The notes under the pieces are model-generated. The model was given only the letters and a program-made list of their open reading frames with translations, was not told the origin of the DNA and searched no databases. The position numbers and the translations under genes are program-made. From an uncultured virus (IMG/VR IMGVR_UViG_3300032006_000004) (lineage: Duplodnaviria > Heunggongvirae > Uroviricota > Caudoviricetes): 64,000 bases of DNA. Within the stretch, counting starts at the first letter, position 1. Every line of letters starts with the position of its first letter. Positions 1-64,000 of this stretch are shown piece by piece. The stretch lies in IMG/VR virus record IMGVR_UViG_3300032006_000004; one strand, written 5' to 3'.

Positions 1-197
1 GTCAACCAGCCATGACCTTAAAGATAGGTGATGGTACTACGGCTTGGAGTTCGCTGGCTTACGGCGGACTTGTAGGCCCGACTGGACCGACAGGTCCTCA
101 CGGAACTTCCGTCAATAACCTTGACGGGGGCGAAGCGGCAACTAACTATGGAGGCATCGGAGCTACGGCTACTGGTGGAAACGCACAAGGAATATAA
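1..197 (+). CDS. 3' part of Mtd_N/collagen-containing tail protein (truncated by window edge)
   Basis: Identical protein sequence to the C-terminal part of 39185..39487; KIGDG..AW and GPT repeats. Confidence 0.85.
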   Translation, partial: QPAMTLKIGDGTTAWSSLAYGGLVGPTGPTGPHGTSVNNLDGGEAATNYGGIGATATGGNAQGI

Positions 198-225
198 ATG
201 GCTGTACAAATACAACTTCGACGAG
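1..225 (+). repeat. Near-identical direct repeat, copy 1 (partner 39291-39515)
   Basis: gtcaaccagccatgaccttaaag... matches 39291 onward with 2 visible mismatches; similarity continues at a lower level to ~680. Confidence 0.95.
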
Positions 226-677
226 ACACTGCTACCAACTGGAATAGCGCCAACCCGACTCTTGCTCTTGGCGAGTTCGGGTTGGAAACCGACACGATGC
301 TCTACAAGATTGGTGATGGCGTTACTGCGTGGACCTCGTTATCTCATGCGACGTTAGCTGGCACTGACGTATTCACGATTAACGAGCAGACAGGTACCGC
401 TTATACATTGGTTGCTGGGGACGCTGGCAAGCTCATTAAGATAACGAACGCTGCGGCAAACACCTTAACGGTGCCGCCTAACTCTAGTGTCGCTTTCGCT
501 ACTGGGACCACCATAACAGTTGCCCAATACGGTGCAGGTCAAACAACTTTGACTGCTGGCGCTGGTGTAACCATTTATTCGTATGGTGCAGCTTTGGCTC
601 TGTCTGGACAATATGCCCAAGCAGTTTTAACTAAATGTGACACCGATATTTGGATCGCAGCAGGGCTTTTGAGCTAA
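198..677 (+). CDS. Tail fibre protein with major-tropism-determinant N-terminal (Mtd_N-like) domain
   Basis: IQLRRDTA.NW..ANPTLA.GE.GLETDT...KIGDG..AW motif. Confidence 0.8.
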   Translation: MAVQIQLRRDTATNWNSANPTLALGEFGLETDTMLYKIGDGVTAWTSLSHATLAGTDVFTINEQTGTAYTLVAGDAGKLIKITNAAANTLTVPPNSSVAFATGTTITVAQYGAGQTTLTAGAGVTIYSYGAALALSGQYAQAVLTKCDTDIWIAAGLLS

Positions 678-1255
678 TGGCTGGTACAACTACCGCTGCC
701 CGACTTGCCTACGGCTCTATTGTCGCTACTAAATCCCTTGCTCCTGTGGACCGATTCGTACATATTTACTCTGCGTCTATTTCCACTAATAGCAACATAA
801 ATAATATTTCTACTCTGAACAGCGAGATGACTGACCTACTAATTTTTGGGCAGTCATCGAACCAAAGCACTCAGAATGGTTGGGGATACGTTAATTTACG
901 AGATTCGAGTTACGGTGAATACGGTCAAGGAAGAATACGGTATTCAGGCAACAACATTGGGCAGTCCTGGGATAGCGACCAAGGATATACGTTTGCGATG
1001 TACCACAATGGGTATTCAAACTACCCAAATATGTATGTGGCTCATGTAGCGAATGCTTTCAGAAATGATGTGCCAAAACTTTGTAACATGCAGTGGGCAT
1101 CTCAAGTAGGAAACAACAGTTGGATCTGTCATGGGGGAAACAACAGTTTTTGGAACAGCACCAACAAAATAGACAATATTTATATCTACGATAACTACGG
1201 AAGTGGTTCGTCAAGTTATCAGCACTATAGCCTTTACGGGATTATAAGGAAGTAG
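677..1255 (+). CDS. Putative tail/receptor-binding protein (variable cassette gene 1)
   Basis: ATG overlaps previous stop (TAATG); Ser/Asn/Tyr/Gly-rich; tail-fibre context. Confidence 0.6.
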   Translation: MAGTTTAARLAYGSIVATKSLAPVDRFVHIYSASISTNSNINNISTLNSEMTDLLIFGQSSNQSTQNGWGYVNLRDSSYGEYGQGRIRYSGNNIGQSWDSDQGYTFAMYHNGYSNYPNMYVAHVANAFRNDVPKLCNMQWASQVGNNSWICHGGNNSFWNSTNKIDNIYIYDNYGSGSSSYQHYSLYGIIRK

Positions 1256-1257
1256 TT

Positions 1258-1917
1258 ATGGCTGGGTATGTGAAAGAACTGGCTAGGACAACAATAAAGA
1301 ACAACAATGGTCCTAACGCTGTTGAGCTTTCGTGGTCTATCCCAAGTGGGGCAACTTCTATTCAATTTGAAGCAACCTATGGTGTGGGACCTTATAACCA
1401 AGGTGGCCTAAACCAAATGCGTATTAAATGGAATGGGGCGTGGACTGGGGGAAGTAACGCTTCAGCCAAAGATGCTTACCTTATTCAGCAAATAAGAGAA
1501 TATTCAAGTTCTCAATGGTACGGAATGCACAACAACAGGGACCCAAATAGTAACGGTGGTCGTGACGGGTTTGGAATGGAATTTTATTCTGAACCGTCGA
1601 ATTATATTTGGTATGACACAAGTAACTCTAATGAGCCTTGGCCGAATAGAGGGGTTTACGGATATTGTTTAAGTCCAGCTACTACTGACAACATGAAACA
1701 GCTTGTTTGTCAGTCTTGGATGAACTCAACCAGCAACAACAGTAGCGTAGATGCTAGTTACACAAACTCTCAGCAGTTGAGTGCTGGGGTTATAGATCCT
1801 TACGATTACGAGTCAGTGTCCAAGGGAGCGTTTACTAGCATCAGATTCAATGTAGCTGACAGCACAATGCGGTTTTCTAAACACTCTACTTTTGCGGTTC
1901 ACGCATACGGGGCGTAA
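1258..1917 (+). CDS. Putative tail/receptor-binding protein (cassette gene 2)
   Basis: 219 aa; same composition; ends in a 'TF.V.AYG' strand like its neighbours. Confidence 0.6.
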   Translation: MAGYVKELARTTIKNNNGPNAVELSWSIPSGATSIQFEATYGVGPYNQGGLNQMRIKWNGAWTGGSNASAKDAYLIQQIREYSSSQWYGMHNNRDPNSNGGRDGFGMEFYSEPSNYIWYDTSNSNEPWPNRGVYGYCLSPATTDNMKQLVCQSWMNSTSNNSSVDASYTNSQQLSAGVIDPYDYESVSKGAFTSIRFNVADSTMRFSKHSTFAVHAYGA

Positions 1918-1919
1918 CA

Positions 1920-2576
1920 ATGGGGCAACCAGTTAATCAAATATTTTCCACAACAGTAACCGCAGCTACTGGCACCATTATTGTGGCTGGTCTTAACAAT
2001 TCAGGGCAGAGATCTACCTCCAGCGGCCTGGAAGGTTGGGGCATCCGTATGGAGCTTATGATGCCTGCACAATTAACTGCTGGCGGTCTGTTTAGCGAAT
2101 GCTTTTGGCAAGCAGGAGACAATGGCGGATCGTCTTGGCAGACCTCTGGTTACTATTCGAGGTGGTATTACAGGTACGCCCACTCGCAAGCAAATCAGTA
2201 CTGGAATACTTATGACACTAGTAACTCGGGGAGTTACACCTATGGTTCTGGCATTATTGGACGGATAGGTGGTGCCCATACGCCTGTTGGGGACGTTAAT
2301 GACGGCGTGTCGTCGTGGGTTACTGATTGGTGGTGTCCAACTGGAAACCTTCCCCAAATTTATACTTCTTATGGAGCGTATTGTTCTGTTGAGTCTGGGA
2401 CGTATCACACGATGGCTGGGGAAGTTGGATGGTATACGAGCGCAGGGGTAAACACGACGTATATGTATGGTTTCGGAAGTAACGGTGGAAGTTTCAGATT
2501 GCAAACCAGCGGTGGAAGTTTCCCAGTAGGGACAACACTAACTTTGTACGATTATAGAAGAGCTAACGACCAGTAG
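1920..2576 (+). CDS. Putative tail/receptor-binding protein (cassette gene 3)
   Basis: 218 aa; Gly/Ser/Tyr/Trp-rich; ends GTTLTLY. Confidence 0.6.
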   Translation: MGQPVNQIFSTTVTAATGTIIVAGLNNSGQRSTSSGLEGWGIRMELMMPAQLTAGGLFSECFWQAGDNGGSSWQTSGYYSRWYYRYAHSQANQYWNTYDTSNSGSYTYGSGIIGRIGGAHTPVGDVNDGVSSWVTDWWCPTGNLPQIYTSYGAYCSVESGTYHTMAGEVGWYTSAGVNTTYMYGFGSNGGSFRLQTSGGSFPVGTTLTLYDYRRANDQ

Positions 2577-2582
2577 GTAAAT

Positions 2583-2816
2583 ATGTCAGAAGAAATGCGA
2601 CCCACAATTCTCATCATAAATGCAGCCACAGGAGAGGAAACTCTTCGGGATGTAACCGATGAAGAGTGGGAAGAAATGAAAGCTATGGATGCCAAGAATG
2701 CTGAAAGAATAGCTGAAGAAGAGGCTATTGAAGCTCAACGTGAGGCTGATAAAGCTTCTGGTGATGCGAAATTAAAAGCGCTTGGACTTACGGATGCCGA
2801 AATAGCTGCACGATGA
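2583..2816 (+). CDS. Small tail-fibre-associated (assembly chaperone-like) protein
   Basis: N..TGE.T.R..T.EE ... KL.ALGLT.AEI motif; homologue at 41971..42219. Confidence 0.6.
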   Translation: MSEEMRPTILIINAATGEETLRDVTDEEWEEMKAMDAKNAERIAEEEAIEAQREADKASGDAKLKALGLTDAEIAAR

Positions 2817-2968
2817 GCGCAGACGTAGGTATCGAAGAAGTTTTAGATTCTTTAAGTGAGCGTGGGAAGATGGAATGGGAACTCGCTTTGATGCGAGTTC
2901 ACATTGCCAATCTTGAAGCGGCTCAATGTTCGTGTGACTGCGATAAATGTGGGACGCCTGAAGATTAA
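2813..2968 (+). CDS. Conserved 51-aa protein with C-terminal CSCDCDKC (not in ORF track)
   Basis: MSADVGIEEVLDSLSERGKMEWELALMRVHIANLEAAQCSCDCDKCGTPED; ATGA overlap with the upstream stop; near-identical homologue at 42216..42374. Confidence 0.8.
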   Translation: MSADVGIEEVLDSLSERGKMEWELALMRVHIANLEAAQCSCDCDKCGTPED

Positions 2969-2982
2969 TTGTAGGAGTAGTT

Positions 2983-3663
2983 ATGGCGATTATTGAACCA
3001 ACAAAGGGCTACAGTTATCGTCCTCCCTATGCAGGGATGAAGAAGAATCTTGCTCGTGGTCGTGCTTTGAACTTTGCTGAGGCAGAGTATGGTGCGCCAC
3101 GGCCTAGTCGTGTGGCTGGGCGAACGAGTGTTGCCCCTAATTATGCTGATATTGATGCGGCTTCTTTTGGGGCGTTAGCTTCAGGCAACGCCCCTTCTCT
3201 TAATACTAATACTCTTCGTAAGGGTTCCCCCTATGCAGGGGGTGTCATACATGACAGATCATTTGGTGATCCTAGAACCATGATGAACTCCGCTATTCAA
3301 AATGCAATGACGAAGATGCGGTTGGGTGTTCAGCGTTCAGATCTTACTGCTGATACGGCTATGACGTTGGGGGATATTAGTCGTTACGCTGCGAGAGACA
3401 GAGAAGGTCTTATTGACCGTTTGAACGCAAGAAATGTTTTTAACAGTGGAATTAAAGAAAAGACTTTGGGTCGATCTGTAGGGGACGAGGTTCGCTACAA
3501 GGGTCGCACTATGAATCAGGCGCTGAGGGGTTTGAGGGATTTAAGTCTTGCTGGGGATGAAGCAGATTTTAGTGAGTTTCAAACGAACGTGAATTCGATG
3601 TTGTCTGACGCTGACCAAATTAGGGCGAATATGGCGTCCAAGATCAAGGAGTTCAGTGTCTAA
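2983..3663 (+). CDS. Putative internal virion (ejection) protein 1
   Basis: Position before the large ejection gene; 'LNARNVFNSG' matches 'FNRRGMLNSG' in 42387..43490. Confidence 0.5.
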   Translation: MAIIEPTKGYSYRPPYAGMKKNLARGRALNFAEAEYGAPRPSRVAGRTSVAPNYADIDAASFGALASGNAPSLNTNTLRKGSPYAGGVIHDRSFGDPRTMMNSAIQNAMTKMRLGVQRSDLTADTAMTLGDISRYAARDREGLIDRLNARNVFNSGIKEKTLGRSVGDEVRYKGRTMNQALRGLRDLSLAGDEADFSEFQTNVNSMLSDADQIRANMASKIKEFSV

Positions 3664-4922
3664 TGGCTATAGGTAGCGGTAGACCTACTAATAAGATTAT
3701 TCGGGGTAACGAGCAATCTTATTCTCAAAAACCTGGAGATCCTTTAATAGATCTTCCTGATGTATCTGATAAAGATGCTTTAAAATTTGCTCAAAGTCTT
3801 ACTAATCCTTTTTCGGCTCTTTGGAGTTTAGGTGGTTTGATTTCAAAGGGTGGAATTCCTGATGATGCCATAATAGGTGGGCGACACGGGCTTATTTCAG
3901 AGGATTTGCAAAGAGGAAATACTCAACCCCCTTCTGATTACAATTTTAATGAACCTGGAGGTCGTTATACGCCTGAGTGGGGACAGGCAATGATTGACGC
4001 TTATAAGAAAGAGCCTGCTGATTGGGAAACTATTGATGCTGCATCGCTAGGTAAAACAGGCGATGGGATGTCTGCTTTAGACCAGTACTATCAAGCGTTA
4101 GAACAAACAGCTAGAGATAACGCTGCTGCTGCTCAACAGTCGTTGAGAGATTATGCAGATTATGGGATGGCGCAGCTTGACGCTGACGTTTCAGCTTTTG
4201 GTGAGCAGCTTGATGAACAAGAAGCAGCGAAAATAGGGTTGTTGCAGCAGTCTGCGGATCAACGTAAAGAAGATTACACTTTTATGGTTGAGTCTATGGG
4301 TGGCGAAGAAGCTGCTGCTCAAGCTTATTTAGCGGATATGGGTATTAGAGATCCTGCTGCTTTCACGCAAGAACCGTTAAACGAAACGCAAGCTCTTCTT
4401 GGGACAAGTTATCGTTCTGGTGCTGAAGCAGGCTTACAAATTCAAAGTGTTTTGAATTTTGCTGCGGATCAGATTCAGAATATCAACATGAGCAACATGA
4501 CTACTAGTCGTGCGAACATGTTGGTTAATACTGCTTTGCAAGCTCAGTCTATTCAAAAATGGTTGAATGACTCTTTGCTTAGTATCGAGATGAAGAAACT
4601 TGAAGGAAAGATTGAGGACGAAGAGCAAGCGAAACAGATGGAAGCTGTAGCTGGTTACGCAAGAGCTTTGGGTGGTCAATTAGGTTTGAATGCCGATCAA
4701 GTAATCGCTATGGATCAGTTTGATATTTTGGATGATTGGGCTAATGAAATGTGGAAGCCTGATGAGACAAGCCCGATGATGGTAAATCCGTTGACTGGTA
4801 TTGCTGCTCCCAATGATGAAGTGTTGGATCAGCTTAAAGCGTTTAAGTTGTGGCTTGAAGGGCAGGAGCAATACAAGTTAAATGAGGAACTGGGTGCGTT
4901 TATGGATATGACTGGGAAGTGA
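3663..4922 (+). CDS. Putative internal virion (ejection) protein 2
   Basis: 419 aa, Ala/Gln-rich helical composition; podoviral position. Confidence 0.5.
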   Translation: MAIGSGRPTNKIIRGNEQSYSQKPGDPLIDLPDVSDKDALKFAQSLTNPFSALWSLGGLISKGGIPDDAIIGGRHGLISEDLQRGNTQPPSDYNFNEPGGRYTPEWGQAMIDAYKKEPADWETIDAASLGKTGDGMSALDQYYQALEQTARDNAAAAQQSLRDYADYGMAQLDADVSAFGEQLDEQEAAKIGLLQQSADQRKEDYTFMVESMGGEEAAAQAYLADMGIRDPAAFTQEPLNETQALLGTSYRSGAEAGLQIQSVLNFAADQIQNINMSNMTTSRANMLVNTALQAQSIQKWLNDSLLSIEMKKLEGKIEDEEQAKQMEAVAGYARALGGQLGLNADQVIAMDQFDILDDWANEMWKPDETSPMMVNPLTGIAAPNDEVLDQLKAFKLWLEGQEQYKLNEELGAFMDMTGK

Positions 4923-4925
4923 TGT

Positions 4926-7900
4926 ATGGCTCTCCCAGAAAAATTCTCACATAACCAGGATCATCCTCAAGTTTATACTCCTCAACAAGCCAAAAAATAT
5001 CATTACACTCCTCAGATAGCTAAACAACTTACTAGAGATGCCATGTATAAGGATCTCGGTTTAGGTGCTGACACGGAAGTCGCTAAGACTTCCCCTTTGT
5101 TTGATCCAAGACAATTTGCTCTTCCTTCGGCTCCGACGAAGGAAAGCAATCCTGTTTTTGATATCCCAATATTGGGTCCTGCGTTGGACTTGTTGGACAC
5201 TCCGAGGGCTGGAATTGTTTCAGCTATTAAAGAGTTCGGAGATATTTTCGATGATGAAGAAAGTTTTTCTCTGGGGGATTGGTGGGAACAGACTGGTGAC
5301 AACATCTTCATGGGAGAGGTGTTGCGTGATTGGGGAGTTGATCTTCCTGGGCCTTTGGATTTTGCTCTTGGGTTGACGTTAGATATTGCGTTTGATCCTT
5401 TGACGTATTTGTTGCCGTTGGGTGCGTGGGCACGAGTAGCTACGAAACCTCAGATGGTAAAACATTTGAAAGATGCCGCTAACGCAGCAAAATACGGAAA
5501 AGTTAAGGATGCAGCTAAAGCAACAAGAATGGAGGATGCTGCTGCACGAGTAGCTGAACGAGGCATCTTTGCTGCAGGTAAAGATGTCTTAGAAGAACTT
5601 GGATTGCCTACTGCAATAAAGTTCTCAGTTCCTCTTACTGGGCGCATAGGTCAAGGAATATTTGAACGACCACTAAGGAACATTCCTGGGGTTGGTCAAA
5701 GGTATGCTGCTTGGGCAAATGCGAAACGTGTAGGCCAACTTAAACCAATCAACACTGAAGTAGTTGATTTGGTTGATAAAGCTGGTCGTCCTCTTAAAGC
5801 ATTAGATGATGCGGCCATACAGACAAGAGTTCTTAAAGCTGTTAATGAGTTAGACGCAGCTAAACGTGCTGGAACTACAAAACAAGTTGCAGAACGTATT
5901 GTTACTCGTGCTCCCAAAACAGGTGAACAGGTTGTTAGGTCTGCTCGGACAGCCCAAAGAATGCCGATTGAAGCACCGTTTAAGCTTCCTATTGGGTTTG
6001 GTGTTTTAGCTGTTGTTGCTGGGCTTCCTGGCAAGGCTATGGGGCAAGCCCAAAAATCGAAAATGGTAAACACCCTTAGCGAAGGTTTGTCTACTCGTTT
6101 TCATTTGAATCAAATGTATCGCTCTGGTGATATAAACCAGATCGAAAACGCATTGTGGCTAGAAGGCGCAGCTAACCGTGGTCTTATTAAAGACAATGTT
6201 TTTAGAACTAAACACACGCAGGAGCTTGGCAATATAGCTAGGACTGCCCGAGAAGCTGATATCGACTTTGACGATATCTTTCGGGGCGCTAACGAAAAGA
6301 TGGGTAGCGAAGCTGCAGGTCGTGTCAACGTGTTGTTGGGTCCTGTAGCTAAAGGTGGTAGCCAAGAAGTCCAAGACATAGTTGTGCGTTTGCAGAAATG
6401 GTTTGATGAAGTTCTGAGGACGTATAACGAGGCTTTGCCTTGGCAGGATGATCTTCCTGGGCTGTTATCTGAGATGTATGTCACTCGTCAGATCCATGGG
6501 AAAGACCTTGATCTTGTTTACAAGAACGCTAAAAGCGTTCGGGTGCAAGATTTAGAAGGGCTTTCAGGAAGTCCTTTTAAGAACCGTGAACTTGTTTTGC
6601 CTGACGAAATTAAAGCGCAAGCTGCTGATGGTTATGTTCCTGCGGCGGAACAAACAAGGATTGCATCTCAATATGGGATGACTTTTGAAGAAGTCCTTGA
6701 TGCAGGTTTGCCTGTGCAGGTAACAACGACGGATGGAAGAGTCTTACGTTCTCATTTCATGGGAGAAGGTTTTCTTCCTTACGATCAAGGCGGCAGTGTT
6801 CTTACCCAGATGGATACGATAGGTACTCGTAATCTGGGTTCTGATTATCGCAAACTATTTACAGAAGACGCTAATTTGGCTCTAAGTAAATATTTGCAAA
6901 TGATGGGCGAAAACATTCGTGCTCAGTCCATTGTTGGTGATCTGTCTCAAGCTGGGATCATTGTTAAAGCTAACGATGCAGGTTTAGCTTCACGTTATGT
7001 TGGTCGCAAAGTTGCTGCAGATATTCAGGATGCTAAAGGCGCAGTTAAGAAAACGCAGAGAGCAAAACAAAGGATAGAGAAGAGAGTTGCTGCTGCTGCG
7101 AGAGTTATTTCTAAATATGCGGAAGAGCCGATAGATGAGCTTGTTGCTGCTCAACCTAGGAACCGTAAAGGTTCAGGGACGATGCGGCCTCGAACTGCCG
7201 CAGCGGTTGATGAGTTAGCAAACATTGAAGCTCAAATGGTTGACGTTGAGAGTGCGCTTACTGCTTTGATAGAAGGCACTGCAGATAATTTGACTGCAGG
7301 CGCTAGACGCTTGTTGGCTTCTGGAGATCCTGAGCAGATAAGAATTAAAGGACAGTTTGGTCCGAAGCTTCAACGTGCAGTACCTCCTGAGGGGACTGCT
7401 AAAGAACAGCGTGCTCTTAGGAAAGCTCAAATCGCTGAAGAAGATATTGCTAGTGCTACAGAAGAATTAGTTAAAATTCGCGAAGACATTCATCAGCTTA
7501 TGAAAGCACATGGTGAGCTACAAATACGGATGAGCCGAGCAGGTGCTGGGACTAATCAAGAGTTTGTTGCTGAAGTTCAAGCGATGGGAGAATATCTACA
7601 GCTTTACGCTGAAGATATTGAAAGAATCGCTCAAAATTATGTAGCAAATGTTTTAGAGTTATCTGAGAATGTTCAAGCTGCTCGAATATTGAGCGAGCTA
7701 GGGGAAGGATTGTTTGGAGACATTCAAGTCTTTAAACGTAATCCTTCGGTGGCGTTAGAAGACAAGCTTGACGCTGCTAGAAACACTCTTAAGGAAACTG
7801 AAGCAGGTCTTACACCTTTGCAAACTGTTGATGTTCCTCTTGGTGGGGGGTCTGAAACTAAAGCGATTGTGAATGCTTACAAAGAAGCTAATCCTGATTG

Positions 7901-10900
7901 GGCTTCTAGTTCTTCTATGACCATCGTATCTTCTGGTGGTCAAGTGACCCTAAAGAATGTTGGCGAGTTGCAACTTGAACGCTTCCAAAGGTTTGTTGAA
8001 GATTATGTTGCTCAAAGATCTGGGACAGCGGTCCAAAGCGGTAAGCCTTTACAGAAAGCTGCTCAAGAGCCTTCGACATGGAGTGGGGCCAAATCCGCAG
8101 GAGCGGAGAATTGGCCTGCACAGTACGTTGACGACGTTAATGGTTTGATCGCTGAAGAGTTAGCTGCTGGATCAACTGTAAAGTTTTCTACTGGTCCGTC
8201 AAAAGCTGTGGGGGTTACGGGAGGCAGGGTTCGTCCTACTGATGGTGGGTTGACTGAGTTTGGTGGAGAATCATTCACTATCAGTAAGCGTTCTGATGCT
8301 GAGTGGGTTGTGAATGTTGACGGTGACGAGATCCCTATTACGGGACCTCGGGCTTCTGCTACTACGGGAAAGAACAGCGGTGAGCAAGGGCTTGTTGTAT
8401 GGCTTCCTCGTCAGCAGCGTTCTATTTATTTTAATCCAACTCCTAAAGCTGGGACTTACGCTCAGAATGTTAAGAAGGGTTCTAAGCAGCAAGTTACTGC
8501 ATCTCGAAATGTTGGCAAGAAGATTGAAGATGCTTTAGATCAGAGAGCCACAAATATAGAGAAACAAGAACAGCTTATTGCTAAAGAGCAACGACGAGTA
8601 GAAGAACTTAGACAGCAATTTGAAGGAACTATTTCTAGGAATGTGTACGAGCATTATCGTTTAGCCCAATTTGCTGGGTCAGAGGCTGTTAGCCCTGTTC
8701 CTGCAAAGTCGGTAGTTGAACGTGTTGCGGTAAGGATGCCTGCTAGGGAAGTTCCTGCTCCTCCTACTCCTAAGGTTCAAAGAAGAGATCGTCCTGTTAA
8801 TAGTGGCGGTGTTCATCGTTTGGCTGATGGGGCGATAGAAGTTGATGGGCCTAAGGGTTCGAGGGTTCGTTTGACTGGTCAGCAAGCAGAGCAGTATTTA
8901 GCTGATCGTGCTGCAAGGATGACTGCGAGAGGAGAGCCTGCTGCTCAAATGTCTCCTCGCATGGAGCCAGGTGGCGTTGTTGAGCGTGATGTGTTTGCTG
9001 TGAATGCTCATACTGACGAGTTGTGGGTTTATGCTGATTCTGGTGTTCCGACACCTAAAAGCTGGTATTACGGATTGGAAGAACCTCCTGTTGGGAGTGG
9101 GCCTAAAGCTGAAACGACGTTGGGGAATGTGGATCGCCCTTTGTTTCAGGTTCGTCCAACGGACGAGTCTTACAGACTTGCAGATGGAACTGAAATTCGT
9201 GTTTATGAAGCTATTGAAATGCAACCTAAGTCAACGAGCAGGTTTGATCTAGTAGATCAGGTCATAGACGAACCTATGTCAATAGGACTCCCAGGAGGCG
9301 GCTCTATTCCAGTTCCTCGCCCCGATGTGCCTGTCTACAAGAGGGCGAGGTCTGCTGATCGTCAGTTCCGTTCTCGGCAAGCTAAGAACGGTTGGGTTTA
9401 CTTAGACGACTTTGATGCTGTCGATGCGTTGGAAGCAGGAACCTATGTTCCTCCTTCCCCGAAAATGCCGAAGCGTACTACTGCTGGTGAACAGAAAGTA
9501 ATAGAACAAATATTTTCTTCTGAGCCTTATAGGGAGTGGATCAAGTTGGCTCAGGAAGTTCGTAGGCTTCAAACAGATTTGTTTGAGGCAGAGAAGTTCT
9601 TGTTGAGCAATATGAATGCTCCTCAAGCTGTGATTGAAAATGCTACTCAAAGAAGCGTTCAAGCTGTTGAACAAATTCTTGATGCAAGAATTACAGCTTT
9701 AGAGGATCAGATTCGTGCTGGGGTTAAGGGTAAGGCTGGGGCTGTTAAGAACAGAGAGACTGTACGTCAGCTTCAAGCTCGGAAAGAATATTTGGAAGAA
9801 CAGAAAGTTAAGGTTCTTCAAGAGGTAGATAATATTCGTGAGTGGTTGGCTGAAGTTGTTCCTGAGCTACGGGATGCTTTGCAAACTACGAAGATTGATG
9901 AGGCGCAGCTAGCTGTTGTTGAGGCTGGCATTGCTTGGCAGCAACAATATATTCGTAATTTGTCTCTAGATCTTCAAAGAACTTTGGATGATGTGCAAGC
10001 TGGCACTGTTAAGCGGATGGACGCTGCACTCAATCAAAAAGAAGCATTAAAAGTATTACGGAATGCTAGAGAACGAGCCAATCTTTCTGCAGCTTATGAA
10101 GAATATGTTGAAGATTATTTAATTACTGGTTCTACTTTAGGTAAGAGTTCTGAGAGATCTAGTCGAACTCGTCAGCACTTAAAGGGCTATCAGCTTGTAG
10201 GGGCTACTGATGAAACAGTAGAGCTATTTGAAGCTGCGTTTGAGTCGATGGCTAGATTGCGTGATCCTATTCGTACTAAAGAATTTATGACTAAGTACGA
10301 CAAAGTAATTAACTATTGGAAAGCTCAAGCTGTCGCAACTCCAGGTTTCGTTTTCCGTAACCTTCTTGGTGGTACTTGGATCAATAACCAAATTGCTGGT
10401 GTGCCTGTGAGCTATCAACTTCGCATAGACATTATGCGAAGGAAAGCTTTGAAAGTTGCTGCTGAAGATGGACGGCAAGGCGATGTGGCTTACGGAGCGA
10501 GGAAAATAGCTGCGGAAGGCAAGTCAACTAAAGCTGGGTATGGCTTAATGAATGTTGAGCCTGCCGAGTGGGATGTCATGGCTGACTGGGCAGAAACTGG
10601 TATGGGTAATACTGGTATCACTTCGATGGAAGTCAACTCAGCTATTAACGACATGGGAATGAGTTGGCGAGAAGCAGGAACAATTAACCCAGTCAGTAGA
10701 GATTTCTATTTGTTTGCGGCTATTGGTCGTCTTAACCAGCGAGCAGAGTTCACACTTCGTGGTTCTCTCGCTCATCACGTAATGATGAATGGTGGCAGCA
10801 GAGAAGAAGCTCTAAACGCTGTATACAAATATCATTTCGATTACGGCAACCTCACTGCCTTAGACCAAAAAATTAAAAGAGTTATCCCATTCTGGACATG

Positions 10901-11585
10901 GCAGAAAAACATTCTGCCTGTCCTTCTTGAATCATTCGGTAAACGACCTCAAGCTTGGGCAAGACTTGTTCAAGTCAAAGGTGAACTTGAACTGACTTCA
11001 GACAAAGAAGGATTAGTTCCTGACTACTTCGGAGAGAACATGGCAATTAGGTTGCCATTTACTGCAGGCGGCAATCGTGTGTATGCCATGCCTGATCTTC
11101 CTTTCAGGGACCTTGCCAGATATCTGAAGTCTCCCACTTCTCCTGCGAGAAGTTTGATTGAAGGTGCTCTTCCTCATTACAAGTTACCTATCGAGTTGTG
11201 GGCTAAGAAGCGTACGTTTGCTGACATACCGTTCACTGGCAGATACCAGCAAGTACCTATAGCTATTGAAAAACTTCCTGGGGCTATGCAGTTGCTTGGT
11301 GCTTTTGGTAAAGCAGAGAAGAATAAAGCTGGTCAGTGGAAGATGCGAGATCAAGACATTTACATTATTGAACAGTTGATGCCTATTCTTGGTCGTGCCC
11401 GTCGTTTAGCTCCTAATGAGGAAGCTAAACAAAAAAGACTTATCACTACTTATCTTTCAACTTTCCTTGGTTTGGGTGTAAGGACAAACACTCCTCAGGA
11501 AAAACGAAACCAACTTATTAAAGATAGGATCAAGTATTCTCAAGATATGAGAGATGTTCGGGACCTTATGGGCAGAAGCGTATAA
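4926..11585 (+). CDS. Large internal virion/DNA-ejection protein (2219 aa)
   Basis: Last structural gene before endolysin; C-terminal FDY..L...E..I.RVIPF.TW motif; homologue 44873..50521. Confidence 0.65.
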   Translation: MALPEKFSHNQDHPQVYTPQQAKKYHYTPQIAKQLTRDAMYKDLGLGADTEVAKTSPLFDPRQFALPSAPTKESNPVFDIPILGPALDLLDTPRAGIVSAIKEFGDIFDDEESFSLGDWWEQTGDNIFMGEVLRDWGVDLPGPLDFALGLTLDIAFDPLTYLLPLGAWARVATKPQMVKHLKDAANAAKYGKVKDAAKATRMEDAAARVAERGIFAAGKDVLEELGLPTAIKFSVPLTGRIGQGIFERPLRNIPGVGQRYAAWANAKRVGQLKPINTEVVDLVDKAGRPLKALDDAAIQTRVLKAVNELDAAKRAGTTKQVAERIVTRAPKTGEQVVRSARTAQRMPIEAPFKLPIGFGVLAVVAGLPGKAMGQAQKSKMVNTLSEGLSTRFHLNQMYRSGDINQIENALWLEGAANRGLIKDNVFRTKHTQELGNIARTAREADIDFDDIFRGANEKMGSEAAGRVNVLLGPVAKGGSQEVQDIVVRLQKWFDEVLRTYNEALPWQDDLPGLLSEMYVTRQIHGKDLDLVYKNAKSVRVQDLEGLSGSPFKNRELVLPDEIKAQAADGYVPAAEQTRIASQYGMTFEEVLDAGLPVQVTTTDGRVLRSHFMGEGFLPYDQGGSVLTQMDTIGTRNLGSDYRKLFTEDANLALSKYLQMMGENIRAQSIVGDLSQAGIIVKANDAGLASRYVGRKVAADIQDAKGAVKKTQRAKQRIEKRVAAAARVISKYAEEPIDELVAAQPRNRKGSGTMRPRTAAAVDELANIEAQMVDVESALTALIEGTADNLTAGARRLLASGDPEQIRIKGQFGPKLQRAVPPEGTAKEQRALRKAQIAEEDIASATEELVKIREDIHQLMKAHGELQIRMSRAGAGTNQEFVAEVQAMGEYLQLYAEDIERIAQNYVANVLELSENVQAARILSELGEGLFGDIQVFKRNPSVALEDKLDAARNTLKETEAGLTPLQTVDVPLGGGSETKAIVNAYKEANPDWASSSSMTIVSSGGQVTLKNVGELQLERFQRFVEDYVAQRSGTAVQSGKPLQKAAQEPSTWSGAKSAGAENWPAQYVDDVNGLIAEELAAGSTVKFSTGPSKAVGVTGGRVRPTDGGLTEFGGESFTISKRSDAEWVVNVDGDEIPITGPRASATTGKNSGEQGLVVWLPRQQRSIYFNPTPKAGTYAQNVKKGSKQQVTASRNVGKKIEDALDQRATNIEKQEQLIAKEQRRVEELRQQFEGTISRNVYEHYRLAQFAGSEAVSPVPAKSVVERVAVRMPAREVPAPPTPKVQRRDRPVNSGGVHRLADGAIEVDGPKGSRVRLTGQQAEQYLADRAARMTARGEPAAQMSPRMEPGGVVERDVFAVNAHTDELWVYADSGVPTPKSWYYGLEEPPVGSGPKAETTLGNVDRPLFQVRPTDESYRLADGTEIRVYEAIEMQPKSTSRFDLVDQVIDEPMSIGLPGGGSIPVPRPDVPVYKRARSADRQFRSRQAKNGWVYLDDFDAVDALEAGTYVPPSPKMPKRTTAGEQKVIEQIFSSEPYREWIKLAQEVRRLQTDLFEAEKFLLSNMNAPQAVIENATQRSVQAVEQILDARITALEDQIRAGVKGKAGAVKNRETVRQLQARKEYLEEQKVKVLQEVDNIREWLAEVVPELRDALQTTKIDEAQLAVVEAGIAWQQQYIRNLSLDLQRTLDDVQAGTVKRMDAALNQKEALKVLRNARERANLSAAYEEYVEDYLITGSTLGKSSERSSRTRQHLKGYQLVGATDETVELFEAAFESMARLRDPIRTKEFMTKYDKVINYWKAQAVATPGFVFRNLLGGTWINNQIAGVPVSYQLRIDIMRRKALKVAAEDGRQGDVAYGARKIAAEGKSTKAGYGLMNVEPAEWDVMADWAETGMGNTGITSMEVNSAINDMGMSWREAGTINPVSRDFYLFAAIGRLNQRAEFTLRGSLAHHVMMNGGSREEALNAVYKYHFDYGNLTALDQKIKRVIPFWTWQKNILPVLLESFGKRPQAWARLVQVKGELELTSDKEGLVPDYFGENMAIRLPFTAGGNRVYAMPDLPFRDLARYLKSPTSPARSLIEGALPHYKLPIELWAKKRTFADIPFTGRYQQVPIAIEKLPGAMQLLGAFGKAEKNKAGQWKMRDQDIYIIEQLMPILGRARRLAPNEEAKQKRLITTYLSTFLGLGVRTNTPQEKRNQLIKDRIKYSQDMRDVRDLMGRSV

Positions 11586-11593
11586 TTGTTGTT

Positions 11594-12385
11594 ATGCGTA
11601 CCATTATTTCGCGACAGGGTTGGGAAGCACGCCCCCCAAAGAAACCTTTCACACAGTTAAAGAAGTGGCGTGTTCAGGGAATAGTTGTTCACCACAGTGG
11701 AGTGAAAGAAGCTCCTAAAGGGATTGCTGCGTTGAAAGCTTTCGAGCGTTTTCACATGGATTCTCGTGGTTGGAACGCTATTGCTTATAACTGGCTGGTT
11801 GACCCTGAAGGGGTCATTTATGCAGGAAGAGGAGCAGGAATTGTTTCAGGCGCTACGAAGGGCTGGAATAGTCGCACTGAGTCGATTTGTTATACGGGTT
11901 GGGGATTTGTCGAAATTCCACAGGCCGCAAGGGACTCGATCCGATGGCTCATAGGTGATATTCAGAGCAGGTATGAGGATAAGTTGTGGGTGAAAGGTCA
12001 TCGTGATCTTGGTAATTCGACGTGTCCTGGGAATTGGTTGTATGACTGGGTGACTTCGGGCATGCCTATGCCCTTGGGTGATCCAAATAAGATTGAATGG
12101 GATGGAATCAAAGCTCACGTTGACAGGCTCAGAGAGAAGGTTTCTCATTCTCCGCTGTCTACTACCAAGAGAAGTCGTGGGGAAGCAGTACGGGCCGCTC
12201 AGGAGCGTCTGAGCGACCTTGGGTTTACGCCTGGACCAGTAGACGGTATCTATGGCAGAAAAAGCGCTAAAGCCGTCAAAGATTTTCAAAAAAGTTTTGA
12301 AGCTTTTCTGAAACCTGACGGCGTTGTTGGCTTACAAACTTGGGATGCTTTGTTCGGTGGTTGGGCCACCGCAGCTTTCATATAG
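11594..12385 (+). CDS. Endolysin: N-acetylmuramoyl-L-alanine amidase (Amidase_2/PGRP) plus peptidoglycan-binding domain
   Basis: VVHHS, RGWNAIAYNWLV, GHRD...TCPG; C-terminal DGIYG..S..AV..FQ...DGVVG..TW. Confidence 0.92.
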   Translation: MRTIISRQGWEARPPKKPFTQLKKWRVQGIVVHHSGVKEAPKGIAALKAFERFHMDSRGWNAIAYNWLVDPEGVIYAGRGAGIVSGATKGWNSRTESICYTGWGFVEIPQAARDSIRWLIGDIQSRYEDKLWVKGHRDLGNSTCPGNWLYDWVTSGMPMPLGDPNKIEWDGIKAHVDRLREKVSHSPLSTTKRSRGEAVRAAQERLSDLGFTPGPVDGIYGRKSAKAVKDFQKSFEAFLKPDGVVGLQTWDALFGGWATAAFI

Positions 12386-12393
12386 GAGGACTC

Positions 12394-12522
12394 ATGTCCG
12401 AGGAAAAACCCGACGAAAAACCTGATACTAACCAAGGGGCCAACACGAAAGAACAGGCTAAGTTCTTACGTGAAACTGGTCTTGGTAACCAGTATCACGG
12501 TGGTCGGCCTTTTGGAAAGTAG
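12394..12522 (+). CDS. Small conserved protein
   Basis: GGAGG RBS; 'A.FLR.T.LGNQ..GGRPFGK' conserved with 51330..51476. Confidence 0.7.
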   Translation: MSEEKPDEKPDTNQGANTKEQAKFLRETGLGNQYHGGRPFGK

Positions 12523-12527
12523 GAAAT

Positions 12528-12719
12528 GTGACTGAAGTTTCTCAGAAGAATTTTGACTGGGCAGACTGGATCGAACGATCTGTTTGGACAGCAGTTGAAG
12601 CAGGTTTGGCTGTGTTCGTTATTACGGATGTGTCAACGTGGCAGGCTGCTGGTGCGGCTGCGGCGGCTGCTGGCATTGCTGCAGTTAAGACTCTCGCAAA
12701 GGCACGTTTGGGGCGTTGA
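12528..12719 (+). CDS. Holin (r1t-like)
   Basis: D..ER.VWT..EA motif, two hydrophobic segments, basic tail; next to endolysin. Confidence 0.75.
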   Translation: MTEVSQKNFDWADWIERSVWTAVEAGLAVFVITDVSTWQAAGAAAAAAGIAAVKTLAKARLGR

Positions 12720-12723
12720 CCTT

Positions 12724-13041
12724 GTGGAAGAGGAATTTGAGGATACTTGGGCCATTTGGATGGCCGAAGAAGGCTTAGAGCTTGAGGATCAAATACATCA
12801 CGAACTCTTAGCTAACCGCCATTTGATGGACATTAATGATGGCACCCATGGAACTTGGGTGGACGGCACCTTAGGTGTGCTCATGGTGTTCGACGATGAC
12901 GAGATCCGAGAATTTCTTGACGCTTGGCAGGATTCACGCAAGGGAAACTTAATGAGTTTGACTTCGATCATGCAATGGTTGGAGCATCTCAGTTCGTTTC
13001 TTCAGGATTGTGTGGATGCTCACGATAACCTGAACGAATAA
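12724..13041 (+). CDS. Acidic hypothetical protein
   Basis: Conserved with 51669..52001 (W..WMAEEGLE, DGTH..WV.G.LGVL). Confidence 0.7.
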   Translation: MEEEFEDTWAIWMAEEGLELEDQIHHELLANRHLMDINDGTHGTWVDGTLGVLMVFDDDEIREFLDAWQDSRKGNLMSLTSIMQWLEHLSSFLQDCVDAHDNLNE

Positions 13042-13636
13042 ACAGGTAGTCCCTCACCACCTCATGCTTGAGTAGCCCTTCTCTTAGTTTCTGAGCGAGT
13101 GAATCTCGCCTACGAGCTAACGTGCTTTTAGGTATATTGAGCACTCGTGACAGGAAGCGTAAGGATAAGCCAACTTCAACAAGACAGTTGTACAACCATT
13201 CTTCGTCTTCACTGAGAGAGTCAAAGACCTCCTGCACAGCAGTGCGGAGGTCTTTGAGTTCTTTGTCTTTTGTTTCCCAATCAGGATGAGGTTCCTCAAA
13301 GGGTTTGGTTTCCATTAAGGCACCCAACTCAGTTTCATGCCATGGAGTAAAAGTTCTACGATTCTGGGGAGCGTGTTCATAAAGAATAGGTGCTCGTAAA
13401 TTTTCTCTTGGAAGCAGATTAGGTGGTGGCTTAAGGGACGGAAGCTTCATTTGCTTCATGGCCTCTATGAACTCAGCCCCACCAACCTCGTCAAAACCTG
13501 TGCCTGCTTTTCTTACGACACCTGTGGTTTTTCTGCGTTCGTTACCAATCCGTCGTCGTCTACCTTCGTCATACGAATATTCTAATTCGTCTTCTTCAAA
13601 AGGATTGTCGTCTTCCCCCTCATCGGGGTCATGCAT
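12989..13636 (-). CDS. Sigma-70 region-4-like HTH protein
   Basis: VFDSLSEDEEWLY...GLSLRFLSRVLNIPKSTLARRRD; no recognisable region 2. Confidence 0.7.
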   Translation of the reverse strand: MHDPDEGEDDNPFEEDELEYSYDEGRRRRIGNERRKTTGVVRKAGTGFDEVGGAEFIEAMKQMKLPSLKPPPNLLPRENLRAPILYEHAPQNRRTFTPWHETELGALMETKPFEEPHPDWETKDKELKDLRTAVQEVFDSLSEDEEWLYNCLVEVGLSLRFLSRVLNIPKSTLARRRDSLAQKLREGLLKHEVVRDYLFIRSGYREHPHNPEETN

Positions 13637-14078
13637 CGTTCCAAGGCAGAAGCTTGGAACTCACACTGAAGTACGCTTTGCCTTCAGGGAACTTCCCTAA
13701 AGGTGCGTCTTCTTTGTTGATAATGTTTACCATGTCTCGATACTTCAGTTCCGCAAAGTTTTCTCTGGTTGAGGACCAGATCCAAAACCATACATCTATT
13801 TCAGATGCATCCCACCACTGTAACGCAGCGATCTTCTCAAGTTTAATCTTTAACGGAGTTTTACCCATACCCATAACTTCGACAAGGCGAACAGGGTTGC
13901 CTTGTAAATAGTCTGGGGTGTATCGAATGTGATGAGGAAGTCGATGCACTTGGAAGTCAGGACGGTTTAAACCGTACCTGACCCAAGCTGTGTTGTTCTT
14001 CTCGAAATGGCTTTCAGCTTCATCACCCATCTGCGTGTAACGCTGTTGGTATGAGCCTTGATGAAAGGGCTGGTTCAT
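13629..14078 (-). CDS. PD-(D/E)xK-fold nuclease-like protein
   Basis: YTPDY...LVEVMG motif. Confidence 0.55.
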   Translation of the reverse strand: MNQPFHQGSYQQRYTQMGDEAESHFEKNNTAWVRYGLNRPDFQVHRLPHHIRYTPDYLQGNPVRLVEVMGMGKTPLKIKLEKIAALQWWDASEIDVWFWIWSSTRENFAELKYRDMVNIINKEDAPLGKFPEGKAYFSVSSKLLPWNDA

Positions 14079-14419
14079 TTCTTTTCCCCGATGATTCGAT
14101 AAATTTGTAAGTCGTCTTCATAAGCCACACCGTTAAGTGCGTCCTCAACAGCTTTCAAATAGTTTGTTGCGTCGCCACGCAACGGACATTTCTCTGCCTC
14201 AAAGGATGTAATCGTTACAACTGTCTCTGTTGCAGTTAATAAGCAGTGCAGTTCAACTGGCCCTTCAAACTTTGGGCCTTTGTAAAGACTCTTTATGTGT
14301 TCTTCTCTTTCCCTAGTGTTCTTAGGTGTATAGGTTCGACCGCTCTTGGTGAAGCGAGGTCGGCCTTTCACTTTGGGTTTCCCAGGAATTGTGAAGGTGT
14401 AAGAGTCAGGTCGTTTCAT
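14075..14419 (-). CDS. rusA: RusA-family Holliday junction resolvase
   Basis: PKVKGRPRF...YTP; D..NYLKAV.DALNGVAY.DD.QI. Confidence 0.9.
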   Translation of the reverse strand: MKRPDSYTFTIPGKPKVKGRPRFTKSGRTYTPKNTREREEHIKSLYKGPKFEGPVELHCLLTATETVVTITSFEAEKCPLRGDATNYLKAVEDALNGVAYEDDLQIYRIIGEKK

Positions 14420-15320
14420 CAGCAGCTTTCTGCACTAGGTTCCGTATCTGAGCTTCTTGATCGTTGCGTTCAGAGAACTTGCCAAGTCTCTGATCTAGTC
14501 GTCGCACCCAATCCACGGTAGCGTCAAATGAATATCCTTGCCACAACAGACTGGAAGCAAAGGCATACATCGTTGCTGATCTGTCTTGTGTGTTGAGGTC
14601 TTCCCATATCTTCTTGGCTGTGCCTTTGAAGCCGTCCTTCGGGGAGAAGTCTTTGGAAGGTTGTTTCAGTTTGGGTTTAGTTGCTTCGTATAGAGGAAGG
14701 AGGGATCTGATTAGCGAGACAGGTGTTCTCTTCTCCCATGCTTGTTCGATGAACTTTGAAACATCCAGCATCCCTTCCCCGTCAGGGTCGAAGACTTCGT
14801 GTCTTCCTTTGTTCCGTTTATCTGGGTAGGGAAGCCGTAAACAGTTACCTATTCTGTTTGGTTCGAGTGAAACCTGTTTGGGGTAAACCTCACGAGTAGG
14901 AACTTGAACTATTCTGCAAGCCCCGATCATGGCGTTGCGCCCTATCGAAGCTGAGATTGGTTCTCTTAGGTATACCCATACGTGGTATCCCTTGCTCTTC
15001 GATGTTTCTTTCCATGCTTGAATGCCCTTGGCTTCCAGCAGGCGAATGAGATTGTCAGCGTGGACGCTGGAAGTTTCTCCTTCGTCTAGGTCTACTGCCA
15101 GCCAGTCCACCAGCCACACTCCGCTTTTCTTCCAAAGTGGGTAAACCCCGAGGGCTGGCCCTTCCCCTGTTAGGTGTTGAGAGATGTGTTCTTCTGTAAC
15201 TGGTGCGTAGTCGCCGCTCTCCTCTAGGAGAGGGGTAACCCCGTTAGATACATTAGCGAGGTGCCCCCCTCCATGAAGAGTGGCGAATCTTTTCTGGTTT
15301 GTTTTAGTTATTCGACCCAT
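14406..15320 (-). CDS. Archaeo-eukaryotic-type (AEP) primase
   Basis: LGVYP, AVDLD, SKSKGYHVW, EVYPKQ, GNCLRLPY motifs. Confidence 0.8.
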   Translation of the reverse strand: MGRITKTNQKRFATLHGGGHLANVSNGVTPLLEESGDYAPVTEEHISQHLTGEGPALGVYPLWKKSGVWLVDWLAVDLDEGETSSVHADNLIRLLEAKGIQAWKETSKSKGYHVWVYLREPISASIGRNAMIGACRIVQVPTREVYPKQVSLEPNRIGNCLRLPYPDKRNKGRHEVFDPDGEGMLDVSKFIEQAWEKRTPVSLIRSLLPLYEATKPKLKQPSKDFSPKDGFKGTAKKIWEDLNTQDRSATMYAFASSLLWQGYSFDATVDWVRRLDQRLGKFSERNDQEAQIRNLVQKAADETT

Positions 15321-16285
15321 CTGTCATCACCTGGAATGTCACTCTCGTAATATTCTCGGACCAGTCCGCATTGGGGGTCCATGAAATAGTCGATGGGTGG
15401 GTTGGTTACATGGCATGGCGGCCTCTTGTTTTTGCAGAGATCTAACGACACTGATACGGAATGAATCCGTCGTTCAACGTCAGATAGTTTCGGATTGTCT
15501 CGTTGACGGAACACATTCAACTGCAGAATTGCGTATTCATCTGCGTTGAATTTGCCGTCGTCCATTCCTCTTGACTGACCCCGAGTGGAACCTTTGCCTG
15601 ACTGATGGATAAGCCCCACTGGAAGATTCTCTGTTTCAGCCCATTCCTTTAACCCTTTAAGAACAGTAGATACTCCTTCGTATCCTGCTGCGCCTGGAAG
15701 TTGTTCAAGGAAATCGACCATGACGAATCTGGGTTTAGCTTGCCAGTAGTCCTCGCATTCACGCATCGCTTCTGACATGTCAGAGAACGATAAAGCGTTT
15801 GGGAATATCTTAATCCTGTTTAAGAACCCATCTTTGGCTTCTCGGATCTCGTTGAGGACAACTTCGTCTTCTGTGCGTAAGGCTTCCTCTACTTCAGCTA
15901 AGTTCCGCTGATATAGCAGGGCATACAACTTAGAGACAACAAGAATTTCTGGTTCATCTGGCGTGTAGATGACACCATGAAAGTCTGGGTCTTCTAAGAG
16001 GTTGCGTGCCATGGACGAGAGGATGACTGCGGACTTGCCGCTGTGTGCTCTGCCTGTGACAACGAGTACGTCGCTAGGCCAAACGCCTCGCATCTTCTGG
16101 TCTATGTCGTTAAGACCTAGATAGAAGCAGTCGTGGCTTCCTTTGGCGTATTCGACCCACCGCTCTACGGCGTCAGAGGTTGGTCTAAAAAATTTGTATT
16201 GGCTCTCTCCCTCGGGGAGATCGTGCCCTTCAAGAAGGGCGTCGATCTCCTCCGTGGTGAGGGCGACTGCTCCGCCCTCCTCCAT
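15308..16285 (-). CDS. DnaB-like (SF4) helicase
   Basis: Walker A GRAHSGKS, Walker B VMVDFLE, LIHQ, KNK. Confidence 0.85.
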   Translation of the reverse strand: MEEGGAVALTTEEIDALLEGHDLPEGESQYKFFRPTSDAVERWVEYAKGSHDCFYLGLNDIDQKMRGVWPSDVLVVTGRAHSGKSAVILSSMARNLLEDPDFHGVIYTPDEPEILVVSKLYALLYQRNLAEVEEALRTEDEVVLNEIREAKDGFLNRIKIFPNALSFSDMSEAMRECEDYWQAKPRFVMVDFLEQLPGAAGYEGVSTVLKGLKEWAETENLPVGLIHQSGKGSTRGQSRGMDDGKFNADEYAILQLNVFRQRDNPKLSDVERRIHSVSVSLDLCKNKRPPCHVTNPPIDYFMDPQCGLVREYYESDIPGDDRWVE

Positions 16286-17043
16286 TAGTTGCCCTTATAG
16301 GCGAACTCTTGGAGTTCTTCTCGTCGGGCGAGCCAGTCCCATTCGATGGCATCGTCTTGGGTTTGTCCAGAAGCTTGGTCCCAGACTTTGAGGGGGACAT
16401 TGCTGTCTCCATCATTTACCCAGATGCCTACGTCACGGGCAACTTGCATTCCCAGACGGGCGAGTGCATCTTTAGACACTGAGAAGTTCGGAAAGTTCTT
16501 CCCTGTCTTCGTTACGTCTGTAGTGCCATCTGCTTTTTCTTTCACTTCGTACACCTTGATTGTGCCGCCGTTCTCGTCGGCCCATTCGTTAGGTTGAAAT
16601 GCCAGAAGGTTGAACGCTGTCTGGTTTTGTTCAGCGTTCTTACCCAAGCAGAAGTCAACTCGCTTGTATACACGCCCAGTCACCCTGCCTCCTGCTGGAG
16701 CAGCTTGCGCTGGTGCAGGAGCGGCAGCTACTGATGTGGCTGTCGGGCCACTCGGAGCGGCCTGCGTGGGGGCGCTTGCTTGACTATCTGAAGACCTGGA
16801 AACGCCGCTTTTCAGGCGACGCATCACAACCCCATCGGGAGACAGATCTATTTCCTGTCCCGATTGGCGAAGGACTTCCGTCTTCACAGTTTCAAACAAG
16901 GCGGTGGCTTCGGCAAGAATGCCTTCGTCACCCATGGACTCAGGGACGCTGCGCTCTATGGAGAGCGTATAGTCCGCTGTTTCATATGGTGCTTCACTTA
17001 CTTTTTGGGTGAAGCTGACTGTTAGCTTTGCTGTATCAGTCAT
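16285..17043 (-). CDS. Replication-module protein (possible SSB/recombination factor) with Ala/Pro linker
   Basis: Between exonuclease and helicase; conserved with 55082..55801. Confidence 0.5.
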   Translation of the reverse strand: MTDTAKLTVSFTQKVSEAPYETADYTLSIERSVPESMGDEGILAEATALFETVKTEVLRQSGQEIDLSPDGVVMRRLKSGVSRSSDSQASAPTQAAPSGPTATSVAAAPAPAQAAPAGGRVTGRVYKRVDFCLGKNAEQNQTAFNLLAFQPNEWADENGGTIKVYEVKEKADGTTDVTKTGKNFPNFSVSKDALARLGMQVARDVGIWVNDGDSNVPLKVWDQASGQTQDDAIEWDWLARREELQEFAYKGN

Positions 17044-17061
17044 ATTTTCCTTTCTCCCTGA

Positions 17062-17829
17062 TTACCAAGGATTCTCTCCGAGGTGTTCGCCTCGGCATTT
17101 GCCTGCCTGCCAGACAGGACACCATTTAGGGGAGCAGTGCCAGCCTCCCCAGTTCATAGGCCATGGTGTTTGGTTCGACATAATCGTCGGCACCATTGAC
17201 CAACACAATTCCGTAAATGCCATCTTATCCTTATCGGTACGCACAATAGGGATCATTTGCACTTTGCCATTTACCAGTACACATAACACGAAGTCTTCTG
17301 TGTCAAACGCCAAACAGTAAGCGTGACTTTGTATGTCCCAACGCTTCTTCTCCCAAGGTTCGTATTCTCGGTTGGGATTCTTCCAATCCCATATGGCTCC
17401 AGAAGCGTCAATCCAGTCAGCGGTACCAGTCAGTATCAAGTTCACGTTGTTTCTTACCCCTAGGGATAACTCAAACGATTTCTCTATGCCAACAGGATTG
17501 AGGTCTGGCATCACTTCTCTGTGCCACACTTCGACGTTCGCTAAAGCAACGTCTACGATTTTCTCGTAGCTGTGTCGCCAGACTTCTATCTTCGGTGCTT
17601 CTTCAGCTATATATGTTTCAGCAATGTCTAATAGTTCATCGACAGTTGGCAACGTGTCTTCGTTCATCATGTGTTCGCCATAGGTTTCTATGGCGTGATG
17701 AACTGCGTTGCCCCTCAGTAGATCTGAGGTTTCTTTTTGGCTTACAAGTTTGAATCGCTCTTGTCTTGCTTGCTCAGGGCATCGCAAGAAGGTGTTGATC
17801 CAACTTTGTCTTAATCTAATTTCAATCAT
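17062..17829 (-). CDS. Cas4/RecB-like PD-(D/E)xK exonuclease with 4-Cys cluster
   Basis: RCP, GNAVH, GTAD, WDWK, QSHAY, C..KWC......C. Confidence 0.85.
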   Translation of the reverse strand: MIEIRLRQSWINTFLRCPEQARQERFKLVSQKETSDLLRGNAVHHAIETYGEHMMNEDTLPTVDELLDIAETYIAEEAPKIEVWRHSYEKIVDVALANVEVWHREVMPDLNPVGIEKSFELSLGVRNNVNLILTGTADWIDASGAIWDWKNPNREYEPWEKKRWDIQSHAYCLAFDTEDFVLCVLVNGKVQMIPIVRTDKDKMAFTELCWSMVPTIMSNQTPWPMNWGGWHCSPKWCPVWQAGKCRGEHLGENPW

Positions 17830-17962
17830 ATTTCTCCCATCTCCCTTTTACCCCTAATGTGGGTGCCCAGCAGGGAGAGGAACTGGGCACCCACAAGATT
17901 AAATGGGGGGTGACCCTTTGGGGGGTCACCCCCCATTATAAGACTTACAAGGTGCACGTCAA
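17827..17962 (-). promoter_or_regulatory. Promoter (TTGACG-N16-TATAAT) followed by two hairpins; second loop complementary to the SD of the exonuclease gene
   Basis: Stems 17902-17937 and 17858-17895; equivalent architecture at 57080-57220. Confidence 0.65.
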
Positions 17963-18390
17963 GCTTTCGCATTTTCTAAATACACGGCTGCGTTAAGAAG
18001 ACGGTCTGTTTCTTCTCTCATCCAACCGATACCACGGTTACAGGTATTGCAAAGTAGCCCTCTTACTTTTCCAGTGAGATGGCAATGATCCACTACTAGC
18101 AGTTCAGAAGTGGGATGCTCGCTGTCAGCAGACTGACAGATAGCACACTTACCTTCCTGTTCCTTAAACATGCGGTCATAGTCTTGGGGAGTTATCCCGT
18201 ATCGGTGCAAAGTTTTCTTTCTGCGCCATTCAGGTCCCCGTTTGCGTTCGTAGTCACGCATGGCTTGATTGTGGCAGGTACGACAGCGTGAACGTACGCC
18301 GAGTTTGCCTGTTGATTGTTTATGGAAATTGGTGAGTGGCTGAGGGTTCTCCTCAGGACACTCTTCGTTGTAACAAGTTTTAGTATTCAT
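17959..18390 (-). CDS. Endonuclease VII-type HNH nuclease (homing-endonuclease-like)
   Basis: YGIT..DY..M...Q.GKCAIC...LVVDHCH.TGKVRGLLC..CN.G.G. Confidence 0.9.
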   Translation of the reverse strand: MNTKTCYNEECPEENPQPLTNFHKQSTGKLGVRSRCRTCHNQAMRDYERKRGPEWRRKKTLHRYGITPQDYDRMFKEQEGKCAICQSADSEHPTSELLVVDHCHLTGKVRGLLCNTCNRGIGWMREETDRLLNAAVYLENAKA

Positions 18391-18725
18391 ATCCCGATGG
18401 TTTCAGAAGCTTGTATTTTCCGCAGACGTTCCTCCTTTGCTCGAACGATCATGTCGTGGCTACGTTGTTTCGACACACCGATACGCCTACCCGATGCAGC
18501 AGCGTTAGCTGTATGCAGACTTACATCCAGAAGTGCATGTCTACGCTCGTAGCTCAAGATGTCTCGCCACATGCTCGTCTTCTTGGATGCGATGTCATAG
18601 AACTGCAAGTCATCTTCAGATGAACTGCAAGCTAACGCCACGTCCATTAAGTCTTGAAAATCTTCTGGTTCTAGCTCCAACATTTGGTTGAAAGCCGACG
18701 CCATTGAGAATGTTATATCGGTCAT
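18387..18725 (-). CDS. Putative HTH DNA-binding protein
   Basis: AAASGRRIGVSKQRSHDM; homologue 57317..57652 (SQAEAGRFIALGRTRSHEL). Confidence 0.55.
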   Translation of the reverse strand: MTDITFSMASAFNQMLELEPEDFQDLMDVALACSSSEDDLQFYDIASKKTSMWRDILSYERRHALLDVSLHTANAAASGRRIGVSKQRSHDMIVRAKEERLRKIQASETIGI

Positions 18726-18884
18726 TATCCTTGTTCTTCCTGATCTTTAAGTAGTTGTTCGTAACAATTATTTGCTGCTTCTTCATCTTGGAAGAAGTCT
18801 CTTGGCACTCCGTCTTGAAGAACGAACCATCCTCTGCAGTGACGGCCTCCTCCTGTCGGGAATGTGTATGGCTTTATTTCGTAT

Positions 18885-19151
18885 TCAAACACCAGCTTGT
18901 TTCCTTTCTTTCTCGGACCAATCCAAATGAGGATTAGCTCGGATGATGTCAACTTTGGAATACGCATCGTTAAATACGACTGGGTTGTCACGCTTACCAG
19001 CAGGCTTCTTAGCTACTGCCTTGTTGGCTTGCTTGTTAGCTCGCTGTCTACGTTCTCGTTCATAAAGAGATTTCACAGACTTACAGAGGTCACATCGACA
19101 CCCTCTCCCATAGTTGGTTAATGATGGGTTACCGTCGCAATCATGTTTCAT
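18885..19151 (-). CDS. Small Zn-finger-like protein (Y..GCRC..C)
   Basis: MKHDCDGNPSLTNYGRGCRC.LCK conserved with 57649..57891. Confidence 0.7.
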   Translation of the reverse strand: MKHDCDGNPSLTNYGRGCRCDLCKSVKSLYERERRQRANKQANKAVAKKPAGKRDNPVVFNDAYSKVDIIRANPHLDWSEKERKQAGV

Positions 19152-20603
19152 TAAAAGTCTTTCCTGTGGGGAAATGAACCACATTCTCCATGTCTGGTGG
19201 ATCAGGGTCAAGACACTTGAGTGCCTCTAACAATGAATTCTCCACGTCAGCGTGAGCTTCGTACAAACCGTCTGCCATGCCTCTAATAAAGTGCAAGAGG
19301 TCATGTACGTTGTCGAATAGCTCAAGCATGATCTCATTCTGTTCCTGAGTCAGTTGGCTCACTGGTAGCTCCTTCCGTTATCTGTAAGAACAAGGTTTCA
19401 TTGACTACTTTCTGGACCATCTTCTCCATTACTTCCATGAACCATTCGTTGTCTTCGCTAATAACGATGTCGAACTGGTGGATGATGGCTTCCTCAAGGG
19501 CTGTCATCAAACGACCAGTCGTTGTCTGGTCTGGCTTCGTGTCCAGCGACATGTGTTGAGTGGTGAAGAAGTGGTAAAGCTTTGAGCCAGCAGATTGCCA
19601 GCCATCACTCACATCCCAACAACCAAGACCAACACGCACTTCCTTATCGGTAAGGATGTCACAGCCAATAGGGATTTCTGCGCCACAACGATCACACCAC
19701 ATTTCAGCGTCACCGTTTTCGACTATTAAGTTTGACGTAGCATCAGTCATAGTATTCCTCCCATTTTCCTTCGATGGGCAACGAACCTATTTTCTCGGTA
19801 AAAGTGTCCGCTGTTTCCAACGAACCCCAACCATCTTCATTAGACCAAAAGAGTGGTTCTCCATCGAAAGGGTCGATGACCCCACTTATGACGTATGCCT
19901 TAATCTTCATAGTATTCCTCCATGTCATCCATGCTCTGATCCCAACAAGGTGGACACAGGTAGTACGGCCCAGGAAACGGTTTGCCTAATAGATCTATGA
20001 ATTGAGAGTTCATAATGATCTCTCTCTCATCGGGACTCTTGTCGGGCCATACGCTCTGAACCATGTCACCTCCCACCCATTGCTTGATCTCTTTGGTATT
20101 AACTTTGGTTGTTCTGATGACACGGCACTCTTTACATTGTGCTCGCGCATCAACTTCCTGAGTTGTAACAATCATCTCAGGCTGCTCCAATTCATTAGCT
20201 TGCGTTTAATAGGCCATGGCTCTTGTTGACCTATGCCAGCAAAATCCAACATGGCTTCGTCTTCTCCACATGCAGAACACACATAGGTGCGGTTGTTCAT
20301 GCGAGACAAAGCATTTATCTCTTCGGGGTGCATCATGTCATTCACTCTGCACCGTGGACATTTGTTCCAATCGAGTAAATTCATTTACTTATCCTCCAGT
20401 TCGCTGAAGTCAACTTCAGGGTCTTCTACAAACATCTGCAACTTGATCTTGTCTGCATATGTTTCTATATGGTTGAGGTCAGCCAGCAGTCGTTCGACCT
20501 TGGCTCCCTCTTGTGATTCCAACTGTGCTTTCAGCTTCTCTACCTTGCTTAAGGTAAAGACAATGAACGCATAGATGGTTCTCTCTAACTGGGAAAATGT
20601 CAT
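19141..20603 (-). other. Cluster of small early hypothetical ORFs (19141-19362, 19334-19750, 19743-19928, 19900-20190, 20172-20384, 20385-20603)
   Basis: Tightly packed - strand ORFs; several have homologues in B (e.g. CPRC..NALSR..YVCS.CGEDEA; VQ.VWP....REII). Confidence 0.7.
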
Positions 20604-20613
20604 CTCCCTCCCT

Positions 20614-21369
20614 TCACTTAGAGGCTGAGAAACGCACGTTGTTGACGCCCGTTATGCACAGCCCACATTTGAGACAGGCTCCTCGGCCTGTCCGATCTTC
20701 ATTCCATACAACCAACGGGATCTTGCCTGTCAGTTCGGGACAGCGTGGCCCTCGCCTCTGGTCAGGAAACGTCCGAGCTAAAGCATCGGTCGCTTCCCAA
20801 CTCTCAGCGGTGAAAGCCAGCTTCACCCATGGATATGTCTTACTTGTATGGCGTGCCTGCTTCACGTTGTCTTTATCTACCGATAGGTAGACGACAAGGT
20901 TGTCAGCTTGCAGTCGCCTGATCGCATTGAATGTTCTGGTGTATAACCAGAACTTGACTTGCGGAAACCGTTGACAGACTCGCCTGATGGCAGTCGCAAA
21001 CTCGGGTGTCGGGATGTCTCCATCCCAGAACCACCTGAACACCCAGTCTTCTGGCTCACTCCATTTCTGCATGTACTTGAACGACTGTTCAACTACGGCA
21101 TACAAGAGTTCTTCCAGCTTGTCTGGATCATGCAGGTGAGGCTTGACTAGCTGCCAGTTTCTTTCCAACGCATCTCTAGTCTGCTTAAAGACAACTTCCA
21201 GCTTGCGTGCATAACACATAGATTCGCAAGTTGGTGTCGATCCCCAGCATGACTTGATTGCTGGGAGTCCGAATGCGTTCGGGACTCTGACATAAGCCTC
21301 GTTGCCCTCCTCATATTTGCGCTGCATCATAGGTGCAGTCTTACGGTCAGTGCTTAGGTGTAGGTTCAA
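20614..21369 (-). CDS. Gp88-like (radical-SAM-related Fe-S) protein
   Basis: FGLPA..SC.G.T..C...CYA, FRW...GD, WLYTR, C..CGLC. Confidence 0.75.
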   Translation of the reverse strand: MNLHLSTDRKTAPMMQRKYEEGNEAYVRVPNAFGLPAIKSCWGSTPTCESMCYARKLEVVFKQTRDALERNWQLVKPHLHDPDKLEELLYAVVEQSFKYMQKWSEPEDWVFRWFWDGDIPTPEFATAIRRVCQRFPQVKFWLYTRTFNAIRRLQADNLVVYLSVDKDNVKQARHTSKTYPWVKLAFTAESWEATDALARTFPDQRRGPRCPELTGKIPLVVWNEDRTGRGACLKCGLCITGVNNVRFSASK

Positions 21370-22279
21370 CCTTCTCCCCCTATTTCTGGTTCTGGTGTGT
21401 AGCTATCTTCTTCTTTTGACCATTCGGTTAAGGCACGAACCACGGCTTGCGCCATGAATCCTCGCCCTCCGAAACCACCCCACGTATTTTCTAACGTAGG
21501 ATCAGCGGCCATAGCCATTTCTCCTACCCATAGGTGGAAGTCAAGAAGATAGACCGCTGTTAGCTGCTCTACTGGTTCACCGTTCTGGTACAAGGCATGT
21601 TTGCCTGTGCCAGCACGATGCACTCGTTCAAGCGAACGCACATTCCACTCTGGTACCACTTTCCCATCGAAGTAGTCTGGTGATACGAGTGTGTGTCCGT
21701 CACCGTCTAGTGCAGCGTAGTCCTGCCCCTCCTGTTTGGTTAGGGCAAAGCGTATGTCTGCTTTGATCTTGTCCATTTATCTCACCCCCTCTCGTTATCA
21801 GTTTGAAAGTCAAGTCTGATGACTGCGTTCTTGAACTGATTAGTAAGCTCCTGTCGCATGTCAGATTTCGACACGTTCGCTACCTTCTGGACTGCCTCGA
21901 TAAAGGCATCGCCAGTGGAGCAAACATTCTCGACTCGAACGAAGTCACGCAACAACTGTCTTACATTGTTGTTGATCTCTTCGCCAAGGTCATCGCCTCT
22001 AACAATGTCCATTTGGTCAACGACTTGATGTACTTCGTCGTGGACATCTAGGTCTTCGTGAACCATGTCTACGATCTCTCGTGAATGGTCACTTATGATG
22101 TCCAACCAGTCAACTCCCTCAAAATATGATTGAACTTCGTCACGTATTGCATCTCCAAGAAGTTCGCGGAGTGCTTGCGAGTTCAGTTCCAGAGTTAGAT
22201 ATGGACTGTTGATTATTTGTACTTCGAGTTCCTCACTCATGGTGATTCTCTCCCTTAATTTGTGATGTTGGCTAGACAT
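21366..22279 (-). other. Two early hypothetical ORFs (21366-21776, 21782-22279)
   Basis: Homologues at 60585-60935 and 62220-62801. Confidence 0.65.
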
Positions 22280-22343
22280 CTGAATAAGCCATGAGGAACA
22301 CCAAACTTACTGTTCCAGTAAGTCTGGTGTTCCCGAGTCTCAT

Positions 22344-23327
22344 TCAGACCTGAACGAGTTGGCGTGCAGCCCTATCAGTGAGTGGCATTGACCCGAATAG
22401 CAGACGGTCAAGGTGCCGTCCTTGTTTCGTGCCACCACGCACCTGTTGGACGTGCTGCTCATATCCCTGTACAGCCATGAGCGCACCCCACTTGGTTTCC
22501 CTGATGCCGCCATCAAGGTCATCGTGGTAGTAACGGGCAGTTATCTTGTCGAAGGTTTTATCCCAAGACGTTTGGCTCCTGCCCTCATCCTCTGGACGTT
22601 GACCCAACAGACTCCTAGTTAGGTCACCGAAATTGCCAGCGGTGTAGCTCTCGTTGATAAGCCGTTCTACTTGCTCATCGAGATGTTGTTGCAGCTTGGC
22701 TGCCTCAACGAACGAGTCGATAGCCCATTGCAGATAGCTAGTGGCATGACGAGTGTGCTTGATAGACCATGAAGCCTGCACACCTAGCACGTAGGCAGCG
22801 AATGTGTTTGAACACACCACCACTCCGATGGTTGGACGGCCTGAAGCGGCAATCGTCCCATCATGTGCATCAGTCAGTGTGAAGTATTTATGGATATCGC
22901 TGTAGCCCTCAATCTTTAGAGGCGAACCCATCTCCAGTGTCACGTATGCCTTTCGACCGTGATTAAGGGTGCCCTTGGATGCAACTCCAGCGGAGAAACC
23001 GTGATCTAAAAGTTTCTCTACAGCGGCATCCATCTCATCATATTGAGTGATGCCTCTGCCCTCGGTTACTCCCACATTTAGTGGGAACCCATTGTCGTCA
23101 CGACGAATGACGAAGCCATTATTTACGTCCCATTCGGAAACAGGTGTGTAGATAATCTCCCCGTCAATCATGTCTTGGACATACAGTTCTTGGCGGTTGG
23201 CTTGGAATTGCCATGGATTCTCTGCGTACTCCTCTGCGGAGAGCAGGTGACCATAGGTGATCCCTTTGCCATGCCAAGCTGTATTGGCGTAGACCGCTAG
23301 GTCATCGCCGTAGATTTCAGCAGACAT
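22344..23327 (-). CDS. DUF932-family phage/plasmid protein
   Basis: AWHG.G, G.L..G..., AHDG, VVC.NT, KHT, T.WGA..AV..Y. Confidence 0.85.
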   Translation of the reverse strand: MSAEIYGDDLAVYANTAWHGKGITYGHLLSAEEYAENPWQFQANRQELYVQDMIDGEIIYTPVSEWDVNNGFVIRRDDNGFPLNVGVTEGRGITQYDEMDAAVEKLLDHGFSAGVASKGTLNHGRKAYVTLEMGSPLKIEGYSDIHKYFTLTDAHDGTIAASGRPTIGVVVCSNTFAAYVLGVQASWSIKHTRHATSYLQWAIDSFVEAAKLQQHLDEQVERLINESYTAGNFGDLTRSLLGQRPEDEGRSQTSWDKTFDKITARYYHDDLDGGIRETKWGALMAVQGYEQHVQQVRGGTKQGRHLDRLLFGSMPLTDRAARQLVQV

Positions 23328-23432
23328 GCTGACTCCTTACTTGGTTGTTTATGTTGTTAATGGGAGACTTACTGGAACAGTAAGTCGCTCATCGTGGGAT
23401 GAAGGGGCGTCGAACCCCTAACCACTAGAACC

Positions 23433-23461
23433 ATTCTATCATCCCATACAGGTAATGTCAA
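23433..23461 (-). promoter_or_regulatory. Sigma-70/SigA-type early promoter TTGACA-N17-TAGAAT
   Basis: Near-consensus hexamers upstream of the DUF932 gene, with a palindrome site at 23367. Confidence 0.8.
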
Positions 23462-23500
23462 GTACCCGCGTACCCATTTTGTCAAGGTACACAGGACTCG

Positions 23501-23836
23501 TCACTTGTACCTGCCACAAGTCCACAAGTCCCACCCCCCACGAGTGTTCTCATGTATGTAGTGAGCCATCCATGTTGACTGCACTACTTCGTATCGTTTC
23601 GGCCAGTGTTTTTCAAACACATGGCCCCAATAGTGTTCGTTTATCTGAAACAATCCATGATCTACCCCGTTGTAGGCACGAGGATTGTGCAGTGACTCGC
23701 ACCACGCAACTCCCAGCGCCCTCACGCAGTCGTCTGCAAAATATTCGCAAACGACTTCAGGGATTTCGGCATTCGGTGGCTCATAGTTCACCGATGCGAA
23801 GTCAAGGATTGACCAGATAGCCAACCAAAGATTCAT
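23501..23836 (-). CDS. Secreted lytic transglycosylase-like (SLT/Rpf-like) protein
   Basis: Hydrophobic N-terminus; CES...P.A...D.GLFQIN...W; W..WTC. Confidence 0.75.
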   Translation of the reverse strand: MNLWLAIWSILDFASVNYEPPNAEIPEVVCEYFADDCVRALGVAWCESLHNPRAYNGVDHGLFQINEHYWGHVFEKHWPKRYEVVQSTWMAHYIHENTRGGWDLWTCGRYK

Positions 23837-25377
23837 CCATCCCCCAGTAGCATTAGACCCAAACGAATATCCGACAGCCCTTGATACAGAGCCTCATCTG
23901 CCCGATTCAGGTCATTGTTCTCCCTCAGGTAGTCAAGAATCTCAAGTATGTGAAATAGCTGATGTTTGGTTATCTGCACCTTTCGAGTCTTGTCCTCGCA
24001 GTCGCCATCGGCGCAGTCACCGAAGCCACCACAGATGTTGCATATTTCTTCGTCGAATTTCAACATTATCGTAAAGGGTGATCCTCTCTGTCTGCCCCAT
24101 ACAACATCCACACTGCCTGAGGCAGCTTCAAGTCATATGACAAGGCATGACACCAGCCGTCATACCCATAGTTGTTGAAGTCCTTGACAGCAACAACAAA
24201 GGGTGCATCAGGAAACGCACACATCTCAGGTGGGCGTTTCACCAGTATCCTGAACAACCCATCAGTAGGGTCGTCGGGATACATCTTGTCCATCTCAATG
24301 ATTGGGTAACCATTGGATGTGATTGGTTTATCGTGTTCCAACACAGTCTCTCTCCCATTCTCCAGTGTTTGGATTCATTACATGCGTGATCCAACCAGTC
24401 TTGGTTCGATTGTCACGCTTGGTTTCTCGTTGCCATTGGTTGCGGCGATGTTTCCGCAACTTCTTTCTATTCTGAGCAGTCTTAGACATTGCTCTCCCCT
24501 TTCTTAATGAGGTCCTGTTCAGCTTCCTTAGACCAGTCGTACGGTTTCCCGAACTCTGTGCCCATGTACATGATGTCCAGCATCTCCTGAGTGCGCCGCA
24601 CCCAGTACTCATGCTGCTCCATCTCTTTCTTGCGAGCGTTGTATGCCCATATCCCAACGAATACGCAAACACACAGAAGTATGAATGCTGCACCCATCGG
24701 TGTTATCCAAGGCCACGTAGTCATGGCTCTCCTCTCCTTGTTACCAGCCAGACATATGGCCGAACGCATCGTCCGACCATCGAATGGCATCGTTGAATGT
24801 TTCTATCTTCTGGTACTTCAATTCATCTACCAGATCTTTATTCCTGACTGCTTCAATGCATGATCCATGACGAATCTTGATTGCAACAGTCAATGCGAGA
24901 TAGAACGTCGTACGTTCGTTCTCGCTAGCGTTAGGGTTGTCCTTCAAGTCTTTCAACTTGAAGTGCCCATTCTCAATCCAGATCACTGTAAATATCTCCC
25001 TTTCTGTACTTACTGGAACAGTAAGATCATGTGCTGTATTGAAGCGCCTCTTGTCTGGCAGCTTCAAGTTCAGCGGTTGTAGGAGGATGACCTAAACAGT
25101 CAAGCTCCATGAACCCTTTGTCACTCGTCCACAACGCCACATGATATGTGCGGTGTAGATCAACGAGTCCTTGTCGGGTAATGAACCTGTATGGTTCGTG
25201 ATTACAAGATAGCAACGGATTAACCGATACGTCCGTGTCTGGGTGAACGACAAAGAACTGATCGTTCGTTTCAAACAGAGTCCGCACAATCTCCCAATCT
25301 CCAGTAGGCCAGCTAAAGGAGGCTAAGAGAAGTACGTCGGAACCTCGGGTAGTCCGTGCGTTACTGCGTGGCAGCAT
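23833..25377 (-). other. Cluster of small early hypothetical ORFs
   Basis: Packed - strand ORFs 23833-24111, 24066-24344, 24482-24790, 24741-25067, 25027-25377. Confidence 0.55.
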
Positions 25378-25448
25378 CGCTCTCCCCTCTGGAACTTACT
25401 GGAACAGTAAGTTCGCTCCGCAGGTGGACTCTCCACCCACCAACAACT

Positions 25449-25476
25449 ATTTTACCATACCCACAAATAAAGTCAA
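25449..25476 (-). promoter_or_regulatory. Early promoter TTGACT-N16-TAAAAT with TG extension
   Basis: Upstream of the 25377 ORF cluster, palindrome at 25394 downstream. Confidence 0.65.
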
Positions 25477-25655
25477 GTCATTCTTGACGCCAGTAGTCAC
25501 TGCCCACGGCACCTCCCCATTCACTATCAGAACTACAGAGCACACGGCACACGGCACTATTCATTCACTCATTCACTATCAGACATAAACACAAACAAAA
25601 AAAAGAGAATGAATCTTTCGATCCATTCTAAGTGACTTACTGGAACAGTAAGTAC

Positions 25656-25689
25656 AAAAAAAAGGGGAGGGATCTTTCGATCCCTCCCC
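25656..25689 (-). terminator. Rho-independent terminator
   Basis: GGGGAGGGATC-GAAA-GATCCCTCCCC-T8; degenerate second copy at ~25597-25629. Confidence 0.9.
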
Positions 25690-25708
25690 CACTTACTGGA
25701 ACAGTAAG

Positions 25709-26461
25709 TTAGGCCGTAGCCTTAGCAGCTTCCTGCTCTGCTACTGTCTCTTCGCAGTTGGCAACCATGGTTGCAGTATTCGCAAGGAAGTTGCGAATAG
25801 TGTCAGCATGCTTCACGCCGCCAGCAGCATCAGTTGCTAGACGCTTGTTCAGAGCTTCTAGCTGTTGTGCAGCAGCTTTCACCAGAGCATCAGTAGATAC
25901 CTTAGGTGCGCGATTCCTACCGCCTCCATTCTTGGTATTACCTTTACCCTTACCCTTACCGCTACCGTTCTTATTACCCGAACGCTTAGACTCTTCAGGC
26001 TTGCTAGCGTTAAAGGCTTTACTGACTTTCTCTGCCAGATCACTAGTCAACCATTCAGCGTTACCCTTAGATTCTTTCCTAGCATCTCTCAGGGTTTGAA
26101 TAGCAGCAGAACGGCCACCATGGGTATCAACTGGATCAAGCGCAGGCTTAATCTTTGCCAGACAATCCATCGAACCAACTAGCTTTTTCTCTGCCATGGT
26201 TGCAGTGATGACTTTAGTCTCCACTAGCCAGTGCAGAGCAATGCCAGCAGCATTCCAACTAGACCAACGCCTATCGGTAAAGTCTGGGCCGATTGACTTC
26301 TGAAGTTGTGCTTTAACCTCTGACACCTCAGAGCGTCCTAGGTCTTTAGTTACTGCACCTAGGCTGTATGCCCAGTTCTGCATTGCTAGGCCAATAGTTA
26401 CCTTTAACTCGCCGTAAGAAGTTGTCAGCTTCTTAACGGTATTACTTATCTTCGTAGCCAT
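25709..26461 (-). CDS. First early gene: basic 250-aa protein of unknown function
   Basis: GGGAGG RBS; Lys/Gly-rich linker; palindrome sites on both sides; own terminator. Confidence 0.75.
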   Translation of the reverse strand: MATKISNTVKKLTTSYGELKVTIGLAMQNWAYSLGAVTKDLGRSEVSEVKAQLQKSIGPDFTDRRWSSWNAAGIALHWLVETKVITATMAEKKLVGSMDCLAKIKPALDPVDTHGGRSAAIQTLRDARKESKGNAEWLTSDLAEKVSKAFNASKPEESKRSGNKNGSGKGKGKGNTKNGGGRNRAPKVSTDALVKAAAQQLEALNKRLATDAAGGVKHADTIRNFLANTATMVANCEETVAEQEAAKATA

Positions 26462-26876
26462 AGTGGCTACCTCCCTATTGTTAGCGACTTACTGGAGCAG
26501 TAAGTCGGAGGGTCTGTCCCTCTGCTATCTAAGTTATGGATATGGGGACGGTACGCAAACGGTAGACCATATGCCTAGTTCATAGGGTTTGATAGCCCTA
26601 GTTCCTGGCCTATCCCTAACCCTTAGCCCCATTTACTAGGCCAATATGGGTAGAACCTAGGCCGTTCCTGCGCTACTGGCACCCTAACGAACCACGGAGA
26701 AGGGGAGGGGGGTACCCTAGGGGGGGTCCTGATAGTGGTCCCGTGTATGTATAGATATCAATATCCAGTGCGTTCAGTTTTTGAAACTTGGACGGGGGAG
26801 AGAGTGTTCTTTTTTGTTCTTTCCATGTATGCCTGTTACTGGAGAGGCGTTAGGGGCATACAAGGTAGGGAAAGGT

Positions 26877-26921
26877 GGGGGGGGAGGGGGAAACGCTTGG
26901 GGCGTTTCCCCCTCCCCCCCC
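26877..26921. repeat. 20-bp perfect inverted repeat of G/C tracts upstream of TerS
   Basis: G8-A-G5-AAACGC / GCGTTT-C5-T-C8 around a 5-nt loop. Confidence 0.85.
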
Positions 26922-26980
26922 CTACACTATACCCACAGTGTCCCACTTTCCCTCGCGGGACAACTAAACTTTAAATATAG
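26922..26980. promoter_or_regulatory. Divergent pair of GGGAC-N13/14-TRTAG late-promoter-like motifs upstream of TerS
   Basis: + strand 26957-26980, - strand 26944-26922; same motif at 2951, 12363, 30386, 32872, 42354, 51293. Confidence 0.65.
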
Positions 26981-26991
26981 GAGGTTTTCTT

Positions 26992-27444
26992 ATGCCGCAA
27001 AATGGTGGTGGCCGAGGATGGGCAACAGACCCCGACACAGGCGAAAAAGTAATGCCCCAGCAATGGGCAGAATTTTTAGAGTGGCTGTTATCGGATGAGC
27101 GTATTCCGTCTTCTGCTAGGGAGTGGTGTGCCGAGCGTGACTTGAATGAGCGTACGGTTAGGAGGTGGAAAGCTGACCCTCGTTTCATTCGTGAGTGGGA
27201 CCGCAGGGCTGCTGAACTGAACGTCCACCCCGAGCGTACCCAGTCAGTAGTTGACGCTCTGTACAAGCAGGCCGCTCAGGGTGATGTTAAGGCTGCATCT
27301 TTGTACTTACAGTACATAGAAAGATTCACTCCGAAGCGGAGAGTGGTTGTGGATGATGAGCGTGAGGCGTCTGGTATGTCTGATGCGGAGTTAGCTGCTG
27401 AGTTAGATGATTTGATTGCTGGTTTAAGGAGCGAGGATGCCTAA
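26992..27444 (+). CDS. Terminase small subunit-like HTH protein
   Basis: HTH (ERTVRRWKADPRF), AL...A..GDVKAA.LYL; first late gene. Confidence 0.75.
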   Translation: MPQNGGGRGWATDPDTGEKVMPQQWAEFLEWLLSDERIPSSAREWCAERDLNERTVRRWKADPRFIREWDRRAAELNVHPERTQSVVDALYKQAAQGDVKAASLYLQYIERFTPKRRVVVDDEREASGMSDAELAAELDDLIAGLRSEDA

Positions 27445-27680
27445 AAAGTACGGATATTCGACTAAGGGGAGAGGTAAGGCTGCAAAGTCTTCTGCGAAGA
27501 AGTTGCGTTCTTCAAAGTCGAAGAAACGATGACGGAGTTGCAAGACTTACATGATGATGGGATGTGGATGCAAATGGAAGAGATGGGGGAGCGTCCCGAT
27601 TTGTTGACTGATCCGTTTTTGGATGATGAACCTATTGAGTGTTCGTTGGATGAGGTGGATATTTGTGAAAGTTGTCAGTG

Positions 27681-27929
27681 ATGGTGAGTAAGTCAACTGC
27701 GTATTATCGTGCGAATCCTGAGGCTAAAGCTAAGAAAGATGCGTATAACACGAAATACCATGCGACTCCTGAGCGTAAGAAATATCGGGCAGATTTAGAC
27801 AAGAATCGGAGAGCAAGAGCTAATGCTGGTCAGAGTTTGGCTGGTAAGGATGTTTCGCACACTAAGGGGGGCGGCACGACCTTAGAAGATAGTTCTAAGA
27901 ATCGTGCTCGTAATAGGGGAAAGAAATAA
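27681..27929 (+). CDS. Small basic HNH-like protein
   Basis: GKDVSH...GG...E..S.NRARN. Confidence 0.55.
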   Translation: MVSKSTAYYRANPEAKAKKDAYNTKYHATPERKKYRADLDKNRRARANAGQSLAGKDVSHTKGGGTTLEDSSKNRARNRGKK

Positions 27930-27944
27930 CTCTGTGGGGGGTTT

Positions 27945-28229
27945 ATGTCGATTGAAGATGTGGCAGAAAAAGCTGATGTCTGGTCTGAGGCGATTAAAAA
28001 GATCATTAAAGCCGTTACTGCGGCGGTTGTCGCGCTGGTTGCTGGGATCTCTGGATTAATGATGTTGTGGCCTAGTAGCGAGAAGCCTGATCCTGCGCCT
28101 GTGGTGCGGACTGATTTGGTTCCTGGCTATGGGCCTCAGTGTTCGCAGTTGTATAACACGATTGACCATACGTGGACTGAGAGTCAGTGGTCTGTGTGGG
28201 AATCTTTACGGAAAGATTTAGGTTGTTAG
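27945..28229 (+). CDS. Hypothetical membrane protein
   Basis: One transmembrane segment. Confidence 0.55.
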   Translation: MSIEDVAEKADVWSEAIKKIIKAVTAAVVALVAGISGLMMLWPSSEKPDPAPVVRTDLVPGYGPQCSQLYNTIDHTWTESQWSVWESLRKDLGC

Positions 28230-28840
28230 CGAAATGGGTATCCGTTGAACCACATGACTGCGCTGTGGCGTTCTCCGCTGGTGACGGGTGTTATTCTGTG
28301 TTCCATGAAGCTCGGGAATACTGCTATTGATCCTCGTTCTGCGTCGTTGAAACAATGAAGTTGGTCGTAGCAGCGGATTTGAAGTTCTCCGCCTTCGTAG
28401 TCCGATGAATGAGAAAGATTCACTGTTGCTGAAAGTTTACGCACGGTTCCCTGGAGTTCTGGGAATGGGGTCAGGTTCAAAGGGATTGGATTTGGAACTT
28501 GGTGAGAGGGTAGAAGGCGACGGGCAGCATGATTGTCGGAGTGACCGTCGATATGCCAGTCGTAGTGGCCGTCTACGCCGTAGCGTGTGTATTGAAGAGC
28601 TTCTGGTTTATGTAAGTCGTACGACCAGCCTGATTCTTTGTTTGCTTGCCGAATCCAGGCTGCGATTAGATCGTTTAGTTTTTCGTTGTAGATCCAAGAA
28701 ATTTGGGATTTCCGATGTTCTTCGGAGTCTCCGAAATGGATTCCTTCGATTTGTTGCTCCATCGCAGCGGCGTGTTGAATCTCGTCGCACTGCTGTGGGG
28801 TTAGCGCCTCTGGAATCCACCAATAGTGGTTGGTGAGCAT
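28226..28840 (-). CDS. 2OG-Fe(II) oxygenase (PKHD-type hydroxylase-like)
   Basis: YDWHID, RKLS...LS...YEGGEL, FPS...H..TPVT.G.R.S...W. Confidence 0.9.
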   Translation of the reverse strand: MLTNHYWWIPEALTPQQCDEIQHAAAMEQQIEGIHFGDSEEHRKSQISWIYNEKLNDLIAAWIRQANKESGWSYDLHKPEALQYTRYGVDGHYDWHIDGHSDNHAARRLLPSHQVPNPIPLNLTPFPELQGTVRKLSATVNLSHSSDYEGGELQIRCYDQLHCFNDAERGSIAVFPSFMEHRITPVTSGERHSAVMWFNGYPFR

Positions 28841-29729
28841 GTCAAGTAGATTAGCAGAGCTAAAGCAGGAAGCAGAATGGAGAAAATGTGTCCGAGATGA
28901 GAAACATTTTTTACAGAACTATTGGCACATTGCTCACCCTGCTCATGGTCGTATTCTTTTTGCTTTACGTGAAGCTCAAGCGGAAGCTATCGACCATTGG
29001 GCGGAGAATAGATATTCACTTACCTTAAAGGCGAGACAGATTGGGTGGAGCACACTTGTAGCTGCTCACCAGTTTTGGTTGGCGTTTTTTCATCCAGATC
29101 AGAACATTATTGATTTAAGTCGTACAGAACGTGAAGCTGTGCTGTTGTTGCGTAAAACAAAGTACGGATACCAGCATTTACCGAAATGGATGATTGAACG
29201 TGGACCTAAGTCTTTGGTTGAGCATCAGCAACGGATGGGATTTGACAACGGAAGCCAGATTACGTCGATGCCTTCTGCTTCAGATCCTGCCCGTGGTGAA
29301 TCAGCGACACTTATTGTGGTTGACGAATGGGCATTCCTACCAAACGCAGAAGAAGCATGGGCGTCTATAGAACCCGTGGCTGACGTAGGAGGCCGCATTA
29401 TTGGGCTTTCTACTGCTAATGGTTCAGGAAACTTTTATCACCAGTTGTGGGTTGGGGCTACTACGGGGTCAAACAAGTTTGAGCCTATGTTTTATCCGTG
29501 GTCTGCTACTGAGGATAGGGGTGAGTCGTGGTACATGGAGAAAGTGAAGTCCATGTTGCCTTGGCAGCTTGCACAGGAGTATCCGACTACGCCCGAAGAG
29601 GCGTTCGTTAAGTCGGGTAATCCTGTGTTTGATTTAGATATTCTTGATGAAATGGAACGAAATGTAATCCATGGGGAAACTGGGTATTTGTTTAAGGGAC
29701 CTGGGGTTTTGGAGTTTCGTTCACGATGA
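28839..29729 (+). CDS. Terminase large subunit, ATPase domain
   Basis: Walker A LKARQIGWST, Walker B LIVVDEWAF, STANG, QEYP. Confidence 0.9.
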   Translation: MSSRLAELKQEAEWRKCVRDEKHFLQNYWHIAHPAHGRILFALREAQAEAIDHWAENRYSLTLKARQIGWSTLVAAHQFWLAFFHPDQNIIDLSRTEREAVLLLRKTKYGYQHLPKWMIERGPKSLVEHQQRMGFDNGSQITSMPSASDPARGESATLIVVDEWAFLPNAEEAWASIEPVADVGGRIIGLSTANGSGNFYHQLWVGATTGSNKFEPMFYPWSATEDRGESWYMEKVKSMLPWQLAQEYPTTPEEAFVKSGNPVFDLDILDEMERNVIHGETGYLFKGPGVLEFRSR

Positions 29730-30397
29730 GTTTAGAAGTTTGGGAACAACCAGAGTCTCGTAATGCTTATGTGATGGGTGTTGATACTGCTGAGGGTTTA
29801 GGACACGGTGATTACAGTGTTATTCAGGTTCTGAATGTTCGTTCTGGTGAACAGGTCGCTATTTGGCACGGTCACATCGCTCCAGATTTGTTAGCGGATG
29901 AGGTTGATAGTTTGGGGCGCTGGTTTAATAAAGCTTTGTGTTGTGTTGAGTCAAATAACCATGGGCTTACAACTATTACTGAGTTGCGTCACCTGGGGTA
30001 CCCGAACTTGTTTAGGAAACGCCAATTAAACAGTGTGAACAATCGAATTGGTCAAGAGTACGGTTGGAAGACTACCCGTACGTCGAAGCCTTTGATGATT
30101 GACGATTTGAGTTCTGCGTTAAGAAACGAAGAGCTAATTATTCGTGATCGCCATACGTTGGCTGAGTTGCGAACTTTTGTGCGAAACGATAGGGGAAGCA
30201 TGAATGGCTCTCCGTACGATGACCGTGTTATGGCTTTAGCGTTAGCTAATCAAATGAGAAAGTATGCTTACGAACCAGAGTATGCGCCTGAAGTTAATGA
30301 TTATTGGACTGTGGACTGGTTTGCTCGTTTAGCGATAGGGGAGCCTGAAGGTCCAAGCATGAGAATAGGTGCTAGTACTATTCGTGGGACACGCTAA
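29726..30397 (+). CDS. Terminase large subunit, nuclease domain (separate ORF)
   Basis: YVMGVDTAEG..GDYS, VESNNHG, DDRVMALA. Confidence 0.9.
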   Translation: MSLEVWEQPESRNAYVMGVDTAEGLGHGDYSVIQVLNVRSGEQVAIWHGHIAPDLLADEVDSLGRWFNKALCCVESNNHGLTTITELRHLGYPNLFRKRQLNSVNNRIGQEYGWKTTRTSKPLMIDDLSSALRNEELIIRDRHTLAELRTFVRNDRGSMNGSPYDDRVMALALANQMRKYAYEPEYAPEVNDYWTVDWFARLAIGEPEGPSMRIGASTIRGTR

Positions 30398-30435
30398 CCT
30401 TTCTATAGACATGTCAATTTTGGAGGAAACCTTTA

Positions 30436-30726
30436 ATGGCTTCTAAATTTGTTTCCCATACGAATGGGACTCGTAGTGTAGATGGCAAAGGCGACGGCGC
30501 TAATGCCAAAATGGAACGTGGCGGATCTGTTTCTGCTAACCCGATTTGGGAACCTGGTGGTGCTCAATCACCGAAACAGCGCATGACTGCAGGTAGGTAT
30601 GCAGGCATGACTGGTGATTATGGTCAAGTTTCTGAGCGGATGACGCCAAAGAACCAGCACGGTACAACTGGCAAAGTTGAACCAGCGGCAACACAACCAA
30701 ACCTTCGCGGTTCTGAAGCTGGTTAA
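30436..30726 (+). CDS. Hypothetical late protein
   Basis: GGAGG RBS; downstream of a late-promoter motif. Confidence 0.65.
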   Translation: MASKFVSHTNGTRSVDGKGDGANAKMERGGSVSANPIWEPGGAQSPKQRMTAGRYAGMTGDYGQVSERMTPKNQHGTTGKVEPAATQPNLRGSEAG

Positions 30727-30729
30727 AAC

Positions 30730-30999
30730 ATGGCTGTCCTCCCAGATGGGGCCAGCTTTCAAGAGTTCGCTGAATATGTTCTGGCACGCCGAGATGTGCC
30801 GTTATCAGAACTCAGGGAACTTTACGAACGCCGTTTGCGCCTAAAGTCGATTACTGTTTCTACGGGGCAGGGGTATCAATCTACCCTTCCCCGTGAAGAA
30901 CAGGGCTTAACTAATCGTGAACGTGAAGCCAAGGTGTTCGCAGAAGCGAAGTCTCAAGGACGTAATATAGAGAAGCTGCCACAGAAAGCTCAGTTTTAA
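30730..30999 (+). CDS. Hypothetical late protein
   Basis: Stop overlaps the portal start. Confidence 0.65.
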   Translation: MAVLPDGASFQEFAEYVLARRDVPLSELRELYERRLRLKSITVSTGQGYQSTLPREEQGLTNREREAKVFAEAKSQGRNIEKLPQKAQF

Positions 31000-32870
31000 T
31001 GGCTAAGAAGTCTCGTCAAGAACTCTTGTCCGAATATGTAGATCATGTTGAAAAGTGTTCAAGATGGCGTGACCAGCAAGGTTACGAATACACTTGGCGT
31101 CGTCTAATTGACTTGTACAGAGGCAAACACTGGCCTTCAACAACTTCTAATGAGCAAGACCTTATAGCCGTCAATTTAGCGTTTTCGACGGTCAATGTTA
31201 TAGCTCCAAGCGTTGCAGTGAACTACCCGAAAATTGTTGTTCAAGCAACCAAAGAAGAAAATGTTGACAGAGCAGTATTTGTTGAAGCAATTATCAATTA
31301 CATGTGGAAACATCACAACTTCCGTGATCCTTTCCGTCACGCAGTCAAAGACTTTCTCATATTTGGTCATGGCTGGTTAAAAGTAGGTTGGAAGTTCTTA
31401 GAGCAGCCACAACTGGTTAGCGAAATAGAACGAGAATCTCTCATAGATCAAGCTTTTACTGAAGTAGCTGATTTCGCAGCAACTAGCCCTGAGCTAGCTG
31501 CGGACCTTCCCACAGACGAAGATATTTACGCAAATATTCCTCAAACAATTATGAGGGTTGTGGAAGATCAACCGTTTGTGGAAAGGATCTCTCCCTTCGA
31601 TGTTTACGTTGATCCACAAGCCACAACGCTTGAAGAAGCATCATGGATTGCTCAACGTCTTGTAAGACCTCTCGAAGAAGCCAAAAACGATAACCGTTAT
31701 AAGCCTTCTGCGAGGAAACGGTTATCAAACAACTACGTTCCAGACGTAGACAAAGAAGAAATAAATGACAAAGCCCAATATCTTCCAGAACAAGTAGTTA
31801 TTTGGGAATACTACGACATGAAAGCAAACACGCTTTCTGTCTACGCAGACGGAGCCGACGAATTTCTGATTGACCCTGTAGCAATGCCATACGCTTACGG
31901 TCAACCGTTTGTAATGGTCAGAAACTACGACGTTCCAGACCAGTTCTACCCAATAGGAGATTTAGAAAGTATCGAAAGTCTCCAGTTGGAACTCGATAAA
32001 ACTCGTTCCCAGTTGATGAACGACAGGAAACGATACGCACGCAAATGGTTGTACCATGAGCGTTCGTTCGGGCCTGAAGGCCGAGAAGCTCTCGAATCAG
32101 AAGACGACGGGCGAATGGTTCCTGTTGTGGACGAGAACAAACCACTATCAGAAGTGGTTGTTCCAATGCCTCAAATACCTATGAGTGCCGATATGTACAA
32201 CTATTCGGCAATTATTGAAGACGATATAAACACGGTTTCAGGTATTTCTGAGTATGCACGGGGCGCAATGCCTGAAATACGGCGTACTGCCACAGAAGCA
32301 AGCATTATCGCTGACGCTCAGAATGCTAGGGCTGCAGATAAATTAGCCATTGTAGAGATCTGTATTTCTCATGTAGCTAGGCGAGTCATACAACTGATGC
32401 AACAGTTTATGACGGGGGACCAAATAGCTAGGGTTACGAGTGTTGGTGGCGAAGATATGTTCGTCAACTACACCCGAGATGATATTACTGGGGAATACGA
32501 TTTTTCTGTTCAGGCTGGTTCTACGCAACCTATGAACGATACGATTCGCAAGCAGCAAGCTATTTCGCTTATGAATGCTGTTGCTCCGCTTGTTGGTACT
32601 GTTATTGACCCTGCTGCTTTAGCAATGCACGTATTAGAGAACGGTTTTGGTATCAAAGACCCAGCGAAGTTTATTATGCAAGCGCAACCAGCGCCGCAAG
32701 AGGCAGAAGAAGCCGTGGGCGAAGAACAAATGGTCCCTCCACCGCCAGACTTAGGGGGCGTACCTATGCCAGAAGGCCAAGCTGGGGCGTTTGCGCCCAC
32801 TGGTGGAGTGCCTCCAGAGCTTCTTTTGCAACTTCAAAACCAGATGGGGCTTGAACTTCCCTCACTGTAG
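30999..32870 (+). CDS. Portal protein
   Basis: 623 aa after terminase; G.GW.KVG, ISPFD.YVDP, RTATEA motifs. Confidence 0.85.
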   Translation: MAKKSRQELLSEYVDHVEKCSRWRDQQGYEYTWRRLIDLYRGKHWPSTTSNEQDLIAVNLAFSTVNVIAPSVAVNYPKIVVQATKEENVDRAVFVEAIINYMWKHHNFRDPFRHAVKDFLIFGHGWLKVGWKFLEQPQLVSEIERESLIDQAFTEVADFAATSPELAADLPTDEDIYANIPQTIMRVVEDQPFVERISPFDVYVDPQATTLEEASWIAQRLVRPLEEAKNDNRYKPSARKRLSNNYVPDVDKEEINDKAQYLPEQVVIWEYYDMKANTLSVYADGADEFLIDPVAMPYAYGQPFVMVRNYDVPDQFYPIGDLESIESLQLELDKTRSQLMNDRKRYARKWLYHERSFGPEGREALESEDDGRMVPVVDENKPLSEVVVPMPQIPMSADMYNYSAIIEDDINTVSGISEYARGAMPEIRRTATEASIIADAQNARAADKLAIVEICISHVARRVIQLMQQFMTGDQIARVTSVGGEDMFVNYTRDDITGEYDFSVQAGSTQPMNDTIRKQQAISLMNAVAPLVGTVIDPAALAMHVLENGFGIKDPAKFIMQAQPAPQEAEEAVGEEQMVPPPPDLGGVPMPEGQAGAFAPTGGVPPELLLQLQNQMGLELPSL

Positions 32871-32929
32871 TGGGACACTCCTCTATAGTTATTAGGAACA
32901 ATCTCGCAGAGAACTCCTAGGAGGGGCTA

Positions 32930-33661
32930 GTGCCCGAAGAAAATGAAATTGATACGGAATCCGTTTATGCGGAAGACCCTGATTCATTCATAAATGAAGT
33001 TCCACAGGAACCTGGCGAAATGTACACCATCAAAGTTGACGGTGTAGAGGAGCAGGTCACCCTTGAAGAACTCCAAAACGGCTATCAGAGGCATTCGGAT
33101 TATACCCGAAAGACTCAAGAGGTAGCTGCTGAACGTGAGCGATTGCGTCAGGCTGAACAAATAGTGTCTGCTTTGGAAAGTAACCCAGAGGAGACACTCA
33201 AAACTTTGGCTCAATCTTTCGAGTTAGAGCTTGGAGGACAACCTTCTTCCAGTGACGAATACAGTAACTGGGACGATGAAGACCCTACACAGCAAAAGAT
33301 TGCAGCTTTGGAGAGAAGACTTGAACAGTCTGAAGCGAAGCAACGTCAGGAAGCCATAGAGCGACAAGTATCGGAGCTACAGGAAACATACGGCGAATTC
33401 GATAGCCGCGAATTGATGAACCATGCGTTAAAGCACAAGATTCCAAATCTTGAAGCTGCTTATACACATTGGAGATTCAACGAGGTTAAAAGTACTGCTG
33501 ACAAACTATCTAAGGAACAAGAAATTGTTGCTAAGAAACGGGAAGCAGCGGTAGTCGAACCAGGTGGGTCAACCCAAACGGGAACCGATGCCAAGCCAAC
33601 ATCACGTCCTTCTAGCATTCGAGAAGCATTCGCTCAGGCAAAGGAACAATTAAGCACTTAA
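32930..33661 (+). CDS. Capsid scaffolding protein
   Basis: KVDG.E..VTL.EL..GYQR..DYTRKTQE; acidic coiled coil. Confidence 0.85.
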   Translation: MPEENEIDTESVYAEDPDSFINEVPQEPGEMYTIKVDGVEEQVTLEELQNGYQRHSDYTRKTQEVAAERERLRQAEQIVSALESNPEETLKTLAQSFELELGGQPSSSDEYSNWDDEDPTQQKIAALERRLEQSEAKQRQEAIERQVSELQETYGEFDSRELMNHALKHKIPNLEAAYTHWRFNEVKSTADKLSKEQEIVAKKREAAVVEPGGSTQTGTDAKPTSRPSSIREAFAQAKEQLST

Positions 33662-33681
33662 CCTTTTAGGAGCAAATTAGA

Positions 33682-34629
33682 ATGGCTGCAGGAAACGCCA
33701 ATTTCGATCAAATATTGAGCACCACGCTCAATAACTATATTCCTAAGTTGCAGGATAATATTTTCAGTGCTCGTCCACTTTTCTATGCGTTGACCAATGG
33801 TTCAACCATGAGAACAGTGGGTGGCGGCGCTAAAATTGTTGTCCCGTTGATTTATGGAACAAACTCAACCGCTGGTTCGTACGCTGGAACTGACACTATT
33901 GACATTACTGCTCAAGATGGCATTTCAGCAGCCGAGTATGACTGGAAACAGTATGCGGCTACTGTAACGATTAGTGGTATAGAAGAAGCCAAGAACAATG
34001 GTGAGGCTCAAATAATTGACCTGTTGGAAGGCAAGATTTTCCAAACACAGGAAACAATTATCGAGAACCTCAACGCAATGTTCTACGAAGATGGTCAAGG
34101 CAACGCCCAAAAAGACATGCACGGCCTCAACGAACTCGTTGGGACAGGCAACACTGTTGGCGGCATTGACGCATCTGACGCTGATAACTCATGGTGGCGT
34201 TCACAGCTAACCGATGAGGCAGGAGCGTTGACAACAGCTTCAATGGCTACTGTTTACAACAACTGCTCAGTAGGTAATGACCAGCCCACGATTATGATTG
34301 CATCGCAAGCTGTTTATGAAGCCTATGAAGCAAGTTTGACAGCAAATATTCGGTACACCGATACCGACATGGCAGATGCAGGGTTCCAGAACCTTATGTT
34401 CAAGGGTGCTCCAGTGACGTTTGATAACCAACCAAACCACCTGGATGGAAAAATCTTCTTCTTGAACACTAAGTATCTCCAACTTGTACGGCATTCAGAG
34501 GTGTGGTTCAAAGCAACTCCGTTTGTACGTCCAAACAACTTGGATGCTGTGTACTCACAGATCCTCTGTTACGGCAACCTTACGACGAGCAACCGTTCTC
34601 GTCAGGGTATGCTTTACGGCATCACCTGA
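33682..34629 (+). CDS. Major capsid protein
   Basis: 315 aa after scaffold; GG..I..PL.YG, EY.WKQ, GFQNL.FKG.P. Confidence 0.88.
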   Translation: MAAGNANFDQILSTTLNNYIPKLQDNIFSARPLFYALTNGSTMRTVGGGAKIVVPLIYGTNSTAGSYAGTDTIDITAQDGISAAEYDWKQYAATVTISGIEEAKNNGEAQIIDLLEGKIFQTQETIIENLNAMFYEDGQGNAQKDMHGLNELVGTGNTVGGIDASDADNSWWRSQLTDEAGALTTASMATVYNNCSVGNDQPTIMIASQAVYEAYEASLTANIRYTDTDMADAGFQNLMFKGAPVTFDNQPNHLDGKIFFLNTKYLQLVRHSEVWFKATPFVRPNNLDAVYSQILCYGNLTTSNRSRQGMLYGIT

Positions 34630-34644
34630 TAGCCGTATAAACAT

Positions 34645-34676
34645 GGAGGGGTGGGGGCTTTGGTCCCTGCCCCTCC
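34645..34676 (+). terminator. GC-rich hairpin after capsid gene (terminator/attenuator; weak U-tract)
   Basis: GGAGGGGTGGGG...CCCTGCCCCTCC. Confidence 0.6.
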
Positions 34677-34694
34677 CAAAAGTTCTGAGGATTC

Positions 34695-34943
34695 ATGGGT
34701 AGAGAAATACAAATCGCTTACGGACAAAACACTCGACTTTACGGGACTCCTCCTGCGGAGGGTCACCGTCAAGAAATACCTCGTTCCGATTATTTCGGAA
34801 AAAGAAATGTTCGTCCCTTGAATCACGACATGGAAACCTGGGAAACAGTTAAAAACCAGTGCGTAGCTAACACCAAGAGCGGTGCTCAGTGCAAAGCTCG
34901 TCCTGCTGAGGGAGAAAGTCTTTGTACTTTCCATAAGGAGTAG
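34695..34943 (+). CDS. Small protein with C..TKSG.QC...C..H motif
   Basis: Zn-finger-like C-terminus. Confidence 0.6.
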   Translation: MGREIQIAYGQNTRLYGTPPAEGHRQEIPRSDYFGKRNVRPLNHDMETWETVKNQCVANTKSGAQCKARPAEGESLCTFHKE

Positions 34944-34945
34944 GC

Positions 34946-35674
34946 GTGAACATTGAGGACATGAGGTCATACATTCGATCTGTTGTCGAAATTGACAGCA
35001 GCGATATTTCGGATGCGACCTTAAACCGTTTCCTTGGTGAAGGCTACGACCAAGTTGTTTACAGCGAGAAACGCTGGCCTTGGTATGAAACAGAAACAAC
35101 ATTTACGACAGTTGCAGGGATTAAGGATTACACGTTAGCCACTGTTGGGGCTAGCGTGCAGAACACTGCTGCTCCTCCTGTCAATGTGGGGTTGAAAGAA
35201 ATTCAGGCTTTGCGAACTGACGACGAAATTCTTCAGTTGTTAGGTCGAGATGAAGCAGACGCAATGTATCCGCTGAGTACGACAACTAGCGGTACGCCTT
35301 CTTATTGGAGTTATTGGGCTGACACAATACGGATGTACCCAACTCCTCCAGGTGGGGAAACTATTTATGTGCGTGGGTACAAAAACCCTACGCACTTTGG
35401 GGTAAATACCGTTAATGGGCTTGGTCCTGTTGATTTCCCCGAACCGTTTCATGTTGTTATAGCCACATATGGGATTAGTCGTGCATACGACCAACAAGAA
35501 GATCCTGAAATGGCTGTTACCTATTTCAATACGTTTATCAGGGAACTTGATAATCTTCGAGCTAGATATCTTGATGCTCCTGCTCCGCAACCAATGATAA
35601 TGAACTCACGTTCTTCTTCACGTTGGGTGCGAAACAGTTACTTACCTAACCGTCTTCGGTATTCCTGGGAGTAA
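34946..35674 (+). CDS. Head-tail adaptor / tail tubular protein A-like
   Basis: Podoviral position; WPW, YPTP, PE.FH motifs. Confidence 0.7.
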   Translation: MNIEDMRSYIRSVVEIDSSDISDATLNRFLGEGYDQVVYSEKRWPWYETETTFTTVAGIKDYTLATVGASVQNTAAPPVNVGLKEIQALRTDDEILQLLGRDEADAMYPLSTTTSGTPSYWSYWADTIRMYPTPPGGETIYVRGYKNPTHFGVNTVNGLGPVDFPEPFHVVIATYGISRAYDQQEDPEMAVTYFNTFIRELDNLRARYLDAPAPQPMIMNSRSSSRWVRNSYLPNRLRYSWE

Positions 35675-35677
35675 TAA

Positions 35678-37255
35678 GTGGCACGTCCTGGGTTTAAGCT
35701 GGAAATGCTTCAAGATTTTAGTGGTGGTCTGAACTTGCGTTCTGACCAGTTCAATCTTGCGCCTTCGGAGAGTCCTGCGATGTTGAATGTTGATGTGGAC
35801 CCTCGGGGTGGCATCAAAATGCGTCTTGGTGTAAACGTGCGTAACGGAACAGCGTTGAATCAAGATGTTACTGGGTTGGCGCAGTTTACTCCCGATGGGG
35901 GTACGTCCCGAGTTATTTGTTCGCATGGCACTACTGTCGCTGAGTCTGCTACAGGTGATTTCACTGCGCTTTCGGGGGTGTCGGTAACAAACGGTGATCG
36001 TTTGTACGGGCAAACAACTAATAACAAGTTTTATGGAGTTTCGGGAGATGCTGCGTCGTTTGTTTACGATGGAACAACTGCTTCAAACCTTGCGTCGAAT
36101 GTCAACGGTTCAGCAGGAAATTACCCTATAGCTAAATACACCTGTCATTGGAATAACTTTGCTTGGGTTGGTCACACTAAAGAAGGTGGCACTGAATACT
36201 CGAACCGTATTCGGTGGTCCAAAATTGATGACCCAGAAACATGGTTTGACTATGACTACATTGACGTAAACGTAGGTGAACGAGGGGACGAAGTGTCTGC
36301 TCTTTTGCCATTTGCTGACAGATTGCTGGTCTTTAAGACCAACAGCATTCACGCTTTGTATGGCAACACTGGTCAATCATTCCAGATGGTTCCATTGACT
36401 CAAGATGTTGGTTCGATTTCAATGTCATCCCCAGTTTCTACCCCGTATGGGGTGTTCTTCTGGTACGACCGTCAAGGCGTATGGATGTACAACGGGCAAC
36501 AGTTTGTTTGGGTGTTTGAGAAACTTATGCCAGCCATTGACGATGGCAGGTTACAGTTCAACAGCCCACCGCAGCTTGCTTGGTTTAAGAATCGTTTATA
36601 TGTTGCTGTTGACTGGGATGAGACAAGTGGTGGTAACGCTAAACGTCGGGTGTTGGTTTATGATCCGACGTTAGGCAACAACGGTGCTTGGACGATGACT
36701 GACATTGATGCAAATGTTTTGTTGACGTTTGCTCCGCCGAACGCTCCGCAAGCGCTTTTGGCAGGATGTGAAGAAAACACAGGTCGTGTTATTCATTTAG
36801 AACAGAATTTAGAATCAGATTTCTATGGTTCTGCTTCTTCTCATATAGATAGTTCATACACATCGAGTTGGCTTGTAGGGGGCAACCCGATTGTTAGAAA
36901 ACGTTGGGGGAAACCTCGTTTTGTTGTGAGTTCAGACAATACGGTTGCTTTGACAGCAAAGTTGTATGTCGATTACAACAGTTCTGATTACACGAAACAA
37001 ATGCCTTTTGGTGTTCAAACAGAAGCATCCACAGGAGGCAGTTGGAATACGAGCACATGGGCATCTACTCCACCAGCGGCTGGCGCTGTTACATGGGCTG
37101 GAGAGCCAAACACTAGCGTCACAAACATTGAACGCCTACCAACACTTGGGACAGCCAAAGCTATACAAGTGAAGATTGATGGTCCTACTACCAATGATGA
37201 GGCTTGGGAAGTGAATGCTATGGCGTTTACATATCTACACAGGAGACTGCGTTAA
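35678..37255 (+). CDS. Tail nozzle / tubular protein B-like
   Basis: DFSGGLN start, R.RWS...DPETW, beta-rich. Confidence 0.7.
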   Translation: MARPGFKLEMLQDFSGGLNLRSDQFNLAPSESPAMLNVDVDPRGGIKMRLGVNVRNGTALNQDVTGLAQFTPDGGTSRVICSHGTTVAESATGDFTALSGVSVTNGDRLYGQTTNNKFYGVSGDAASFVYDGTTASNLASNVNGSAGNYPIAKYTCHWNNFAWVGHTKEGGTEYSNRIRWSKIDDPETWFDYDYIDVNVGERGDEVSALLPFADRLLVFKTNSIHALYGNTGQSFQMVPLTQDVGSISMSSPVSTPYGVFFWYDRQGVWMYNGQQFVWVFEKLMPAIDDGRLQFNSPPQLAWFKNRLYVAVDWDETSGGNAKRRVLVYDPTLGNNGAWTMTDIDANVLLTFAPPNAPQALLAGCEENTGRVIHLEQNLESDFYGSASSHIDSSYTSSWLVGGNPIVRKRWGKPRFVVSSDNTVALTAKLYVDYNSSDYTKQMPFGVQTEASTGGSWNTSTWASTPPAAGAVTWAGEPNTSVTNIERLPTLGTAKAIQVKIDGPTTNDEAWEVNAMAFTYLHRRLR

Positions 37256-38538
37256 TGGTCGATTTCACTTATCCGCATTTGGCTGAGGCAGGTCAAGCTA
37301 TCGAAGCTTCAAAGCACAACGATAACTGGAACAAAGTAAAAAACTTTATTAATGGGGATGCAGCTAATCCTGCTAATTTTCCAGGGTTGTTGAGGGCGGT
37401 TAATCCTAGTGCTACGGGGACGTTGACTGCTACAGGAACTGTTTCTCTTGGAGCGTCAGACAATTTCTATCTAAATAGCACGCAACATAATGTTATTGGT
37501 TTGGGTACTGGTACTGACATTAATCAAGATACTGCTGGGAGTTTCTTAAAAGATCTGAACTATCGAGCAAACTTTACAAGTTCTGGTCCTGGTAACAACA
37601 CTCATCAGCTTTCTTATGGTTCAGATATAGCCAGCGGTGCTTATGCTGGCAATTATTTGTCTGAGAGTCACCGCTATTCGGTGTACTCTCGTCGTGCTGG
37701 GGAAGGGTACACAGGGCCATATGATGGACGTCCTGCTTCCGAATATCGTTTAGTTATTAATGGTTCTATGGCAATCCGTGGAGACATTATTGGCTACACA
37801 AGCTTTAACGAAAGCGTGCCTGGAACTTCAAATGATTATTTGCTTGGTGAAGGTACCCGTATTAATTGCCAGTGGTTGAATGTCGCATCAAATATTGACG
37901 TAAATGGTTACATCAGGGTGATGACCAAATACGATTACGCCAACTTGTTTATGGGCAATGACTACGATCACCCTGGTGAAGATTATCTTCAATGGAACGA
38001 TGATATTCATTCAGGTCAACCTGGGTTTGCGTTTCACATAAACGGTACTTCTGCTACAAACATGAGTGGTCGTGTTCTTTCTATCTCGAAAGATTCGAGC
38101 AACTATGTGGATGTTCGTGCTCCTGTAGGCACATATCCTGCGAATCAACCAACAACAACTACTGCTGGTTGGCCGACGATCTCAGGAACCACAGCAAATA
38201 TTGATACAAGCACTCAACGCCTTGGAGTTGCTTCTTCTTCTATTCGTTTCAAAGAAGATGTAGAAGATTTAGGAACAGAGGAGAACTGGGACAAATTGCG
38301 TTCGTTGAAGCCACGCACGTTCCGCTGGAACCGTGAAGTAGCTGATCGCTCTAGCTTGGATTATGAAACTCAGATCCCAGAGCCAGGGTTTATTGCTGAG
38401 GAAGTTCACGAAGTGGCACCTGATATGACGTTGTATGACGCTGAAGGTGACCCGATTGTGTATCGAGAGAAGTCGATGCTTGCGATGCTAGTTAAAGCAG
38501 TGCAAGACATCGACGAGCGGTTAGGGGCGCTTGAATAA
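37255..38538 (+). CDS. Tail spike/fibre with C-terminal Peptidase_S74 intramolecular chaperone
   Basis: [29 protein letters not shown]. Confidence 0.85.
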
Positions 38539-39185
38539 TGTCCACAGGAACCACGTATACCAGTGACGTAGGAAGAGGCACAAACCTCATAGCCTATGCT
38601 GACGGTTTCCGTTATCAAGGAACGTGGTCCTCTGGCACCTCCTATTCAGTAGGCGACGTTGTTGAATACAACAACGGGTCATATGTTGCAAGAACAGCAC
38701 ACTCAGGGCAAACCCCAAGTTCAGGTAGCAGTTATTGGCAAGTAATATCTCAAGCTGGTAGCGCTGGCGGTCCTGGCCCTGCAGGAGCCGCTGGACCACA
38801 AGGGCCAACTGGCCCGACAGGCCCAGCAGGTTCAACAATTCTGTACGGTATTGGTGACCCACAAGGTGTTACTGGCACTGACGGGGATTATTACCTAAAC
38901 ACAAACAGCAACTATTTCTTTGGGCCTAAAGCCAACGGCGTTTGGCCCCCAGGTTTCAGCCTTGTTGGGCCACAGGGAAGCACTGGGCCGACGGGACCAA
39001 CGGGTCCTGTTGGCCCGTTAGGTCCCCCTGGAGGTCCCCCTGGACCAGTAGGACCAACTGGGCCGACAGGAAGTGTGGGTCCAGCAGGTCAAGCAGCAGG
39101 AACCGTAAATGGTGGTGTTGCTGAGTCAAATACAAATGGAGATTATGGAGGCGTCACACCTATTGACGCAGGAGGGCCAACGTAG
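38538..39185 (+). CDS. Collagen-like tail fibre with carbohydrate-binding-like module
   Basis: W..GTSY.VGDVV.YN..SYVA; G-X-Y repeats. Confidence 0.8.
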
Positions 39186-39487
39186 TGCCTATTCAGATTC
39201 AATTCCGCCGAGGAACCCATGCCCAGTGGACGGCTGCTGACCCCGTTTTAGCTGACGGCGAAATGGCAATCCAAACTGACGCTGGTGGCGGTCAACCAGC
39301 CATGACCTTAAAGATAGGTGATGGTACTACGGCTTGGAGTTCGCTGGCTTACGGCGGACTTGTAGGCCCGACTGGACCGACAGGTCCTCACGGAACTTCC
39401 GTCAATAACCTTGACGGTGGCGAAGCGGCAACTAACTATGGAGGCATCGGAGCTACGGCTACTGGTGGAAACGCACAAGGAATATAA
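39185..39487 (+). CDS. Mtd_N/collagen tail protein
   Basis: IQFRRGT.AQW..ADPVLA.GE, KIGDG..AW. Confidence 0.8.
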   Translation: MPIQIQFRRGTHAQWTAADPVLADGEMAIQTDAGGGQPAMTLKIGDGTTAWSSLAYGGLVGPTGPTGPHGTSVNNLDGGEAATNYGGIGATATGGNAQGI

Positions 39488-39515
39488 ATGGCTGTACAGA
39501 TACAACTTCGACGAG
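39291..39515 (+). repeat. Near-identical direct repeat, copy 2
   Basis: Offset of 39290 from window start. Confidence 0.95.
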
Positions 39516-39967
39516 ATACCAGCACGAACTGGACCTCTGCTAACCCTACGCTCGCTCTTGGTGAGCTTGGGTTAGAAACTGATGGATACAAATATAAGAT
39601 TGGTGACGGCGCTACTGCGTGGACTTCTTTAAGTTACGCAGAGCTAGCTGGTACCGACATATTCACGATTAACGAGCAGACAGGTACCGCTTACACATTG
39701 GTTGGTGCGGACTCTGGCAAGCTTATTAAGATGACGAACGCTGCGGCGAACACTTTAACGGTGCCGCCAAGTTCAAGCGTCAACTTTGATATTGGAACAA
39801 CAATCAATGTTGTCCAATATGGTGCAGGTCAAACAACTATTGCCGCTGGCGCTGGTGTAACCATCTACTCGTACAACAGTGCGTTATCTATCACAGGTCA
39901 GTACGGTCAAGCTGTTCTTACCAAGTGTGACACTGATCTTTGGATTGCGGCAGGGCTTCTGAGCTAA
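39488..39967 (+). CDS. Mtd_N-domain tail fibre protein (homologue of 198..677)
   Basis: Same length (159 aa), highly similar. Confidence 0.8.
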   Translation: MAVQIQLRRDTSTNWTSANPTLALGELGLETDGYKYKIGDGATAWTSLSYAELAGTDIFTINEQTGTAYTLVGADSGKLIKMTNAAANTLTVPPSSSVNFDIGTTINVVQYGAGQTTIAAGAGVTIYSYNSALSITGQYGQAVLTKCDTDLWIAAGLLS

Positions 39968-40542
39968 TGGCTGGTGTAACGACTGCTTCTAGGGCTAGTT
40001 GGGGGGTTATTGCTTCTTCGGAAGCAATGAACCCATCGAAGATCGGTGGCTATTTGCTGTATGACAACGGCGCATCAGGAAACTTTACTATAAGTAGTAT
40101 TCCTACGACTGATTACCGAGATATTGAAGTGATCTGGTACATGGGGAATCAAAGCACATGGGTAACTAACCACAACTTTGGTTTCAATAGCGACTCTGGC
40201 AATATGATGAGCCAATATTTTTATTGGGGTTGGTCGACAGGTTCTAGCCCTGGCTATCAAGCAAACCAACAGGCATATGTCTATCCTTGTGCGTACTCTA
40301 GCTATGGGTTCACTGGCCGCCTATACATATCCAATTACTCTTCTAATAGCAACACTAAAGCTTTCACTTATGATTGGCATTATGCTATTGGCAGTGCAAC
40401 TAGTTATGCGACAACAGGCACAGGTGCTGGAACGTATCGTTCAACTACCCCAATAACAAGTATACAGTTTAGTCAACCTTACGCCAATGGAAGTAGCAGC
40501 TATCAGGGTTGGTTGATTACTGGAAGGAACCCTAAAGACTAA
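39967..40542 (+). CDS. Putative tail/receptor-binding protein (B cassette gene 1)
   Basis: Only the N-terminal MAG.TTA.R and C-terminal GSSSYQ are shared with 677..1255. Confidence 0.6.
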   Translation: MAGVTTASRASWGVIASSEAMNPSKIGGYLLYDNGASGNFTISSIPTTDYRDIEVIWYMGNQSTWVTNHNFGFNSDSGNMMSQYFYWGWSTGSSPGYQANQQAYVYPCAYSSYGFTGRLYISNYSSNSNTKAFTYDWHYAIGSATSYATTGTGAGTYRSTTPITSIQFSQPYANGSSSYQGWLITGRNPKD

Positions 40543-41237
40543 TGACGCTTACACAATCCTTCCATAGGCTCGCTCATGTTGAAACTGCTGATTCGACTAG
40601 CCAGTACATAGAGCTTTCAGGTCTGAGTACGAACTACGCTCAGTTGTATTTCACATTTACGGGTTATCTTGACTGGTCAGGCACTAACTATGGTGCTGGT
40701 CAGCGTACTTGGAATGGGCCTACGCTTCAATTCCAAGGAGCGTGGCCTGGGGGAGCAAACGCTAGTGCAGCTTCATACAGGTGCTACGGGGTCATAGGTA
40801 AAGATTCGACTAACTCAACGTATTCATATCTTGGTGACATGATTAATAGTTCGAGTTATACGGTTAGCCCAAACTGGGCGAACATGGGTAACTTGTTTTA
40901 TCCGAGTGGCACGTTTTATGCAGACAGAAACCGTTTCACCATTGAAATGTGGGTTCTGCAACCAAGAGATAACCAAGTCAAGACTGTGATGTGGTACGGC
41001 GGTCAAGGCCCACCTGATACGGGAAGCTACAATGGTACGCCGTTAATGCAAGGGGCCGCTCACTTGTGTGGACAGACTTCTACGTCTGCCCCTACAGCGA
41101 TGGGACCGTTTGACAGTATCCGCATAGGTGCTGGTTGTGACACTGCTGGTGGCGCTCAAAAATTTGGAACTTTGTCTAGTTTCACTGCTTATGGCATGGG
41201 GAACTCATCTACCGTGAATACGGGAAATGCGGGATAA
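40542..41237 (+). CDS. Putative tail/receptor-binding protein (B cassette gene 2)
   Basis: Shares the short GAW.GG.NASA and F.SIR motifs with 1258..1917. Confidence 0.6.
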   Translation: MTLTQSFHRLAHVETADSTSQYIELSGLSTNYAQLYFTFTGYLDWSGTNYGAGQRTWNGPTLQFQGAWPGGANASAASYRCYGVIGKDSTNSTYSYLGDMINSSSYTVSPNWANMGNLFYPSGTFYADRNRFTIEMWVLQPRDNQVKTVMWYGGQGPPDTGSYNGTPLMQGAAHLCGQTSTSAPTAMGPFDSIRIGAGCDTAGGAQKFGTLSSFTAYGMGNSSTVNTGNAG

Positions 41238-41239
41238 AC

Positions 41240-41962
41240 ATGGCACAACAAAACATGGCCTTAATCGGGCATCAACAAATCAACAGTTGGTCAACAAGTT
41301 TTGGCATAAGCAACTTGACTAGTGTCCAAATTTTTAATGATGAGGGGCAACATGTCGCTAATACAAGTTACGGTGATTTTCCTGGGTACAGGATTGTGGG
41401 GAAACTGTATTTTGACACAACAGTCTCACAGTTTTCGGGATCTCACATAAACTTTTATGCGTATTCAACTGGCAACTATGACCAATACGCCACGTACAGC
41501 ACTGCAAGTAGCACAACCTATTCAAATACGATACAGCAAACTGGTACCTATGGGGGTGGCAACGGCTACTCCTATATCCAGATTGGCGAAGGGATGTACC
41601 CGTCAAAGTACAACGGTAGTGGTCAATACAACTGGGGAAGTGACGTTACCGACGTAGACGGGAACACGGTTGCTTCAGATTCGCCACGGCGTGGTGTTTG
41701 GACCAACTTTGTTATCGACGCTTACTACCAAAACACTAACAAAATGCCTTCCTTTAAGATAAAAACGGCTGCCGCTACAAACGGGTTCTCCACTTCGACT
41801 ACTGATACCTCTGAACAGTATTCAGGGCGCTACTACAACGGTGGCGGCGGTTCAAACAACTATTACAACTTAGACGGTATTTATATAACAACTGGGTATC
41901 AGTGTCGAGGTGAATGGTTCTGCTATCGCATGGGTAGGGAAAACTGGGTTGGAGGAAGCTAG
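41240..41962 (+). CDS. Putative tail/receptor-binding protein (B cassette gene 3)
   Basis: Tyr/Ser/Gly/Thr-rich; positional equivalent of 1920..2576. Confidence 0.6.
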   Translation: MAQQNMALIGHQQINSWSTSFGISNLTSVQIFNDEGQHVANTSYGDFPGYRIVGKLYFDTTVSQFSGSHINFYAYSTGNYDQYATYSTASSTTYSNTIQQTGTYGGGNGYSYIQIGEGMYPSKYNGSGQYNWGSDVTDVDGNTVASDSPRRGVWTNFVIDAYYQNTNKMPSFKIKTAAATNGFSTSTTDTSEQYSGRYYNGGGGSNNYYNLDGIYITTGYQCRGEWFCYRMGRENWVGGS

Positions 41963-41970
41963 GAGCGAAT

Positions 41971-42219
41971 ATGCCAACTATTACTATTTATGATTGCGCG
42001 ACAGGTGAAACAACTGTTCGCGAAATGACAGAAGAAGAAAATGCTATTCGCATTGAGGCGGAGCATAACGCTGAAGAAGAAATGAAAGCCAGAGAGAAAG
42101 AACGAGTAGACGCCCAAAATGGTCGTCAAAAACTTCTTGATCTTGGGTTAAGCGAAGATGAGGTTACGGCTCTTGTGGGGCCTGCGCCTGTTGCGCCAGA
42201 GCCAGCACCAGCGGTATGA
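41971..42219 (+). CDS. Small tail-fibre-associated protein
   Basis: TGE.T.REMT.EE, KL..LGLS.DE. Confidence 0.6.
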   Translation: MPTITIYDCATGETTVREMTEEENAIRIEAEHNAEEEMKAREKERVDAQNGRQKLLDLGLSEDEVTALVGPAPVAPEPAPAV

Positions 42220-42374
42220 GCGCTGACGTAGGTATCGAAGAAGTTATTGCTTCTTTGAGTGAGCGTGGGAAGCTGGAATGGGAAATTGCTTTGATGCGAG
42301 TTCACATTGCCCAGCTTGAAGCGGCTCAATGTTCGTGTGACTGCGATAAATGTGGGACGGAAAGTACTGAATAG
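42216..42374 (+). CDS. Conserved 52-aa CSCDCDKC protein (not in ORF track)
   Basis: Homologue of 2813..2968. Confidence 0.8.
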   Translation: MSADVGIEEVIASLSERGKLEWEIALMRVHIAQLEAAQCSCDCDKCGTESTE

Positions 42375-42386
42375 TAGGAGGCCACG

Positions 42387-43490
42387 GTGGGAATTAGACT
42401 TGTTGATCCGCATATAGCTAATAGAACGAGGGCTCGCAAGAACCGTAATCTTTCTAATTCATCTTATACTGTTCCTAACCTTGATGGTCGTACTGGGGTT
42501 ATGGGTGCGACTAAGCGTGGGGCTAATGTTGTTGATGCTGGGGAGCGTGATGCTCCCAAGTTCCCGCCTGCGTTTACAGGCAAAGGTGCCAATAGTAGTG
42601 CTGCTTTGGGTAGTCTTGAGGGTTTGACGGGCCAGTATGGTGGGAATACTGGTTCCGCTTCTCGACGTGCAGAGAATAAGGCTGCGATAGCTCAGTTGAT
42701 TGCTGATAATAAAGCAAAGAATGCTTTGGGTGACCATATGCGCCAGAATCCCTGGGCATATGGCGATAAGTATCGCACAAGTTCTACCCCTGGTTTAGAT
42801 GCTGCTATAGATTTTGGTGTCGCTCAGCGTACTCCTACTAGTCTTGGGCAGGGTGGCCCTTCGATGACTGATTTGGAGTCTTACGCTTTCGATAACCCTG
42901 TTGCTACTGGTAGTGCTACTAGCGACACTGGTGGCGACGACACCACTGGGGGTAGTGTCTTAGACGCCATAGAAGCCGACTTGATGTCTGGTGGGCGCCA
43001 GTTCGGTGATATGAGAACTTTGCAGAATGCGTTAGTGCAGCTTCGTGGTTCTTTGAATGCGAATGAGTTGCAGCGTTCTCGCAGATTAGAAGATTTTGCT
43101 TTGATGATTGATAGATATCGACGCCAAGCGGATCGTATGCGTCGCCAGATTCCTGGTGGTTTTAATCGTCGCGGGATGTTAAATAGCGGCCAGTTTGATC
43201 GCGGTATGGGCGAGTTCGAGAGTCAAGTTATTCGTGACGAGTTAGAACAGCGTCATAAGTTACAACGTGCGCTGCAGGATCTTGGCTTCTCTGATCGTGC
43301 TGCAGGGCATACTTTCGATGAGACTATCCGTGAGAATGCCATTTCTGATGCTTTAGCTTCAGCAGCGAAAGCATCTGCTATCTCTATTCCTGGGCTAGAC
43401 GGTGGCTTTACACCTGTGGGTGACAACATGATGAATAAATATGGGGATGCTTATATGAACTCTTTAATTCAAAGCATGTTTAAGGATTAG
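42387..43490 (+). CDS. Putative internal virion protein 1
   Basis: GGAGG RBS; positional homologue of 2983..3663. Confidence 0.5.
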   Translation: MGIRLVDPHIANRTRARKNRNLSNSSYTVPNLDGRTGVMGATKRGANVVDAGERDAPKFPPAFTGKGANSSAALGSLEGLTGQYGGNTGSASRRAENKAAIAQLIADNKAKNALGDHMRQNPWAYGDKYRTSSTPGLDAAIDFGVAQRTPTSLGQGGPSMTDLESYAFDNPVATGSATSDTGGDDTTGGSVLDAIEADLMSGGRQFGDMRTLQNALVQLRGSLNANELQRSRRLEDFALMIDRYRRQADRMRRQIPGGFNRRGMLNSGQFDRGMGEFESQVIRDELEQRHKLQRALQDLGFSDRAAGHTFDETIRENAISDALASAAKASAISIPGLDGGFTPVGDNMMNKYGDAYMNSLIQSMFKD

Positions 43491-43498
43491 GGACTGAT

Positions 43499-44866
43499 AT
43501 GAGTAACGGACAACCAAAAACTATTCCAGATTCAGCTTTATCGCCAGAAGAACAAAAAGAGCTTGCTGCTTTTAGAGAACTAACAGGCAATACTGATCCG
43601 TTGTCTTTGAAAGGCACACTAGGTTTTAATGACGGGGGCGGTGCCGTAGGCAATCTTTGGTCTGATCTAGGTGATGGTTTGCAAGGGCTAATGGATGCCC
43701 CGCAAGCGGCTTTAGATGATTTAGACCAATTTTTGTTTGGGGATTACCCAGAACGAACTGGTCCTCCTAGGGGGCCGCATGGTCCTGGGAGAGATGAGTT
43801 AGCTAAAGCTGAGCAGAATCTAAGGATACAAGGATACAAAGAAGGCGCTGATGGCCCGTTTATGGGTCCTTGGGGCTCAGGGCAATTCAAGTCTGGGCAT
43901 GGTTCTAGCACTGCGGTTAATCCCGAATGGCAAGAACCAGGTTTCTATTTATCTGAGGATAATGTTCGGGGTCGTTTTGATGATTTGCTTGCTCTTTACG
44001 ATCAGTTACATAGTTCTGATTCAGAAGCAGCAAAAAGTTATTTTGACACAATCCAGGCTTACATAGGGGATTCTGGTACTCGGGGCGCTAACCAAATTCA
44101 ATCCGACACTGATGTTATCAATCGTCAACTTGACGATATGTGGGAAAATAGTTTTGGAGTCGATGGCCGAGAAGCTAAGAATGATCTCCGATTTGAGGCA
44201 GAGTTTCAAAATGCTATACAAGGCATGGAAGATACCCAGGAAGCTGCAGATGCTCGTTTAGGAACTTGGGGTATTGATCCGCAACGGTGGACTGCTGGTG
44301 CTGGGGCCGAAACTGCTGCGTTGTTGACTTCGCAGGCAATGAATGGTGCTCGTTTCGCTAATGAAATGGGTGCCATTATGAAAATGGCTCACGGGATGGC
44401 TAATGCTCGCGTGAATCAAGGTATGGCCGCCGAGGCTCGTAATCTTGCTAACACGGTTTCTCAATTAGGGTTACAAGCGCAGCTTCAGTACAAGTCAAAT
44501 ATTCAGCAAATTGATCGAGAGTTGCTGATGAATAAGATTGGTGTTGAGCAAGCAAGTATGGCTTTGAATGCTGCGGAAGAAGCAGCTTTGGATAAAAGTT
44601 TGGCTGCTATGCAGGCTTACCAAATTTTGGGAGCGATGACAAATACTTCTTCAAAGCAGTGGATGGCTGCGGACCAAGTTGGGATTACAGATGACTTGTT
44701 TGCGCGGACACCTTTGATTCCGTCTTTGCCTGACACTGATCGGCCTTTGGGTGCCACAGCTATTCATCCAGAAGGATTCGAATATCCTTTCCCAGTTAGT
44801 TATAAGGATATAGGGGAACTAAATCAAATTATTGAAACTTATTTGCAGATGGACAGAAACGCCTAG
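43499..44866 (+). CDS. Putative internal virion protein 2
   Basis: Shares GI.P..F/T...ET.ALL with 3663..4922. Confidence 0.5.
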   Translation: MSNGQPKTIPDSALSPEEQKELAAFRELTGNTDPLSLKGTLGFNDGGGAVGNLWSDLGDGLQGLMDAPQAALDDLDQFLFGDYPERTGPPRGPHGPGRDELAKAEQNLRIQGYKEGADGPFMGPWGSGQFKSGHGSSTAVNPEWQEPGFYLSEDNVRGRFDDLLALYDQLHSSDSEAAKSYFDTIQAYIGDSGTRGANQIQSDTDVINRQLDDMWENSFGVDGREAKNDLRFEAEFQNAIQGMEDTQEAADARLGTWGIDPQRWTAGAGAETAALLTSQAMNGARFANEMGAIMKMAHGMANARVNQGMAAEARNLANTVSQLGLQAQLQYKSNIQQIDRELLMNKIGVEQASMALNAAEEAALDKSLAAMQAYQILGAMTNTSSKQWMAADQVGITDDLFARTPLIPSLPDTDRPLGATAIHPEGFEYPFPVSYKDIGELNQIIETYLQMDRNA

Positions 44867-44872
44867 GAAGCT

Positions 44873-47800
44873 ATGGCCGACAGAAAAGATATATTGGCCG
44901 CACTTAAATCTGCGCCTGGTTTAGATCTATCTCCTGATTCTGGGCATATAGATTTAAGTCCAGATACTCCTATGTTGGGAACGCATGATCCCACTAATCC
45001 GTGGGGTCTAGAATTAAATCTGCCAACCCCTCGCCCTGTTGGGGGCGATGGGTTTTTGGGTCCCCTTGGTCAAGTTATTGACATTATAGATACGCCTAGA
45101 GCCGCAATTATGTCTACTGTCAAAGAGGTTACGGACCTTGTGCAGGGTGAAGGTTTTTCTGGGAAAGACTGGTGGAACCAAACTTCTGATAATTATATGT
45201 TTGGTGACCTTTTGCAAGATGAAGGCTGGGGGACTGGCACTGGCTGGGATATAGCTCTTGGTTTGCCTATCGACATTTTGTTGGATCCTGTTACTTATGC
45301 TTTGTCTCCTTTGAAGGCTGCAGGGATGCTTGCCCGTGGCACGATTGGGGCCAAGGGTGTTGCTGTAAAGATGCAGAATGTAGCGAAGGCTTCAAGCAAA
45401 GCTGCTTATGCTGCAGATAAAGCTGGAGATGCGGCGGGTGCTGCGAAACATGCTGCTAAAGCGGATGAATATAATGCTGCTGCCGCTGCTGTTGTGAAAA
45501 ATAATGCTATTCAAGCTGCTCCTAAAAAGATTCTTGAAGAGATGGGCTTTGATGTAGCAAAGGGTATGACGTTTAGTGTGCCTTTGACAGGTCGTGTTGG
45601 ACGTAAAGTCGTTGAACGTCCTTTGGATCGAGTGTTGGGTGGTTTGCTTTCTAAGGTTTTAGATCCGAGGCGGATCAAGCAGCTTCCTAAGTTTATGATT
45701 GATGATGCAGGTTTCGATCTTTGGAGCAATACTGCTAAGGCGCAGAAGAATCGTGACCTTGTTCAGAAAGCTATGTATCGTCTTAAGCGGGGCGAAAACA
45801 TAGACAATCTGGCAGATGCGGCAACCATGAAGAGTGTTCGCCAAGCCGCAAAGATGGCTAATCAAATGGCTGTTGATGTCCCTGGGGTTCTTATTCCTGG
45901 GACTTATGGTTTAGCTACTAAGGTTGCTTTGGGCCCTGGCAGGTTGTGGGGAACCGCTATGGTTCGTACTCCTTTCATGGACGATATGCACAAAGCTTTT
46001 GCTTCTGGTGAAAGCGGTGCTGTAAAACGCATGATGCGTGGTACGGGTTTGCGAGCTAAAAATCTTACAGATGAGGACAGGCTTGTTGGTCTGGCTATGT
46101 GGGATAATTTGCAAACAGCTTTAACTGCTGAAAGAACTTTTGGTGTTCAGTTTGGTGAACGGGTTGCTGGTTTACGTCAAACGATAGACGAGATTAATGA
46201 AAGTCTTGTTGCTGCTGGTAGAGATGAGATCACCCCTGAGGATATGATGCGTTGGGGCCAGATCGACGATGCTGCCAATATGACTCCTGAGGCACGTCGA
46301 TTAGCTGGGCTTGAAGAGGTATTTGGTCCAGGGCAAGGTGAAGTTCTTCCTTCTAAGTGGGAAGCGCAAATTAAGATTAAAGAATTTTGGGAAGGTGTCA
46401 GGAAAGATTTCAATGCGGCTTTAGCCCGAGAAGGCGAAGAGGGTTTTGGAAGCATCGATGAAATGCTTGACGATTTCTATGTTGCCCGTTTCATAGATTT
46501 AGAAACGGAAATAGGAAAAAAGATTGTAGACAAAGGACGCTGGACTCCGCCTGCAGATGCACGACATACTCAAGGTTTGCGAGGTAGTCCAACTAAGTTG
46601 CGTGAGTATAAGCCAGGAGAAACTTTCTTAGGGAAGCTTTTGGTTTCACCTGCTGAGCATCCGCAAGGTTTAAGCATTGTGGATCAGATGCGAGTTATTG
46701 GTAAAGATGTCGTGGGTCCAGAGTTCAGGTCCATGTACTCTGAACAATTTTGGGATGTGGCTGATCGTTACGGGAAGGTAATGAAGTCACGGGCTCGCCA
46801 TCAACGCTGGATTAATGAGCTAGAAAATTCTGCAATTCTTCAAAGAGGAACGATGCAGGCGGATGGCATTGCTTTTAAGTATGACACCGATGTCGTTAAT
46901 CAATTAGAAGATCTAATTAAGGCCATCAATAAAGAACGCGGAAAATTTCAAAAAGATATTCTTAGTTCTAATGAGGATATAGAGAAGCTTCGAGAGACTG
47001 CTGTTGCTTCTTTAGATCAGGTAGATGAGGTTTCTCAAGCTGCTGGGGCTGTCCTTGTACGCTTGAATAACCAGTTGACTGATGTCCAAACTGTTCTTAA
47101 CGAGTTTGAAGAAATAGCTGGTGTAGCTGGATTTAGCCCTAAAGCTAAACAGTATCTATTGGATCTTCTTGACGGCAAAATGGCGACAAGAAGCTCCAAG
47201 GAAGCTGCTTTAGAAGCTGAAATTCTTGAAGAGATTGTTGAGTTTATTGAGCCTTTAGCCCAGAAGCTTGCAAAGTTGCGCCAAGCGCAGAATCAGTTGC
47301 AAGAAACTATTGGGATGGCCCACAGGGAAGGCGTCCAAGTTGGTGCTACTCCTCGGAATGTTGCTTGGGATGACATGCTTGAAGTCCCAACTAAAGACCG
47401 TGGATATGCTACTGATCTTCAGAATTTCTTAACAAAGCTAGACGCTGAGATTACAGACTTAGAAAAGTTCATGCGTTATGTCACTGGGAATTTACATACC
47501 AGTGCTTTGGCCGATGAGACTGTCGAAATGATGGAAACATTAGTCAAGTTAAGTGATGATATTAAGGATCCAAAATTTCCATTAGTTATTAGCGGAGAAA
47601 CTGCAGCAGAAGGGGTACTTCGTCCTAAGAGGAGACTTTCCCCTGAGCGTATGCGTCAGCTTCGTCAGCCTCGTGGGACTGCGGAACCGCAGTTAGTTCA
47701 ACGTCGCGAGGGAGGAAAATTTGCTGAAGGAAAAGAGATTAAATCTCGTGCTGCTTACAATTATGAAGAAACTATCGAGTCTCCTAATTTTCAAAAAATA

Positions 47801-50521
47801 ACTATTGAGCAATTCACTGAAATGGATTTGCCTTCTACGATTGTTGTTGAGCAGGTTTACACTTCGACGGGAGAAAAGATTGTTTGGCAGGTTGAGCATT
47901 CTGGTAGAACATTTGATTCTCGTACAGCGGCGATGGATCATGTTTATGAGGAACTTGGATATTTCAAAGTTCCTCGTGTCTTTCGGAATGAGAAGGGCCA
48001 GATTGTAAGCCAGACTTCGAAAGAGAATGGTCATTGGGTTCGTAAGATTTCTGTTCCGAAAGAGTCACCTATCCGCAAAACGAAGAAGGGCAATACTTGG
48101 GCTGATCTTTTTGAGCGGATGGGGAATTTATCTAATGAGTTAAATGCTGAACAGATTTTGGTAACTAATCAGTTAGATGATGTTGTTGAGCGTGTAGCCA
48201 ATTTAAGGAATAGTCTTGAAGCTTCTCCAGTGATGATGGGGCTTAATGAAGATTTGGCTCGCTTGGATGCTTATATCAATACCACTCAGGGAACTCGGCA
48301 ATGGTTTATTCAATTAGCTAACCGTGGTCGTCCCAATAAATACGGTTGGTCGGGTACAGGTCGGCCAAAGGGTGCTGAAGGTAAGAGCGATTATTGGTTG
48401 GGGAAACAGCGAGGCATGTCTGATGAAGATATTGCCCATAGGTACCAAACTAGGGCTCAACCTAGAACTAAAGGTGGTAAACCAGAACCTGCCCGTAAGG
48501 GCGCTAAGGTTGCGCCAGGTGAGACTGCTGCTGCTCGTTGGGTGAGTGGAGTTGTTGAAGGCGATTTGAATGATGCCCATAGACAATTCGATATAGATCG
48601 ACTTCGGTATTACGCCGATGAAGGGATAGAACCTCCTGATCTTTATGTTGGTGCGAGACAAGAGCATGAAGATCTTCTAAAGGTCAAGAATCAAATTAAT
48701 GAGCAAATTGCCATTCAGCAGAATCTTATTGATGAGGCTGTCCAGAAAGCTAAAGTTGCCGAACAAGCTGCTTATCAAGCTCGGGCTAACCAAGCTGACG
48801 ATATCCAGAATTATGCTTTGCATAAAGCTGAAGCAGATGCTCGCAAACTTCAGCTTGAAGCTGAGGTTGCTAGCTTAAGAGAATCTGGTTCTATTGTAGA
48901 TTTCTTTAGGTCTGCCCCTACTCCAGATGAAGCAATTCTGAGGGTGCTTGCTGATCGAGGGCTCTACAGCAAAGCTTTAGATGCTTATGGCGAAGCTCAG
49001 TCTAATTTCTTGCTTTCTTATCGGGGGATGCAACAAACTTTAACTCCTGGTGGTCAGTCTTACGTTGCTGGCGGTTTAAGCGAAACTGGTTTTCAAATGT
49101 TTGAAGAAGCTCTCATGGCTGGGGCTAAGCTTCACGACTTTGACGAAGTTGGAAAGTTCCTTAAGGGATATAGGCAACTTGCGAACTGGTGGAAATCACA
49201 AGCCGTGACCACGCCAGGTTTCATTATCCGCAACCTTATGGGCGGTATGTGGATTAACTCGATGGTCGCTGGAGTTGAGTTTGGGACCCACAGCAAAGTA
49301 ATAGGCATGACTAAAGCTGCGGCTTCAGCAGGCAACGGGGATGTTCTTGCAGGTATGCGTCAGCTAGCTGCTTCTGACGGTCCTGTCCGTTTAGAAGGTA
49401 TTTCTGGACTGGGTGGTGCTCGCAAAGCAGGCGCAGAAGATTTTAGAGATTTGCTAGAACTAATGGAAAGCGGTTCTGTCGGATCTGGTCAATCATGGTC
49501 TGAAATTATCACCAATGTTGATCAGGCCGCTGTGTTGCGACCGTACCAAAGAAGGCAAGGCAAATTGGGTGGCGCCCAAAGCGGTTTGGGGGCAGGCTGG
49601 ACAGAAGGCACATGGAAGCCTTGGTCTGCTGATTTCAAAATGTCTAGAGCTATCCGTTCACAGAACGAGCGTGCAGAGTTTGTTTTGCGTGCCTCTGTAG
49701 GTATGGATACTCTTGCCAAAGGTGGAGATGTTGCTTCCGCTTACAGAAATATCACCAAGTATCATTTTGATTACGGAGATATCACAAATGTGGAGCGGCG
49801 AATCAAAGATGTGATTCCTTTCTACACTTGGCAAAAAAATGTTATTCCTGTGTTGTTGGAGTCAATGGGACGTAAACCTCAGTCTTGGGGACGTTTGCTT
49901 CAAGTCAAGAAAGAACTTGAGCTTCATTCTCCTCAGCAGGGATTAGTTCCTGATTATTTTGGTGAGAATATGGGAATCAGGTTGCCATTTAAGATTCCTG
50001 GGATCAAGGGCGGGCGTGTGTACGCTCTTCCAGATCTTCCTTTCAGGGATTTCCAAAGGTATTTGAAAGAACCAACTTCTCCTATTCGGGGACCTTTGGA
50101 GTCTGCATTTCCTTGGGTCAAGTTACCTGCCGAAATGTGGGCGACTAAGCAGACTTTCGCTGATATTCCTTTCATGGAAAGGTATCAGCAAGTTCCTTCT
50201 TGGGGTAAAATTCCTGGTCTAATGCCAATATTAGGTGGTTTGGGTAAAGCCAAGAAAGCTAAAGACGGTACGTGGGTTATGAAAGATAACGATATTTATG
50301 CTGTTGATCAGTTCGTTCCTTTCTTTGGTCGTATGCGTAGAATGTTGCCTAATGAAGAGGCTAAGCAGCGTCGCCTTATGACAACTTGGGTGTCTACTAT
50401 TTTCGGTGGCGGTTTTAGGGTTAATGATCCGTTTGAAAAGCGTTCGCAATTTATTCGGGATCAGAAGAAATTTGCGAACGATATGCGTGACATCCTAGAT
50501 ATTGAAACAAGGCGAGTCTGA
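44873..50521 (+). CDS. Large internal virion/ejection protein (1882 aa)
   Basis: N- and C-terminal regions homologous to 4926..11585. Confidence 0.65.
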   Translation: MADRKDILAALKSAPGLDLSPDSGHIDLSPDTPMLGTHDPTNPWGLELNLPTPRPVGGDGFLGPLGQVIDIIDTPRAAIMSTVKEVTDLVQGEGFSGKDWWNQTSDNYMFGDLLQDEGWGTGTGWDIALGLPIDILLDPVTYALSPLKAAGMLARGTIGAKGVAVKMQNVAKASSKAAYAADKAGDAAGAAKHAAKADEYNAAAAAVVKNNAIQAAPKKILEEMGFDVAKGMTFSVPLTGRVGRKVVERPLDRVLGGLLSKVLDPRRIKQLPKFMIDDAGFDLWSNTAKAQKNRDLVQKAMYRLKRGENIDNLADAATMKSVRQAAKMANQMAVDVPGVLIPGTYGLATKVALGPGRLWGTAMVRTPFMDDMHKAFASGESGAVKRMMRGTGLRAKNLTDEDRLVGLAMWDNLQTALTAERTFGVQFGERVAGLRQTIDEINESLVAAGRDEITPEDMMRWGQIDDAANMTPEARRLAGLEEVFGPGQGEVLPSKWEAQIKIKEFWEGVRKDFNAALAREGEEGFGSIDEMLDDFYVARFIDLETEIGKKIVDKGRWTPPADARHTQGLRGSPTKLREYKPGETFLGKLLVSPAEHPQGLSIVDQMRVIGKDVVGPEFRSMYSEQFWDVADRYGKVMKSRARHQRWINELENSAILQRGTMQADGIAFKYDTDVVNQLEDLIKAINKERGKFQKDILSSNEDIEKLRETAVASLDQVDEVSQAAGAVLVRLNNQLTDVQTVLNEFEEIAGVAGFSPKAKQYLLDLLDGKMATRSSKEAALEAEILEEIVEFIEPLAQKLAKLRQAQNQLQETIGMAHREGVQVGATPRNVAWDDMLEVPTKDRGYATDLQNFLTKLDAEITDLEKFMRYVTGNLHTSALADETVEMMETLVKLSDDIKDPKFPLVISGETAAEGVLRPKRRLSPERMRQLRQPRGTAEPQLVQRREGGKFAEGKEIKSRAAYNYEETIESPNFQKITIEQFTEMDLPSTIVVEQVYTSTGEKIVWQVEHSGRTFDSRTAAMDHVYEELGYFKVPRVFRNEKGQIVSQTSKENGHWVRKISVPKESPIRKTKKGNTWADLFERMGNLSNELNAEQILVTNQLDDVVERVANLRNSLEASPVMMGLNEDLARLDAYINTTQGTRQWFIQLANRGRPNKYGWSGTGRPKGAEGKSDYWLGKQRGMSDEDIAHRYQTRAQPRTKGGKPEPARKGAKVAPGETAAARWVSGVVEGDLNDAHRQFDIDRLRYYADEGIEPPDLYVGARQEHEDLLKVKNQINEQIAIQQNLIDEAVQKAKVAEQAAYQARANQADDIQNYALHKAEADARKLQLEAEVASLRESGSIVDFFRSAPTPDEAILRVLADRGLYSKALDAYGEAQSNFLLSYRGMQQTLTPGGQSYVAGGLSETGFQMFEEALMAGAKLHDFDEVGKFLKGYRQLANWWKSQAVTTPGFIIRNLMGGMWINSMVAGVEFGTHSKVIGMTKAAASAGNGDVLAGMRQLAASDGPVRLEGISGLGGARKAGAEDFRDLLELMESGSVGSGQSWSEIITNVDQAAVLRPYQRRQGKLGGAQSGLGAGWTEGTWKPWSADFKMSRAIRSQNERAEFVLRASVGMDTLAKGGDVASAYRNITKYHFDYGDITNVERRIKDVIPFYTWQKNVIPVLLESMGRKPQSWGRLLQVKKELELHSPQQGLVPDYFGENMGIRLPFKIPGIKGGRVYALPDLPFRDFQRYLKEPTSPIRGPLESAFPWVKLPAEMWATKQTFADIPFMERYQQVPSWGKIPGLMPILGGLGKAKKAKDGTWVMKDNDIYAVDQFVPFFGRMRRMLPNEEAKQRRLMTTWVSTIFGGGFRVNDPFEKRSQFIRDQKKFANDMRDILDIETRRV

Positions 50522-50522
50522 T

Positions 50523-51290
50523 ATGAGCCTGACTATTATTTCTCGGTCGGGCTGGGAAGCCCGACCTCCAAAGAAACCTTTCACGAAGCTGAAACGCTGG
50601 CGGGTTAAGGGAATTGTTTTGCACCATAGCGGTGTAAAGAATGGCCCTTCTGGCGTGACTGCCGTTAAGCAGTACGAGCGTTTCCACATGGATTCTCGGG
50701 GCTGGAATGCTATTGCATATAACTGGCTTGTAGACGAGAAGGGTGTAGTTTACGAGGGGAGAGGCCCTGGTATTCAGTCTGGGGCTACGAAAGGTTGGAA
50801 CAGTCGCACTGAAGCTATTTGCTATACGGGCTGGGGAGCAGCGAAAGTTCCTAATGAGGCTTTGGTTTCGATTAAGGCTCTTATAAATGATATCCAAGGA
50901 CGTTACGATCATGGACTCTGGGTTAAAGGACACAGAGACTTGGGTAATTCAACTTGCCCTGGTAATTGGCTTTATGACTGGCTTCGCGCAGGGATGCCCG
51001 TCGATGAAGGAGATTGGGCTCAGATCGACTGGGCGTCGATCACAGCGCATTTAGATAGCCTAAAGGGGGTAGTGTCACACTCCCCCCTCTCCGCTCGTCG
51101 TAGGAGCCGTGGTGAGGCCGTGAGAGCCGTACAGCAGAGATTGAGTGACTTGGGGCATGAGCCTGGTGGTATTGACGGCATATTTGGCCGAAATACGGCC
51201 AGAGCCGTCAAAGAATTTCAAAAAAAGTTTGGGTTTCTTAAAGCAGATGGGATCGTAGGCGTACAAACTTGGGATGTCTTATTTGCGTAA
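50523..51290 (+). CDS. Endolysin (Amidase_2 + PG-binding)
   Basis: Homologue of 11594..12385. Confidence 0.92.
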   Translation: MSLTIISRSGWEARPPKKPFTKLKRWRVKGIVLHHSGVKNGPSGVTAVKQYERFHMDSRGWNAIAYNWLVDEKGVVYEGRGPGIQSGATKGWNSRTEAICYTGWGAAKVPNEALVSIKALINDIQGRYDHGLWVKGHRDLGNSTCPGNWLYDWLRAGMPVDEGDWAQIDWASITAHLDSLKGVVSHSPLSARRRSRGEAVRAVQQRLSDLGHEPGGIDGIFGRNTARAVKEFQKKFGFLKADGIVGVQTWDVLFA

Positions 51291-51329
51291 GTGGGCCAAA
51301 GTTGCTCTATTATAGGAAGTGAGGTAGCA

Positions 51330-51476
51330 ATGCCTAAAGAAAGTAAACAGTGGAAGGATTCTTCTTCTGTCGATAACGCTGAGGCGATGGGAATGAAAGC
51401 TAAAGAAGCAGCTTCGTTTCTGCGTTCCACAGCACTAGGTAACCAACATTCGGGCGGTCGCCCGTTCGGGAAGTGA
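51330..51476 (+). CDS. Small conserved protein
   Basis: Homologue of 12394..12522. Confidence 0.7.
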   Translation: MPKESKQWKDSSSVDNAEAMGMKAKEAASFLRSTALGNQHSGGRPFGK

Positions 51477-51477
51477 A

Positions 51478-51672
51478 ATGACTGAAGGTTCAGCCAAGAA
51501 ACCATTTGACTGGGGCGATTGGATTGAGCGTTCTGTTTGGACTGCGGTCGAAGCAGGGCTCGCTATTCTTGTTGTCACAGACGTATCAAGCTTCAAAGCT
51601 GCTGCATCTGCAGCGGCTGCGGCTGGCATAGCGGCTCTGAAGTCGCTAGCCAAGCAACGTCTGGCTCGGTGA
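51478..51672 (+). CDS. Holin
   Basis: Homologue of 12528..12719. Confidence 0.75.
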   Translation: MTEGSAKKPFDWGDWIERSVWTAVEAGLAILVVTDVSSFKAAASAAAAAGIAALKSLAKQRLAR

Positions 51673-52001
51673 TACCTGTGGGGGACGACGAGGCTTTCGA
51701 TGACATCTGGGCAGACTGGATGGCAGAAGAAGGTTTAGAGATGGAAGAAGAGATTGAGCTAACCCTTCTAGAGTCTCGTGGCACCCTCGATATGCAGGAC
51801 GGCACTCATGCCCAGTGGGTTAATGGCGACCTTGGGGTTCTCTTAACTTTTTCTTCAGAAGAAGTTTCAGAACTTTTAGACGCTTGGGATGATGCTGTTG
51901 ACGGCAACATAATTGCCTTGAGCAGCCTCATGCAGTGGCTCAACGGTTTCCAAGGTTTCCTTGCTTCTTGCATTAAAGCAAGATCGGATTTGGAAGATTA
52001 A
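51669..52001 (+). CDS. Acidic hypothetical protein
   Basis: Homologue of 12724..13041. Confidence 0.7.
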   Translation: MIPVGDDEAFDDIWADWMAEEGLEMEEEIELTLLESRGTLDMQDGTHAQWVNGDLGVLLTFSSEEVSELLDAWDDAVDGNIIALSSLMQWLNGFQGFLASCIKARSDLED

Positions 52002-52438
52002 TCCTTGAGTTTTCTCCACACAGCTTCATGCTGAAGGAGATTACGACGGATCTTAGCTGCCAGTTCGTCACGTCTGCGCGCCAACGTGGTTTTGGGTATG
52101 TGCAGTACTCGTGCAACGAAGCGCAAGGAGAGGCCCACATCTACAAGGATGTGGTAAAGCCATTGTTCGTCCTCAGTCAATGAGTCAAAGACCTCTTCCA
52201 CGGCATCTATTAAATCCCCTTCATCTCTGTAGACGCTTTCCCAAGAGGCAGAAGGTTCTTCGAAAGGGGCGGCGCTCATAAGAGCTTCCGCATCTGTTTC
52301 GGGGATATGATAAAGCCTGACGGCTCGATACCATTCTGTGTCAGAAACAGCGACTCTGGACCGTTGCGGTCGCAAAGAAGGGAATTTGTAATCTCTTAAT
52401 GATTGAAAGAATGTTTCAGGATCAAATTCATTATCCAT
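51998..52438 (-). CDS. Sigma-70 region-4-like HTH protein
   Basis: VFDSLTEDEQWLY...GLSLRFVARVLHIPKTTLARRRD. Confidence 0.7.
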   Translation of the reverse strand: MDNEFDPETFFQSLRDYKFPSLRPQRSRVAVSDTEWYRAVRLYHIPETDAEALMSAAPFEEPSASWESVYRDEGDLIDAVEEVFDSLTEDEQWLYHILVDVGLSLRFVARVLHIPKTTLARRRDELAAKIRRNLLQHEAVWRKLKD

Positions 52439-52880
52439 TGTCCCAGGGCAATAGCTTAGAGCTTATGGAGAAATAAGCTTTGCCCTCGGGGAACTTACCC
52501 AATGGTGCATCTTCCTTATTGATGATATTAAGCATTTCGCTGTATTTAAGTTCAGCGAAATTCTGTCGGGTTGATGACCAGATCCAAAAGTATAAGTCCA
52601 TTCCCGAGTGGTCCCACCAAGACAACGCAGATATCTTTTCCAATTTTAATTTCAGCGGCGTTTTGCCCATTCCCATCACTTCTACAAGCCGCTGAGGGTT
52701 TCCTTGTAAGTAATCAGGAGTATATCTAACTCCCAACGGCATTTTGTGTATATGGAACGGTGGGCGGTTCAAACCGTACCTAACCCAAGATTCGTTTCTT
52801 TCTTCAAAAGCTGTTTCAGCTTCATCTCCCATCTTGACGTAACGCTCTTGGTAGCTTCCTTGATGGAACGGTTTATTCAT
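52431..52880 (-). CDS. PD-(D/E)xK-fold nuclease-like protein
   Basis: YTPDY...LVEVMG. Confidence 0.55.
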   Translation of the reverse strand: MNKPFHQGSYQERYVKMGDEAETAFEERNESWVRYGLNRPPFHIHKMPLGVRYTPDYLQGNPQRLVEVMGMGKTPLKLKLEKISALSWWDHSGMDLYFWIWSSTRQNFAELKYSEMLNIINKEDAPLGKFPEGKAYFSISSKLLPWDNG

Positions 52881-53215
52881 TTTTTCCTCCCGACAATTCT
52901 TTGAATTTGAATGTCGTCAGCGTAAGCGATGCCGTTTAAGGCATCTTCTATCGCTTTAAGGTAGTTGGTAGTATCTCCTCGGAGTTTGCTTTCCTCTCCT
53001 TCTAGCTGTGTGATGGTCACTTGCGCTCGCTTGGAACTAAAGACCACACTCATGCTTATGGGGCCTTCAAAGAGGGGCCCTTTGTAATGTTCTTTGACTG
53101 CGTTTTCGTAGTCCCGAGTATTTTTAGGAGTGTAAGCATAACCTTTTTTAGAAAATCTAGGTCTGCCTTTAACTTTTGGGCGGACTGGTATGGTGAATTT
53201 GTAAGACTTAGGCAC
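52877..53215 (-). CDS. rusA: RusA resolvase
   Basis: D..NYLKAIEDALNGIAY.DD. Confidence 0.9.
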   Translation of the reverse strand: MPKSYKFTIPVRPKVKGRPRFSKKGYAYTPKNTRDYENAVKEHYKGPLFEGPISMSVVFSSKRAQVTITQLEGEESKLRGDTTNYLKAIEDALNGIAYADDIQIQRIVGRKK

Positions 53216-54110
53216 GCCTGTCGCCTATCGCTGTCGCTGCTCGTTCAACGAGATTACGAAGTTGACGTTCTCGGTCTGCTCGGCCTGTGAACTTTTGTAA
53301 ACGGTCATCGAATCGCCTTACCCAATCAAGAGTTGCGTCTATCGTAAACTCTTGCCAAATAAGACTGGTGGCAAACCCGAATAAAGACTTGCTTCGATCT
53401 TCGTGTTCGTTCTGTTCCCATAGTTCTTTAGCCAATCCAAGGAACTCCCCCTCCAGCCGAAAACCCCGATCAACATACTTCAGTTTCTTCGGCTCAGTCG
53501 CGGCGTGGAGGGGGAGCAGTTTCCGCATTATGGCAGGTGGGGTCCTGTTTAGTAAAGCTTCTTTGGTGAATTTTTGCCAAGAGTACCCTTCTATCTCCTG
53601 TTTTCCTGGCGTTCGCCCTCCTGGGTAGGGCAACCGCAAACAGTTCCCTATTGAACCCTTTTCTAAAGATATTTGTTTGGGGTACACCTCGCGAATGGGC
53701 ACGTCCACGATTCTGCACGCCCCAATAAGGGCTTGTCTAACCAAGCTTGCGGCCATAGGAGCCTGTAAGTAGACCCATACATGCACGCCTTTGGATCTGG
53801 ATGGTTCTTTCCAAGAAGTAATACCCATTTTTGTGAGTAATTTCTGTAAGTTCGTGGCATGAACATACGATATCTCTCCATCGTCTAGGTCTACTGCGCC
53901 CCAGTTGACCATCCAAACGCCATTCTTTTGCCAAAGAGGGTACACGCCAATGTTGGCATCACCTTCTAAATGCTTTTTGATTAGCTCTTCGTATTCTTCG
54001 CCATACGCCTCAACATAGTCCCCCTGTCGGGTAAGAGGCTTTACTCCTTTCGCTACGTTAGCGATGAAGCCGCCCTTGTGAAGCTCAGCGAAATCTTCTA
54101 CTCCACCCAT
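53208..54110 (-). CDS. AEP primase
   Basis: Homologue of 14406..15320. Confidence 0.8.
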   Translation of the reverse strand: MGGVEDFAELHKGGFIANVAKGVKPLTRQGDYVEAYGEEYEELIKKHLEGDANIGVYPLWQKNGVWMVNWGAVDLDDGEISYVHATNLQKLLTKMGITSWKEPSRSKGVHVWVYLQAPMAASLVRQALIGACRIVDVPIREVYPKQISLEKGSIGNCLRLPYPGGRTPGKQEIEGYSWQKFTKEALLNRTPPAIMRKLLPLHAATEPKKLKYVDRGFRLEGEFLGLAKELWEQNEHEDRSKSLFGFATSLIWQEFTIDATLDWVRRFDDRLQKFTGRADRERQLRNLVERAATAIGDRRA

Positions 54111-55081
54111 CGGTCATCCAGTGGGATATCAGACTCGAAGTAGTCCCTGACAAATCCGCAGTTGGGATCCATGTAATAGTCAATGGGGTCGTGGGTGACG
54201 TGGCATGGCGGTCGCTTGTTCTTGCAGAGGTCCAGCGATACTGAAACCGAGTGCATGAGTCGTTCAGCGTCCGAAAGCTTTGGGTCATCACGTTTCCTAA
54301 ATACGTTTAATTGAAGTATAGCATATTCATCGGCATTGAATTTGCCATCGTCCATCCCTCTGGAGCTACCACGAGTGGATCCTTTACCAGATTGGTGGAT
54401 GAGGGCGGTTGGCATCTTCTCTGCTTCGGACCATTCTTTTAGCCCTTTAAGCACCTTTGACACTCCCTCATATCCGCTTGCCTGTGGGAGTTGCTCTAAG
54501 AAGTCAACCATGACAAAGCCTGCCTTGGCTTGCCAGTAATCTTCACATTCTCGCATGGCTTCCGACATATGTTCGAAAGACATAGCGTTAGGGAAAATTT
54601 TTATTCTGTCTAAGAAGGAGACTTTCGCTTCTTCAATCTCTTGTATGACTGCAGGATCTTGTGTCCGCAAACCATCTTCCACCTCCGCAAGATTGCGTTG
54701 GTAAAGAAGAGCGTAAAGTTTCGAGACAACCAAGATCTCTGGTTCGTCGGGGGTGTAGATAATTCCATGAAAGTCTGGGTTCTGTAATAAGTTCGTTGCC
54801 ATTGAGGAAAGGATTACAGCGGACTTGCCACTGTGTGCTCTGCCTGTAACGACTAGAACGTCGCTAGGCCAGATGCCTCTCATCTTTTGGTCTATGTCTG
54901 AAAGACCCATGTAGTAACAGTCGTCACCACGTTGGGCATAGTCCACCCACTCATCCACTGCCGCTGAAGTGGGGCGGAACCATTTGTATTGTTGCTCTCC
55001 CAGTAGGTCGAGATCGACGCCCGCTAAAAGGGCATCGACCTCGGCCTCGGAAAGCTCTACGGCTTCTCCCTGGGTTTCCAT
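54098..55081 (-). CDS. DnaB-like helicase
   Basis: GRAHSGKS. Confidence 0.85.
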   Translation of the reverse strand: METQGEAVELSEAEVDALLAGVDLDLLGEQQYKWFRPTSAAVDEWVDYAQRGDDCYYMGLSDIDQKMRGIWPSDVLVVTGRAHSGKSAVILSSMATNLLQNPDFHGIIYTPDEPEILVVSKLYALLYQRNLAEVEDGLRTQDPAVIQEIEEAKVSFLDRIKIFPNAMSFEHMSEAMRECEDYWQAKAGFVMVDFLEQLPQASGYEGVSKVLKGLKEWSEAEKMPTALIHQSGKGSTRGSSRGMDDGKFNADEYAILQLNVFRKRDDPKLSDAERLMHSVSVSLDLCKNKRPPCHVTHDPIDYYMDPNCGFVRDYFESDIPLDDRWVE

Positions 55082-55801
55082 TTAGGAATGAAGCTCCTCG
55101 CGTCGGGCCAGCCAATCCCATTCCACTGCGTCAGCTTCAGTCTGGCCTGCGGCCTGATCGAACACGCGGAGAGGGACATTGCTGTCGCCGTCGTTGACCC
55201 ACATCCCGAAGTCTTGTTTGACTTCGATTCCTAAATGAGCAAGAGCGTCTTTGCCAATAGAAAAGTTGGGGTAACTTGTTCCACGGTTGGTGGTGTCAGT
55301 CGTCCCGTCAGCTTTTTCTTTGACTTTATAAACTTCGATGGTGTTCCCATCTTCGTCTCGCCATTCTTGTGGGTGGAAAGCAATGAGGTTCCAGCCAGCC
55401 TGACGAACGTCAGCTTGCTTGCCTACGCAAAGCGGTGTTCGCTTGTAGACACGACCAGTTACTTTTCCGCCTGATGGGGCAGAAGCTTTCGGTCGTACTG
55501 GAGTGCTACTCGCAGGGGCTTCCTCAGATGAGGTGGGCTTATCACCGTCAGGCCTGGAAACGCCGCTTTTCAGGCGTCGCATCACAACCCCGTCAGGAGA
55601 AAGGTCAACTTCCTGCCCTGCTTGTTTCAGCACTTCATTCTTTACATCAGCGAACAAGGCATTTGCTTCAGCGATAATGCCTTCATCGCCCATTGATTCG
55701 GGGACAGTTCGCTCTATGGAGAGCGAATAGTCCGCTGTTTCATACGGGGCTTCGCTCACTTTTTGAGTGAAGCTAACCGTTATTTTTGCATTTTCTGTCA
55801 T
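55082..55801 (-). CDS. Replication-module protein (homologue of 16285..17043)
   Basis: MTENAKITVSFTQKVSEAPYETADY start with GGGAGG RBS. Confidence 0.55.
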   Translation of the reverse strand: MTENAKITVSFTQKVSEAPYETADYSLSIERTVPESMGDEGIIAEANALFADVKNEVLKQAGQEVDLSPDGVVMRRLKSGVSRPDGDKPTSSEEAPASSTPVRPKASAPSGGKVTGRVYKRTPLCVGKQADVRQAGWNLIAFHPQEWRDEDGNTIEVYKVKEKADGTTDTTNRGTSYPNFSIGKDALAHLGIEVKQDFGMWVNDGDSNVPLRVFDQAAGQTEADAVEWDWLARREELHS

Positions 55802-55970
55802 TTCATCCTCCCTTTGGATGTTTGTCCAACAGACTTTTTTGCGAAGCCGATGATATTCCGACGGCTTGTATTCACGAATAATTGGTTTGATGCGTATTGG
55901 GAAATTGAACTTGCCCGCACAATAGCTTACATGAAAAGACATGAGTTCGCCCAACGGCCTACGGCACGTC

Positions 55971-56321
55971 TTAGTTGATAGTGAGCCTTCTCCCGCACGT
56001 CCACCATTTCCATCCCCCTGCCTCCCATATGTGGATTCCCATTTCTATGTTAGCATCATAATCGTAGCGTTGCGCCCAGCGCTCTTCCCCAAATACATCC
56101 GCCCAGAAAAAACGGTTGACTTGCATGACACCGTGGTCATCTGATTTTGAGTTTACGGCGGTGGGGCTCATCAGGCTTTCACACCATACGACCCCGATAG
56201 CGTTTTTGCATCCCCATTCTTCGTACTCGCATAGCGCTGCAGGGACTTCATGGTTGGGTGGTTCCACGTTGACTGAAGCGAAGTCCAAGATACCCCAGAT
56301 TACAAGCCAGACGTTTACCAT
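55971..56321 (-). CDS. Lytic transglycosylase-like protein
   Basis: Homologue of 23501..23836. Confidence 0.75.
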   Translation of the reverse strand: MVNVWLVIWGILDFASVNVEPPNHEVPAALCEYEEWGCKNAIGVVWCESLMSPTAVNSKSDDHGVMQVNRFFWADVFGEERWAQRYDYDANIEMGIHIWEAGGWKWWTCGRRLTIN

Positions 56322-57082
56322 GATTCTGGTTTCCCTTGTCCTAGGTGTTTGCCTCGGCATTTGCCGTCTTGCCAGACAGGGCACCATTTAGGGGAGCAGT
56401 GCCATCCTGTCCAGTTCATCGGCCAAGGCTTAATGTCGGCGGTGATGAGGGGAACGATTGACCAGCACAGATCTATGAAAGCTTTATGGTCTGCTTCGTT
56501 GCGTTCGATGGGAATGTGTTGATACTGACCATTGGCAAATACGGCAAGGTTAAACTTTTCTGCCCCTAATGCCCAACAGTAGGCGTGAGATTGGATATCC
56601 CAGCGACGCTTCTCCCACGGTTCGTAGAAACGTGAAGGATTTTTCCAATCCCATATCTCTCCAGACTCATCTTCCCAGTCGGCTGTGCCGCTTAGCCACA
56701 ACTCGACACCCTTGCGTTTCCCTATTTTCTTTTTGAAAGTACGCTCCACGGCACGAGGTACCCCAAGTTGAGGCCATACCTCGTCGTGCCACACAAGTAT
56801 GTTCGCTCGGCAAACGTCCACAATTTTTTCGTAGGAGTGTCGCCACTCCTCCACCATGTGAGCATTCTCGGCTATGTATTCATCAACCCAATCCAAGAGT
56901 TGGGGGGGATTCACTTTCACTATCGGAGAGGTCCCAGCCATCTCTATGGCATAATGCACAGCGTTTCCCCTCAGCAGATCCGAGGTTTCTTTTTGCTTGA
57001 CAAGACCTTCCCGTTCCTGACGTGCCTGTTCGGGGCAACGGAGGAAGGTACTTATCCAACTTTGTCTGAATGTGATTTTCAT
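56315..57082 (-). CDS. Cas4/RecB-like exonuclease
   Basis: Homologue of 17062..17829. Confidence 0.85.
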   Translation of the reverse strand: MKITFRQSWISTFLRCPEQARQEREGLVKQKETSDLLRGNAVHYAIEMAGTSPIVKVNPPQLLDWVDEYIAENAHMVEEWRHSYEKIVDVCRANILVWHDEVWPQLGVPRAVERTFKKKIGKRKGVELWLSGTADWEDESGEIWDWKNPSRFYEPWEKRRWDIQSHAYCWALGAEKFNLAVFANGQYQHIPIERNEADHKAFIDLCWSIVPLITADIKPWPMNWTGWHCSPKWCPVWQDGKCRGKHLGQGKPESW

Positions 57083-57220
57083 CCGCTTCTCCCTGCGGTA
57101 GTTATGGAGGTTGCCCTAAGCGCGGGGAGAAGTCACGCTCAGAGCAACCCCCTAGATCATTTCGGGTAAACCCCTTGAAGGGTTTACCCGAGTCTAGTGG
57201 GTAGATTACAAAAAAAGCAA
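57080..57220 (-). promoter_or_regulatory. Promoter-like TAGACT plus two hairpins; second loop pairs with the SD
   Basis: Stems 57162-57191 and 57109-57149. Confidence 0.65.
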
Positions 57221-57244
57221 GCACCCACTTATTTTTGAGCGCGG

Positions 57245-57278
57245 AAAAGCCCCACCAGAAACTAATCCAGTGGGGCTT
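57245..57278 (-). terminator. Probable terminator
   Basis: AAGCCCCAC...GTGGGGCTTTT. Confidence 0.55.
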
Positions 57279-57316
57279 GATCGCTCCCGTAGAAGATCTG
57301 TGTAGCTACACAGATC

Positions 57317-57652
57317 TCATGGGGTAAATGGGTTATGTTTGTGAATCCGCTCCGTCATCGCTTGATCGACTAGCTCATGCGAACGAGTCCGACCAAGTGC
57401 GATAAACCGACCTGCTTCTGCTTGACTGTAACCTTGATTAGTTAGGTCTAGCATTTTCTGTCGGCGGAGATACCTGAGTACCTTTAGCTGATTTTCCCAA
57501 ACCCAACAAAGCCTGTCGATGTAACGGAGATGTGCTGGACTATCAACTTCCCACGAACTGTTCTCTTCCACACAGCTTTGGAGATCTTCAATGTCCATCT
57601 CCGAAACCACAAACATGGCTTCAGTGGTGACCCATTCAGCTTTATCTTTCAT
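57317..57652 (-). CDS. Putative HTH DNA-binding protein
   Basis: GYSQAEAGRFIALGRTRSHELV. Confidence 0.6.
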   Translation of the reverse strand: MKDKAEWVTTEAMFVVSEMDIEDLQSCVEENSSWEVDSPAHLRYIDRLCWVWENQLKVLRYLRRQKMLDLTNQGYSQAEAGRFIALGRTRSHELVDQAMTERIHKHNPFTP

Positions 57653-59100
57653 AACATACCTCTGGCTCTCAGTATCTGCTCTCTGGTGAAAGCATCATGG
57701 ATAACGAAAGGATTATCCCGTTTACCAGCAGGCTTCTTTGCGGTAACGGGTTCTTGGGAACGAGCTTTGTTCGCTCGTTCTCTGCGTTCCCTTTCGTAAG
57801 TCGATTTAGCTGACTTACAAAGAAGGCATCTGCATCCACGTCCGTAGTTGGTTAAGGATGGGTTGCCGTCGCAGTCATGTTTCATCTGCAAACTCCTCTA
57901 CTAGTTTTCGCATCTGCATAATGTTTCTCAGATCGAAGTGGCCGTTCTCTCGTATCCGACTGATAGGCCACGATTCGGTAACGTGACCTATCTTGATGAA
58001 GTCCAAGAAAGCTTCATCTTCCCCACAGGGGGAACAGATGTAAGTCAGGTTATCCGAACGAGATAGCGCATTCATGGCCTGTACCTCAATCAGATCCTCA
58101 ATTTGGCATCGGGGACATTTCATATTTTTTTCTCCCAGTATTCGACATTTGTGATGTCCTTGAGGTCGTACCGCCCATACTGCGTGTCCTCAGAAAGGTA
58201 ATGCCAACAGTCACTACACAGGTAGTAGCCCGCTCTGGACCCTATGATGATTTCCCGATCCTGTGCGGGCATCATGGGCCAGACATCTTGCACTAATCCG
58301 CCAGCTAAATACTTGTCGTAATCAGCCATCGTGACCAGAACAGAGTCCTCCTTCTCATCACACTTGCCCAATGAGCCGAAAGGAGCCGAGCACTTCGCAG
58401 TGATCTTAATCTCTCTGTCACCCATCCATTTCGATGGGCAGTTGAGCAGACCATGACAGTCGCACTTGACTGGAGGGAACATGGCTTCGCCTTGAATCGT
58501 TTCCACTACCCTTCACCCCCGTACTCGTAATCTGGGACGTAGGAATCGTTCCGCTCGTAATCATAGATTTCTTCAGAAACTCCGAAGATGTCAACTCCAC
58601 CTTCCCGTTGAGCACGCTCCACGGCATTAGCGTAGGCTTTGTCTAGAGATGGGAAGTCATAAGCGCCCCAACACCAAGATGTGTCGCCTTCATACCAAAA
58701 AGCTGTACCCCAATCAGGCTTGCCCCACGGAGTATTCTCCTTAGGGCGGTGAAAGATGATTACATACGGAGGTCGCAAACCGCCGTCGTGTTTAACGGGA
58801 ATTACCCCAACAATTTTGTAGCCGTTGATTCTAGGCAGATCAACCATTGTCGCCTCCTTCGGGGAATGGGATCACAACTGCATCCATTTCCTCAGTTGGG
58901 CAGTCGCCGCTTACGCTCTGAATGTCTCGCATAGAACCGAGATCTACTAACTGGAGGCGAACCGCACCAGCGAGGTTCATCTCCAGTTCTTCGGCCTTCT
59001 CTAGGTAATGCCCAGCCATATGCCTAAGCATGTGAATGGTGTCATGTACCTCGTCGAACAGTTCCAATAGGGTCTGTTCTTGATGATTGTTATCTTCCAT
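57649..59100 (-). other. Small early ORFs (57649-57891 GCRC Zn finger, 57875-58123, 58120-58506, 58506-58847, 58840-59100)
   Basis: Homologues in the phage A early region. Confidence 0.7.
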
Positions 59101-59262
59101 AACTGTTCTCCTAACAGTAAATAAGTGGGTGAAGCAGAGAACCTTAACGAGGCCAATGAACGCCCCGCACTTGACACCACGTTCCGTTGGTGCAGGTTCT
59201 CTTTAACGTGAAAGGTTTCCGTTTGCTTCACCTTGATACATCTGTGTAGCTACACAGATGTA

Positions 59263-60315
59263 TCAGACCAATTCCCCTTCGTCGAATTTGTACGCTCCGC
59301 GCCAGTCGAAGCGATCCCCTGATAACAGACCCACTGCTTTATCTGTCAGCGGAAGTTTCCCGAATAAGAGGTTACGATGATGACGTTCTCCTCGGTCTAC
59401 TCCTCTGACGCGTAGGTCCTTTTGTTCGTAGGCTTGCACTGCCATAAGCGCACCCCAATAAGTGTTCCTGACCGCTTTCTGGTCAGGGTCAGTGTGGTAG
59501 CGCCACGATAGCTTGTCGCGCTGCTCTTCCCATCCCTGCCACTTGCGAGTCACGATAGGCGCACCGTCTTTGGCGAAGCCCATCTTGACAGGCTCCTTCC
59601 CAATGATGGTATGCGTAAGCTGGGCGAACATTTCATCGGTAAAGTCAGTGTCCGCTAGCCGTTCTATGCGGCGAGCGTATTGTTCGCCGCGCTTGAAGCG
59701 CTCTATGACATTGGAAACTGCTTGTCGCATAAGGTCCGCTGGATTGCCCATGTGACGAAAGCTGTACCATGACGGCACGTTGAGCACGTTGGTCCGCATG
59801 GTGTTAGCACAAACCACAATACCCAAAGAGTTAGTCATAGCTAACGTGACCTCAGCATACCCATTGGTGAGATTCACAATATTATGAACCTCGGAGTACC
59901 CAGGGATAGTTATCTCGTTAGGCAAAGAAATCGAAATGAAAGCTACGCGCCCATCTTCATAGGTGCCGATAGATTCAATCTCCTTTACCATGCCTGCCCT
60001 ATCCAAAGCTGGGAGTATTTCTTCAGCTAAGAATGAATGTTGCACTAGCTGGTACTTGTCTGAATGGTGACCATGTGCCACAGGCCAATGCTTGAGGATC
60101 ACAGTCCTAGCATTCTTGAACTCATGTAACTCTGGTTCATACATTGGGTTTTCTGCTTCGTGCATAAAGAATGGCGCATCCAAATATGCGTCAGCCCAAC
60201 TTAAAGCACCCGTGGCCTCACCGATAGTGATGGGCCCTACCTTGCCGAAACCATGCCAAGCAGGTTGTTTGAACATTAAATGTTGAGCATCAAGCTCAGT
60301 TATCCTAGATCCCAT
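59263..60315 (-). CDS. DUF932-family protein
   Basis: PAWHG.G, VVCANT, T.WGALMAVQ.YEQ. Confidence 0.85.
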   Translation of the reverse strand: MGSRITELDAQHLMFKQPAWHGFGKVGPITIGEATGALSWADAYLDAPFFMHEAENPMYEPELHEFKNARTVILKHWPVAHGHHSDKYQLVQHSFLAEEILPALDRAGMVKEIESIGTYEDGRVAFISISLPNEITIPGYSEVHNIVNLTNGYAEVTLAMTNSLGIVVCANTMRTNVLNVPSWYSFRHMGNPADLMRQAVSNVIERFKRGEQYARRIERLADTDFTDEMFAQLTHTIIGKEPVKMGFAKDGAPIVTRKWQGWEEQRDKLSWRYHTDPDQKAVRNTYWGALMAVQAYEQKDLRVRGVDRGERHHRNLLFGKLPLTDKAVGLLSGDRFDWRGAYKFDEGELV

Positions 60316-60935
60316 TATCTTCTCCTTGTTGTTGGGAACCAAATTGTGAATCGGGGCCAATAAGTGGTCCTACTGTCTCCCGAAATTGAGTGGCTTGTTC
60401 CGAAATAGTTGTAAGCAGAACTAGCCACGGCTGTATTTCTTCCAACATGACTGGTGGCATCGTGAGATCGTTGATCTCTTCGCACACTGCCATGACAGAT
60501 TGTTCGAGTCTCTGTGCCTGCCGCCAGTGAGCACCTAACTGGTACAACTGGTCGCTAGACATAAAGACATGACCATCAAAGGGCTTATTGGAATACATCA
60601 GGATCTGCACCGCTCCAGTTAACTAAAGCATCAACTATGTTGCGGGCTTCAGTTCCACGACCATAAGCTCCTCTGTATTTCACACCAGACTTTTCAGCCA
60701 CCCAGTCAAGGAAGTCAAGGTTGTAAACACCTTTGCTCTCCTTCATCGGTTGACCCTCAGCATCGAAGATAACCGTTTTGGCGGTACCTGAATTGAAGTC
60801 TGATTCGTAAACAAACACTAGGTGGTCAACATCGAACCCTTCGTAAAACTTGGGATCAAGTATCTGATGACCATCTGGATAGATGATGCCATTCTCAATG
60901 GCATCTTTAACTCTGTTTTTCCATGATTCCTCCAT
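60305..60935 (-). other. Two early hypothetical ORFs (60305-60610, 60585-60935)
   Basis: Packed - strand ORFs. Confidence 0.6.
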
Positions 60936-60971
60936 TGGAATCCTCCTTAAAAGATCTGTGTAGCTACACAG

Positions 60972-61712
60972 TTATTTGTAACGATTACTAGCTGCGAAAC
61001 GGACGTTGTTCACCCCCTTAATGCACAGGCCGCACTCAACACATGCGCCCATACCGTCATTGACCAAAGGAATCTTTTTGGTTAGCTCAGGACATCTAGG
61101 ACCTTTCCGACGATGAGGGAACTTGCTAGCAAGCTCCTCAGTCTCGGACCATGTGTCACCACAGAACGCAAGATTGACCCAGCGATTCTGCTGCTCGCAA
61201 GCACGAGCTTCCCAAACATTTCCCCTGTCTACAGAAAGATAGACAGCCAAGTTCGGTGTCTCCGCCAAAAACGGGACTACAGCGAAGGTTCTCGTGTAGA
61301 CCCAGAAACTGATGTCCCTGTAATCTTCAGCGACCTTCGCCATAGCCAAAGCAAATTCTTCGGTAGGAATGTCGCCATCCCAAAAATGCCGAAAAACCCA
61401 CTGATCCTTCGGCACCTCATGGCGCTGAAGGAAGAAGTGAGTCTCCGAAACTAACTTGCCTAGCTCCGAGTAAAGATAATCAAAATCACAAAGATGATCC
61501 TTGATGGCTTCCCAATTAGCTTCGAGAAGCTTACGGACGTTAGGGCGATAGCCCTCAATGCGTTCCGCATAGCAATGCTGGTCACAGAACTCCGTTCGGC
61601 CCACACAATGAGAGGCTGGTAGCCCGAAGGTGTTCTTCACCTCGGGATACCATTTCCCCCCTTTGAGTGTCGCTAACGGTGTGACCTTCCTATCAGTAGA
61701 AAGTCTGAGCAT
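60972..61712 (-). CDS. Gp88-like Fe-S protein
   Basis: Homologue of 20614..21369. Confidence 0.75.
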   Translation of the reverse strand: MLRLSTDRKVTPLATLKGGKWYPEVKNTFGLPASHCVGRTEFCDQHCYAERIEGYRPNVRKLLEANWEAIKDHLCDFDYLYSELGKLVSETHFFLQRHEVPKDQWVFRHFWDGDIPTEEFALAMAKVAEDYRDISFWVYTRTFAVVPFLAETPNLAVYLSVDRGNVWEARACEQQNRWVNLAFCGDTWSETEELASKFPHRRKGPRCPELTKKIPLVNDGMGACVECGLCIKGVNNVRFAASNRYK

Positions 61713-62801
61713 CTATTTCCACCAAGGCCAGTTGCCTTCTTCTTTCATGGCTTTGATCTGATTGTCGGCCCAGTCGTTCTCATCGAAAACGTACTCATCT
61801 TCAAGTTCTTCATCCTCCTCGAACTCATCGAAACAAGATGGGCAGTGTGGACCGCTGACTCCATTCGTTGTGGCATCTTGGAAGTTCACGGTGCCACGAT
61901 GATCACAGAGCACGCAGACATATGTCTTGAGCTTCATCAGCCTTCGCCCCTAACTAGTTCCCTGATGCTTTCCCAAGCTTCATCGAAACTGAGATTCTCA
62001 AAGATCCTCTCATTCATAGCCAACACTGCCTCGTCATAGGTGTCGTATTGCTTCGACATAGTTGTAGACATAGCAGCACCCGCATCAGACACACCACCCA
62101 TGTCATAGGTGATCTGGAACCAGTAGGTTGAAGAACCAGACATATCCCGAACACCAGCACTAACAATGACAGGCATAGCAGGCGCAGTGTCCAGAGTCCT
62201 TGCTATCCAGTTGTTCGACTCATCCTCCATTGGAGATCGCCTCCTCTATGGCTTCATCCAACTGCCTGTCGAACTTCATGGACTCTGACTGGCCCGATGA
62301 AGGCCAGATGTTATCGAGACTGTCCACAGCGGACTGCGCTGCCAGCTTGACATTGAACCGAGTGATCCGCTCAACAGTCTCATTCAAGTCACCCATTACA
62401 GCAGCCTCGCTCTGAGATTCGCTGATCATCTCTGGAACAACTTCCATGATGACCTTCTCCACTGCTTCAGCAAATGCTTTGCCGACACCACAGCGAGACA
62501 GACGAGGAACTCGGATAAAGTCGTACAACATCGACTCTACGGCGCTGGCTAGGTCCTCTTCTCGTATGAGGCTCTGACCATCGTCTAGGTCGTTGACGCT
62601 GATGTACTGCATGTTGCTGCTGATGATCTCATCCCAACGGTTGAAGTCCCAGATAATTTGGTAAACATCATCATGGACATCAAGGTTGTTGGAGATGTAA
62701 TCTTCGACCGACTGATCTACCTTGTGTTCAATCGCATCATACAAACCATCATCGTCAATGGAGACTGTTGTGTCTCCTAGGTTTATTTCAAATTCAGCCA
62801 T
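61713..62801 (-). other. Three acidic early hypothetical ORFs (61713-61937, 61937-62230, 62220-62801)
   Basis: Overlapping start/stop codons, RBS. Confidence 0.65.
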
Positions 62802-63189
62802 ATCTTCTCCTCACATCTGTGTAGCTACACAGATGTATCTGGGTATGATCACGAACGGAATTGTCCGCAATTCAATAACCAATTTATCACACTTTAACTA
62901 TCTACTTCATTAAACGGGGACAGTAATATTCGACTGCAAATTGTTAAGGCGCCCCACAGCACGTCCCACAGCACGCCCCACGGCACCCACCCACCCACTA
63001 TCACATCTCCCACCAACAAAAAAAGTTAAGGTGCTCAAAAAAGAATTCCAAAAAGAAAAAACGCGAATCTGTGAAAAGAACTGTGTAGCTACACATAACT
63101 CTTAAGGTCCCCCCACTATCTTTTCACTATCGAGGCGAACCCTGGGGGCCCCCTCGATACAACTGTGTAGCTACACACATCTTCCACAC

Positions 63190-63224
63190 AAAAAAAAAGA
63201 ACCCCCGCCTTTCGGCGGGGGTTC
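63190..63224 (-). terminator. Rho-independent terminator
   Basis: GAACCCCCGCC-GAAA-GGCGGGGGTTC-T9. Confidence 0.9.
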
Positions 63225-63247
63225 GCTAGCTGCAGAGAGGGTAACAG

Positions 63248-63731
63248 CTAGAATGGTGAGTAGAAGGCAGTCACCTTCTCCAAGTTCTTTCCATATCGTA
63301 CTTCAACGCTATCCAAAGAGCCACCCTCTGACCTCTGAACATCTACGATATTCACATAACCACTTTGTAATCCCATGCAACGGAAGTCTCTACCCTTCTT
63401 CCATGCATCCTTAACCTGTGGGAGTGTCGTGTAGACATCCCCATACGCTGGCTTAACTACGATATGCACGTTCATCAGCCTCCTTCATGGCACGCCATGC
63501 ACAATTCAAACCATCATCAGCATCAGCGCAAGCGCCAACACCATGACAGACCTCACAGAACTCAGCCATGCGCCTAGAATGACGCTCAGCATCCAAAGCC
63601 AACTGCATCAGCACTGCATCGTCAGCCTTACGCTCCGCCTTGCGACGCTCCCGCTCCGCAAGCCATGCCCATACGAGAACAGTAAGCATTGCGCTCACCC
63701 AACCCCATATGTAACCGTCTAAGAACTCCAT
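63248..63731 (-). other. Two small early ORFs (63248-63475, 63453-63731)
   Basis: Bracketed by a promoter module and a terminator. Confidence 0.65.
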
Positions 63732-64000
63732 TGAAGCCCTCTCTTTCCAGATCTGTGTAGCTACACAGATCTCTCAACTGGCAATCAGTTCGATCACCTA
63801 AAAACAAGGCTATCACACAAAAACAAAGCTCTTAACTAGAACAGATTAGTAATATTCGGACGAAAGTCCCACAGCACCCACCTAAACCCACAACAAAACC
63901 CAAACATCGGGACCACCCACTATCGTTTCACTATCCCGCCGAGGTCGCCATAAGCGACCGAGGCCACCTCGTGAGAACTGTGTAGCTACACACATCTCAC

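Follow-up and report, generated by a model that had tools for sequence, protein, structure and literature searches.

The dnaX gene of E. coli yields two products, tau and gamma, that share an N-terminal part, and the shifted one, made when tRNA-Lys slips on a run of A residues, lacks the C-terminal domain or domains, as described in the available excerpts of the 2016 recoding review (PMC5009743). The shift is -1, on A_AAA_AAG, with a Shine-Dalgarno element and a stem-loop as stimulators, and it adds a residue or so in the new frame. The same excerpts describe a second product of a tailed-phage gene arising by a +1 shift, for cps and tsh of Listeria phage PSA (PMC5009743), where a CCC proline codon lies beside a stop codon or a pseudoknot and the product is a longer structural protein. 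For prfB (RF2) and the yeast elements Ty1 and Ty3, those excerpts and the available part of the PRFect paper describe slippage in the P site, or decoding out of frame, during a pause at the A site, the slow A-site codon of Ty3 being AGU in GCG_AGU_U (PMC5009743, PMC10885494). Overprinted viral overlapping genes also have two selected frames, and they have their own initiation.

Here we describe two homologous genes, A and B, in a window of 64,000 nucleotides, which is the whole stretch of DNA analysed. With a probability that we put at roughly three in four, and on comparative grounds, gene A, copy B, and all of their relatives among uncultured marine tailed phages are dual-coding: a +1 frameshift at AAA_AGY would yield the N-terminal domain plus a basic tail, while unshifted translation would yield the N-terminal domain, linker, and C-terminal domain. 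An earlier note on this DNA had suggested that two products with the N-terminal ~78 aa in common arise from a single gene, and all of the comparative tests that we ran lend support to the suggestion. The relevant features are as follows.

16285..17043, minus strand: gene A, a 0-frame ORF of 252 aa comprising the N-domain, a disordered Ala/Pro/Ser linker, and the C-domain
16810..17043, minus strand: N-terminal module of gene A (residues 1-78), common to both predicted products
16807..16815, minus strand: proposed +1 shift site of copy A, CTG AAA AGC, with the A-run at 16809..16812
16728..16808, minus strand: putative +1-frame extension of A, 26 codons (AAFPGLQIVKQAPPRRPLRVARQPHQ) followed by TAG at 16730..16728
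16717..16749, minus strand: 0-frame linker motif of gene A, G-P-T-A-x-S-V-A-A-x-P (residues 99-109), with the +1 stop inside the motif
16288..16689, minus strand: C-terminal domain of gene A (residues 119-252), predicted to be made by unshifted ribosomes only
55082..55801, minus strand: gene B, a 0-frame ORF of 239 aa from the ATG at 55801, homologous to A (71% identical)
55565..55573, minus strand: candidate shift site of copy B, CTG AAA AGC, in a 24-nt context identical to that of A
55459..55566, minus strand: putative +1-frame extension of B, 35 codons (AAFPGLTVISPPHLRKPLRVALQYDRKLLPHQAEK) followed by TAA at 55461..55459
17062..17829, minus strand: upstream neighbour of A, a PD-(D/E)XK exonuclease (Pfam PF12705, E=3e-13; PHROG exonuclease)
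15308..16285, minus strand: downstream neighbour of A, a DnaB-like helicase (Pfam PF03796, E=1e-8; PHROG 243)
14406..15320, minus strand: AEP-type primase-polymerase (Pfam PF22548, E=5e-18)

In the proposed scheme, ribosomes would translate the N-terminal module as far as Lys78 (AAA at 16812..16810), and most would stay in frame 0, passing through the disordered Ala/Pro/Ser linker with its GPTAxSVAA motif and into the C-terminal domain. A fraction would slip one base forward, most likely with peptidyl-tRNA-Lys letting go of AAA and pairing again with the overlapping AAA in AAA_A at a time when AGY occupies the A site. Reading on from GCG GCG TTT CCA, these ribosomes would append a conserved tail rich in Pro and Arg, 26 residues long in A and 35 in B, and would then stop, releasing an isoform of ~11.5 kDa that has neither linker nor C-domain. 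We infer that entry is ribosomal and takes place at AAA_A, and that it would yield a set ratio of the two isoforms by a logic like that of dnaX tau and gamma. The gene order of exonuclease, gene A, DnaB-like helicase (whose start overlaps the gene A stop), and primase-polymerase would place these isoforms in DNA replication or recombination. Members of the family, annotated only as "hypothetical protein," lie at the centre of the replication module in uncultured tailed phages from many marine metagenomes.

The likeness to dnaX covers the layout of the two predicted products, the proposed tRNA-Lys slip on an A-run, and the replication-related setting, but in gene A the shift would be +1 and a search for stimulators drew a blank, the conserved core of 20 residues in the new frame is itself selected, and the sequences are unrelated. 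Unlike in PSA, the proposed site is AAA_AGY in a non-structural gene, and the shifted product would be the shorter one. With Ty3 the family has in common an AGC or AGU codon in the proposed A site, and with prfB a GGAGG or GAGG that lies 3-6 nt upstream in some clades; unlike prfB, gene A has no stop codon at that position, AGC is no rare codon among the genes of the phage itself, and the Shine-Dalgarno-like element is missing in A and B. As with overprinted genes, two frames are selected, the older one here being a disordered, compositionally simple segment, but in gene A the +1 frame lacks a start codon and runs directly on from a conserved 0-frame segment. No earlier report of this frameshift was found in a full-text literature search or in the available parts of the 2016 recoding review (PMC5009743) and the PRFect paper (PMC10885494), and one may exist.

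Direct comparison of the two copies favors the +1 frame. From the Lys78 codon onward, the annotated frame of A and B has 8/24 identical residues and 16 codon differences, all of them non-synonymous (0 synonymous), and the +1 frame has 14/24 identical residues, with 7 synonymous and 10 non-synonymous differences; our recount agrees with the identities previously given and recovers the same seven synonymous changes. Over the 75 nt from Lys78, differences at 0-frame codon positions 1/2/3 number 14/6/8, and over the 77 codons of the N-domain 7/7/37. The context around the site, described earlier as identical, is indeed exact in the two copies: a 24-nt string occurs exactly twice in the window (16795-16818 and 55553-55576, minus strand), with a chance expectation of none. 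Also as first described, a +1-frame TGA lies directly 5' of AAA in both copies, and no ATG, GTG, or TTG stands at the start of the +1 ORF.

Phase and pN/pS counts were made on 62 distinct clade-I genes, homologous sequences whose counts share a phylogeny and are therefore not independent events. Parsimony changes at 0-frame positions 1/2/3 number 189/125/456 in the N-domain and 159/74/80 at nt +12..+68 after the Lys codon (chi-square 105, p=1.3e-23 for the change of phase), with the most variable position moving at the Lys codon from 0-frame position 3 to the third position of the +1 frame (position 1 of frame 0). Column entropies switch phase at the same codon. Within the overlap, pN/pS is 0.54 for the +1 frame, 1.00 for frame 0, and 1.40 for +2, and in the N-domain it is 0.34 for frame 0 and 1.36 and 1.89 for the other frames. 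The bias seen between A and B is thus borne out frame by frame in a larger set of homologues, which show neither stops in the +1 frame nor a lack of synonymous bias there: over 25 codons, frames 0 and +1 are each open in 62/62 genes and +2 in 1/62. Purifying selection in the +1 phase covers the first ~20 codons of the extension, where replacements are conservative (I/V/L, R/K, F/W), and AAA AGC GGC GTT is nearly invariant at each position. The G-P-T-A-x-S-V-A-A-x-P motif, present in 52/62 clade-I sequences, varies at its 0-frame wobble, so that selection on frame 0 sets in again at this point; the +1 stop falls at offset 19 of the motif in 40 of the 52 carriers. No clade has lost the open frame 0 that leads into the C-domain, although indels are numerous in the linker; together with the wobble variation downstream, this argues that both products are under selection. 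Comparison of the homologues shows that purifying selection acts on the +1 frame, that frame 0 is selected again further on, and that, as far as sequence comparison reaches, entry at a start codon is impossible.

The +1 peptide, with the rough consensus K-A-A-F-P-x-L-x-V-V-..-P-P-R-R, is kept in clades whose N-domains are 35-41% identical, and several of these deep clades carry a different C-terminal domain. It reads RRAFPNLEVIKAAPPHRPLVV in L096/L102, EKAFPLLQALQLVPLRQ in L097-L107, PKAFPGLRVVRRPPRRRRLV in L108, and KAAFPNLLVVRRPQHQRRLL in L109-111, and takes the form K[KQ][AV]FG.. in L074-L087. Tail length ranges from 26 to 48 codons across homologues, the +1 stop lying at no fixed distance from the conserved core. 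For 52 pairs with N-domain identity <50% (mean 38.6%), mean identity is 33.7% for the +1 22-mer vs 23.1% for the 0-frame 22-mer, the former being higher in 42 pairs. The Val codon and the base that follows it also covary between clades (GTT with T or C giving Phe, GTG with G giving Trp), and an aromatic residue is thereby kept in the +1 frame.

As to where ribosomes might enter, no ATG, GTG, or TTG lies at or near the 5' end of the +1 ORF in any clade, and a +1 stop stands three codons before the conserved Phe or Trp in 34/71 distinct sequences, which confines entry to AAA-AGY-GGC. Among 72 distinct regions, 63 contain AAA_A, four contain AAA_G, and five contain neither (GAA ACA GGC in L081, L084, and L095; CAA ACA AGC in L078; CTT AAG GCG in L096/L102). 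The P-site codon is AAA, GAA, or CAA followed by A in all clades but one. Since the five exceptions still carry the +1 peptide, the slip site may not be universal, may lie elsewhere, or a different shift may operate in those lineages. Four identical bases are one of the two forward-shift motifs of PRFect, and tRNA-Lys is described as shift-prone, in the available portions of the respective papers (PMC10885494; PMC5009743). Counts over 34 long ORFs from the window gave 63 in-frame instances of AAA_A and 10 of AAA_AGY, and AGC is no rare codon there (9.3 per 1000 vs 13.4 for GCG), so the site alone can be no strong signal. A phage-encoded tRNA for four-base decoding was considered and set aside, as the window contains no tRNA gene.

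A search for stimulators using RNAalifold, fold z-scores, Rfam, codon usage, and Shine-Dalgarno-like sequence found none. RNAalifold returned 0 pairs on 33 homologues, Rfam gave no match to the region, and a Shine-Dalgarno-like AGG or GGAGG lies upstream in some clades only, A and B having CGT CGC there. The weak hairpin reported in the earlier note does fold in copy A, as a 7-bp stem around the site, but its 5' arm is not conserved, and with z-scores of -1.1 (A) and +0.5 (B) and no consensus pairs it does not hold up as a signal.

Several other readings of these patterns can be weighed. It is very improbable that the +1 frame is untranslated and that its conservation reflects a nucleic-acid element or chance. 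Near invariance of AAA AGC GGC GTT at all positions would suit such an element, and openness of the +1 frame was discarded as evidence because 67% of codon-shuffled linkers also stay open for at least 22 codons; against this stand the three-base periodicity at the +1 wobble, the conservative +1 replacements, the pN/pS of 0.54, and the retention of the peptide, not the nucleotides, between clades whose DNA has reached saturation, with no consensus RNA structure, Rfam match, or open antisense frame to account for it. An antisense ORF as the cause was rejected: the antisense frame with the same wobble is closed in A (TCA, read as TGA), and the three antisense frames are open over 25 codons in 28/62, 27/62, and 35/62 genes. 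If translated, the +1 ORF could instead be an independent small overlapping gene of ~26-48 aa with its own non-canonical initiation, not joined to the N-domain, given that selection in the +1 phase shows translation and not the route of ribosome entry, and that several clades lack a perfect slip site. We regard this as unlikely, as none of the clades offers a usual start codon at or around the 5' end, inspection turned up no conserved Shine-Dalgarno sequence, the ORF in 34/71 sequences opens just three codons before the Phe or Trp, and the conserved 0-frame G-V-V-M-R-R-L-K that ends the N-terminal module forms one uninterrupted conserved block with the +1 AAFP.L.

Entry at the RNA level is no likelier than an independent gene. 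Here polymerase slippage on the A-run (-1 A or +2 A) would produce a minority mRNA with the tail in frame, and both the nature of the site (A4 in most sequences, A5 in the L097 type, A6 in L074 and L087) and the precedent of transcriptional slippage as the dnaX route in Thermus, noted in the review excerpts (PMC5009743), speak for it; the runs are short, however, are interrupted or absent in 5/72 distinct regions, and show 0 gaps in an RNA-library contig that spans the site (X15, record 2, 16753-17100), although contigs drop rare variants and DNA carry-over is possible. Stretches of the gene lacking coverage in RNA runs X16-X18 carry no weight either way. Least probable of all is a pair of shifts, +1 at the Lys codon and a return to frame 0 ahead of the +1 stop, giving a single protein of N-domain, tail segment, linker, and C-domain. 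Three of five distant relatives without a frame change do have Phe-[Pro/Gly] in the same register (P0034 TKAFPGTV, P0033 EKFGKV, L101 KNFGRV), followed by linker and C-domain in frame, but no second conserved shift site was found, the span from core to +1 stop is not constant (tails of 26-48 codons), and a profile of 51 tails found no match at E<=10 in P0029, P0030, P0033, P0034, or the L101 ORF; this is also the least economical model. A single +1 shift near Lys78 remains our preferred reading.

Structure prediction and homology searches were also carried out on the gene A product. In the AF2 model, a beta-hairpin (residues 4-34) and a helix (35-60) are followed by residues 65-122 at pLDDT<50 and a C-domain at pLDDT ~90; modeled alone, the C-terminal domain reached pLDDT 89.4 and pTM 0.84, with no fold match in the PDB, and Foldseek and VIA-align on both models gave no convincing fold. 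The N-domain was compared with Rad52/Red-beta/Sak-type annealing proteins because of the adjacent exonuclease, and VIA-align gave matches among 860 chains with Z>=2 (7ujl_A, Z 3.6, rmsd 4.2, 58 aligned; 8g3g_J, Z 3.6; 8pq8_A, Z 3.5), the top Z for the N-domain being 5.0, to unrelated lipoproteins. Searches of Pfam, PHROGs, and NCBIfam returned only sub-threshold, chance-level matches and no family assignment, a PDB profile search and ESM Atlas gave nothing of note or usable, and BFVD yielded only a 67%-identical homologue that carries no name.

Natural proteins with the N-domain and tail in one frame were sought with the trans-frame P0001 sequence in a word-based search (57-182 aa), which gave 12 matches, all covering <=78% of the query and the N-domain only, and with residues 60-104 among longer proteins, which gave one match covering 47% of the query. 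P0023 was rejected as a natural fused form on account of a one-base linker indel relative to loci with the usual two-frame layout, and P0021, available as protein sequence only, looks like the same case. An internal start for a C-domain-only product was likewise rejected, as the codon before [ST]G[RK].. is not conserved (ATG in 20, GTA, ATA, or ATC in 24, and others in 5; n=49). Separately, BLASTP places the AFPG of P0034 in register without gaps, at most a hint that the tail might be homologous to in-frame segments in the most distant relatives; searching viral contigs for P0034 gave nothing useful, and for P0027 one spurious locus only, and a scan of genome contigs gave an alignment that was too divergent to use.

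More tentatively, the conserved unit of the superfamily may be the N-domain plus the +1 tail, with GVVMRRLK-AAFP.L..V..PP.RR as one continuous sequence, joined by a shift with no stop codon, rare codon, or RNA structure. The nascent M-R-R-L-K or xm5s2U34 tRNAs might promote such a shift, which could act as a domain switch setting the ratio of a small basic isoform to isoforms with interchangeable C-domains in a widely distributed group of ocean phages. If the dual-coding reading is true, it would add to recoding a new +1 case, in a non-structural phage gene and at a site made up of sense codons that lacks an obvious stimulator, and the natural variants AAA_A, AAA_G, GAA_A, CAA_A, and CTT_A would amount to a built-in mutational series on what makes a site shift. 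Gene callers would then be overlooking one protein per genome in this phage group, and the conserved tail would offer a handle for finding that protein's partner.

A second, conserved peptide is very likely encoded in the +1 frame of the gene A family, overlapping the disordered Ala/Pro/Ser linker that joins the N-domain (residues 1-78) to the C-domain (residues 119-252); we place the probability of such dual coding at about 0.9. The two copies in the window and the features discussed with them are as follows.

16285..17043, minus strand: gene A, a 252-aa ORF
17062..17829, minus strand: PD-(D/E)XK exonuclease, neighbour of gene A
15308..16285, minus strand: DnaB-like helicase, neighbour of gene A
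14406..15320, minus strand: AEP primase-polymerase near gene A
55082..55801, minus strand: gene B, a 239-aa homologue of A, with gene order as around A
16717..16749, minus strand: linker motif G-P-T-A-x-S-V-A-A-x-P of gene A, inside an otherwise variable linker

Everything that the earlier note described in A and B is present in the sequence. A and B share the 24-nt context of the proposed site exactly, and the window has no third occurrence of it. A TGA lies directly 5' of the AAA in the +1 frame with no start codon, and from the Lys78 codon onward the two proteins match at 8/24 residues in frame 0 (the annotated frame) and 14/24 in +1. Codon differences in +1 comprise the seven synonymous pairs already listed there (GGT/GGC, CTT/CTG, CGC/AGG, CCG/CCC, CTC/CTG, GTG/GTA, GCC/GCA) plus 10 non-synonymous ones; in frame 0 all 16 codon differences are non-synonymous. 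Nucleotide differences at 0-frame positions 1/2/3 number 14/6/8 in the stretch from Lys78 and 7/7/37 in the N-domain. The +1 frame runs for 26 codons in A (stop TAG, 16730..16728) and 35 in B (stop TAA, 55461..55459).

This pattern extends to the wider family. Scanning viral contigs for relatives gave 94 stretches, the best 80 of which (L001-L080) share 55-100% identity; 80 extracted genes (A, B and 78 loci) reduced to 62 distinct nucleotide sequences, with L074 and L078 treated separately. After the Lys codon the +1 frame is open for 26-46 codons in all 62, with the consensus [AV][AVLM][FW]P[GDNK]L.[VIL][VIM]..AP.R[RK].. for its peptide. In 67% of trials with shuffled linker codons, +1 still ran open through 22 or more codons, so openness alone is no evidence, and the evidence is the substitution phase. 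Parsimony changes, counted on a tree from the flanking domains, fall at 0-frame positions 1/2/3 as 189/125/456 in the N-domain (150 nt before Lys) and as 159/74/80 at nt +12 to +68 after the Lys codon; the wobble has moved to the third position of the +1 frame (position 1 of frame 0; chi-square 105, p=1.3e-23). From the N-domain to the region after the Lys codon, pN/pS goes from 0.34 to 1.00 in frame 0, from 1.36 to 0.54 in +1 and from 1.89 to 1.40 in +2. Over 25 codons, sense frames 0 and +1 are each open in 62/62 sequences and +2 in 1/62; the antisense frames are open in only 28/62, 27/62 and 35/62, and an antisense gene is therefore ruled out as the cause of the phase pattern.

Selection returns to frame 0 further downstream. 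The linker motif G-P-T-A-x-S-[VM]-A-A-x-P occurs in frame 0 of 52/62 sequences, its variation almost confined to the 0-frame wobble, and the +1 stop falls within it in 40 of these 52. Together these place the order of selection along the gene as N-domain in frame 0, about 20 codons in +1, GPTA motif in frame 0, then C-domain. The motif has the look of a docking element in the long isoform; neither copy B nor its close relatives have it. Frame 0 is open into the C-domain in all clades despite many linker indels, which argues that the long product is also made. A shared premature end of the C-domain was observed in two lineages: a GAA to TAA nonsense change at the Glu after ..K-V-Y in one locus (L011:2011-2013), and a 165-aa protein record (P0002), an unrelated near-identical copy of gene A, that stops at the same residue.

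AlphaFold2 (46 sequences) predicts a beta-hairpin (4-34) and helix (35-60), disorder at 65-122 and a confident C-domain, which folded alone (16288..16689, minus strand; 39 sequences) gives pLDDT 89.4 and pTM 0.84. For the whole model, Foldseek found nothing at E below 1, and VIA-align matched the N-domain at Z of at most 5.0, to unrelated lipoproteins; Z of 3.5-3.6 to Red-beta, Rad52 and Sak is within noise. For the C-domain, Foldseek found nothing with E below 2.5, the best VIA-align Z among 48,161 chains was 2.1, and the sole BFVD match was an unnamed 225-aa viral protein, 67% identical; the modelled domain may be an undescribed fold. GVVMRRLK is strongly conserved yet predicted to be disordered in the 0-frame protein, a combination that makes better sense if this segment and the AAFP.L..V that follows it in +1 act as a single element. 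The Met74 ATG within GVVMRRLK (16822..16824, minus strand) is invariant in 62/62 clade-I genes, the close homologues including A and B (entropy 0 at all three positions), and is kept in deeper clades too, though modelled as disordered.

An exhaustive HMMER search returned only 25 representative clusters, and DNA of further clades was retrieved. The +1 peptide is kept in all clades whose N-domain ends M-R-x-L.

Zero-frame codons at the site and +1 peptide in the deeper clades
L074: TTG GAA AAA AGC; KKAFGKVLLIKAGPPQHRPRV..
L081-84: TTG GAA ACA GGC; KQAFGPLQFLRNPPPQQRPVVARR..
L097-L100, L103-L107: CGA AAA AGC; EKAFPLLQALQLVPLRQ..
L096/L102: CTT AAG GCG GGC; RRAFPNLEVIKAAPPHRPLVV..
L108: TCC AAA AGC; PKAFPGLRVVRRPPRRRRLV..
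L109-111: CTG AAA AGC AGC; KAAFPNLLVVRRPQHQRRLL..

Across 15 representatives (105 pairs), mean identity is 52% in the N-domain and, for the 22 residues after Val81, 24.5% in frame 0 and 35% in +1; the 52 pairs with N-domain identity below 50% average 38.6%, 23.1% and 33.7%, with +1 exceeding frame 0 in 42, so the hidden peptide is about as conserved as the domain preceding it. The C-terminal domain is quite different in L096, L102 and L108-111 (F[FY]DNR...KHK type), with which proteins P0024, P0027 and P0028 group (F[FY]DNR...AP.FKHK type); downstream of the frameshift cassette, an exchange of this domain seems to have taken place in other marine phages, the +1 tail being observed in the DNA of the L loci and presumed in P0027 and P0028. 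More distant relatives (P0029, P0030, P0033, P0034, L101 and GenBank MW202803.1, annotated 'hypothetical protein') lack the frame change, and in the two with DNA, L101 and MW202803.1, +1 is closed at or near the corresponding point. Three of five such relatives carry Phe-[Pro/Gly] in frame and in the same register; a tail profile search did not detect these in-frame segments, so their homology to the tail is only a lead.

Regarding entry into the +1 frame, no start codon heads the +1 ORF in any clade. A +1 stop lies three codons before the conserved Phe/Trp codon in 34/71 distinct 240-nt regions (TGA 33, TAA 1), placing entry within AAA-AGY-GGC in those 34, and the Val codon covaries between clades with the base that follows (GTT+[T/C] for Phe, GTG+G for Trp), indicating that the aromatic residue is retained in +1. 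Programmed frameshifting at CUG-AAA-AGC had been proposed, and +1 ribosomal frameshifting, giving a predicted product of N-domain plus tail, is the probable route. Most economically, peptidyl-tRNA-Lys would slip in the P site from AAA to the overlapping AAA while AGY waits in the A site, GCG being read next in +1. PRFect counts a run of four identical bases among its two forward-shift motifs (PMC10885494), and the 2016 recoding review (PMC5009743) calls tRNA-Lys shift-prone and names AGU as the slow codon in the A site at Ty3. Among 72 distinct regions, including L087 (GAA AAA AGC), 63 have AAA_A, four AAA_G (L058, L065, L085, L086), three GAA_A (L081, L084, L095), one CAA_A (L078) and one CTT AAG GCG (L096/L102).

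Several observations stand against a simple slip-site model: the peptide is retained in five regions without the run, 34 long ORFs of the window contain 63 in-frame AAA_A and 10 in-frame AAA_AGY, and AGC is not much rarer than GCG (9.3 vs 13.4 per 1000 codons). The weak hairpin suggested around the site was not significant (z -1.1 in A, +0.5 in B), RNAalifold on 33 sequences (-30 to +100) predicted no pair, and no Rfam family matched. Shine-Dalgarno-like GGAGG or GAGG lies 3-6 nt upstream in some clades only and is missing from the window's two copies. We somewhat favor slippage by tRNA-Lys specifically at AAA_A in these two copies. Four marine RNA libraries yielded contigs that overlap the gene in part, and one contig (X15 record 2, 16753-17100) crosses the A-run with no gap; this hints weakly that RNA preparations contain the locus and that its major RNA form is unedited, though contigs miss rare slippage products and DNA carry-over is possible.

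The gene A protein matched no Pfam, PHROG or NCBIfam family above chance, and tblastn against GenBank phage records found no gene A match; gene order suggests a role in DNA replication or recombination. Portal, major head, terminase and tail-fibre genes were found in the window, and no tRNA gene is encoded there. Two tailed-phage genomes, or pieces of them, lie in the window (1..~39000 and ~39400..64000, the second with gene B); they are related and mostly collinear, and in each the plus strand carries structural genes and the minus strand a replication module (A 12989..17829; B 53208..57082). The gap from the exonuclease gene to the ATG is ~500 nt in copy B (55802..56314, minus strand) vs 18 nt in A, and upstream of the gene B ATG frame 0 is open from a TTG at 55954.

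Gene A recalls dnaX (tau/gamma), where a shift on an A-run yields a truncated isoform without the C-terminal domain(s), but the direction of the shift differs, gene A has no detectable stimulator, and its new frame encodes a conserved, functional-looking peptide. Known +1 shifts in phages, for instance in Listeria phage PSA cps and tsh, occur at CCC beside a stop codon or a pseudoknot and lengthen structural proteins. Full-text literature searches and passages of PMC5009743 and PMC10885494 turned up neither this gene family nor its frameshift. The site variants and missing stimulator may make the gene A family more than another case of programmed +1 frameshifting.

Follow-up and report, generated by a model that had tools for sequence, protein, structure and literature searches.

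A conserved two-hairpin leader with an anti-Shine-Dalgarno loop as a candidate translational brake on a phage exonuclease gene

Control of translation by leader RNAs is known in detail from a few model phages, but little of it has been catalogued for the uncultured marine phages which dominate viromes. The locus described here raises the question of what a folded leader, whose loop is complementary to a Shine-Dalgarno (SD) sequence, does directly upstream of a phage nuclease gene. The analyzed window (the whole stretch of 64,000 nt taken from the IMG/VR record IMGVR_UViG_3300032006_000004, an uncultured virus of the Caudoviricetes) comprises two phages, termed A and B in the following. For phage A, these features were identified:

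17062..17829, minus strand: gene for a PD-(D/E)XK (Cas4/RecB-like) exonuclease of 255 aa, heading the replication operon (PF12705, E = 3e-13; phrog_69 exonuclease)
17935..17962, minus strand: promoter-like site of the sigma-70 type, TTGACG-16 nt-TATAAT (−35 at 17962-17957, −10 at 17940-17935)
17902..17937, minus strand: hairpin 1, a G+C-rich stem of 15 bp with the loop CCCAAA (from sequence and RNA folding)
17858..17895, minus strand: hairpin 2, arms TGTGGGTGCCCAG/CTGGGCACCCACA forming 13 bp and one U-G pair, with TTCCTCTCCCTG (10-12 nt) as the loop
17872..17878, minus strand: loop heptamer TCTCCCT of hairpin 2 (anti-SD), exact complement of AGGGAGA (17846-17840)
17847..17857, minus strand: linker of 11 nt separating hairpin 2 from the first SD-like box
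17833..17846, minus strand: ribosome binding region, consisting of AGGGAGA (17846-17840), T and GGGAGA (17838-17833), followed by AAT and the ATG (17829)

The predicted position of a Cas4-like exonuclease at the head of a replication operon was confirmed by the PF12705 and phrog_69 matches and by the neighboring genes, the order being exonuclease, unknown, DnaB-like helicase and AEP primase. For the second gene (252 aa), the family search gave no match and the Atlas neighbors were uninformative. Near-identical DNA was not found among cultured phages, and the exonuclease protein had a single distant match in the phage collection (28% identity). The relatives of the capsid protein are all distant (below 40% identity), and many of them occur in phages of Alphaproteobacteria; this is a hint at an alphaproteobacterial host rather than evidence for one. 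The search of GTDB genomes for a prophage or host resulted in 158 pattern matches, none of which was confirmed.

The promoter-like site of phage A matches the consensus in 11 of 12 positions and was the best of only three promoter-like sites between 14000 and 22000. The −35 hexamer and the stop codon of the gene for endonuclease VII overlap. Hairpin 1 starts within the −10 hexamer or right after it, so the transcription start may fall in the 5′ arm of this hairpin. The order that had been proposed for this region, TATAAT followed by a 15-bp hairpin and a 13-bp stem, was recovered from the sequence and by folding. Both hairpins form in the folded leader, which has a minimum free energy (MFE) of −61 kcal/mol (z = −3.9) that was equaled by none of 200 shuffled sequences, and hairpin 2 is matched by the covariance model R2 with 46.2 bits (E = 1e-9). 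Parts of the region were found in metatranscriptome contigs from four runs; such contigs show neither start, strand nor transcription, and DNA carry-over is possible. The contig from run X16 spans 17589-17946 and thus includes both hairpins and 6 nt past the −10 hexamer, transcription not being implied by a contig alone.

The same layout, with different stems, was found in phage B:

57191..57220, minus strand: weaker promoter-like site TTGCTT-18 nt-TAGACT, immediately 5′ of hairpin 1 (from the sequence)
57162..57191, minus strand: hairpin 1, 11-13 bp, loop TCAA
57106..57152, minus strand: hairpin 2, a 19-bp stem unlike that of phage A in sequence, loop ACTTCTCCC
57086..57093, minus strand: SD region GGGAGAAG, exact complement of CTTCTCCC in the loop (57132-57125)
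56315..57082, minus strand: exonuclease gene, its product having 63% amino-acid identity to the exonuclease of phage A

Here, the SD region lies 12 nt past the stem of hairpin 2, the ATG is located at 57082, and folding of the leader gave z = −7.5. We infer that in both phages the element forms the 5′ leader of the replication-operon mRNA and that RNA rather than DNA is its active form.

Two other explanations of the leader were rejected. Hairpin 2 is not an intrinsic terminator or attenuator, a T-run being absent 3′ of the stem. A leader peptide or upstream ORF does not fit either, since start positions and frames are unconserved among 29 representatives. In phage A, the ATG within TATAATG opens a frame which ends at an ATGA overlap with the start of the nuclease gene.

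For the analysis of relatives, the loci around exonuclease homologues with 52-100% amino-acid identity were used from 80 of the 109 IMG/VR matches, resulting in 52 distinct leaders, each having 100 nt or more of upstream sequence. Hairpin 2, with at least 13 bp and a CUCC-containing loop, was found in 49 of these 52. It occurs with 36 distinct stems of 13 to 21 bp, ranges between 38 and 60 nt in length and carries loops of 6 to 20 nt, which read YCUCUCCCU or UUCUCCUUU. The distance from its base to the start codon is 12 to 17 nt in most clades. A further hairpin of at least 9 bp is located 5′ of hairpin 2 in 47 of the 48 distinct leaders whose upstream sequence was long enough. The loops of hairpin 1 mostly consist of pyrimidines followed by A's (CCAAAA, CTCAAA, CCAAA), and its distance to the −10 hexamer is −3 to +1 in most leaders, corresponding to overlap or abutment. 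In one of the 47 (L053), the upstream hairpin is T-tailed and terminator-like and does not represent a counterpart of hairpin 1.

Across these relatives, hairpin 2 shows strong covariation in its stem, which bears out the structure-conserved leader that the original prediction had described. In alignment A7 (16 sequences; fitted to the covariance model and hence biased towards the structure, as is A8), 98.7% of the cells are paired and two-sided changes were detected in 13 of 15 pairs, none of 500 shuffles being as high and slid controls reaching 38-46% paired, and RNAalifold identified 11 of 12 pairs as compensatory in alignment A8 (23 sequences). The MAFFT alignments A2-A4 were structurally inconsistent and were excluded from the counts.

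Scanning the whole window on both strands for hairpins with a CTCC loop and a stem of 10 bp or more resulted in 20 matches, two of which are alternative calls of one hairpin; the same scan gave 7 to 21 matches in 20 simulated windows. Long perfect stems followed by an SD and a start codon were found only twice, with 14 bp (17895-17858) and 19 bp (57152-57106), which corresponds to one such hairpin per phage genome, solely at the exonuclease gene. A metagenome scan yielded 33 loci, the close ones of which belong to the already known clades. In the distant loci L108-L113 (27-35% identity), the nuclease gene lies inside the operon and such a leader was not found. Deviating leaders also occur among the closer relatives. 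L044 and L051 have no hairpin 2 and carry a box of the AAGGGAA type. In a G+C-rich clade, the loop is kept without any SD before the ATG in five distinct leaders (L070, L075, L077, L079, L080), and both SD and loop are missing from a sixth (L073, common to L074 and L076). Relatives lacking the anti-SD loop have a weak SD or none, which is consistent with selection for low translation of the nuclease.

The complementarity between the loop and the RBS was analyzed across the same set. The exact match of TCTCCCT to AGGGAGA 11 nt downstream, which had been proposed for phage A, is present in the sequence, and the loop is able to pair with both RBS boxes, forming 11 bp around a 1-nt bulge at −16.8 kcal/mol. 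Contiguous pairing of 6 to 13 bp between the loop and its own RBS is possible in all 22 clade representatives, with 7 bp in phage A and 8 bp in phage B, and every clade that has an SD also has a loop complementary to the SD region. Examples are helices of 13 bp (L061), 10 bp (L010, L025, L026) and 9 bp (L058), and those of L010, L025 and L026 carry G-U to U-G/U-A exchanges. When loops and RBSs were permuted, helix extension was as high as observed in 320 of 100,000 permutations for the 22 representatives and in 739 of 100,000 for 11 deep clades; for pairing energy, the matched loop/tail pairs were beaten or equaled in 48 of 100,000. The control permutation with the RBS of the next gene was likewise significant (357 of 50,000), so a phage-wide SD style and relatedness account for part of the signal. 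In the tool-made alignment A9, five of the eight pairs of the loop-SD helix are invariant, and one pair is changed on both sides, six of the 16 sequences being unpaired there. The covariation of this helix is modest and confounded by relatedness, and its invariant core is uninformative on pairing.

It had been suggested that this pairing takes the form of an H-type pseudoknot. The linker has 11 nt next to a stem of 13-14 bp in phage A and 12 nt next to 19 bp in phage B, as opposed to 0-6 nt next to 14-21 bp for the majority of relatives. Across the leaders, the SD box follows the loop motif at a distance of about 17 to 31 nt. Using our own rough A-form estimate of about 0.5 nt of linker per bp, a figure not derived from any tool, a static H-type pseudoknot would be geometrically plausible in phages A and B. 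In most relatives, the combination of a short linker and a rigid stem would keep the SD from reaching its own loop unless the base of the stem opens. The suggestion is partly supported: it agrees with the complementarity of loop and SD and with the geometry of the two window phages, but would be harder to reconcile with the mostly 0-6 nt long linkers and the modest covariation of the second helix. A nested alternative fold, in which a loop:SD hairpin replaces the stem, was rejected as a general equilibrium switch, as it costs +3.5 to +27 kcal/mol.

From these results, the leader is best read as an anti-SD-loop element which throttles or switches the translation of the PD-(D/E)XK exonuclease encoded first in the replication operon, a function to which we assign an even chance. 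A host-type promoter would transcribe the leader with its two stable hairpins, the second of which would present the conserved CU-rich anti-SD loop on a long stem of free sequence just 5′ of the exonuclease RBS. The loop could then pair with the purine-rich RBS, its own and possibly also that of the next cistron, and compete against the 16S rRNA, thereby slowing or switching translation. An H-type pseudoknot might result from this pairing in phages A and B, and in most relatives the lowest 3-6 bp of the stem would have to open, or the loop would act on a distant or separate RBS. The outcome would be a sparing synthesis of the nuclease from a strongly transcribed operon. The sequences show the structure, its conservation, the covariation of the stem and the complementarity of loop and RBS; that the pairing forms in vivo and lowers translation is inferred. 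The position in front of a nuclease gene may reflect a general means by which phages limit the amount of DNA-cutting enzymes, and the geometry, with the complement at the tip of the stem and the target at its foot, raises the question of whether stem breathing, long-range pairing or dimerization brings the two together. The leader is a compact candidate RNA family outside Rfam and diverse enough for a seed alignment; if the regulation by loop-RBS pairing is true, it would also provide a small and portable riboregulator part.

The loop might instead find its partner in trans or over a long range, as an anti-SD hairpin of the whole leader or of a fragment cut by RNase E in the AU-rich spacers, similar to cuckoo/CcsR, RsaE or 6C RNAs. 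The loop might then bind the RBS of the next cistron, at a distance of about 0.8 kb, or that of another molecule of the same mRNA (a head-to-tail dimer), or RBSs on further mRNAs of the phage or its host. A stable stem showing a conserved loop is the usual design for antisense recognition, and the short linkers which would bar pairing in cis in most clades would be no obstacle to it. One candidate partner is located directly behind the exonuclease gene:

17047..17060, minus strand: RBS of the next gene, CAGGGAGAAAGGAA, pairing with the loop at −17.7 kcal/mol compared to −16.8 kcal/mol for the own RBS

As had been noted before, the loop also matches this RBS; CAGGGAGAAAGGAA is identical to the loop complement CAGGGAGAGGAA except for an insertion of 2 nt. 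The own RBS is the better partner in 12 of 25 cases, and in the SD-less clade the RBS of the next gene is the sole remaining complement of the loop (−13.9 to −19.4 kcal/mol). Cuckoo/CcsR RNAs likewise consist of neighboring hairpins whose stems vary and whose loops carry an anti-SD motif, and RNase E releases them from 3′ or 5′ UTRs (PMC4615179, PMC8034643). The weak resemblances found in Rfam, 6C and ftsZ-DE, are two-hairpin RNAs with C-rich loops as well, both far below the gathering threshold. However, extended targets are not enriched elsewhere in the window, where 12-mer complements of the loops were found at chance level (10 compared to 6.1 expected and 4 compared to 5.6 expected), and a genome-wide duplex scan did not single out RBSs as loop targets. 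The own RBS gives the longest extended complementarity in L061, L058, L032 and L063-65, the element invariably sits immediately 5′ of the exonuclease RBS, and a terminator producing a discrete small RNA is absent. We regard an action in trans or over a long range as unlikely, and the narrower version, a UTR-embedded phage antisense module against SDs in place of the cis pseudoknot, as more unlikely still. With the SD at the foot and its complement at the tip of a rigid stem, two leaders could lock head-to-tail, each loop on the RBS of the other. If such a module exists, the head-to-tail dimer or the pairing with the second cistron would represent a dose-dependent, RNA-only feedback which sets the ratio of the nuclease to its partner proteins, and the loop might, like the alphaproteobacterial cuckoo/CcsR anti-SD loops, sponge or silence host RBSs.

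Alternatively, the leader could stabilize the mRNA, insulate the RBS or bind a protein, the match between loop and SD being a by-product of a pyrimidine-rich recognition motif. The hairpins would then guard the 5′ end in the manner of the ompA-type stabilizer, a stem-loop situated no more than a few nt from the end of the mRNA, and the loops would be bound by ribosomal protein S1, a phage translational repressor or the nuclease. This would agree with the loop motifs being conserved in both hairpins while the stems are free, with a base of hairpin 2 at 12-17 nt from the start codon in most clades, which suits docking beside the SD, with the retention of the loop in SD-less leaders and with an invariant loop-SD core that does not speak for pairing. 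Helices of 9 to 13 bp which extend past the SD core (L061, L058, L010/L025) and the excess of matched over permuted partners would be left unexplained. No RNA-binding protein was identified, and the small ORFs neighboring the leader had no match in family searches. We consider this explanation improbable, to the same degree as an action of the loop in trans or over a long range.

An element acting at the DNA level, with nested inverted repeats as an origin, a loading hairpin for the primase-helicase or an operator/cruciform over the promoter, is very improbable. In most leaders hairpin 1 reaches up to or into the −10 hexamer, so its full stem may go untranscribed from that promoter, and helicase and primase genes, which origins commonly adjoin, are close by. 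Against this, free stem sequence, strict pairing and a conserved loop are typical of folded single strands and not of duplex binding sites, the way the element is placed before the SD and start codon and complements the SD indicates mRNA, and a loop-to-SD spacing of about 17-31 nt is ill-suited to a dimeric DNA binder.

The preferred reading, an anti-SD-loop leader which would limit translation of the exonuclease, can be compared with several known RNA systems. With the gathering thresholds of Rfam 15, no match was found in the whole window. Among the 36 sub-threshold matches with E up to 10 in the region 17780-17990, the best was ftsZ-DE (RF02985) with 26.8 bits (threshold 72.2), and 6C (RF01066) reached 25.5 bits (threshold 47); int-alpA (RF02996) was absent among these 36 matches and at the gathering level in the window. 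Among the entries listed in a literature search for such a motif in marine phages, none was relevant.

In the T-even leaders of nuclease and late genes (I-TevI, e, soc and 49), the SD is part of the stem, and translatable transcripts arise from a late promoter located in the hairpin. The leader described here is similar to these RBS-sequestering leaders in that a folded leader before a phage nuclease gene would hide or compete for the SD and thereby limit or time a harmful enzyme. It differs in that the SD is located 2-12 nt away from a very stable stem and is matched by the loop alone. In the scan for sigma-70-type promoters, none was seen inside the hairpins, the only sigma-70-like site being located 5′ of hairpin 1.

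The E. coli rpsO operator and the preQ1-II and SAM-II riboswitches are SD-sequestering pseudoknots. They also use a hairpin loop complementary to a downstream SD segment, and in phages A and B the geometry would permit such a fold. Compared to them, the stem is far longer (13-21 bp), and in most relatives the linker would not be long enough; conserved nucleotides outside of the pairing segments, which would indicate a pocket for a ligand or protein, are absent, and there is no Rfam match. The pseudoknot of T4 gene 32 is located well upstream of the RBS, the region of which is unstructured, and nucleates the cooperative binding of the gene's own product, the single-strand-binding protein gp32, without pairing to the SD. 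The original prediction had drawn this analogy, which applies to the leader of a phage replication gene with a proposed pseudoknot and translational control. It is a loose one, since the downstream gene encodes a nuclease instead of a single-strand-binding protein and the proposed second helix involves the SD itself.

The cuckoo/CcsR RNA consists of two to four adjacent hairpins, every loop of which contains CCUCCUCCC (PMC4615179). The hairpins are 24-50 nt in length with loops of 9-27 nt, variable compensatory stems and a C/U-rich anti-SD loop, and some of the RNAs are derived from UTRs (PMC4615179; PMC8034643). Compared to these RNAs, the phage leaders are similar with respect to the adjacent hairpins, the 36 distinct compensatory stems and the anti-SD loop, and the sizes fit partly (38-60 nt, loops of 6-20 nt). 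They differ in that CCUCCUCCC was found in none of the leaders, the loops of hairpin 1 are of the CCAAA type and the anti-SD motif is present only in hairpin 2. They are also phage-borne, located immediately 5′ of an RBS and lack a terminator. In our best reading, the leader was previously uncatalogued and resembles both the RBS-sequestering phage leaders and the cuckoo/CcsR hairpins, but belongs to neither.

The window (64 kb) consists of two related, collinear phage genomes placed end to end, phage A (about 1-39290) and phage B (39291 onward), with 70-93% nucleotide identity within the repeat families found. These families are offset by about 38.7-39.4 kb, and the first 292 nt are repeated at 39291-39582 with 92% identity. 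The + strand of phage A carries terminase, portal, scaffold, capsid, endolysin and tail-fibre genes and, among these virion genes, a 2219-aa ORF (4926-11585, +), which makes up 17% of the genome and gave no match in the PHROG family search at E 1e-5. On the - strand, a block of many small ORFs is followed by the replication module; a G-rich tract (runs of 8-9 G, 26865-26930) lies in the divergent region between this early block and the + strand packaging genes. No close cultured relative was found in the phage collection and no prophage relative across one genome per prokaryote species. The DNA is present in marine plankton metagenomes.

In the replication operon of phage A, the exonuclease gene is followed by a 252-aa gene without known family, a DnaB-like helicase and an AEP-type primase. 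The operon content is different in phage B, where an additional ORF (55970-56315, -; about 138 aa) separates the exonuclease from the homologue of the second gene of phage A. The following elements were identified around the leader of the exonuclease gene:

17959-18390, - strand: endonuclease VII gene of phage A (PF02945), its end inside the -35 hexamer
17962-17935, - strand: promoter-like TTGACG-16-TATAAT of phage A (11/12 matches)
17937-17902, - strand: hairpin 1 of phage A, 15 bp, loop CCCAAA
17895-17858, - strand: hairpin 2 of phage A, 13 bp plus a U-G pair, loop TTCCTCTCCCTG
17846-17840 and 17838-17833, - strand: ribosome-binding site (RBS) boxes of phage A, AGGGAGA and GGGAGA, separated by T and followed by AAT
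17829, - strand: ATG of the PD-(D/E)XK nuclease gene of phage A (255 aa; PF12705, E 3e-13)
Before hairpin 1, - strand: promoter-like TTGCTT-18-TAGACT of phage B
57191-57162, - strand: hairpin 1 of phage B
57152-57106, - strand: hairpin 2 of phage B, 19 bp, loop ACTTCTCCC
57093-57086, - strand: RBS region of phage B, GGGAGAAG after a 12-nt linker, followed by CGG and the ATG at 57082

In phage A, an AU-rich spacer of 6 nt separates the two hairpins, and hairpin 2 is followed by an 11-nt linker and the Shine-Dalgarno (SD)-like boxes. All details of this leader in the original prediction were correct on reading the sequence, and RNAfold returned exactly hairpins 1 and 2 (-61 kcal/mol, z -3.9). 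The phage B leader (z -7.5) shows the same layout ahead of the nuclease orthologue (63% aa identity). The stem sequences differ between the two phages; the loops have a common CU-rich core, each matching its own RBS. At the place of the endonuclease VII gene, phage B carries its early palindrome once (57294-57317), together with a terminator-like hairpin that has a T tail (~57278-57243). This difference (17959-18390 against 57200-57320) is a small-nuclease-gene indel adjoining the regulatory region.

A scan of IMG/VR with a two-protein alignment confirmed 109 relatives, of which the best 80 loci were taken. Leaders with at least 100 nt upstream were available for 76 of these loci and the two window copies (78 in total, 52 distinct). 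Among the distinct leaders from these best 80 of 109 loci, 49 of 52 contain, near the start codon, a CUCC-containing loop closed by a stem of at least 13 bp, the exceptions being L073 (same sequence as L074 and L076) and two leaders of one clade, L044 and L051. The 49 leaders comprise 36 distinct stems of 13-21 bp, with 3-6 pair types at each stem position. The covariance model R1, seeded on one clade, retrieved hairpin 2 in other clades. In a 16-sequence alignment, which is model-fitted and hence biased toward structure, 98.7% of cells were paired and both-side changes occurred in 13 of 15 pairs; none of 500 shuffles reached these values, and a slid partner gave 38-46% pairing. RNAalifold predicted 12 pairs for 23 sequences aligned to a second model, R2, with the same bias, and 11 of them show compensatory change. 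Clades B, L058, L063-71 and L070 were left out of the counted alignments because of weak R2 scores (E 0.03-0.65). Independent single-sequence folds were consistent with the modelled hairpin. Given the stem diversity with compensatory change and the agreeing single folds, hairpin 2 is a genuine conserved folded element, and for this hairpin the proposed structural conservation of the leader is borne out. Sequence constraint acts on its loop, and a weaker one on the base of the stem, which in many clades reads GGUUGGG.../...CCCAACC. The L010-L031 clade (e.g. L010:2320-2452) has a third hairpin between the other two, A+T-rich and perfect, with 14 bp and a 3-nt loop; in L032, L045 and L048, an additional G+C-rich hairpin separates hairpin 2 from the SD.

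For the loop-RBS comparison, loops were anchored on CUCC and RBSs on GGAG. Contiguous helices of 6-13 bp were found in all 22 SD-bearing clade representatives, as the complementarity noted for phage A had suggested, and the pairing frequently extends past any SD consensus. The helix of L061 (UGUUAUUCUCCCU with AGGGAGAAUAACA) spans 13 bp; that of L058 is formed by UGCUUCUCC with GGAGAAGCA. Comparison of L010 with L025 and L026 shows a G to U exchange in the loop, matched in the RBS flank, where U becomes G or A, and CUG/CAG pairing in L064 becomes UUG/CAA in L065. Matched pairs were better than permuted ones by energy (48 of 100000 permutations as good) and by helix extension (320 and 739 of 100000). 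On the tool-made 16-sequence alignment, 5 of 8 loop-SD pairs were invariant, one had both-side changes, and 6 of 16 sequences were unpaired. The control with the RBS of the next gene, a strongly conserved site (GGGAGAAAGG), was likewise significant (357 of 50000). Such permutation tests are therefore inflated by common ancestry and by an SD style that is phage-wide. Judged by duplex energy, the RBS of the next gene, also named as a match in the original prediction, is as good a partner for the loop as the loop's own RBS (the latter was better in 12 of 25 cases). From the sequences, the most apt description of the loop is that of an anti-SD mimic with flanks partly, though not decisively, adapted to its own RBS.

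An H-type pseudoknot, as originally proposed, is conceivable in phages A and B, where the 11-12 nt linker could span the stem, but most other clades have only 0-6 nt between the stem end and the paired RBS segment. According to our rough A-form estimate, the SD would reach the loop there only if 3-6 bp at the stem foot open. The foot contains a mismatch or bulge in several such clades (L010, L029) and is perfect in L061, L047 and L038. Full refolding, in which loop and SD form a hairpin of their own, costs +3.5 to +27 kcal/mol, which rules out a general equilibrium switch, and no conserved upstream ORF able to melt the stem was found among the leaders compared. The conserved feature is therefore an anti-SD loop on a rigid stem beside the RBS, rather than a fixed pseudoknot.

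Of 48 distinct leaders with sufficient sequence (best 80 of 109 loci), 47 have another hairpin, of at least 9 bp and mostly 12-20 bp, on the upstream side of hairpin 2; that of L053 is T-tailed and terminator-like, with no hairpin-1 counterpart evident. These hairpins are mostly G+C-rich, with loops mostly of pyrimidines followed by A's. Hairpin 1 mostly starts no more than 3 nt from a TAnnnT hexamer, itself 16-18 nt after TTGnnn, so that a transcription start 7 nt past the hexamer would lie in its 5' arm. For L032, L044, L045, L058 and L061, a better-spaced -35/-10 pair 5-9 nt further upstream would place the start at the hairpin foot. Hairpin 1 may act at the RNA level, at the DNA level or on read-through transcripts.

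Further repeats and hairpins were observed in the window. The early - strand regions (A 22305-26505, B 57282-63997) contain many copies of a phage-specific perfect palindrome, ACTTACTG-NNN-CAGTAAGT in phage A (7 copies) and with the core CTGTGTAGCTACAC in phage B (8 copies), differing in sequence at equivalent places. Most copies are followed, after 6-12 nt, by the SD of a small ORF, and two in phage A border strong terminator hairpins with T tails (about 25709-25600). The palindromes might serve as operators or as promoters specific to the phage, or might form hairpins in the RNA. The helicase gene start (16257-16298, -; L011:4058-4106 and equivalents) overlaps the preceding gene by TAATG/TGATG, and its first codons contain a conserved 7-13-bp hairpin followed by ...CCACCGAGGAGATCGATG, resembling the leader 3' half. 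R2 matches this site in many relatives (18-22 bits, E 0.003-0.04), and the hairpin may enforce translational coupling.

In the favoured reading, of about even probability, the anti-SD-loop leader reduces or gates the loading of ribosomes on the first cistron of the strongly transcribed operon, and perhaps also on the second. The loop might act within a pseudoknot in phages A and B and through stem breathing or distant pairing in other clades. The device is incomplete in three groups of relatives. The hairpin has been lost from L044 and L051, which carry a weaker purine box; in a G+C-rich clade, five distinct leaders (L070, L075, L077, L079, L080) keep a CCUCUCC loop without an SD before the same ATG, and the sixth (L073) has neither. 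This is consistent with selection for low nuclease translation, the loop decaying after SD loss. The next gene in this clade has a strong AGGGAGAG-type RBS, and the retained loops are also consistent with a target there. A trans-acting or dimerising anti-SD module is a rather unlikely explanation, and equally doubtful is a stabiliser or protein operator, for which the SD complementarity would be incidental. An element acting at the DNA level is very improbable. The element would gain interest if its rigid-stem geometry proves to operate by long-range or intermolecular pairing.

The Rfam search, suggested as a check of the original prediction, found no family at threshold in the window; the best sub-threshold resemblances were ftsZ-DE and 6C, two-hairpin RNAs with C-rich loops. 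In function, the nearest systems are SD-sequestering pseudoknots and the leaders that occlude the RBS of late and homing-endonuclease genes in T-even phages, from which the leader differs in the position of the SD. The T4 gene 32 leader, the analogy first drawn, is a poor match. Overall, the predicted feature is real and its interpretation was right only in part. The closest described architecture is that of the cuckoo/CcsR family, characterized by adjacent hairpins with free stems and an anti-SD loop motif, processed out of UTRs (PMC4615179, PMC8034643). Its defining motif, CCUCCUCCC (PMC4615179), is missing from the leaders analyzed here, in which an anti-SD-like loop is present in only one of the two hairpins. 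Among leader RNAs that target an RBS, this one is a new and uncatalogued variant, carried by a clade of podophage-like genomes from uncultured marine phages.

Follow-up and report, generated by a model that had tools for sequence, protein, structure and literature searches.

Why does the early arm of a phage carry the same short palindrome seven times, and what reads it? The question arises in a 64,000-nt stretch of DNA from an uncultured marine caudovirus (IMG/VR IMGVR_UViG_3300032006_000004), which we call the window. It contains the early arm of phage A as well as a second genome.

The palindrome array of phage A

The 19-bp palindrome ACTTACTG-GAA-CAGTAAGT is present in seven copies, five exact and two with one mismatch. 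All fall within 22305-26505, and no further copy was found elsewhere in the 64-kb window. Shuffled sequences give an expectation of 0.02 copies, and none of 100 shuffles reached 13 strand-matches. The site has an 8-3-8 layout rather than that of an asymmetric 13-mer. The flanks diverge between copies, so that the 19-mer alone is shared, and promoters and terminators lie at varying distances from it. The copy at 25008 deviates at its last base, while the copy at 26487 has a GAG centre; the central triplet reads GAA on the plus strand at six of the seven sites and TTC at 22305. A first-pass annotation had reported seven copies restricted to the early arm and mostly placed between genes. This is borne out, and in fact all seven are intergenic. 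They follow three promoter-like sites, adjoin two terminators or mark junctions between a stop codon and a ribosome-binding site.

The features described next are all on the minus strand. The first early gene (25709..26461, 250 aa) is preceded by a putative promoter, P1 (26531..26558, TTGCGT-16-TAACTT), which is weak by consensus and was read from the sequence, not being among the promoter-scan results. TTGCGT with a -10-like hexamer occupies the same position in the relatives L009, L010, L013, L046 and L049. Copy 1 (26487..26505, one mismatch, sense-strand centre CTC) lies in the leader of this gene, 25 nt upstream of the ATG. Copy 2 (25691..25709) overlaps its stop codon by 1 nt and abuts the intrinsic terminator T1 (25655..25690, 12-pair stem and T8). 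Copy 3 (25635..25653) is located between T1 and a second intrinsic terminator, T2 (25598..25629, 10-pair stem and T8), which it directly precedes. Copy 4 (25394..25412) lies 37 nt downstream of the -10 hexamer of promoter-like site P2 (25449..25476, TTGACT-16-TAAAAT with TG, 10/12); a ribosome-binding site comes directly after the copy, which the ATG at 25377 follows at 16 nt. Copy 5 (25008..25026, mismatched at the outermost base) separates the stop codon at 25027-25029 from the start region of the following gene, with its ribosome-binding site and GTG (24986). Copy 6 (23367..23385) is found 48 nt downstream of the -10 hexamer of P3 (23433..23461, TTGACA-17-TAGAAT with TG, 11/12), with the ATG of a DUF932 gene (22344..23327) following 40 nt after it. 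Copy 7 (22305-22323), whose centre is inverted, forms the apex of a 39-nt hairpin downstream of the DUF932 gene (22295..22333; 18-nt arms, 94% complementary; RNA fold -30.1 kcal/mol). The bracketing of the first gene by two copies, the copies just downstream of promoters, those beside terminators and the 39-bp hairpin had all been described at first pass, and our analysis agrees on each.

The array had also been assigned to the vicinity of a putative genome end, but in relatives there is no end at this place. The contig of a relative spans window positions 26435-31129 unbroken at 96.4% identity; the array therefore marks the start of the early arm, adjoining the divergent junction with the structural genes. 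The crossing of the supposed end by contigs of relatives also takes away the reference point for the first-pass suggestion that the copies might mark first-injected DNA.

Palindromes across the phage family

In the second genome of the window the palindrome is a different one, CTGTGTAGCTACACAG, present in eight copies with no unpaired centre (57298..63993, minus strand; exact at 57298, 59242, 60956, 62817 and 63753, one mismatch at 63081, 63163 and 63978). The first gene of this genome falls outside the window. Among related early arms, 47 of 83 have at least three copies of a palindrome, representing about 13 types at orthologous sites. The palindromes of the relatives measure 14-21 bp, with a centre of 0 to 4 nt depending on the lineage. 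A relative recovered from a sequencing run has AGTTACTG-TTC-CAGTAACT at both of the two sites covered. At orthologous sites the flanks are kept and the core is swapped on both arms, as in TTATAAC..GTTATAA versus TTCTAAC..GTTAGAA. Arrays of lineage-specific palindromes characterise this family of phages at large.

The arms are invariant and the central 1-4 nt vary in the ACCTAG, TCTAGAA, TTCTAAC, TTATAAC and TGTGGA-NN lineages as well as in L022 and L032, which is the pattern of two half-sites if a dimer reads them. Two observations count against an operator function. Several lineages have constant, oriented centres (TTC at 5/7 copies in L009 and 6/7 in L010; A at 10/11 and 13/13 copies in others), which a symmetric dimer alone does not explain. 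Additionally, the symmetry at some sites continues far into flanks peculiar to that site; runs of 4 or more pairs accompany 31 of 89 copies, compared to 2% at random, and point to hairpin formation there.

Covariation of the motif with the first early gene

As the first-pass annotation had proposed, we looked for co-variation of motif and protein across the family, and the first early gene does covary. It is the sole gene that changes with the motif between near-identical relatives. Between phages with 88-100% identity in their other early genes, the first gene shows 76% identity in a same-motif pair and no match in different-motif relatives. Among 18 non-redundant phages, all eight same-motif pairs have first genes of 57-86% identity, whereas 130 of 145 different-motif pairs give no BLAST match; the other 15 match at 22-48%, and most of these involve motifs with a common visible half-site core. 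The gene is hypervariable, since identity ranges from 57 to 86% even inside one motif type. The neighbouring 116-aa gene is missing from the ACCTAG group.

Two proteins had been suggested as cognate factors at first pass. The helix-turn-helix protein (18387..18725) is ruled out as the specificity determinant, because a relative with an entirely different palindrome encodes it at 97% identity over 112 aa. The 250-aa protein is the only candidate left of the two, and as the motif sequence tracks it, the first early protein is the likely reader and regulator.

Part of this covariation is linkage, because the first gene and four to five of the seven copies belong to one replaced module. The early arm is a mosaic, and in a comparison of L009 with L011 a non-homologous block (227-1798 versus 313-1611) terminates at a motif copy in both genomes; the other copies are replaced within conserved flanks. 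The mosaicism and the shared breakpoint would suit mobile regulatory cassettes, in which border stem-loops are kept identical by recombination or gene conversion and promote early-gene shuffling without any dedicated reader. The promoter-early stem-loops (PeSLs) of T4-type phages are repeated stem-loops by terminators and early promoters at variable cassette borders (PMC4122927), described as composite terminator/promoter motifs that mediate such exchange (PMC4122927, PMC2839356), and in phage A, too, the copies sit at cassette borders beside terminators and promoters. However, a PeSL is a longer composite of terminator and promoter, for which the account cited proposes no reader protein, while here a palindrome is conserved without its flanks, with a centre that can differ between copies, and its sequence changes along with a protein. 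A conserved part of 15-19 bp is too short for efficient homologous exchange, varying centres inside invariant arms speak against homogenisation driven by conversion, and the change of the first gene with the motif is left unexplained. We therefore regard cassettes of this kind as quite improbable.

Predicted structure of the first early protein

The 250-aa protein consists of an all-helical N-terminal domain (residues 1-155), a disordered linker rich in G, K and N (158-193) and a C-terminal helical hairpin. The model of the N-domain is confident (pLDDT 89.6, pTM 0.83) and contains no strand of three or more residues. Its best structural matches are DNA-binding domains on palindromic DNA, although the resemblance is weak: VIA-align gave Z scores of 5.6 (rmsd 4.8, 107 aligned residues) and 5.7 (rmsd 4.2, 102 aligned) to SopB-18mer and lower scores to KorB (4.6/4.5), VirB (4.3/4.4) and ParB-parS (4.0/3.8), all of them below 8 and under the level of trust for this tool. 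Foldseek found nothing at E <= 0.001, its best SopB match having a probability of 0.38, and a search of PDB sequences gave no match. None of 18 first-gene proteins matched Pfam at the curated cut-off. A ParB/Srx CTPase domain is absent: the models of the 250-aa protein are all-helical, and none of the 18 had a Pfam match at E <= 5. The 250-aa protein is outside every known family.

The protein is predicted to form a symmetric homodimer (score 0.76 in 3/3 runs, compared to 0.00 for the best of three controls), with at least 97% contact agreement between runs and a partner pLDDT of 81. Among proteins of solved structure, 20 of 30 one-chain pairs attained the mark used for this call, as did 1 of 23 single chains. 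Between motif groups, first-gene proteins align with hhalign probabilities of 0.3-1.6%, at which homology is not demonstrable, so grouping them as one family goes by their position and size. Of the 18, seven are acidic, with an N-domain pI of 5.0-5.9.

DNA sites or RNA hairpins

The palindromes could instead act as hairpins in early mRNA, as 5' or 3' stabilisers, as processing sites for an RNase III-like or phage endoribonuclease, or as nut-like sites that load the first-gene product onto RNA polymerase for readthrough of terminators. Every phage A copy falls in transcribed leader or intercistronic RNA, many of them 1-12 nt before a ribosome-binding site or adjoining a terminator, and the predicted folding energy of the 19-mer is -7 kcal/mol (z -6.5), that of the 39-mer -30.1 kcal/mol. 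Stem extensions are site-specific and differ by lineage at orthologous sites (CCAAT/ATTGG, CCAAA/TTTGG, CGAGA/TCTCG), and relatives also have a lineage-specific long hairpin at the position of 22295..22333. The oriented central triplet, in phage A as in other lineages, would suit a hairpin as well. The order of first gene, site and terminator resembles that of lambda N and nutL.

Nevertheless, the pattern of conservation argues against RNA. Known RNA binders that read loops conserve the loop rather than the stem, which is the opposite of the invariant stems and varying loops of many lineages, and the motif of the second genome lacks an unpaired centre altogether. Unlike T7 RNase III sites and lambda nut, the copies within one genome are identical in sequence, and mismatched copies in phage A, the second genome and the relatives break pairs without compensatory changes. 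On the sense strand, pairing in the flanks is not enriched in G-U (87 vs 84). In GTGGA lineages the copy near the first gene precedes the first promoter-like site, suggesting that it acts on DNA, not RNA. RNase III cleaves a double-stranded stem of about 20 bp. Such a stem exists in one of the seven phage A copies (22295-22333), the other six having 8 bp plus 0-2 extra pairs, and RNA-library contigs display no RNA ends. Processing of the T7 type, which had been offered at first pass as an alternative, therefore fits at most one site in seven, and we consider a function as mRNA hairpins unlikely in general.

A different role for hairpins would be as promoters, extruded from DNA and read by a virion-carried RNA polymerase of the N4 type, for which a giant 2219-aa virion protein would be the candidate. 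Portal matches among cultured phages are limited to records ranging over about 49-250 kb, the majority being 74-80 kb long, which we take to be N4-like. The structural arm ends with this protein and one of 1882 aa, both of unknown function, and the phage A site, with its 8-bp stem and 3-nt loop, lies just before ribosome-binding sites. Neither protein gave an RNA polymerase signal or a PHROGs or Pfam match, and the 2219-aa protein had no match among PDB sequences. Two copies follow strong sigma-70-like promoters and the phage encodes a sigma-like gene; two copies are directly followed by terminators, and the centre length changes from 0 to 4 nt with lineage. Hairpin promoters of this type are thus highly improbable.

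Comparison with known systems

We propose that the array probably comprises operator or stoperator-like sites for a fast-evolving early regulator. The first-pass annotation had put forward binding sites for a dimeric phage protein; the comparative evidence, the covariation and the predicted homodimer favour this reading, with binding itself deduced from sequence comparison and structural models. Cluster A mycobacteriophages such as L5 and Bxb1 are described as having many dispersed intergenic stoperators in the transcribed arm, most of them outside promoters and predominantly in one orientation (PMC6550527). Related phages of this cluster have different motifs and different repressors, which change in step (PMC6550527). 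Stoperators are asymmetric 13-bp sites, up to about 30 per genome, and are recognised by a temperate phage's immunity repressor. The phage A array is similar in being a short, multi-copy intergenic site (n = 7) whose motif covaries with a candidate reader. It differs in that its sites are palindromes of about 15-19 bp limited to the first 4-7 kb, and that the candidate reader is an orphan, the 250-aa first early protein. No integrase, CI-like or ParA family was detected among the 27 and 29 proteins scanned by HMM, a search that may miss families; the first-pass annotation had likewise seen no classical CI repressor or integrase.

Plasmid RK2 has 12 O_B sites. There, a KorB dimer reads the short multi-copy palindrome near to or far from promoters and silences transcription (PMC11790492). 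Like KorB, SopB, ParB and VirB, whose DNA-binding domains are the top matches to the N-domain model at Z scores of only 4-5.7, the 250-aa protein is predicted to join a candidate DNA-binding domain through a flexible linker to a C-terminal element for dimerisation. It differs in lacking the ParB/Srx CTPase domain and a Pfam match, and neither a ParA nor a KorA partner was seen. The lytic phage D29 encodes a repressor, Gp36, reported to damp both early and late genes that lie downstream of where it binds; it belongs to the MerR family and binds GC-rich direct repeats (PMC12266134). Phage A similarly offers a candidate repressor from a phage that does not look temperate, but with a dispersed array of palindromes in place of direct repeats. 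As a multi-copy set of intergenic early inverted repeats, the array may also resemble the conserved inverted repeats (CIRs) of phiC31. The CIRs of this temperate phage, about 17 bp long, occupy many intergenic early-region positions close to promoters and terminators, and a single repressor of a known family binds them.

A model for early-gene control

The first gene would be read from its own promoter, with the two terminators insulating the remaining early genes. As its product builds up as a homodimer, it would occupy the copy in its own leader, resulting in autoregulation, and also the copies that follow the next two promoters at 35-50 nt, those at junctions of stop codon and ribosome-binding site and those beside the terminators. 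The bound protein could damp or block host RNA polymerase over the first 4 kb of the early arm, either as a stoperator-like roadblock or as a KorB-like global repressor. We infer both that the 250-aa protein binds the palindrome and that binding leads to repression. Each lineage would possess its own pair of protein and palindrome, with every site in a genome fitted to the protein encoded there. If this is true, the matched pair would provide type-specific control of early genes.

A bolder proposal, to which we give rather little weight, concerns the apparently virulent marine podophage family as a whole. Its members would carry, as their first gene, a hypervariable SopB/KorB-like dimer without CTPase, together with matched palindromes that are replaced at every site when the protein changes, and the pair would serve kin discrimination between co-infecting relatives, a heteroimmunity without lysogeny. 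Should this be the case, a phage would silence or license only genomes bearing its own palindrome, which would drive the rapid concerted turnover of protein and sites.

Palindrome copies in the early arm of phage A

The 19-bp palindrome of phage A, an 8-3-8 repeat, was found at only seven places in the window when up to three mismatches were allowed: 22305, 23367, 25008, 25394, 25635, 25691 and 26487. Five of the seven copies are exact and two carry one mismatch, against 0.02 copies expected from shuffles. The positions named in the first-pass annotation hold, as does its placing of copies just past promoters, beside terminators and on both sides of the first early gene. GAA stands on the + strand in six of the seven copies and TTC in one (22305). 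Because the genes of the arm all lie on the - strand, the sense strand is ACTTACTG-TTC-CAGTAAGT in five copies, with a CTC centre in one and a GAA centre in one.

Two copies follow strong sigma-70-like sites on the - strand, at distances of 48 nt from P3 (23461..23433, 11/12, with TG) and 37 nt from P2 (25476..25449, 10/12, with TG). We treat both sites as consensus matches only, since the promoter scan was overall unenriched (9 found vs 14.5 expected). Two intrinsic terminators on the - strand (25690..25663 and 25629..25606) each have a palindrome copy directly before them. The first early gene (25709..26461, - strand) has a copy on either side: the one at 26487 precedes its ATG by 25 nt and the one at 25691 overlaps its stop codon. 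A further copy, at 25008, occupies the gap from a stop codon to the ribosome-binding site that comes next, and the one at 22305 forms the tip of a 39-nt hairpin, which exists as previously claimed.

The tRNA scan yielded no tRNA genes, and an Rfam search of 21500-27200 returned only spurious miRNA-type hairpin matches, all under gathering scores. Between P3 and its palindrome lies a tRNA-like minihelix (23395-23446, - strand) with a 6-bp acceptor-like stem and a T-arm (GGGGTTCGAnnCCCC), the 5' strand of which overlaps the -10 hexamer of P3. It is kept in seven relatives with compensatory changes (GGGATGA/TCATCCC, GGGATGG/CCATCCC, GGGGTG/CACCTC) and drew no call from Rfam or ARAGORN. Possible roles are a processing signal of RNase P/Z type or the remnant of an attachment site. 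Additionally, GATAGTGAA occurs six times in the window (0.68 expected), including 25520-25528, 25572-25580, 63123-63131 and 63927-63935 (- strand), in leaders downstream of early terminators of both genomes. As it is also present in relatives with other palindromes, it may be a second, lineage-independent signal.

Two related genomes in the window

The first 26.8 kb of the window correspond to IMG/VR record G001 (27,065 bp). A contig of a 97%-related phage (L010) aligns unbroken to 31129-26435 at 96.4%, and 1-697 matches 39291-39987 at 84%; therefore, the window exceeds one lap of a genome of about 39 kb. We read its sequence as two related but distinct genomes lying head to tail, phage A (early arm 13000-26500) and phage B (early arm 52000-64000); the assembly may be a chimera or a concatemer-like joining of strain variants. 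The putative genome end next to the early arm of phage A turned out not to be an end: the L010 contig crosses it, and it is a divergent junction with early genes running leftward and structural genes rightward. DNA contigs from other sequencing runs break near 26653-26730 and 26884-26922. The junction also contains a G-rich/C-rich inverted repeat (26877-26921), perfect over 20 bp and with 5 nt between its arms, which may act as a terminator in both directions or be situated close to a packaging/terminal-repeat region.

The phage belongs to an uncultured marine type resembling podoviruses. MW202803.1 is the GenBank record closest to it (portal identity 42%), the phage's sequence was found in many marine plankton metagenome runs, and a DNA search of public phage records with 21500-27000 gave no match, near or distant. 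Early-arm products comprise DUF932, GP88, endonuclease VII, a PD-(D/E)XK nuclease, a DnaB-like helicase, an AEP primase, RusA and a sigma-like protein. Profile searches of 27 and 29 proteins detected no integrase or CI-type repressor, in agreement with the first-pass annotation. The last early-arm gene (12989-13636, - strand) weakly matches the phage RNA polymerase sigma family PHROG 1740 (E 2.4e-4), and its product could drive late transcription. The large terminase is encoded by two adjacent ORFs (28830-29729 and 29726-30397; 299 and 223 aa), both matching terminase large-subunit families, and represents either a split gene or a frameshift. In the virion arm, two giant proteins (2219 aa, 4926-11585; 1882 aa, 44873-50521) had no family match, and the former had no PDB sequence match.

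Relatives carry palindromes of their own

Phage B carries a different palindrome, CTGTGTAGCTACACAG, in eight copies confined to 57298-63993 and at positions equivalent to those of phage A. Relatives were gathered by a GP88-like protein, yielding 28 viral and 54 metagenome loci, or 83 sources with the phage B arm. An early-arm palindrome with exact arms was present in at least three copies in 47 of the 83 sources, in two copies in nine and absent from 27; most sources with fewer than three copies are short contigs, their median length being 6.6 kb vs 13 kb.

These early arms contain about 13 palindrome types: ACTTACTG-TTC-CAGTAAGT, ACCTAG-N4-CTAGGT, GTTACTAA-T-TTAGTAAC, TCTAGAA-N3-TTCTAGA, TTATAAC-N3-GTTATAA, TTCTAAC-N3-GTTAGAA, AAATATAA-N-TTATATTT, AAATATA-N3-TATATTT, AATAACG-N-CGTTATT, TGTGGAA-A-TTCCACA (up to 13 copies), TGTGGAATTCCACA, TGTGGA-NN-TCCACA and CTGTGTAGCTACACAG. 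At orthologous sites the flanks are conserved and the core is the lineage's own, as in cgactaaccaat[TTATAACGGCGTTATAA]attgggg vs cgactaaccaat[TTCTAACGATGTTAGAA]attgggg, and the same symmetric change recurs at the other sites of those genomes. In a difference table, sequencing-run contigs of one relative had AGTTACTG-TTC-CAGTAACT at both covered sites, which is another symmetric double change. Of 118 copies from 20 sources, 96 lie outside ORFs, according to a crude ORF call in which starts are over-extended. The whole MW202803.1 record contains no early-arm palindrome of the phage A kind. The same 42-kb genome carries GTTTC-N4-5-GAAAC 39 times across its whole length, genes included (rough chance estimate <1). 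We found no description in the published literature of this phage family, its palindromes or such arrays in marine podophages.

The first early gene covaries with the palindrome

We compared phage A (L009) gene by gene with six relatives whose GP88 is 88-98% identical. One of them, L011, carries the ACCTAG palindrome, yet most of its compared early proteins are 88-100% identical to those of phage A, including DUF932 (98%) and GP88 (96%). The HTH protein (18387..18725), which had been put forward as a cognate factor, is 97% identical over 112 aa in L011 despite the other palindrome, and is therefore ruled out as the specificity determinant. The other candidate, the 250-aa product of the first early gene, covaries with the motif: its gene is the only one that is kept in same-motif L010 (76%) and has no match in L011, L012, L013, L014 and L015. 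The L012 contig (record G002) breaks exactly around the first gene and was uninformative. The replaced block spans 227-1798 in phage A and 313-1611 in L011, with a motif copy at the block end in both, and the two distal copies flanking the DUF932 gene (22344..23327) are swapped within conserved flanks.

This pattern extends to 18 non-redundant phages in which the gene is flanked by motif copies (L052, L083 and L070 were dropped as identical duplicates). First-gene identity was 57-86% in all eight same-motif pairs. Among the 145 pairs with different motifs, 130 gave no BLAST match and 15 matched at 22-48%, most of the latter sharing a visible half-site core (TTACT-N5-AGTAA, GTGGA..TCCAC or ATAAC/CTAAC). 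L011 and L050, which have ACCTAG arms in common, have first genes that are 67% identical. The covariation is to be read with the first gene being hypervariable regardless of motif and physically linked to four or five of the copies. The neighbouring second gene (116 aa) also varies between two groups, but the ACCTAG group lacks it, and it was rejected as a universal reader of the palindromes.

The product of the first early gene

The 250-aa protein matched no Pfam or PHROG family and no protein in public phage records, and none of the 18 first-gene proteins reached the Pfam cut-off, even with listing at E <= 5. Among 1.84 billion representatives, phmmer gave four matches, two of which were long repeat proteins and were disregarded, and a viral scan with the first-gene alignment returned just the two loci already known. 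Profile comparison with the first-gene proteins of other motif groups showed no significant similarity. Seven of the 18 first-gene proteins are acidic. A tail of the form ...EA(A/E)xATA (25709-25735) is conserved in first-gene proteins of the ACTTACTG and GTTACTAA groups despite 22-48% identity, and may be a docking or degradation tag.

AlphaFold2 predicted a helical N-domain (1-155) joined by a disordered linker rich in G/K/N (158-193) to a C-terminal helical hairpin (mean pLDDT 70.5); folded alone, the N-domain reached a pLDDT of 89.6 and a pTM of 0.83. The model contains no ParB-type CTPase domain. At E <= 0.001, neither Foldseek with the protein models nor BFVD gave a match, and full-length fold searches either aligned the C-terminal hairpin alone with generic coiled coils or returned nothing. 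The best BFVD probabilities, which serve as leads only, were 0.91 for an uncharacterised Vibrio phage JSF9 protein and 0.85 for a DUF3102 protein of an uncultured marine virus. ESM Atlas matches at 0.90-0.91, including a 'translation repressor' cluster, shared few features and were dismissed as chance level.

With the N-domain, VIA-align (48,161 chains) ranked SopB(155-272) bound to 18mer DNA first (Z 5.6, rmsd 4.8, 107/115 residues), followed by a second SopB-18mer (5.4), KorB (4.6 and 4.5), VirB-DNA (4.3), ParB-parS (4.0) and P1 ParB-DNA (3.8), all of these Z values being below the trust level that VIA-align states. Proteins of these four kinds fill seven of the 12 top rows, and a second look again placed SopB first (Z 5.7, rmsd 4.2, 102/110) and VirB third (4.4), likewise below that level. 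As they form one functional class, dimers that read short palindromes, we regard the model matches as a lead rather than as membership.

Two-copy prediction of the 250-aa protein gave 0.76 in all three runs, with the best of the three controls scoring 0.00; the runs agreed in at least 97% of contacts (partner pLDDT 81). The predicted symmetric interface consists of the first long helix and the C-terminal helices. Of proteins with solved structures, 20 of 30 same-chain pairs and 1 of 23 single chains reached the tool's mark; since our own alignment went into the prediction here, these counts apply only roughly. The prediction supports a homodimer, short of showing one.

Evidence for reading as DNA or as RNA

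A number of observations point to double-stranded DNA as the form in which a dimer would recognise the palindrome. Many lineages have arms that never change around a centre whose 1-4 nt vary between copies, and deviant copies lose a pair without compensation. Further, G-T pairs are equally frequent in the sense (87) and antisense-equivalent (84) orientation over 10 flanking positions of 89 copies from 14 sources, and in the GTGGA lineages (GTGGA..TCCAC palindromes) the copy next to the first gene stands upstream of the promoter-like site.

Other features argue against a purely symmetric DNA site. In some lineages the centre is oriented and constant (TTC in 5/7 copies of phage A and 6/7 of L010, T in 6/6, and A in 10/11 and 13/13); Cluster A stoperators are also oriented along transcription (PMC6550527). 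Flanks that extend the palindrome are Watson-Crick paired at 44.5% vs 24.8% by chance, runs of at least four flanking pairs occur in 31 of 89 copies vs 2% by chance. The extensions also covary when orthologous sites are compared, and the site that follows the DUF932 gene forms a long hairpin in every lineage examined. These features make it probable that some copies additionally form hairpins in RNA. The sequencing-run data consist of contigs without RNA ends or physical genome termini, and RNA-library contigs may be DNA carry-over.

Proposed role of the array

The palindromes are best supported as protein-binding sites, and comparative sequence evidence makes the 250-aa first early protein the specific candidate for reading them. 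Transcription of the first gene would start from a promoter-like site that is weak but conserved (26558..26531), with two terminators insulating the gene. The product, as a dimer, would bind the palindrome in its own leader, those 35-50 nt downstream of P2 and P3, and the copies at intercistronic junctions and beside terminators, and would so limit the progress of host polymerase across the first 4 kb. We infer repression or a roadblock from the site positions and from analogues (stoperators and KorB); the bound product may instead activate or anti-terminate. Every lineage has all of its sites in step with its own protein, which implies selection against mismatched hybrids and would provide type-specific control among co-infecting relatives.

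Jointly diversifying regulator/operator pairs are well known in temperate phages, as immunity groups and stoperators. In its logic, the proposed system matches Cluster A stoperators (PMC6550527) and KorB acting on O_B sites (PMC11790492). Unlike in both systems, the sites here are palindromic, the array is restricted to the early arm, the candidate reader is an orphan without CTPase domain, and lysogeny genes were undetected. PeSL cassettes of T4-type phages resemble the array in their position at cassette borders, but are longer composite units without a proposed reader (PMC4122927, PMC2839356). For a repressor in a lytic phage, D29 Gp36 is a precedent (PMC12266134).

The co-diversification logic of temperate regulators and operators appears here in an uncultured marine podophage family without detected lysogeny genes, with a candidate reader of no known family and with sites that, amid near-identical genes, all switch together. 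If true, the family would offer about 13 natural orthogonal protein/palindrome pairs on a single scaffold, useful for studies of DNA-binding specificity evolution and as orthogonal repressors, and would suggest that competition among lytic phages infecting the same host cell helps to drive the diversification of regulation.
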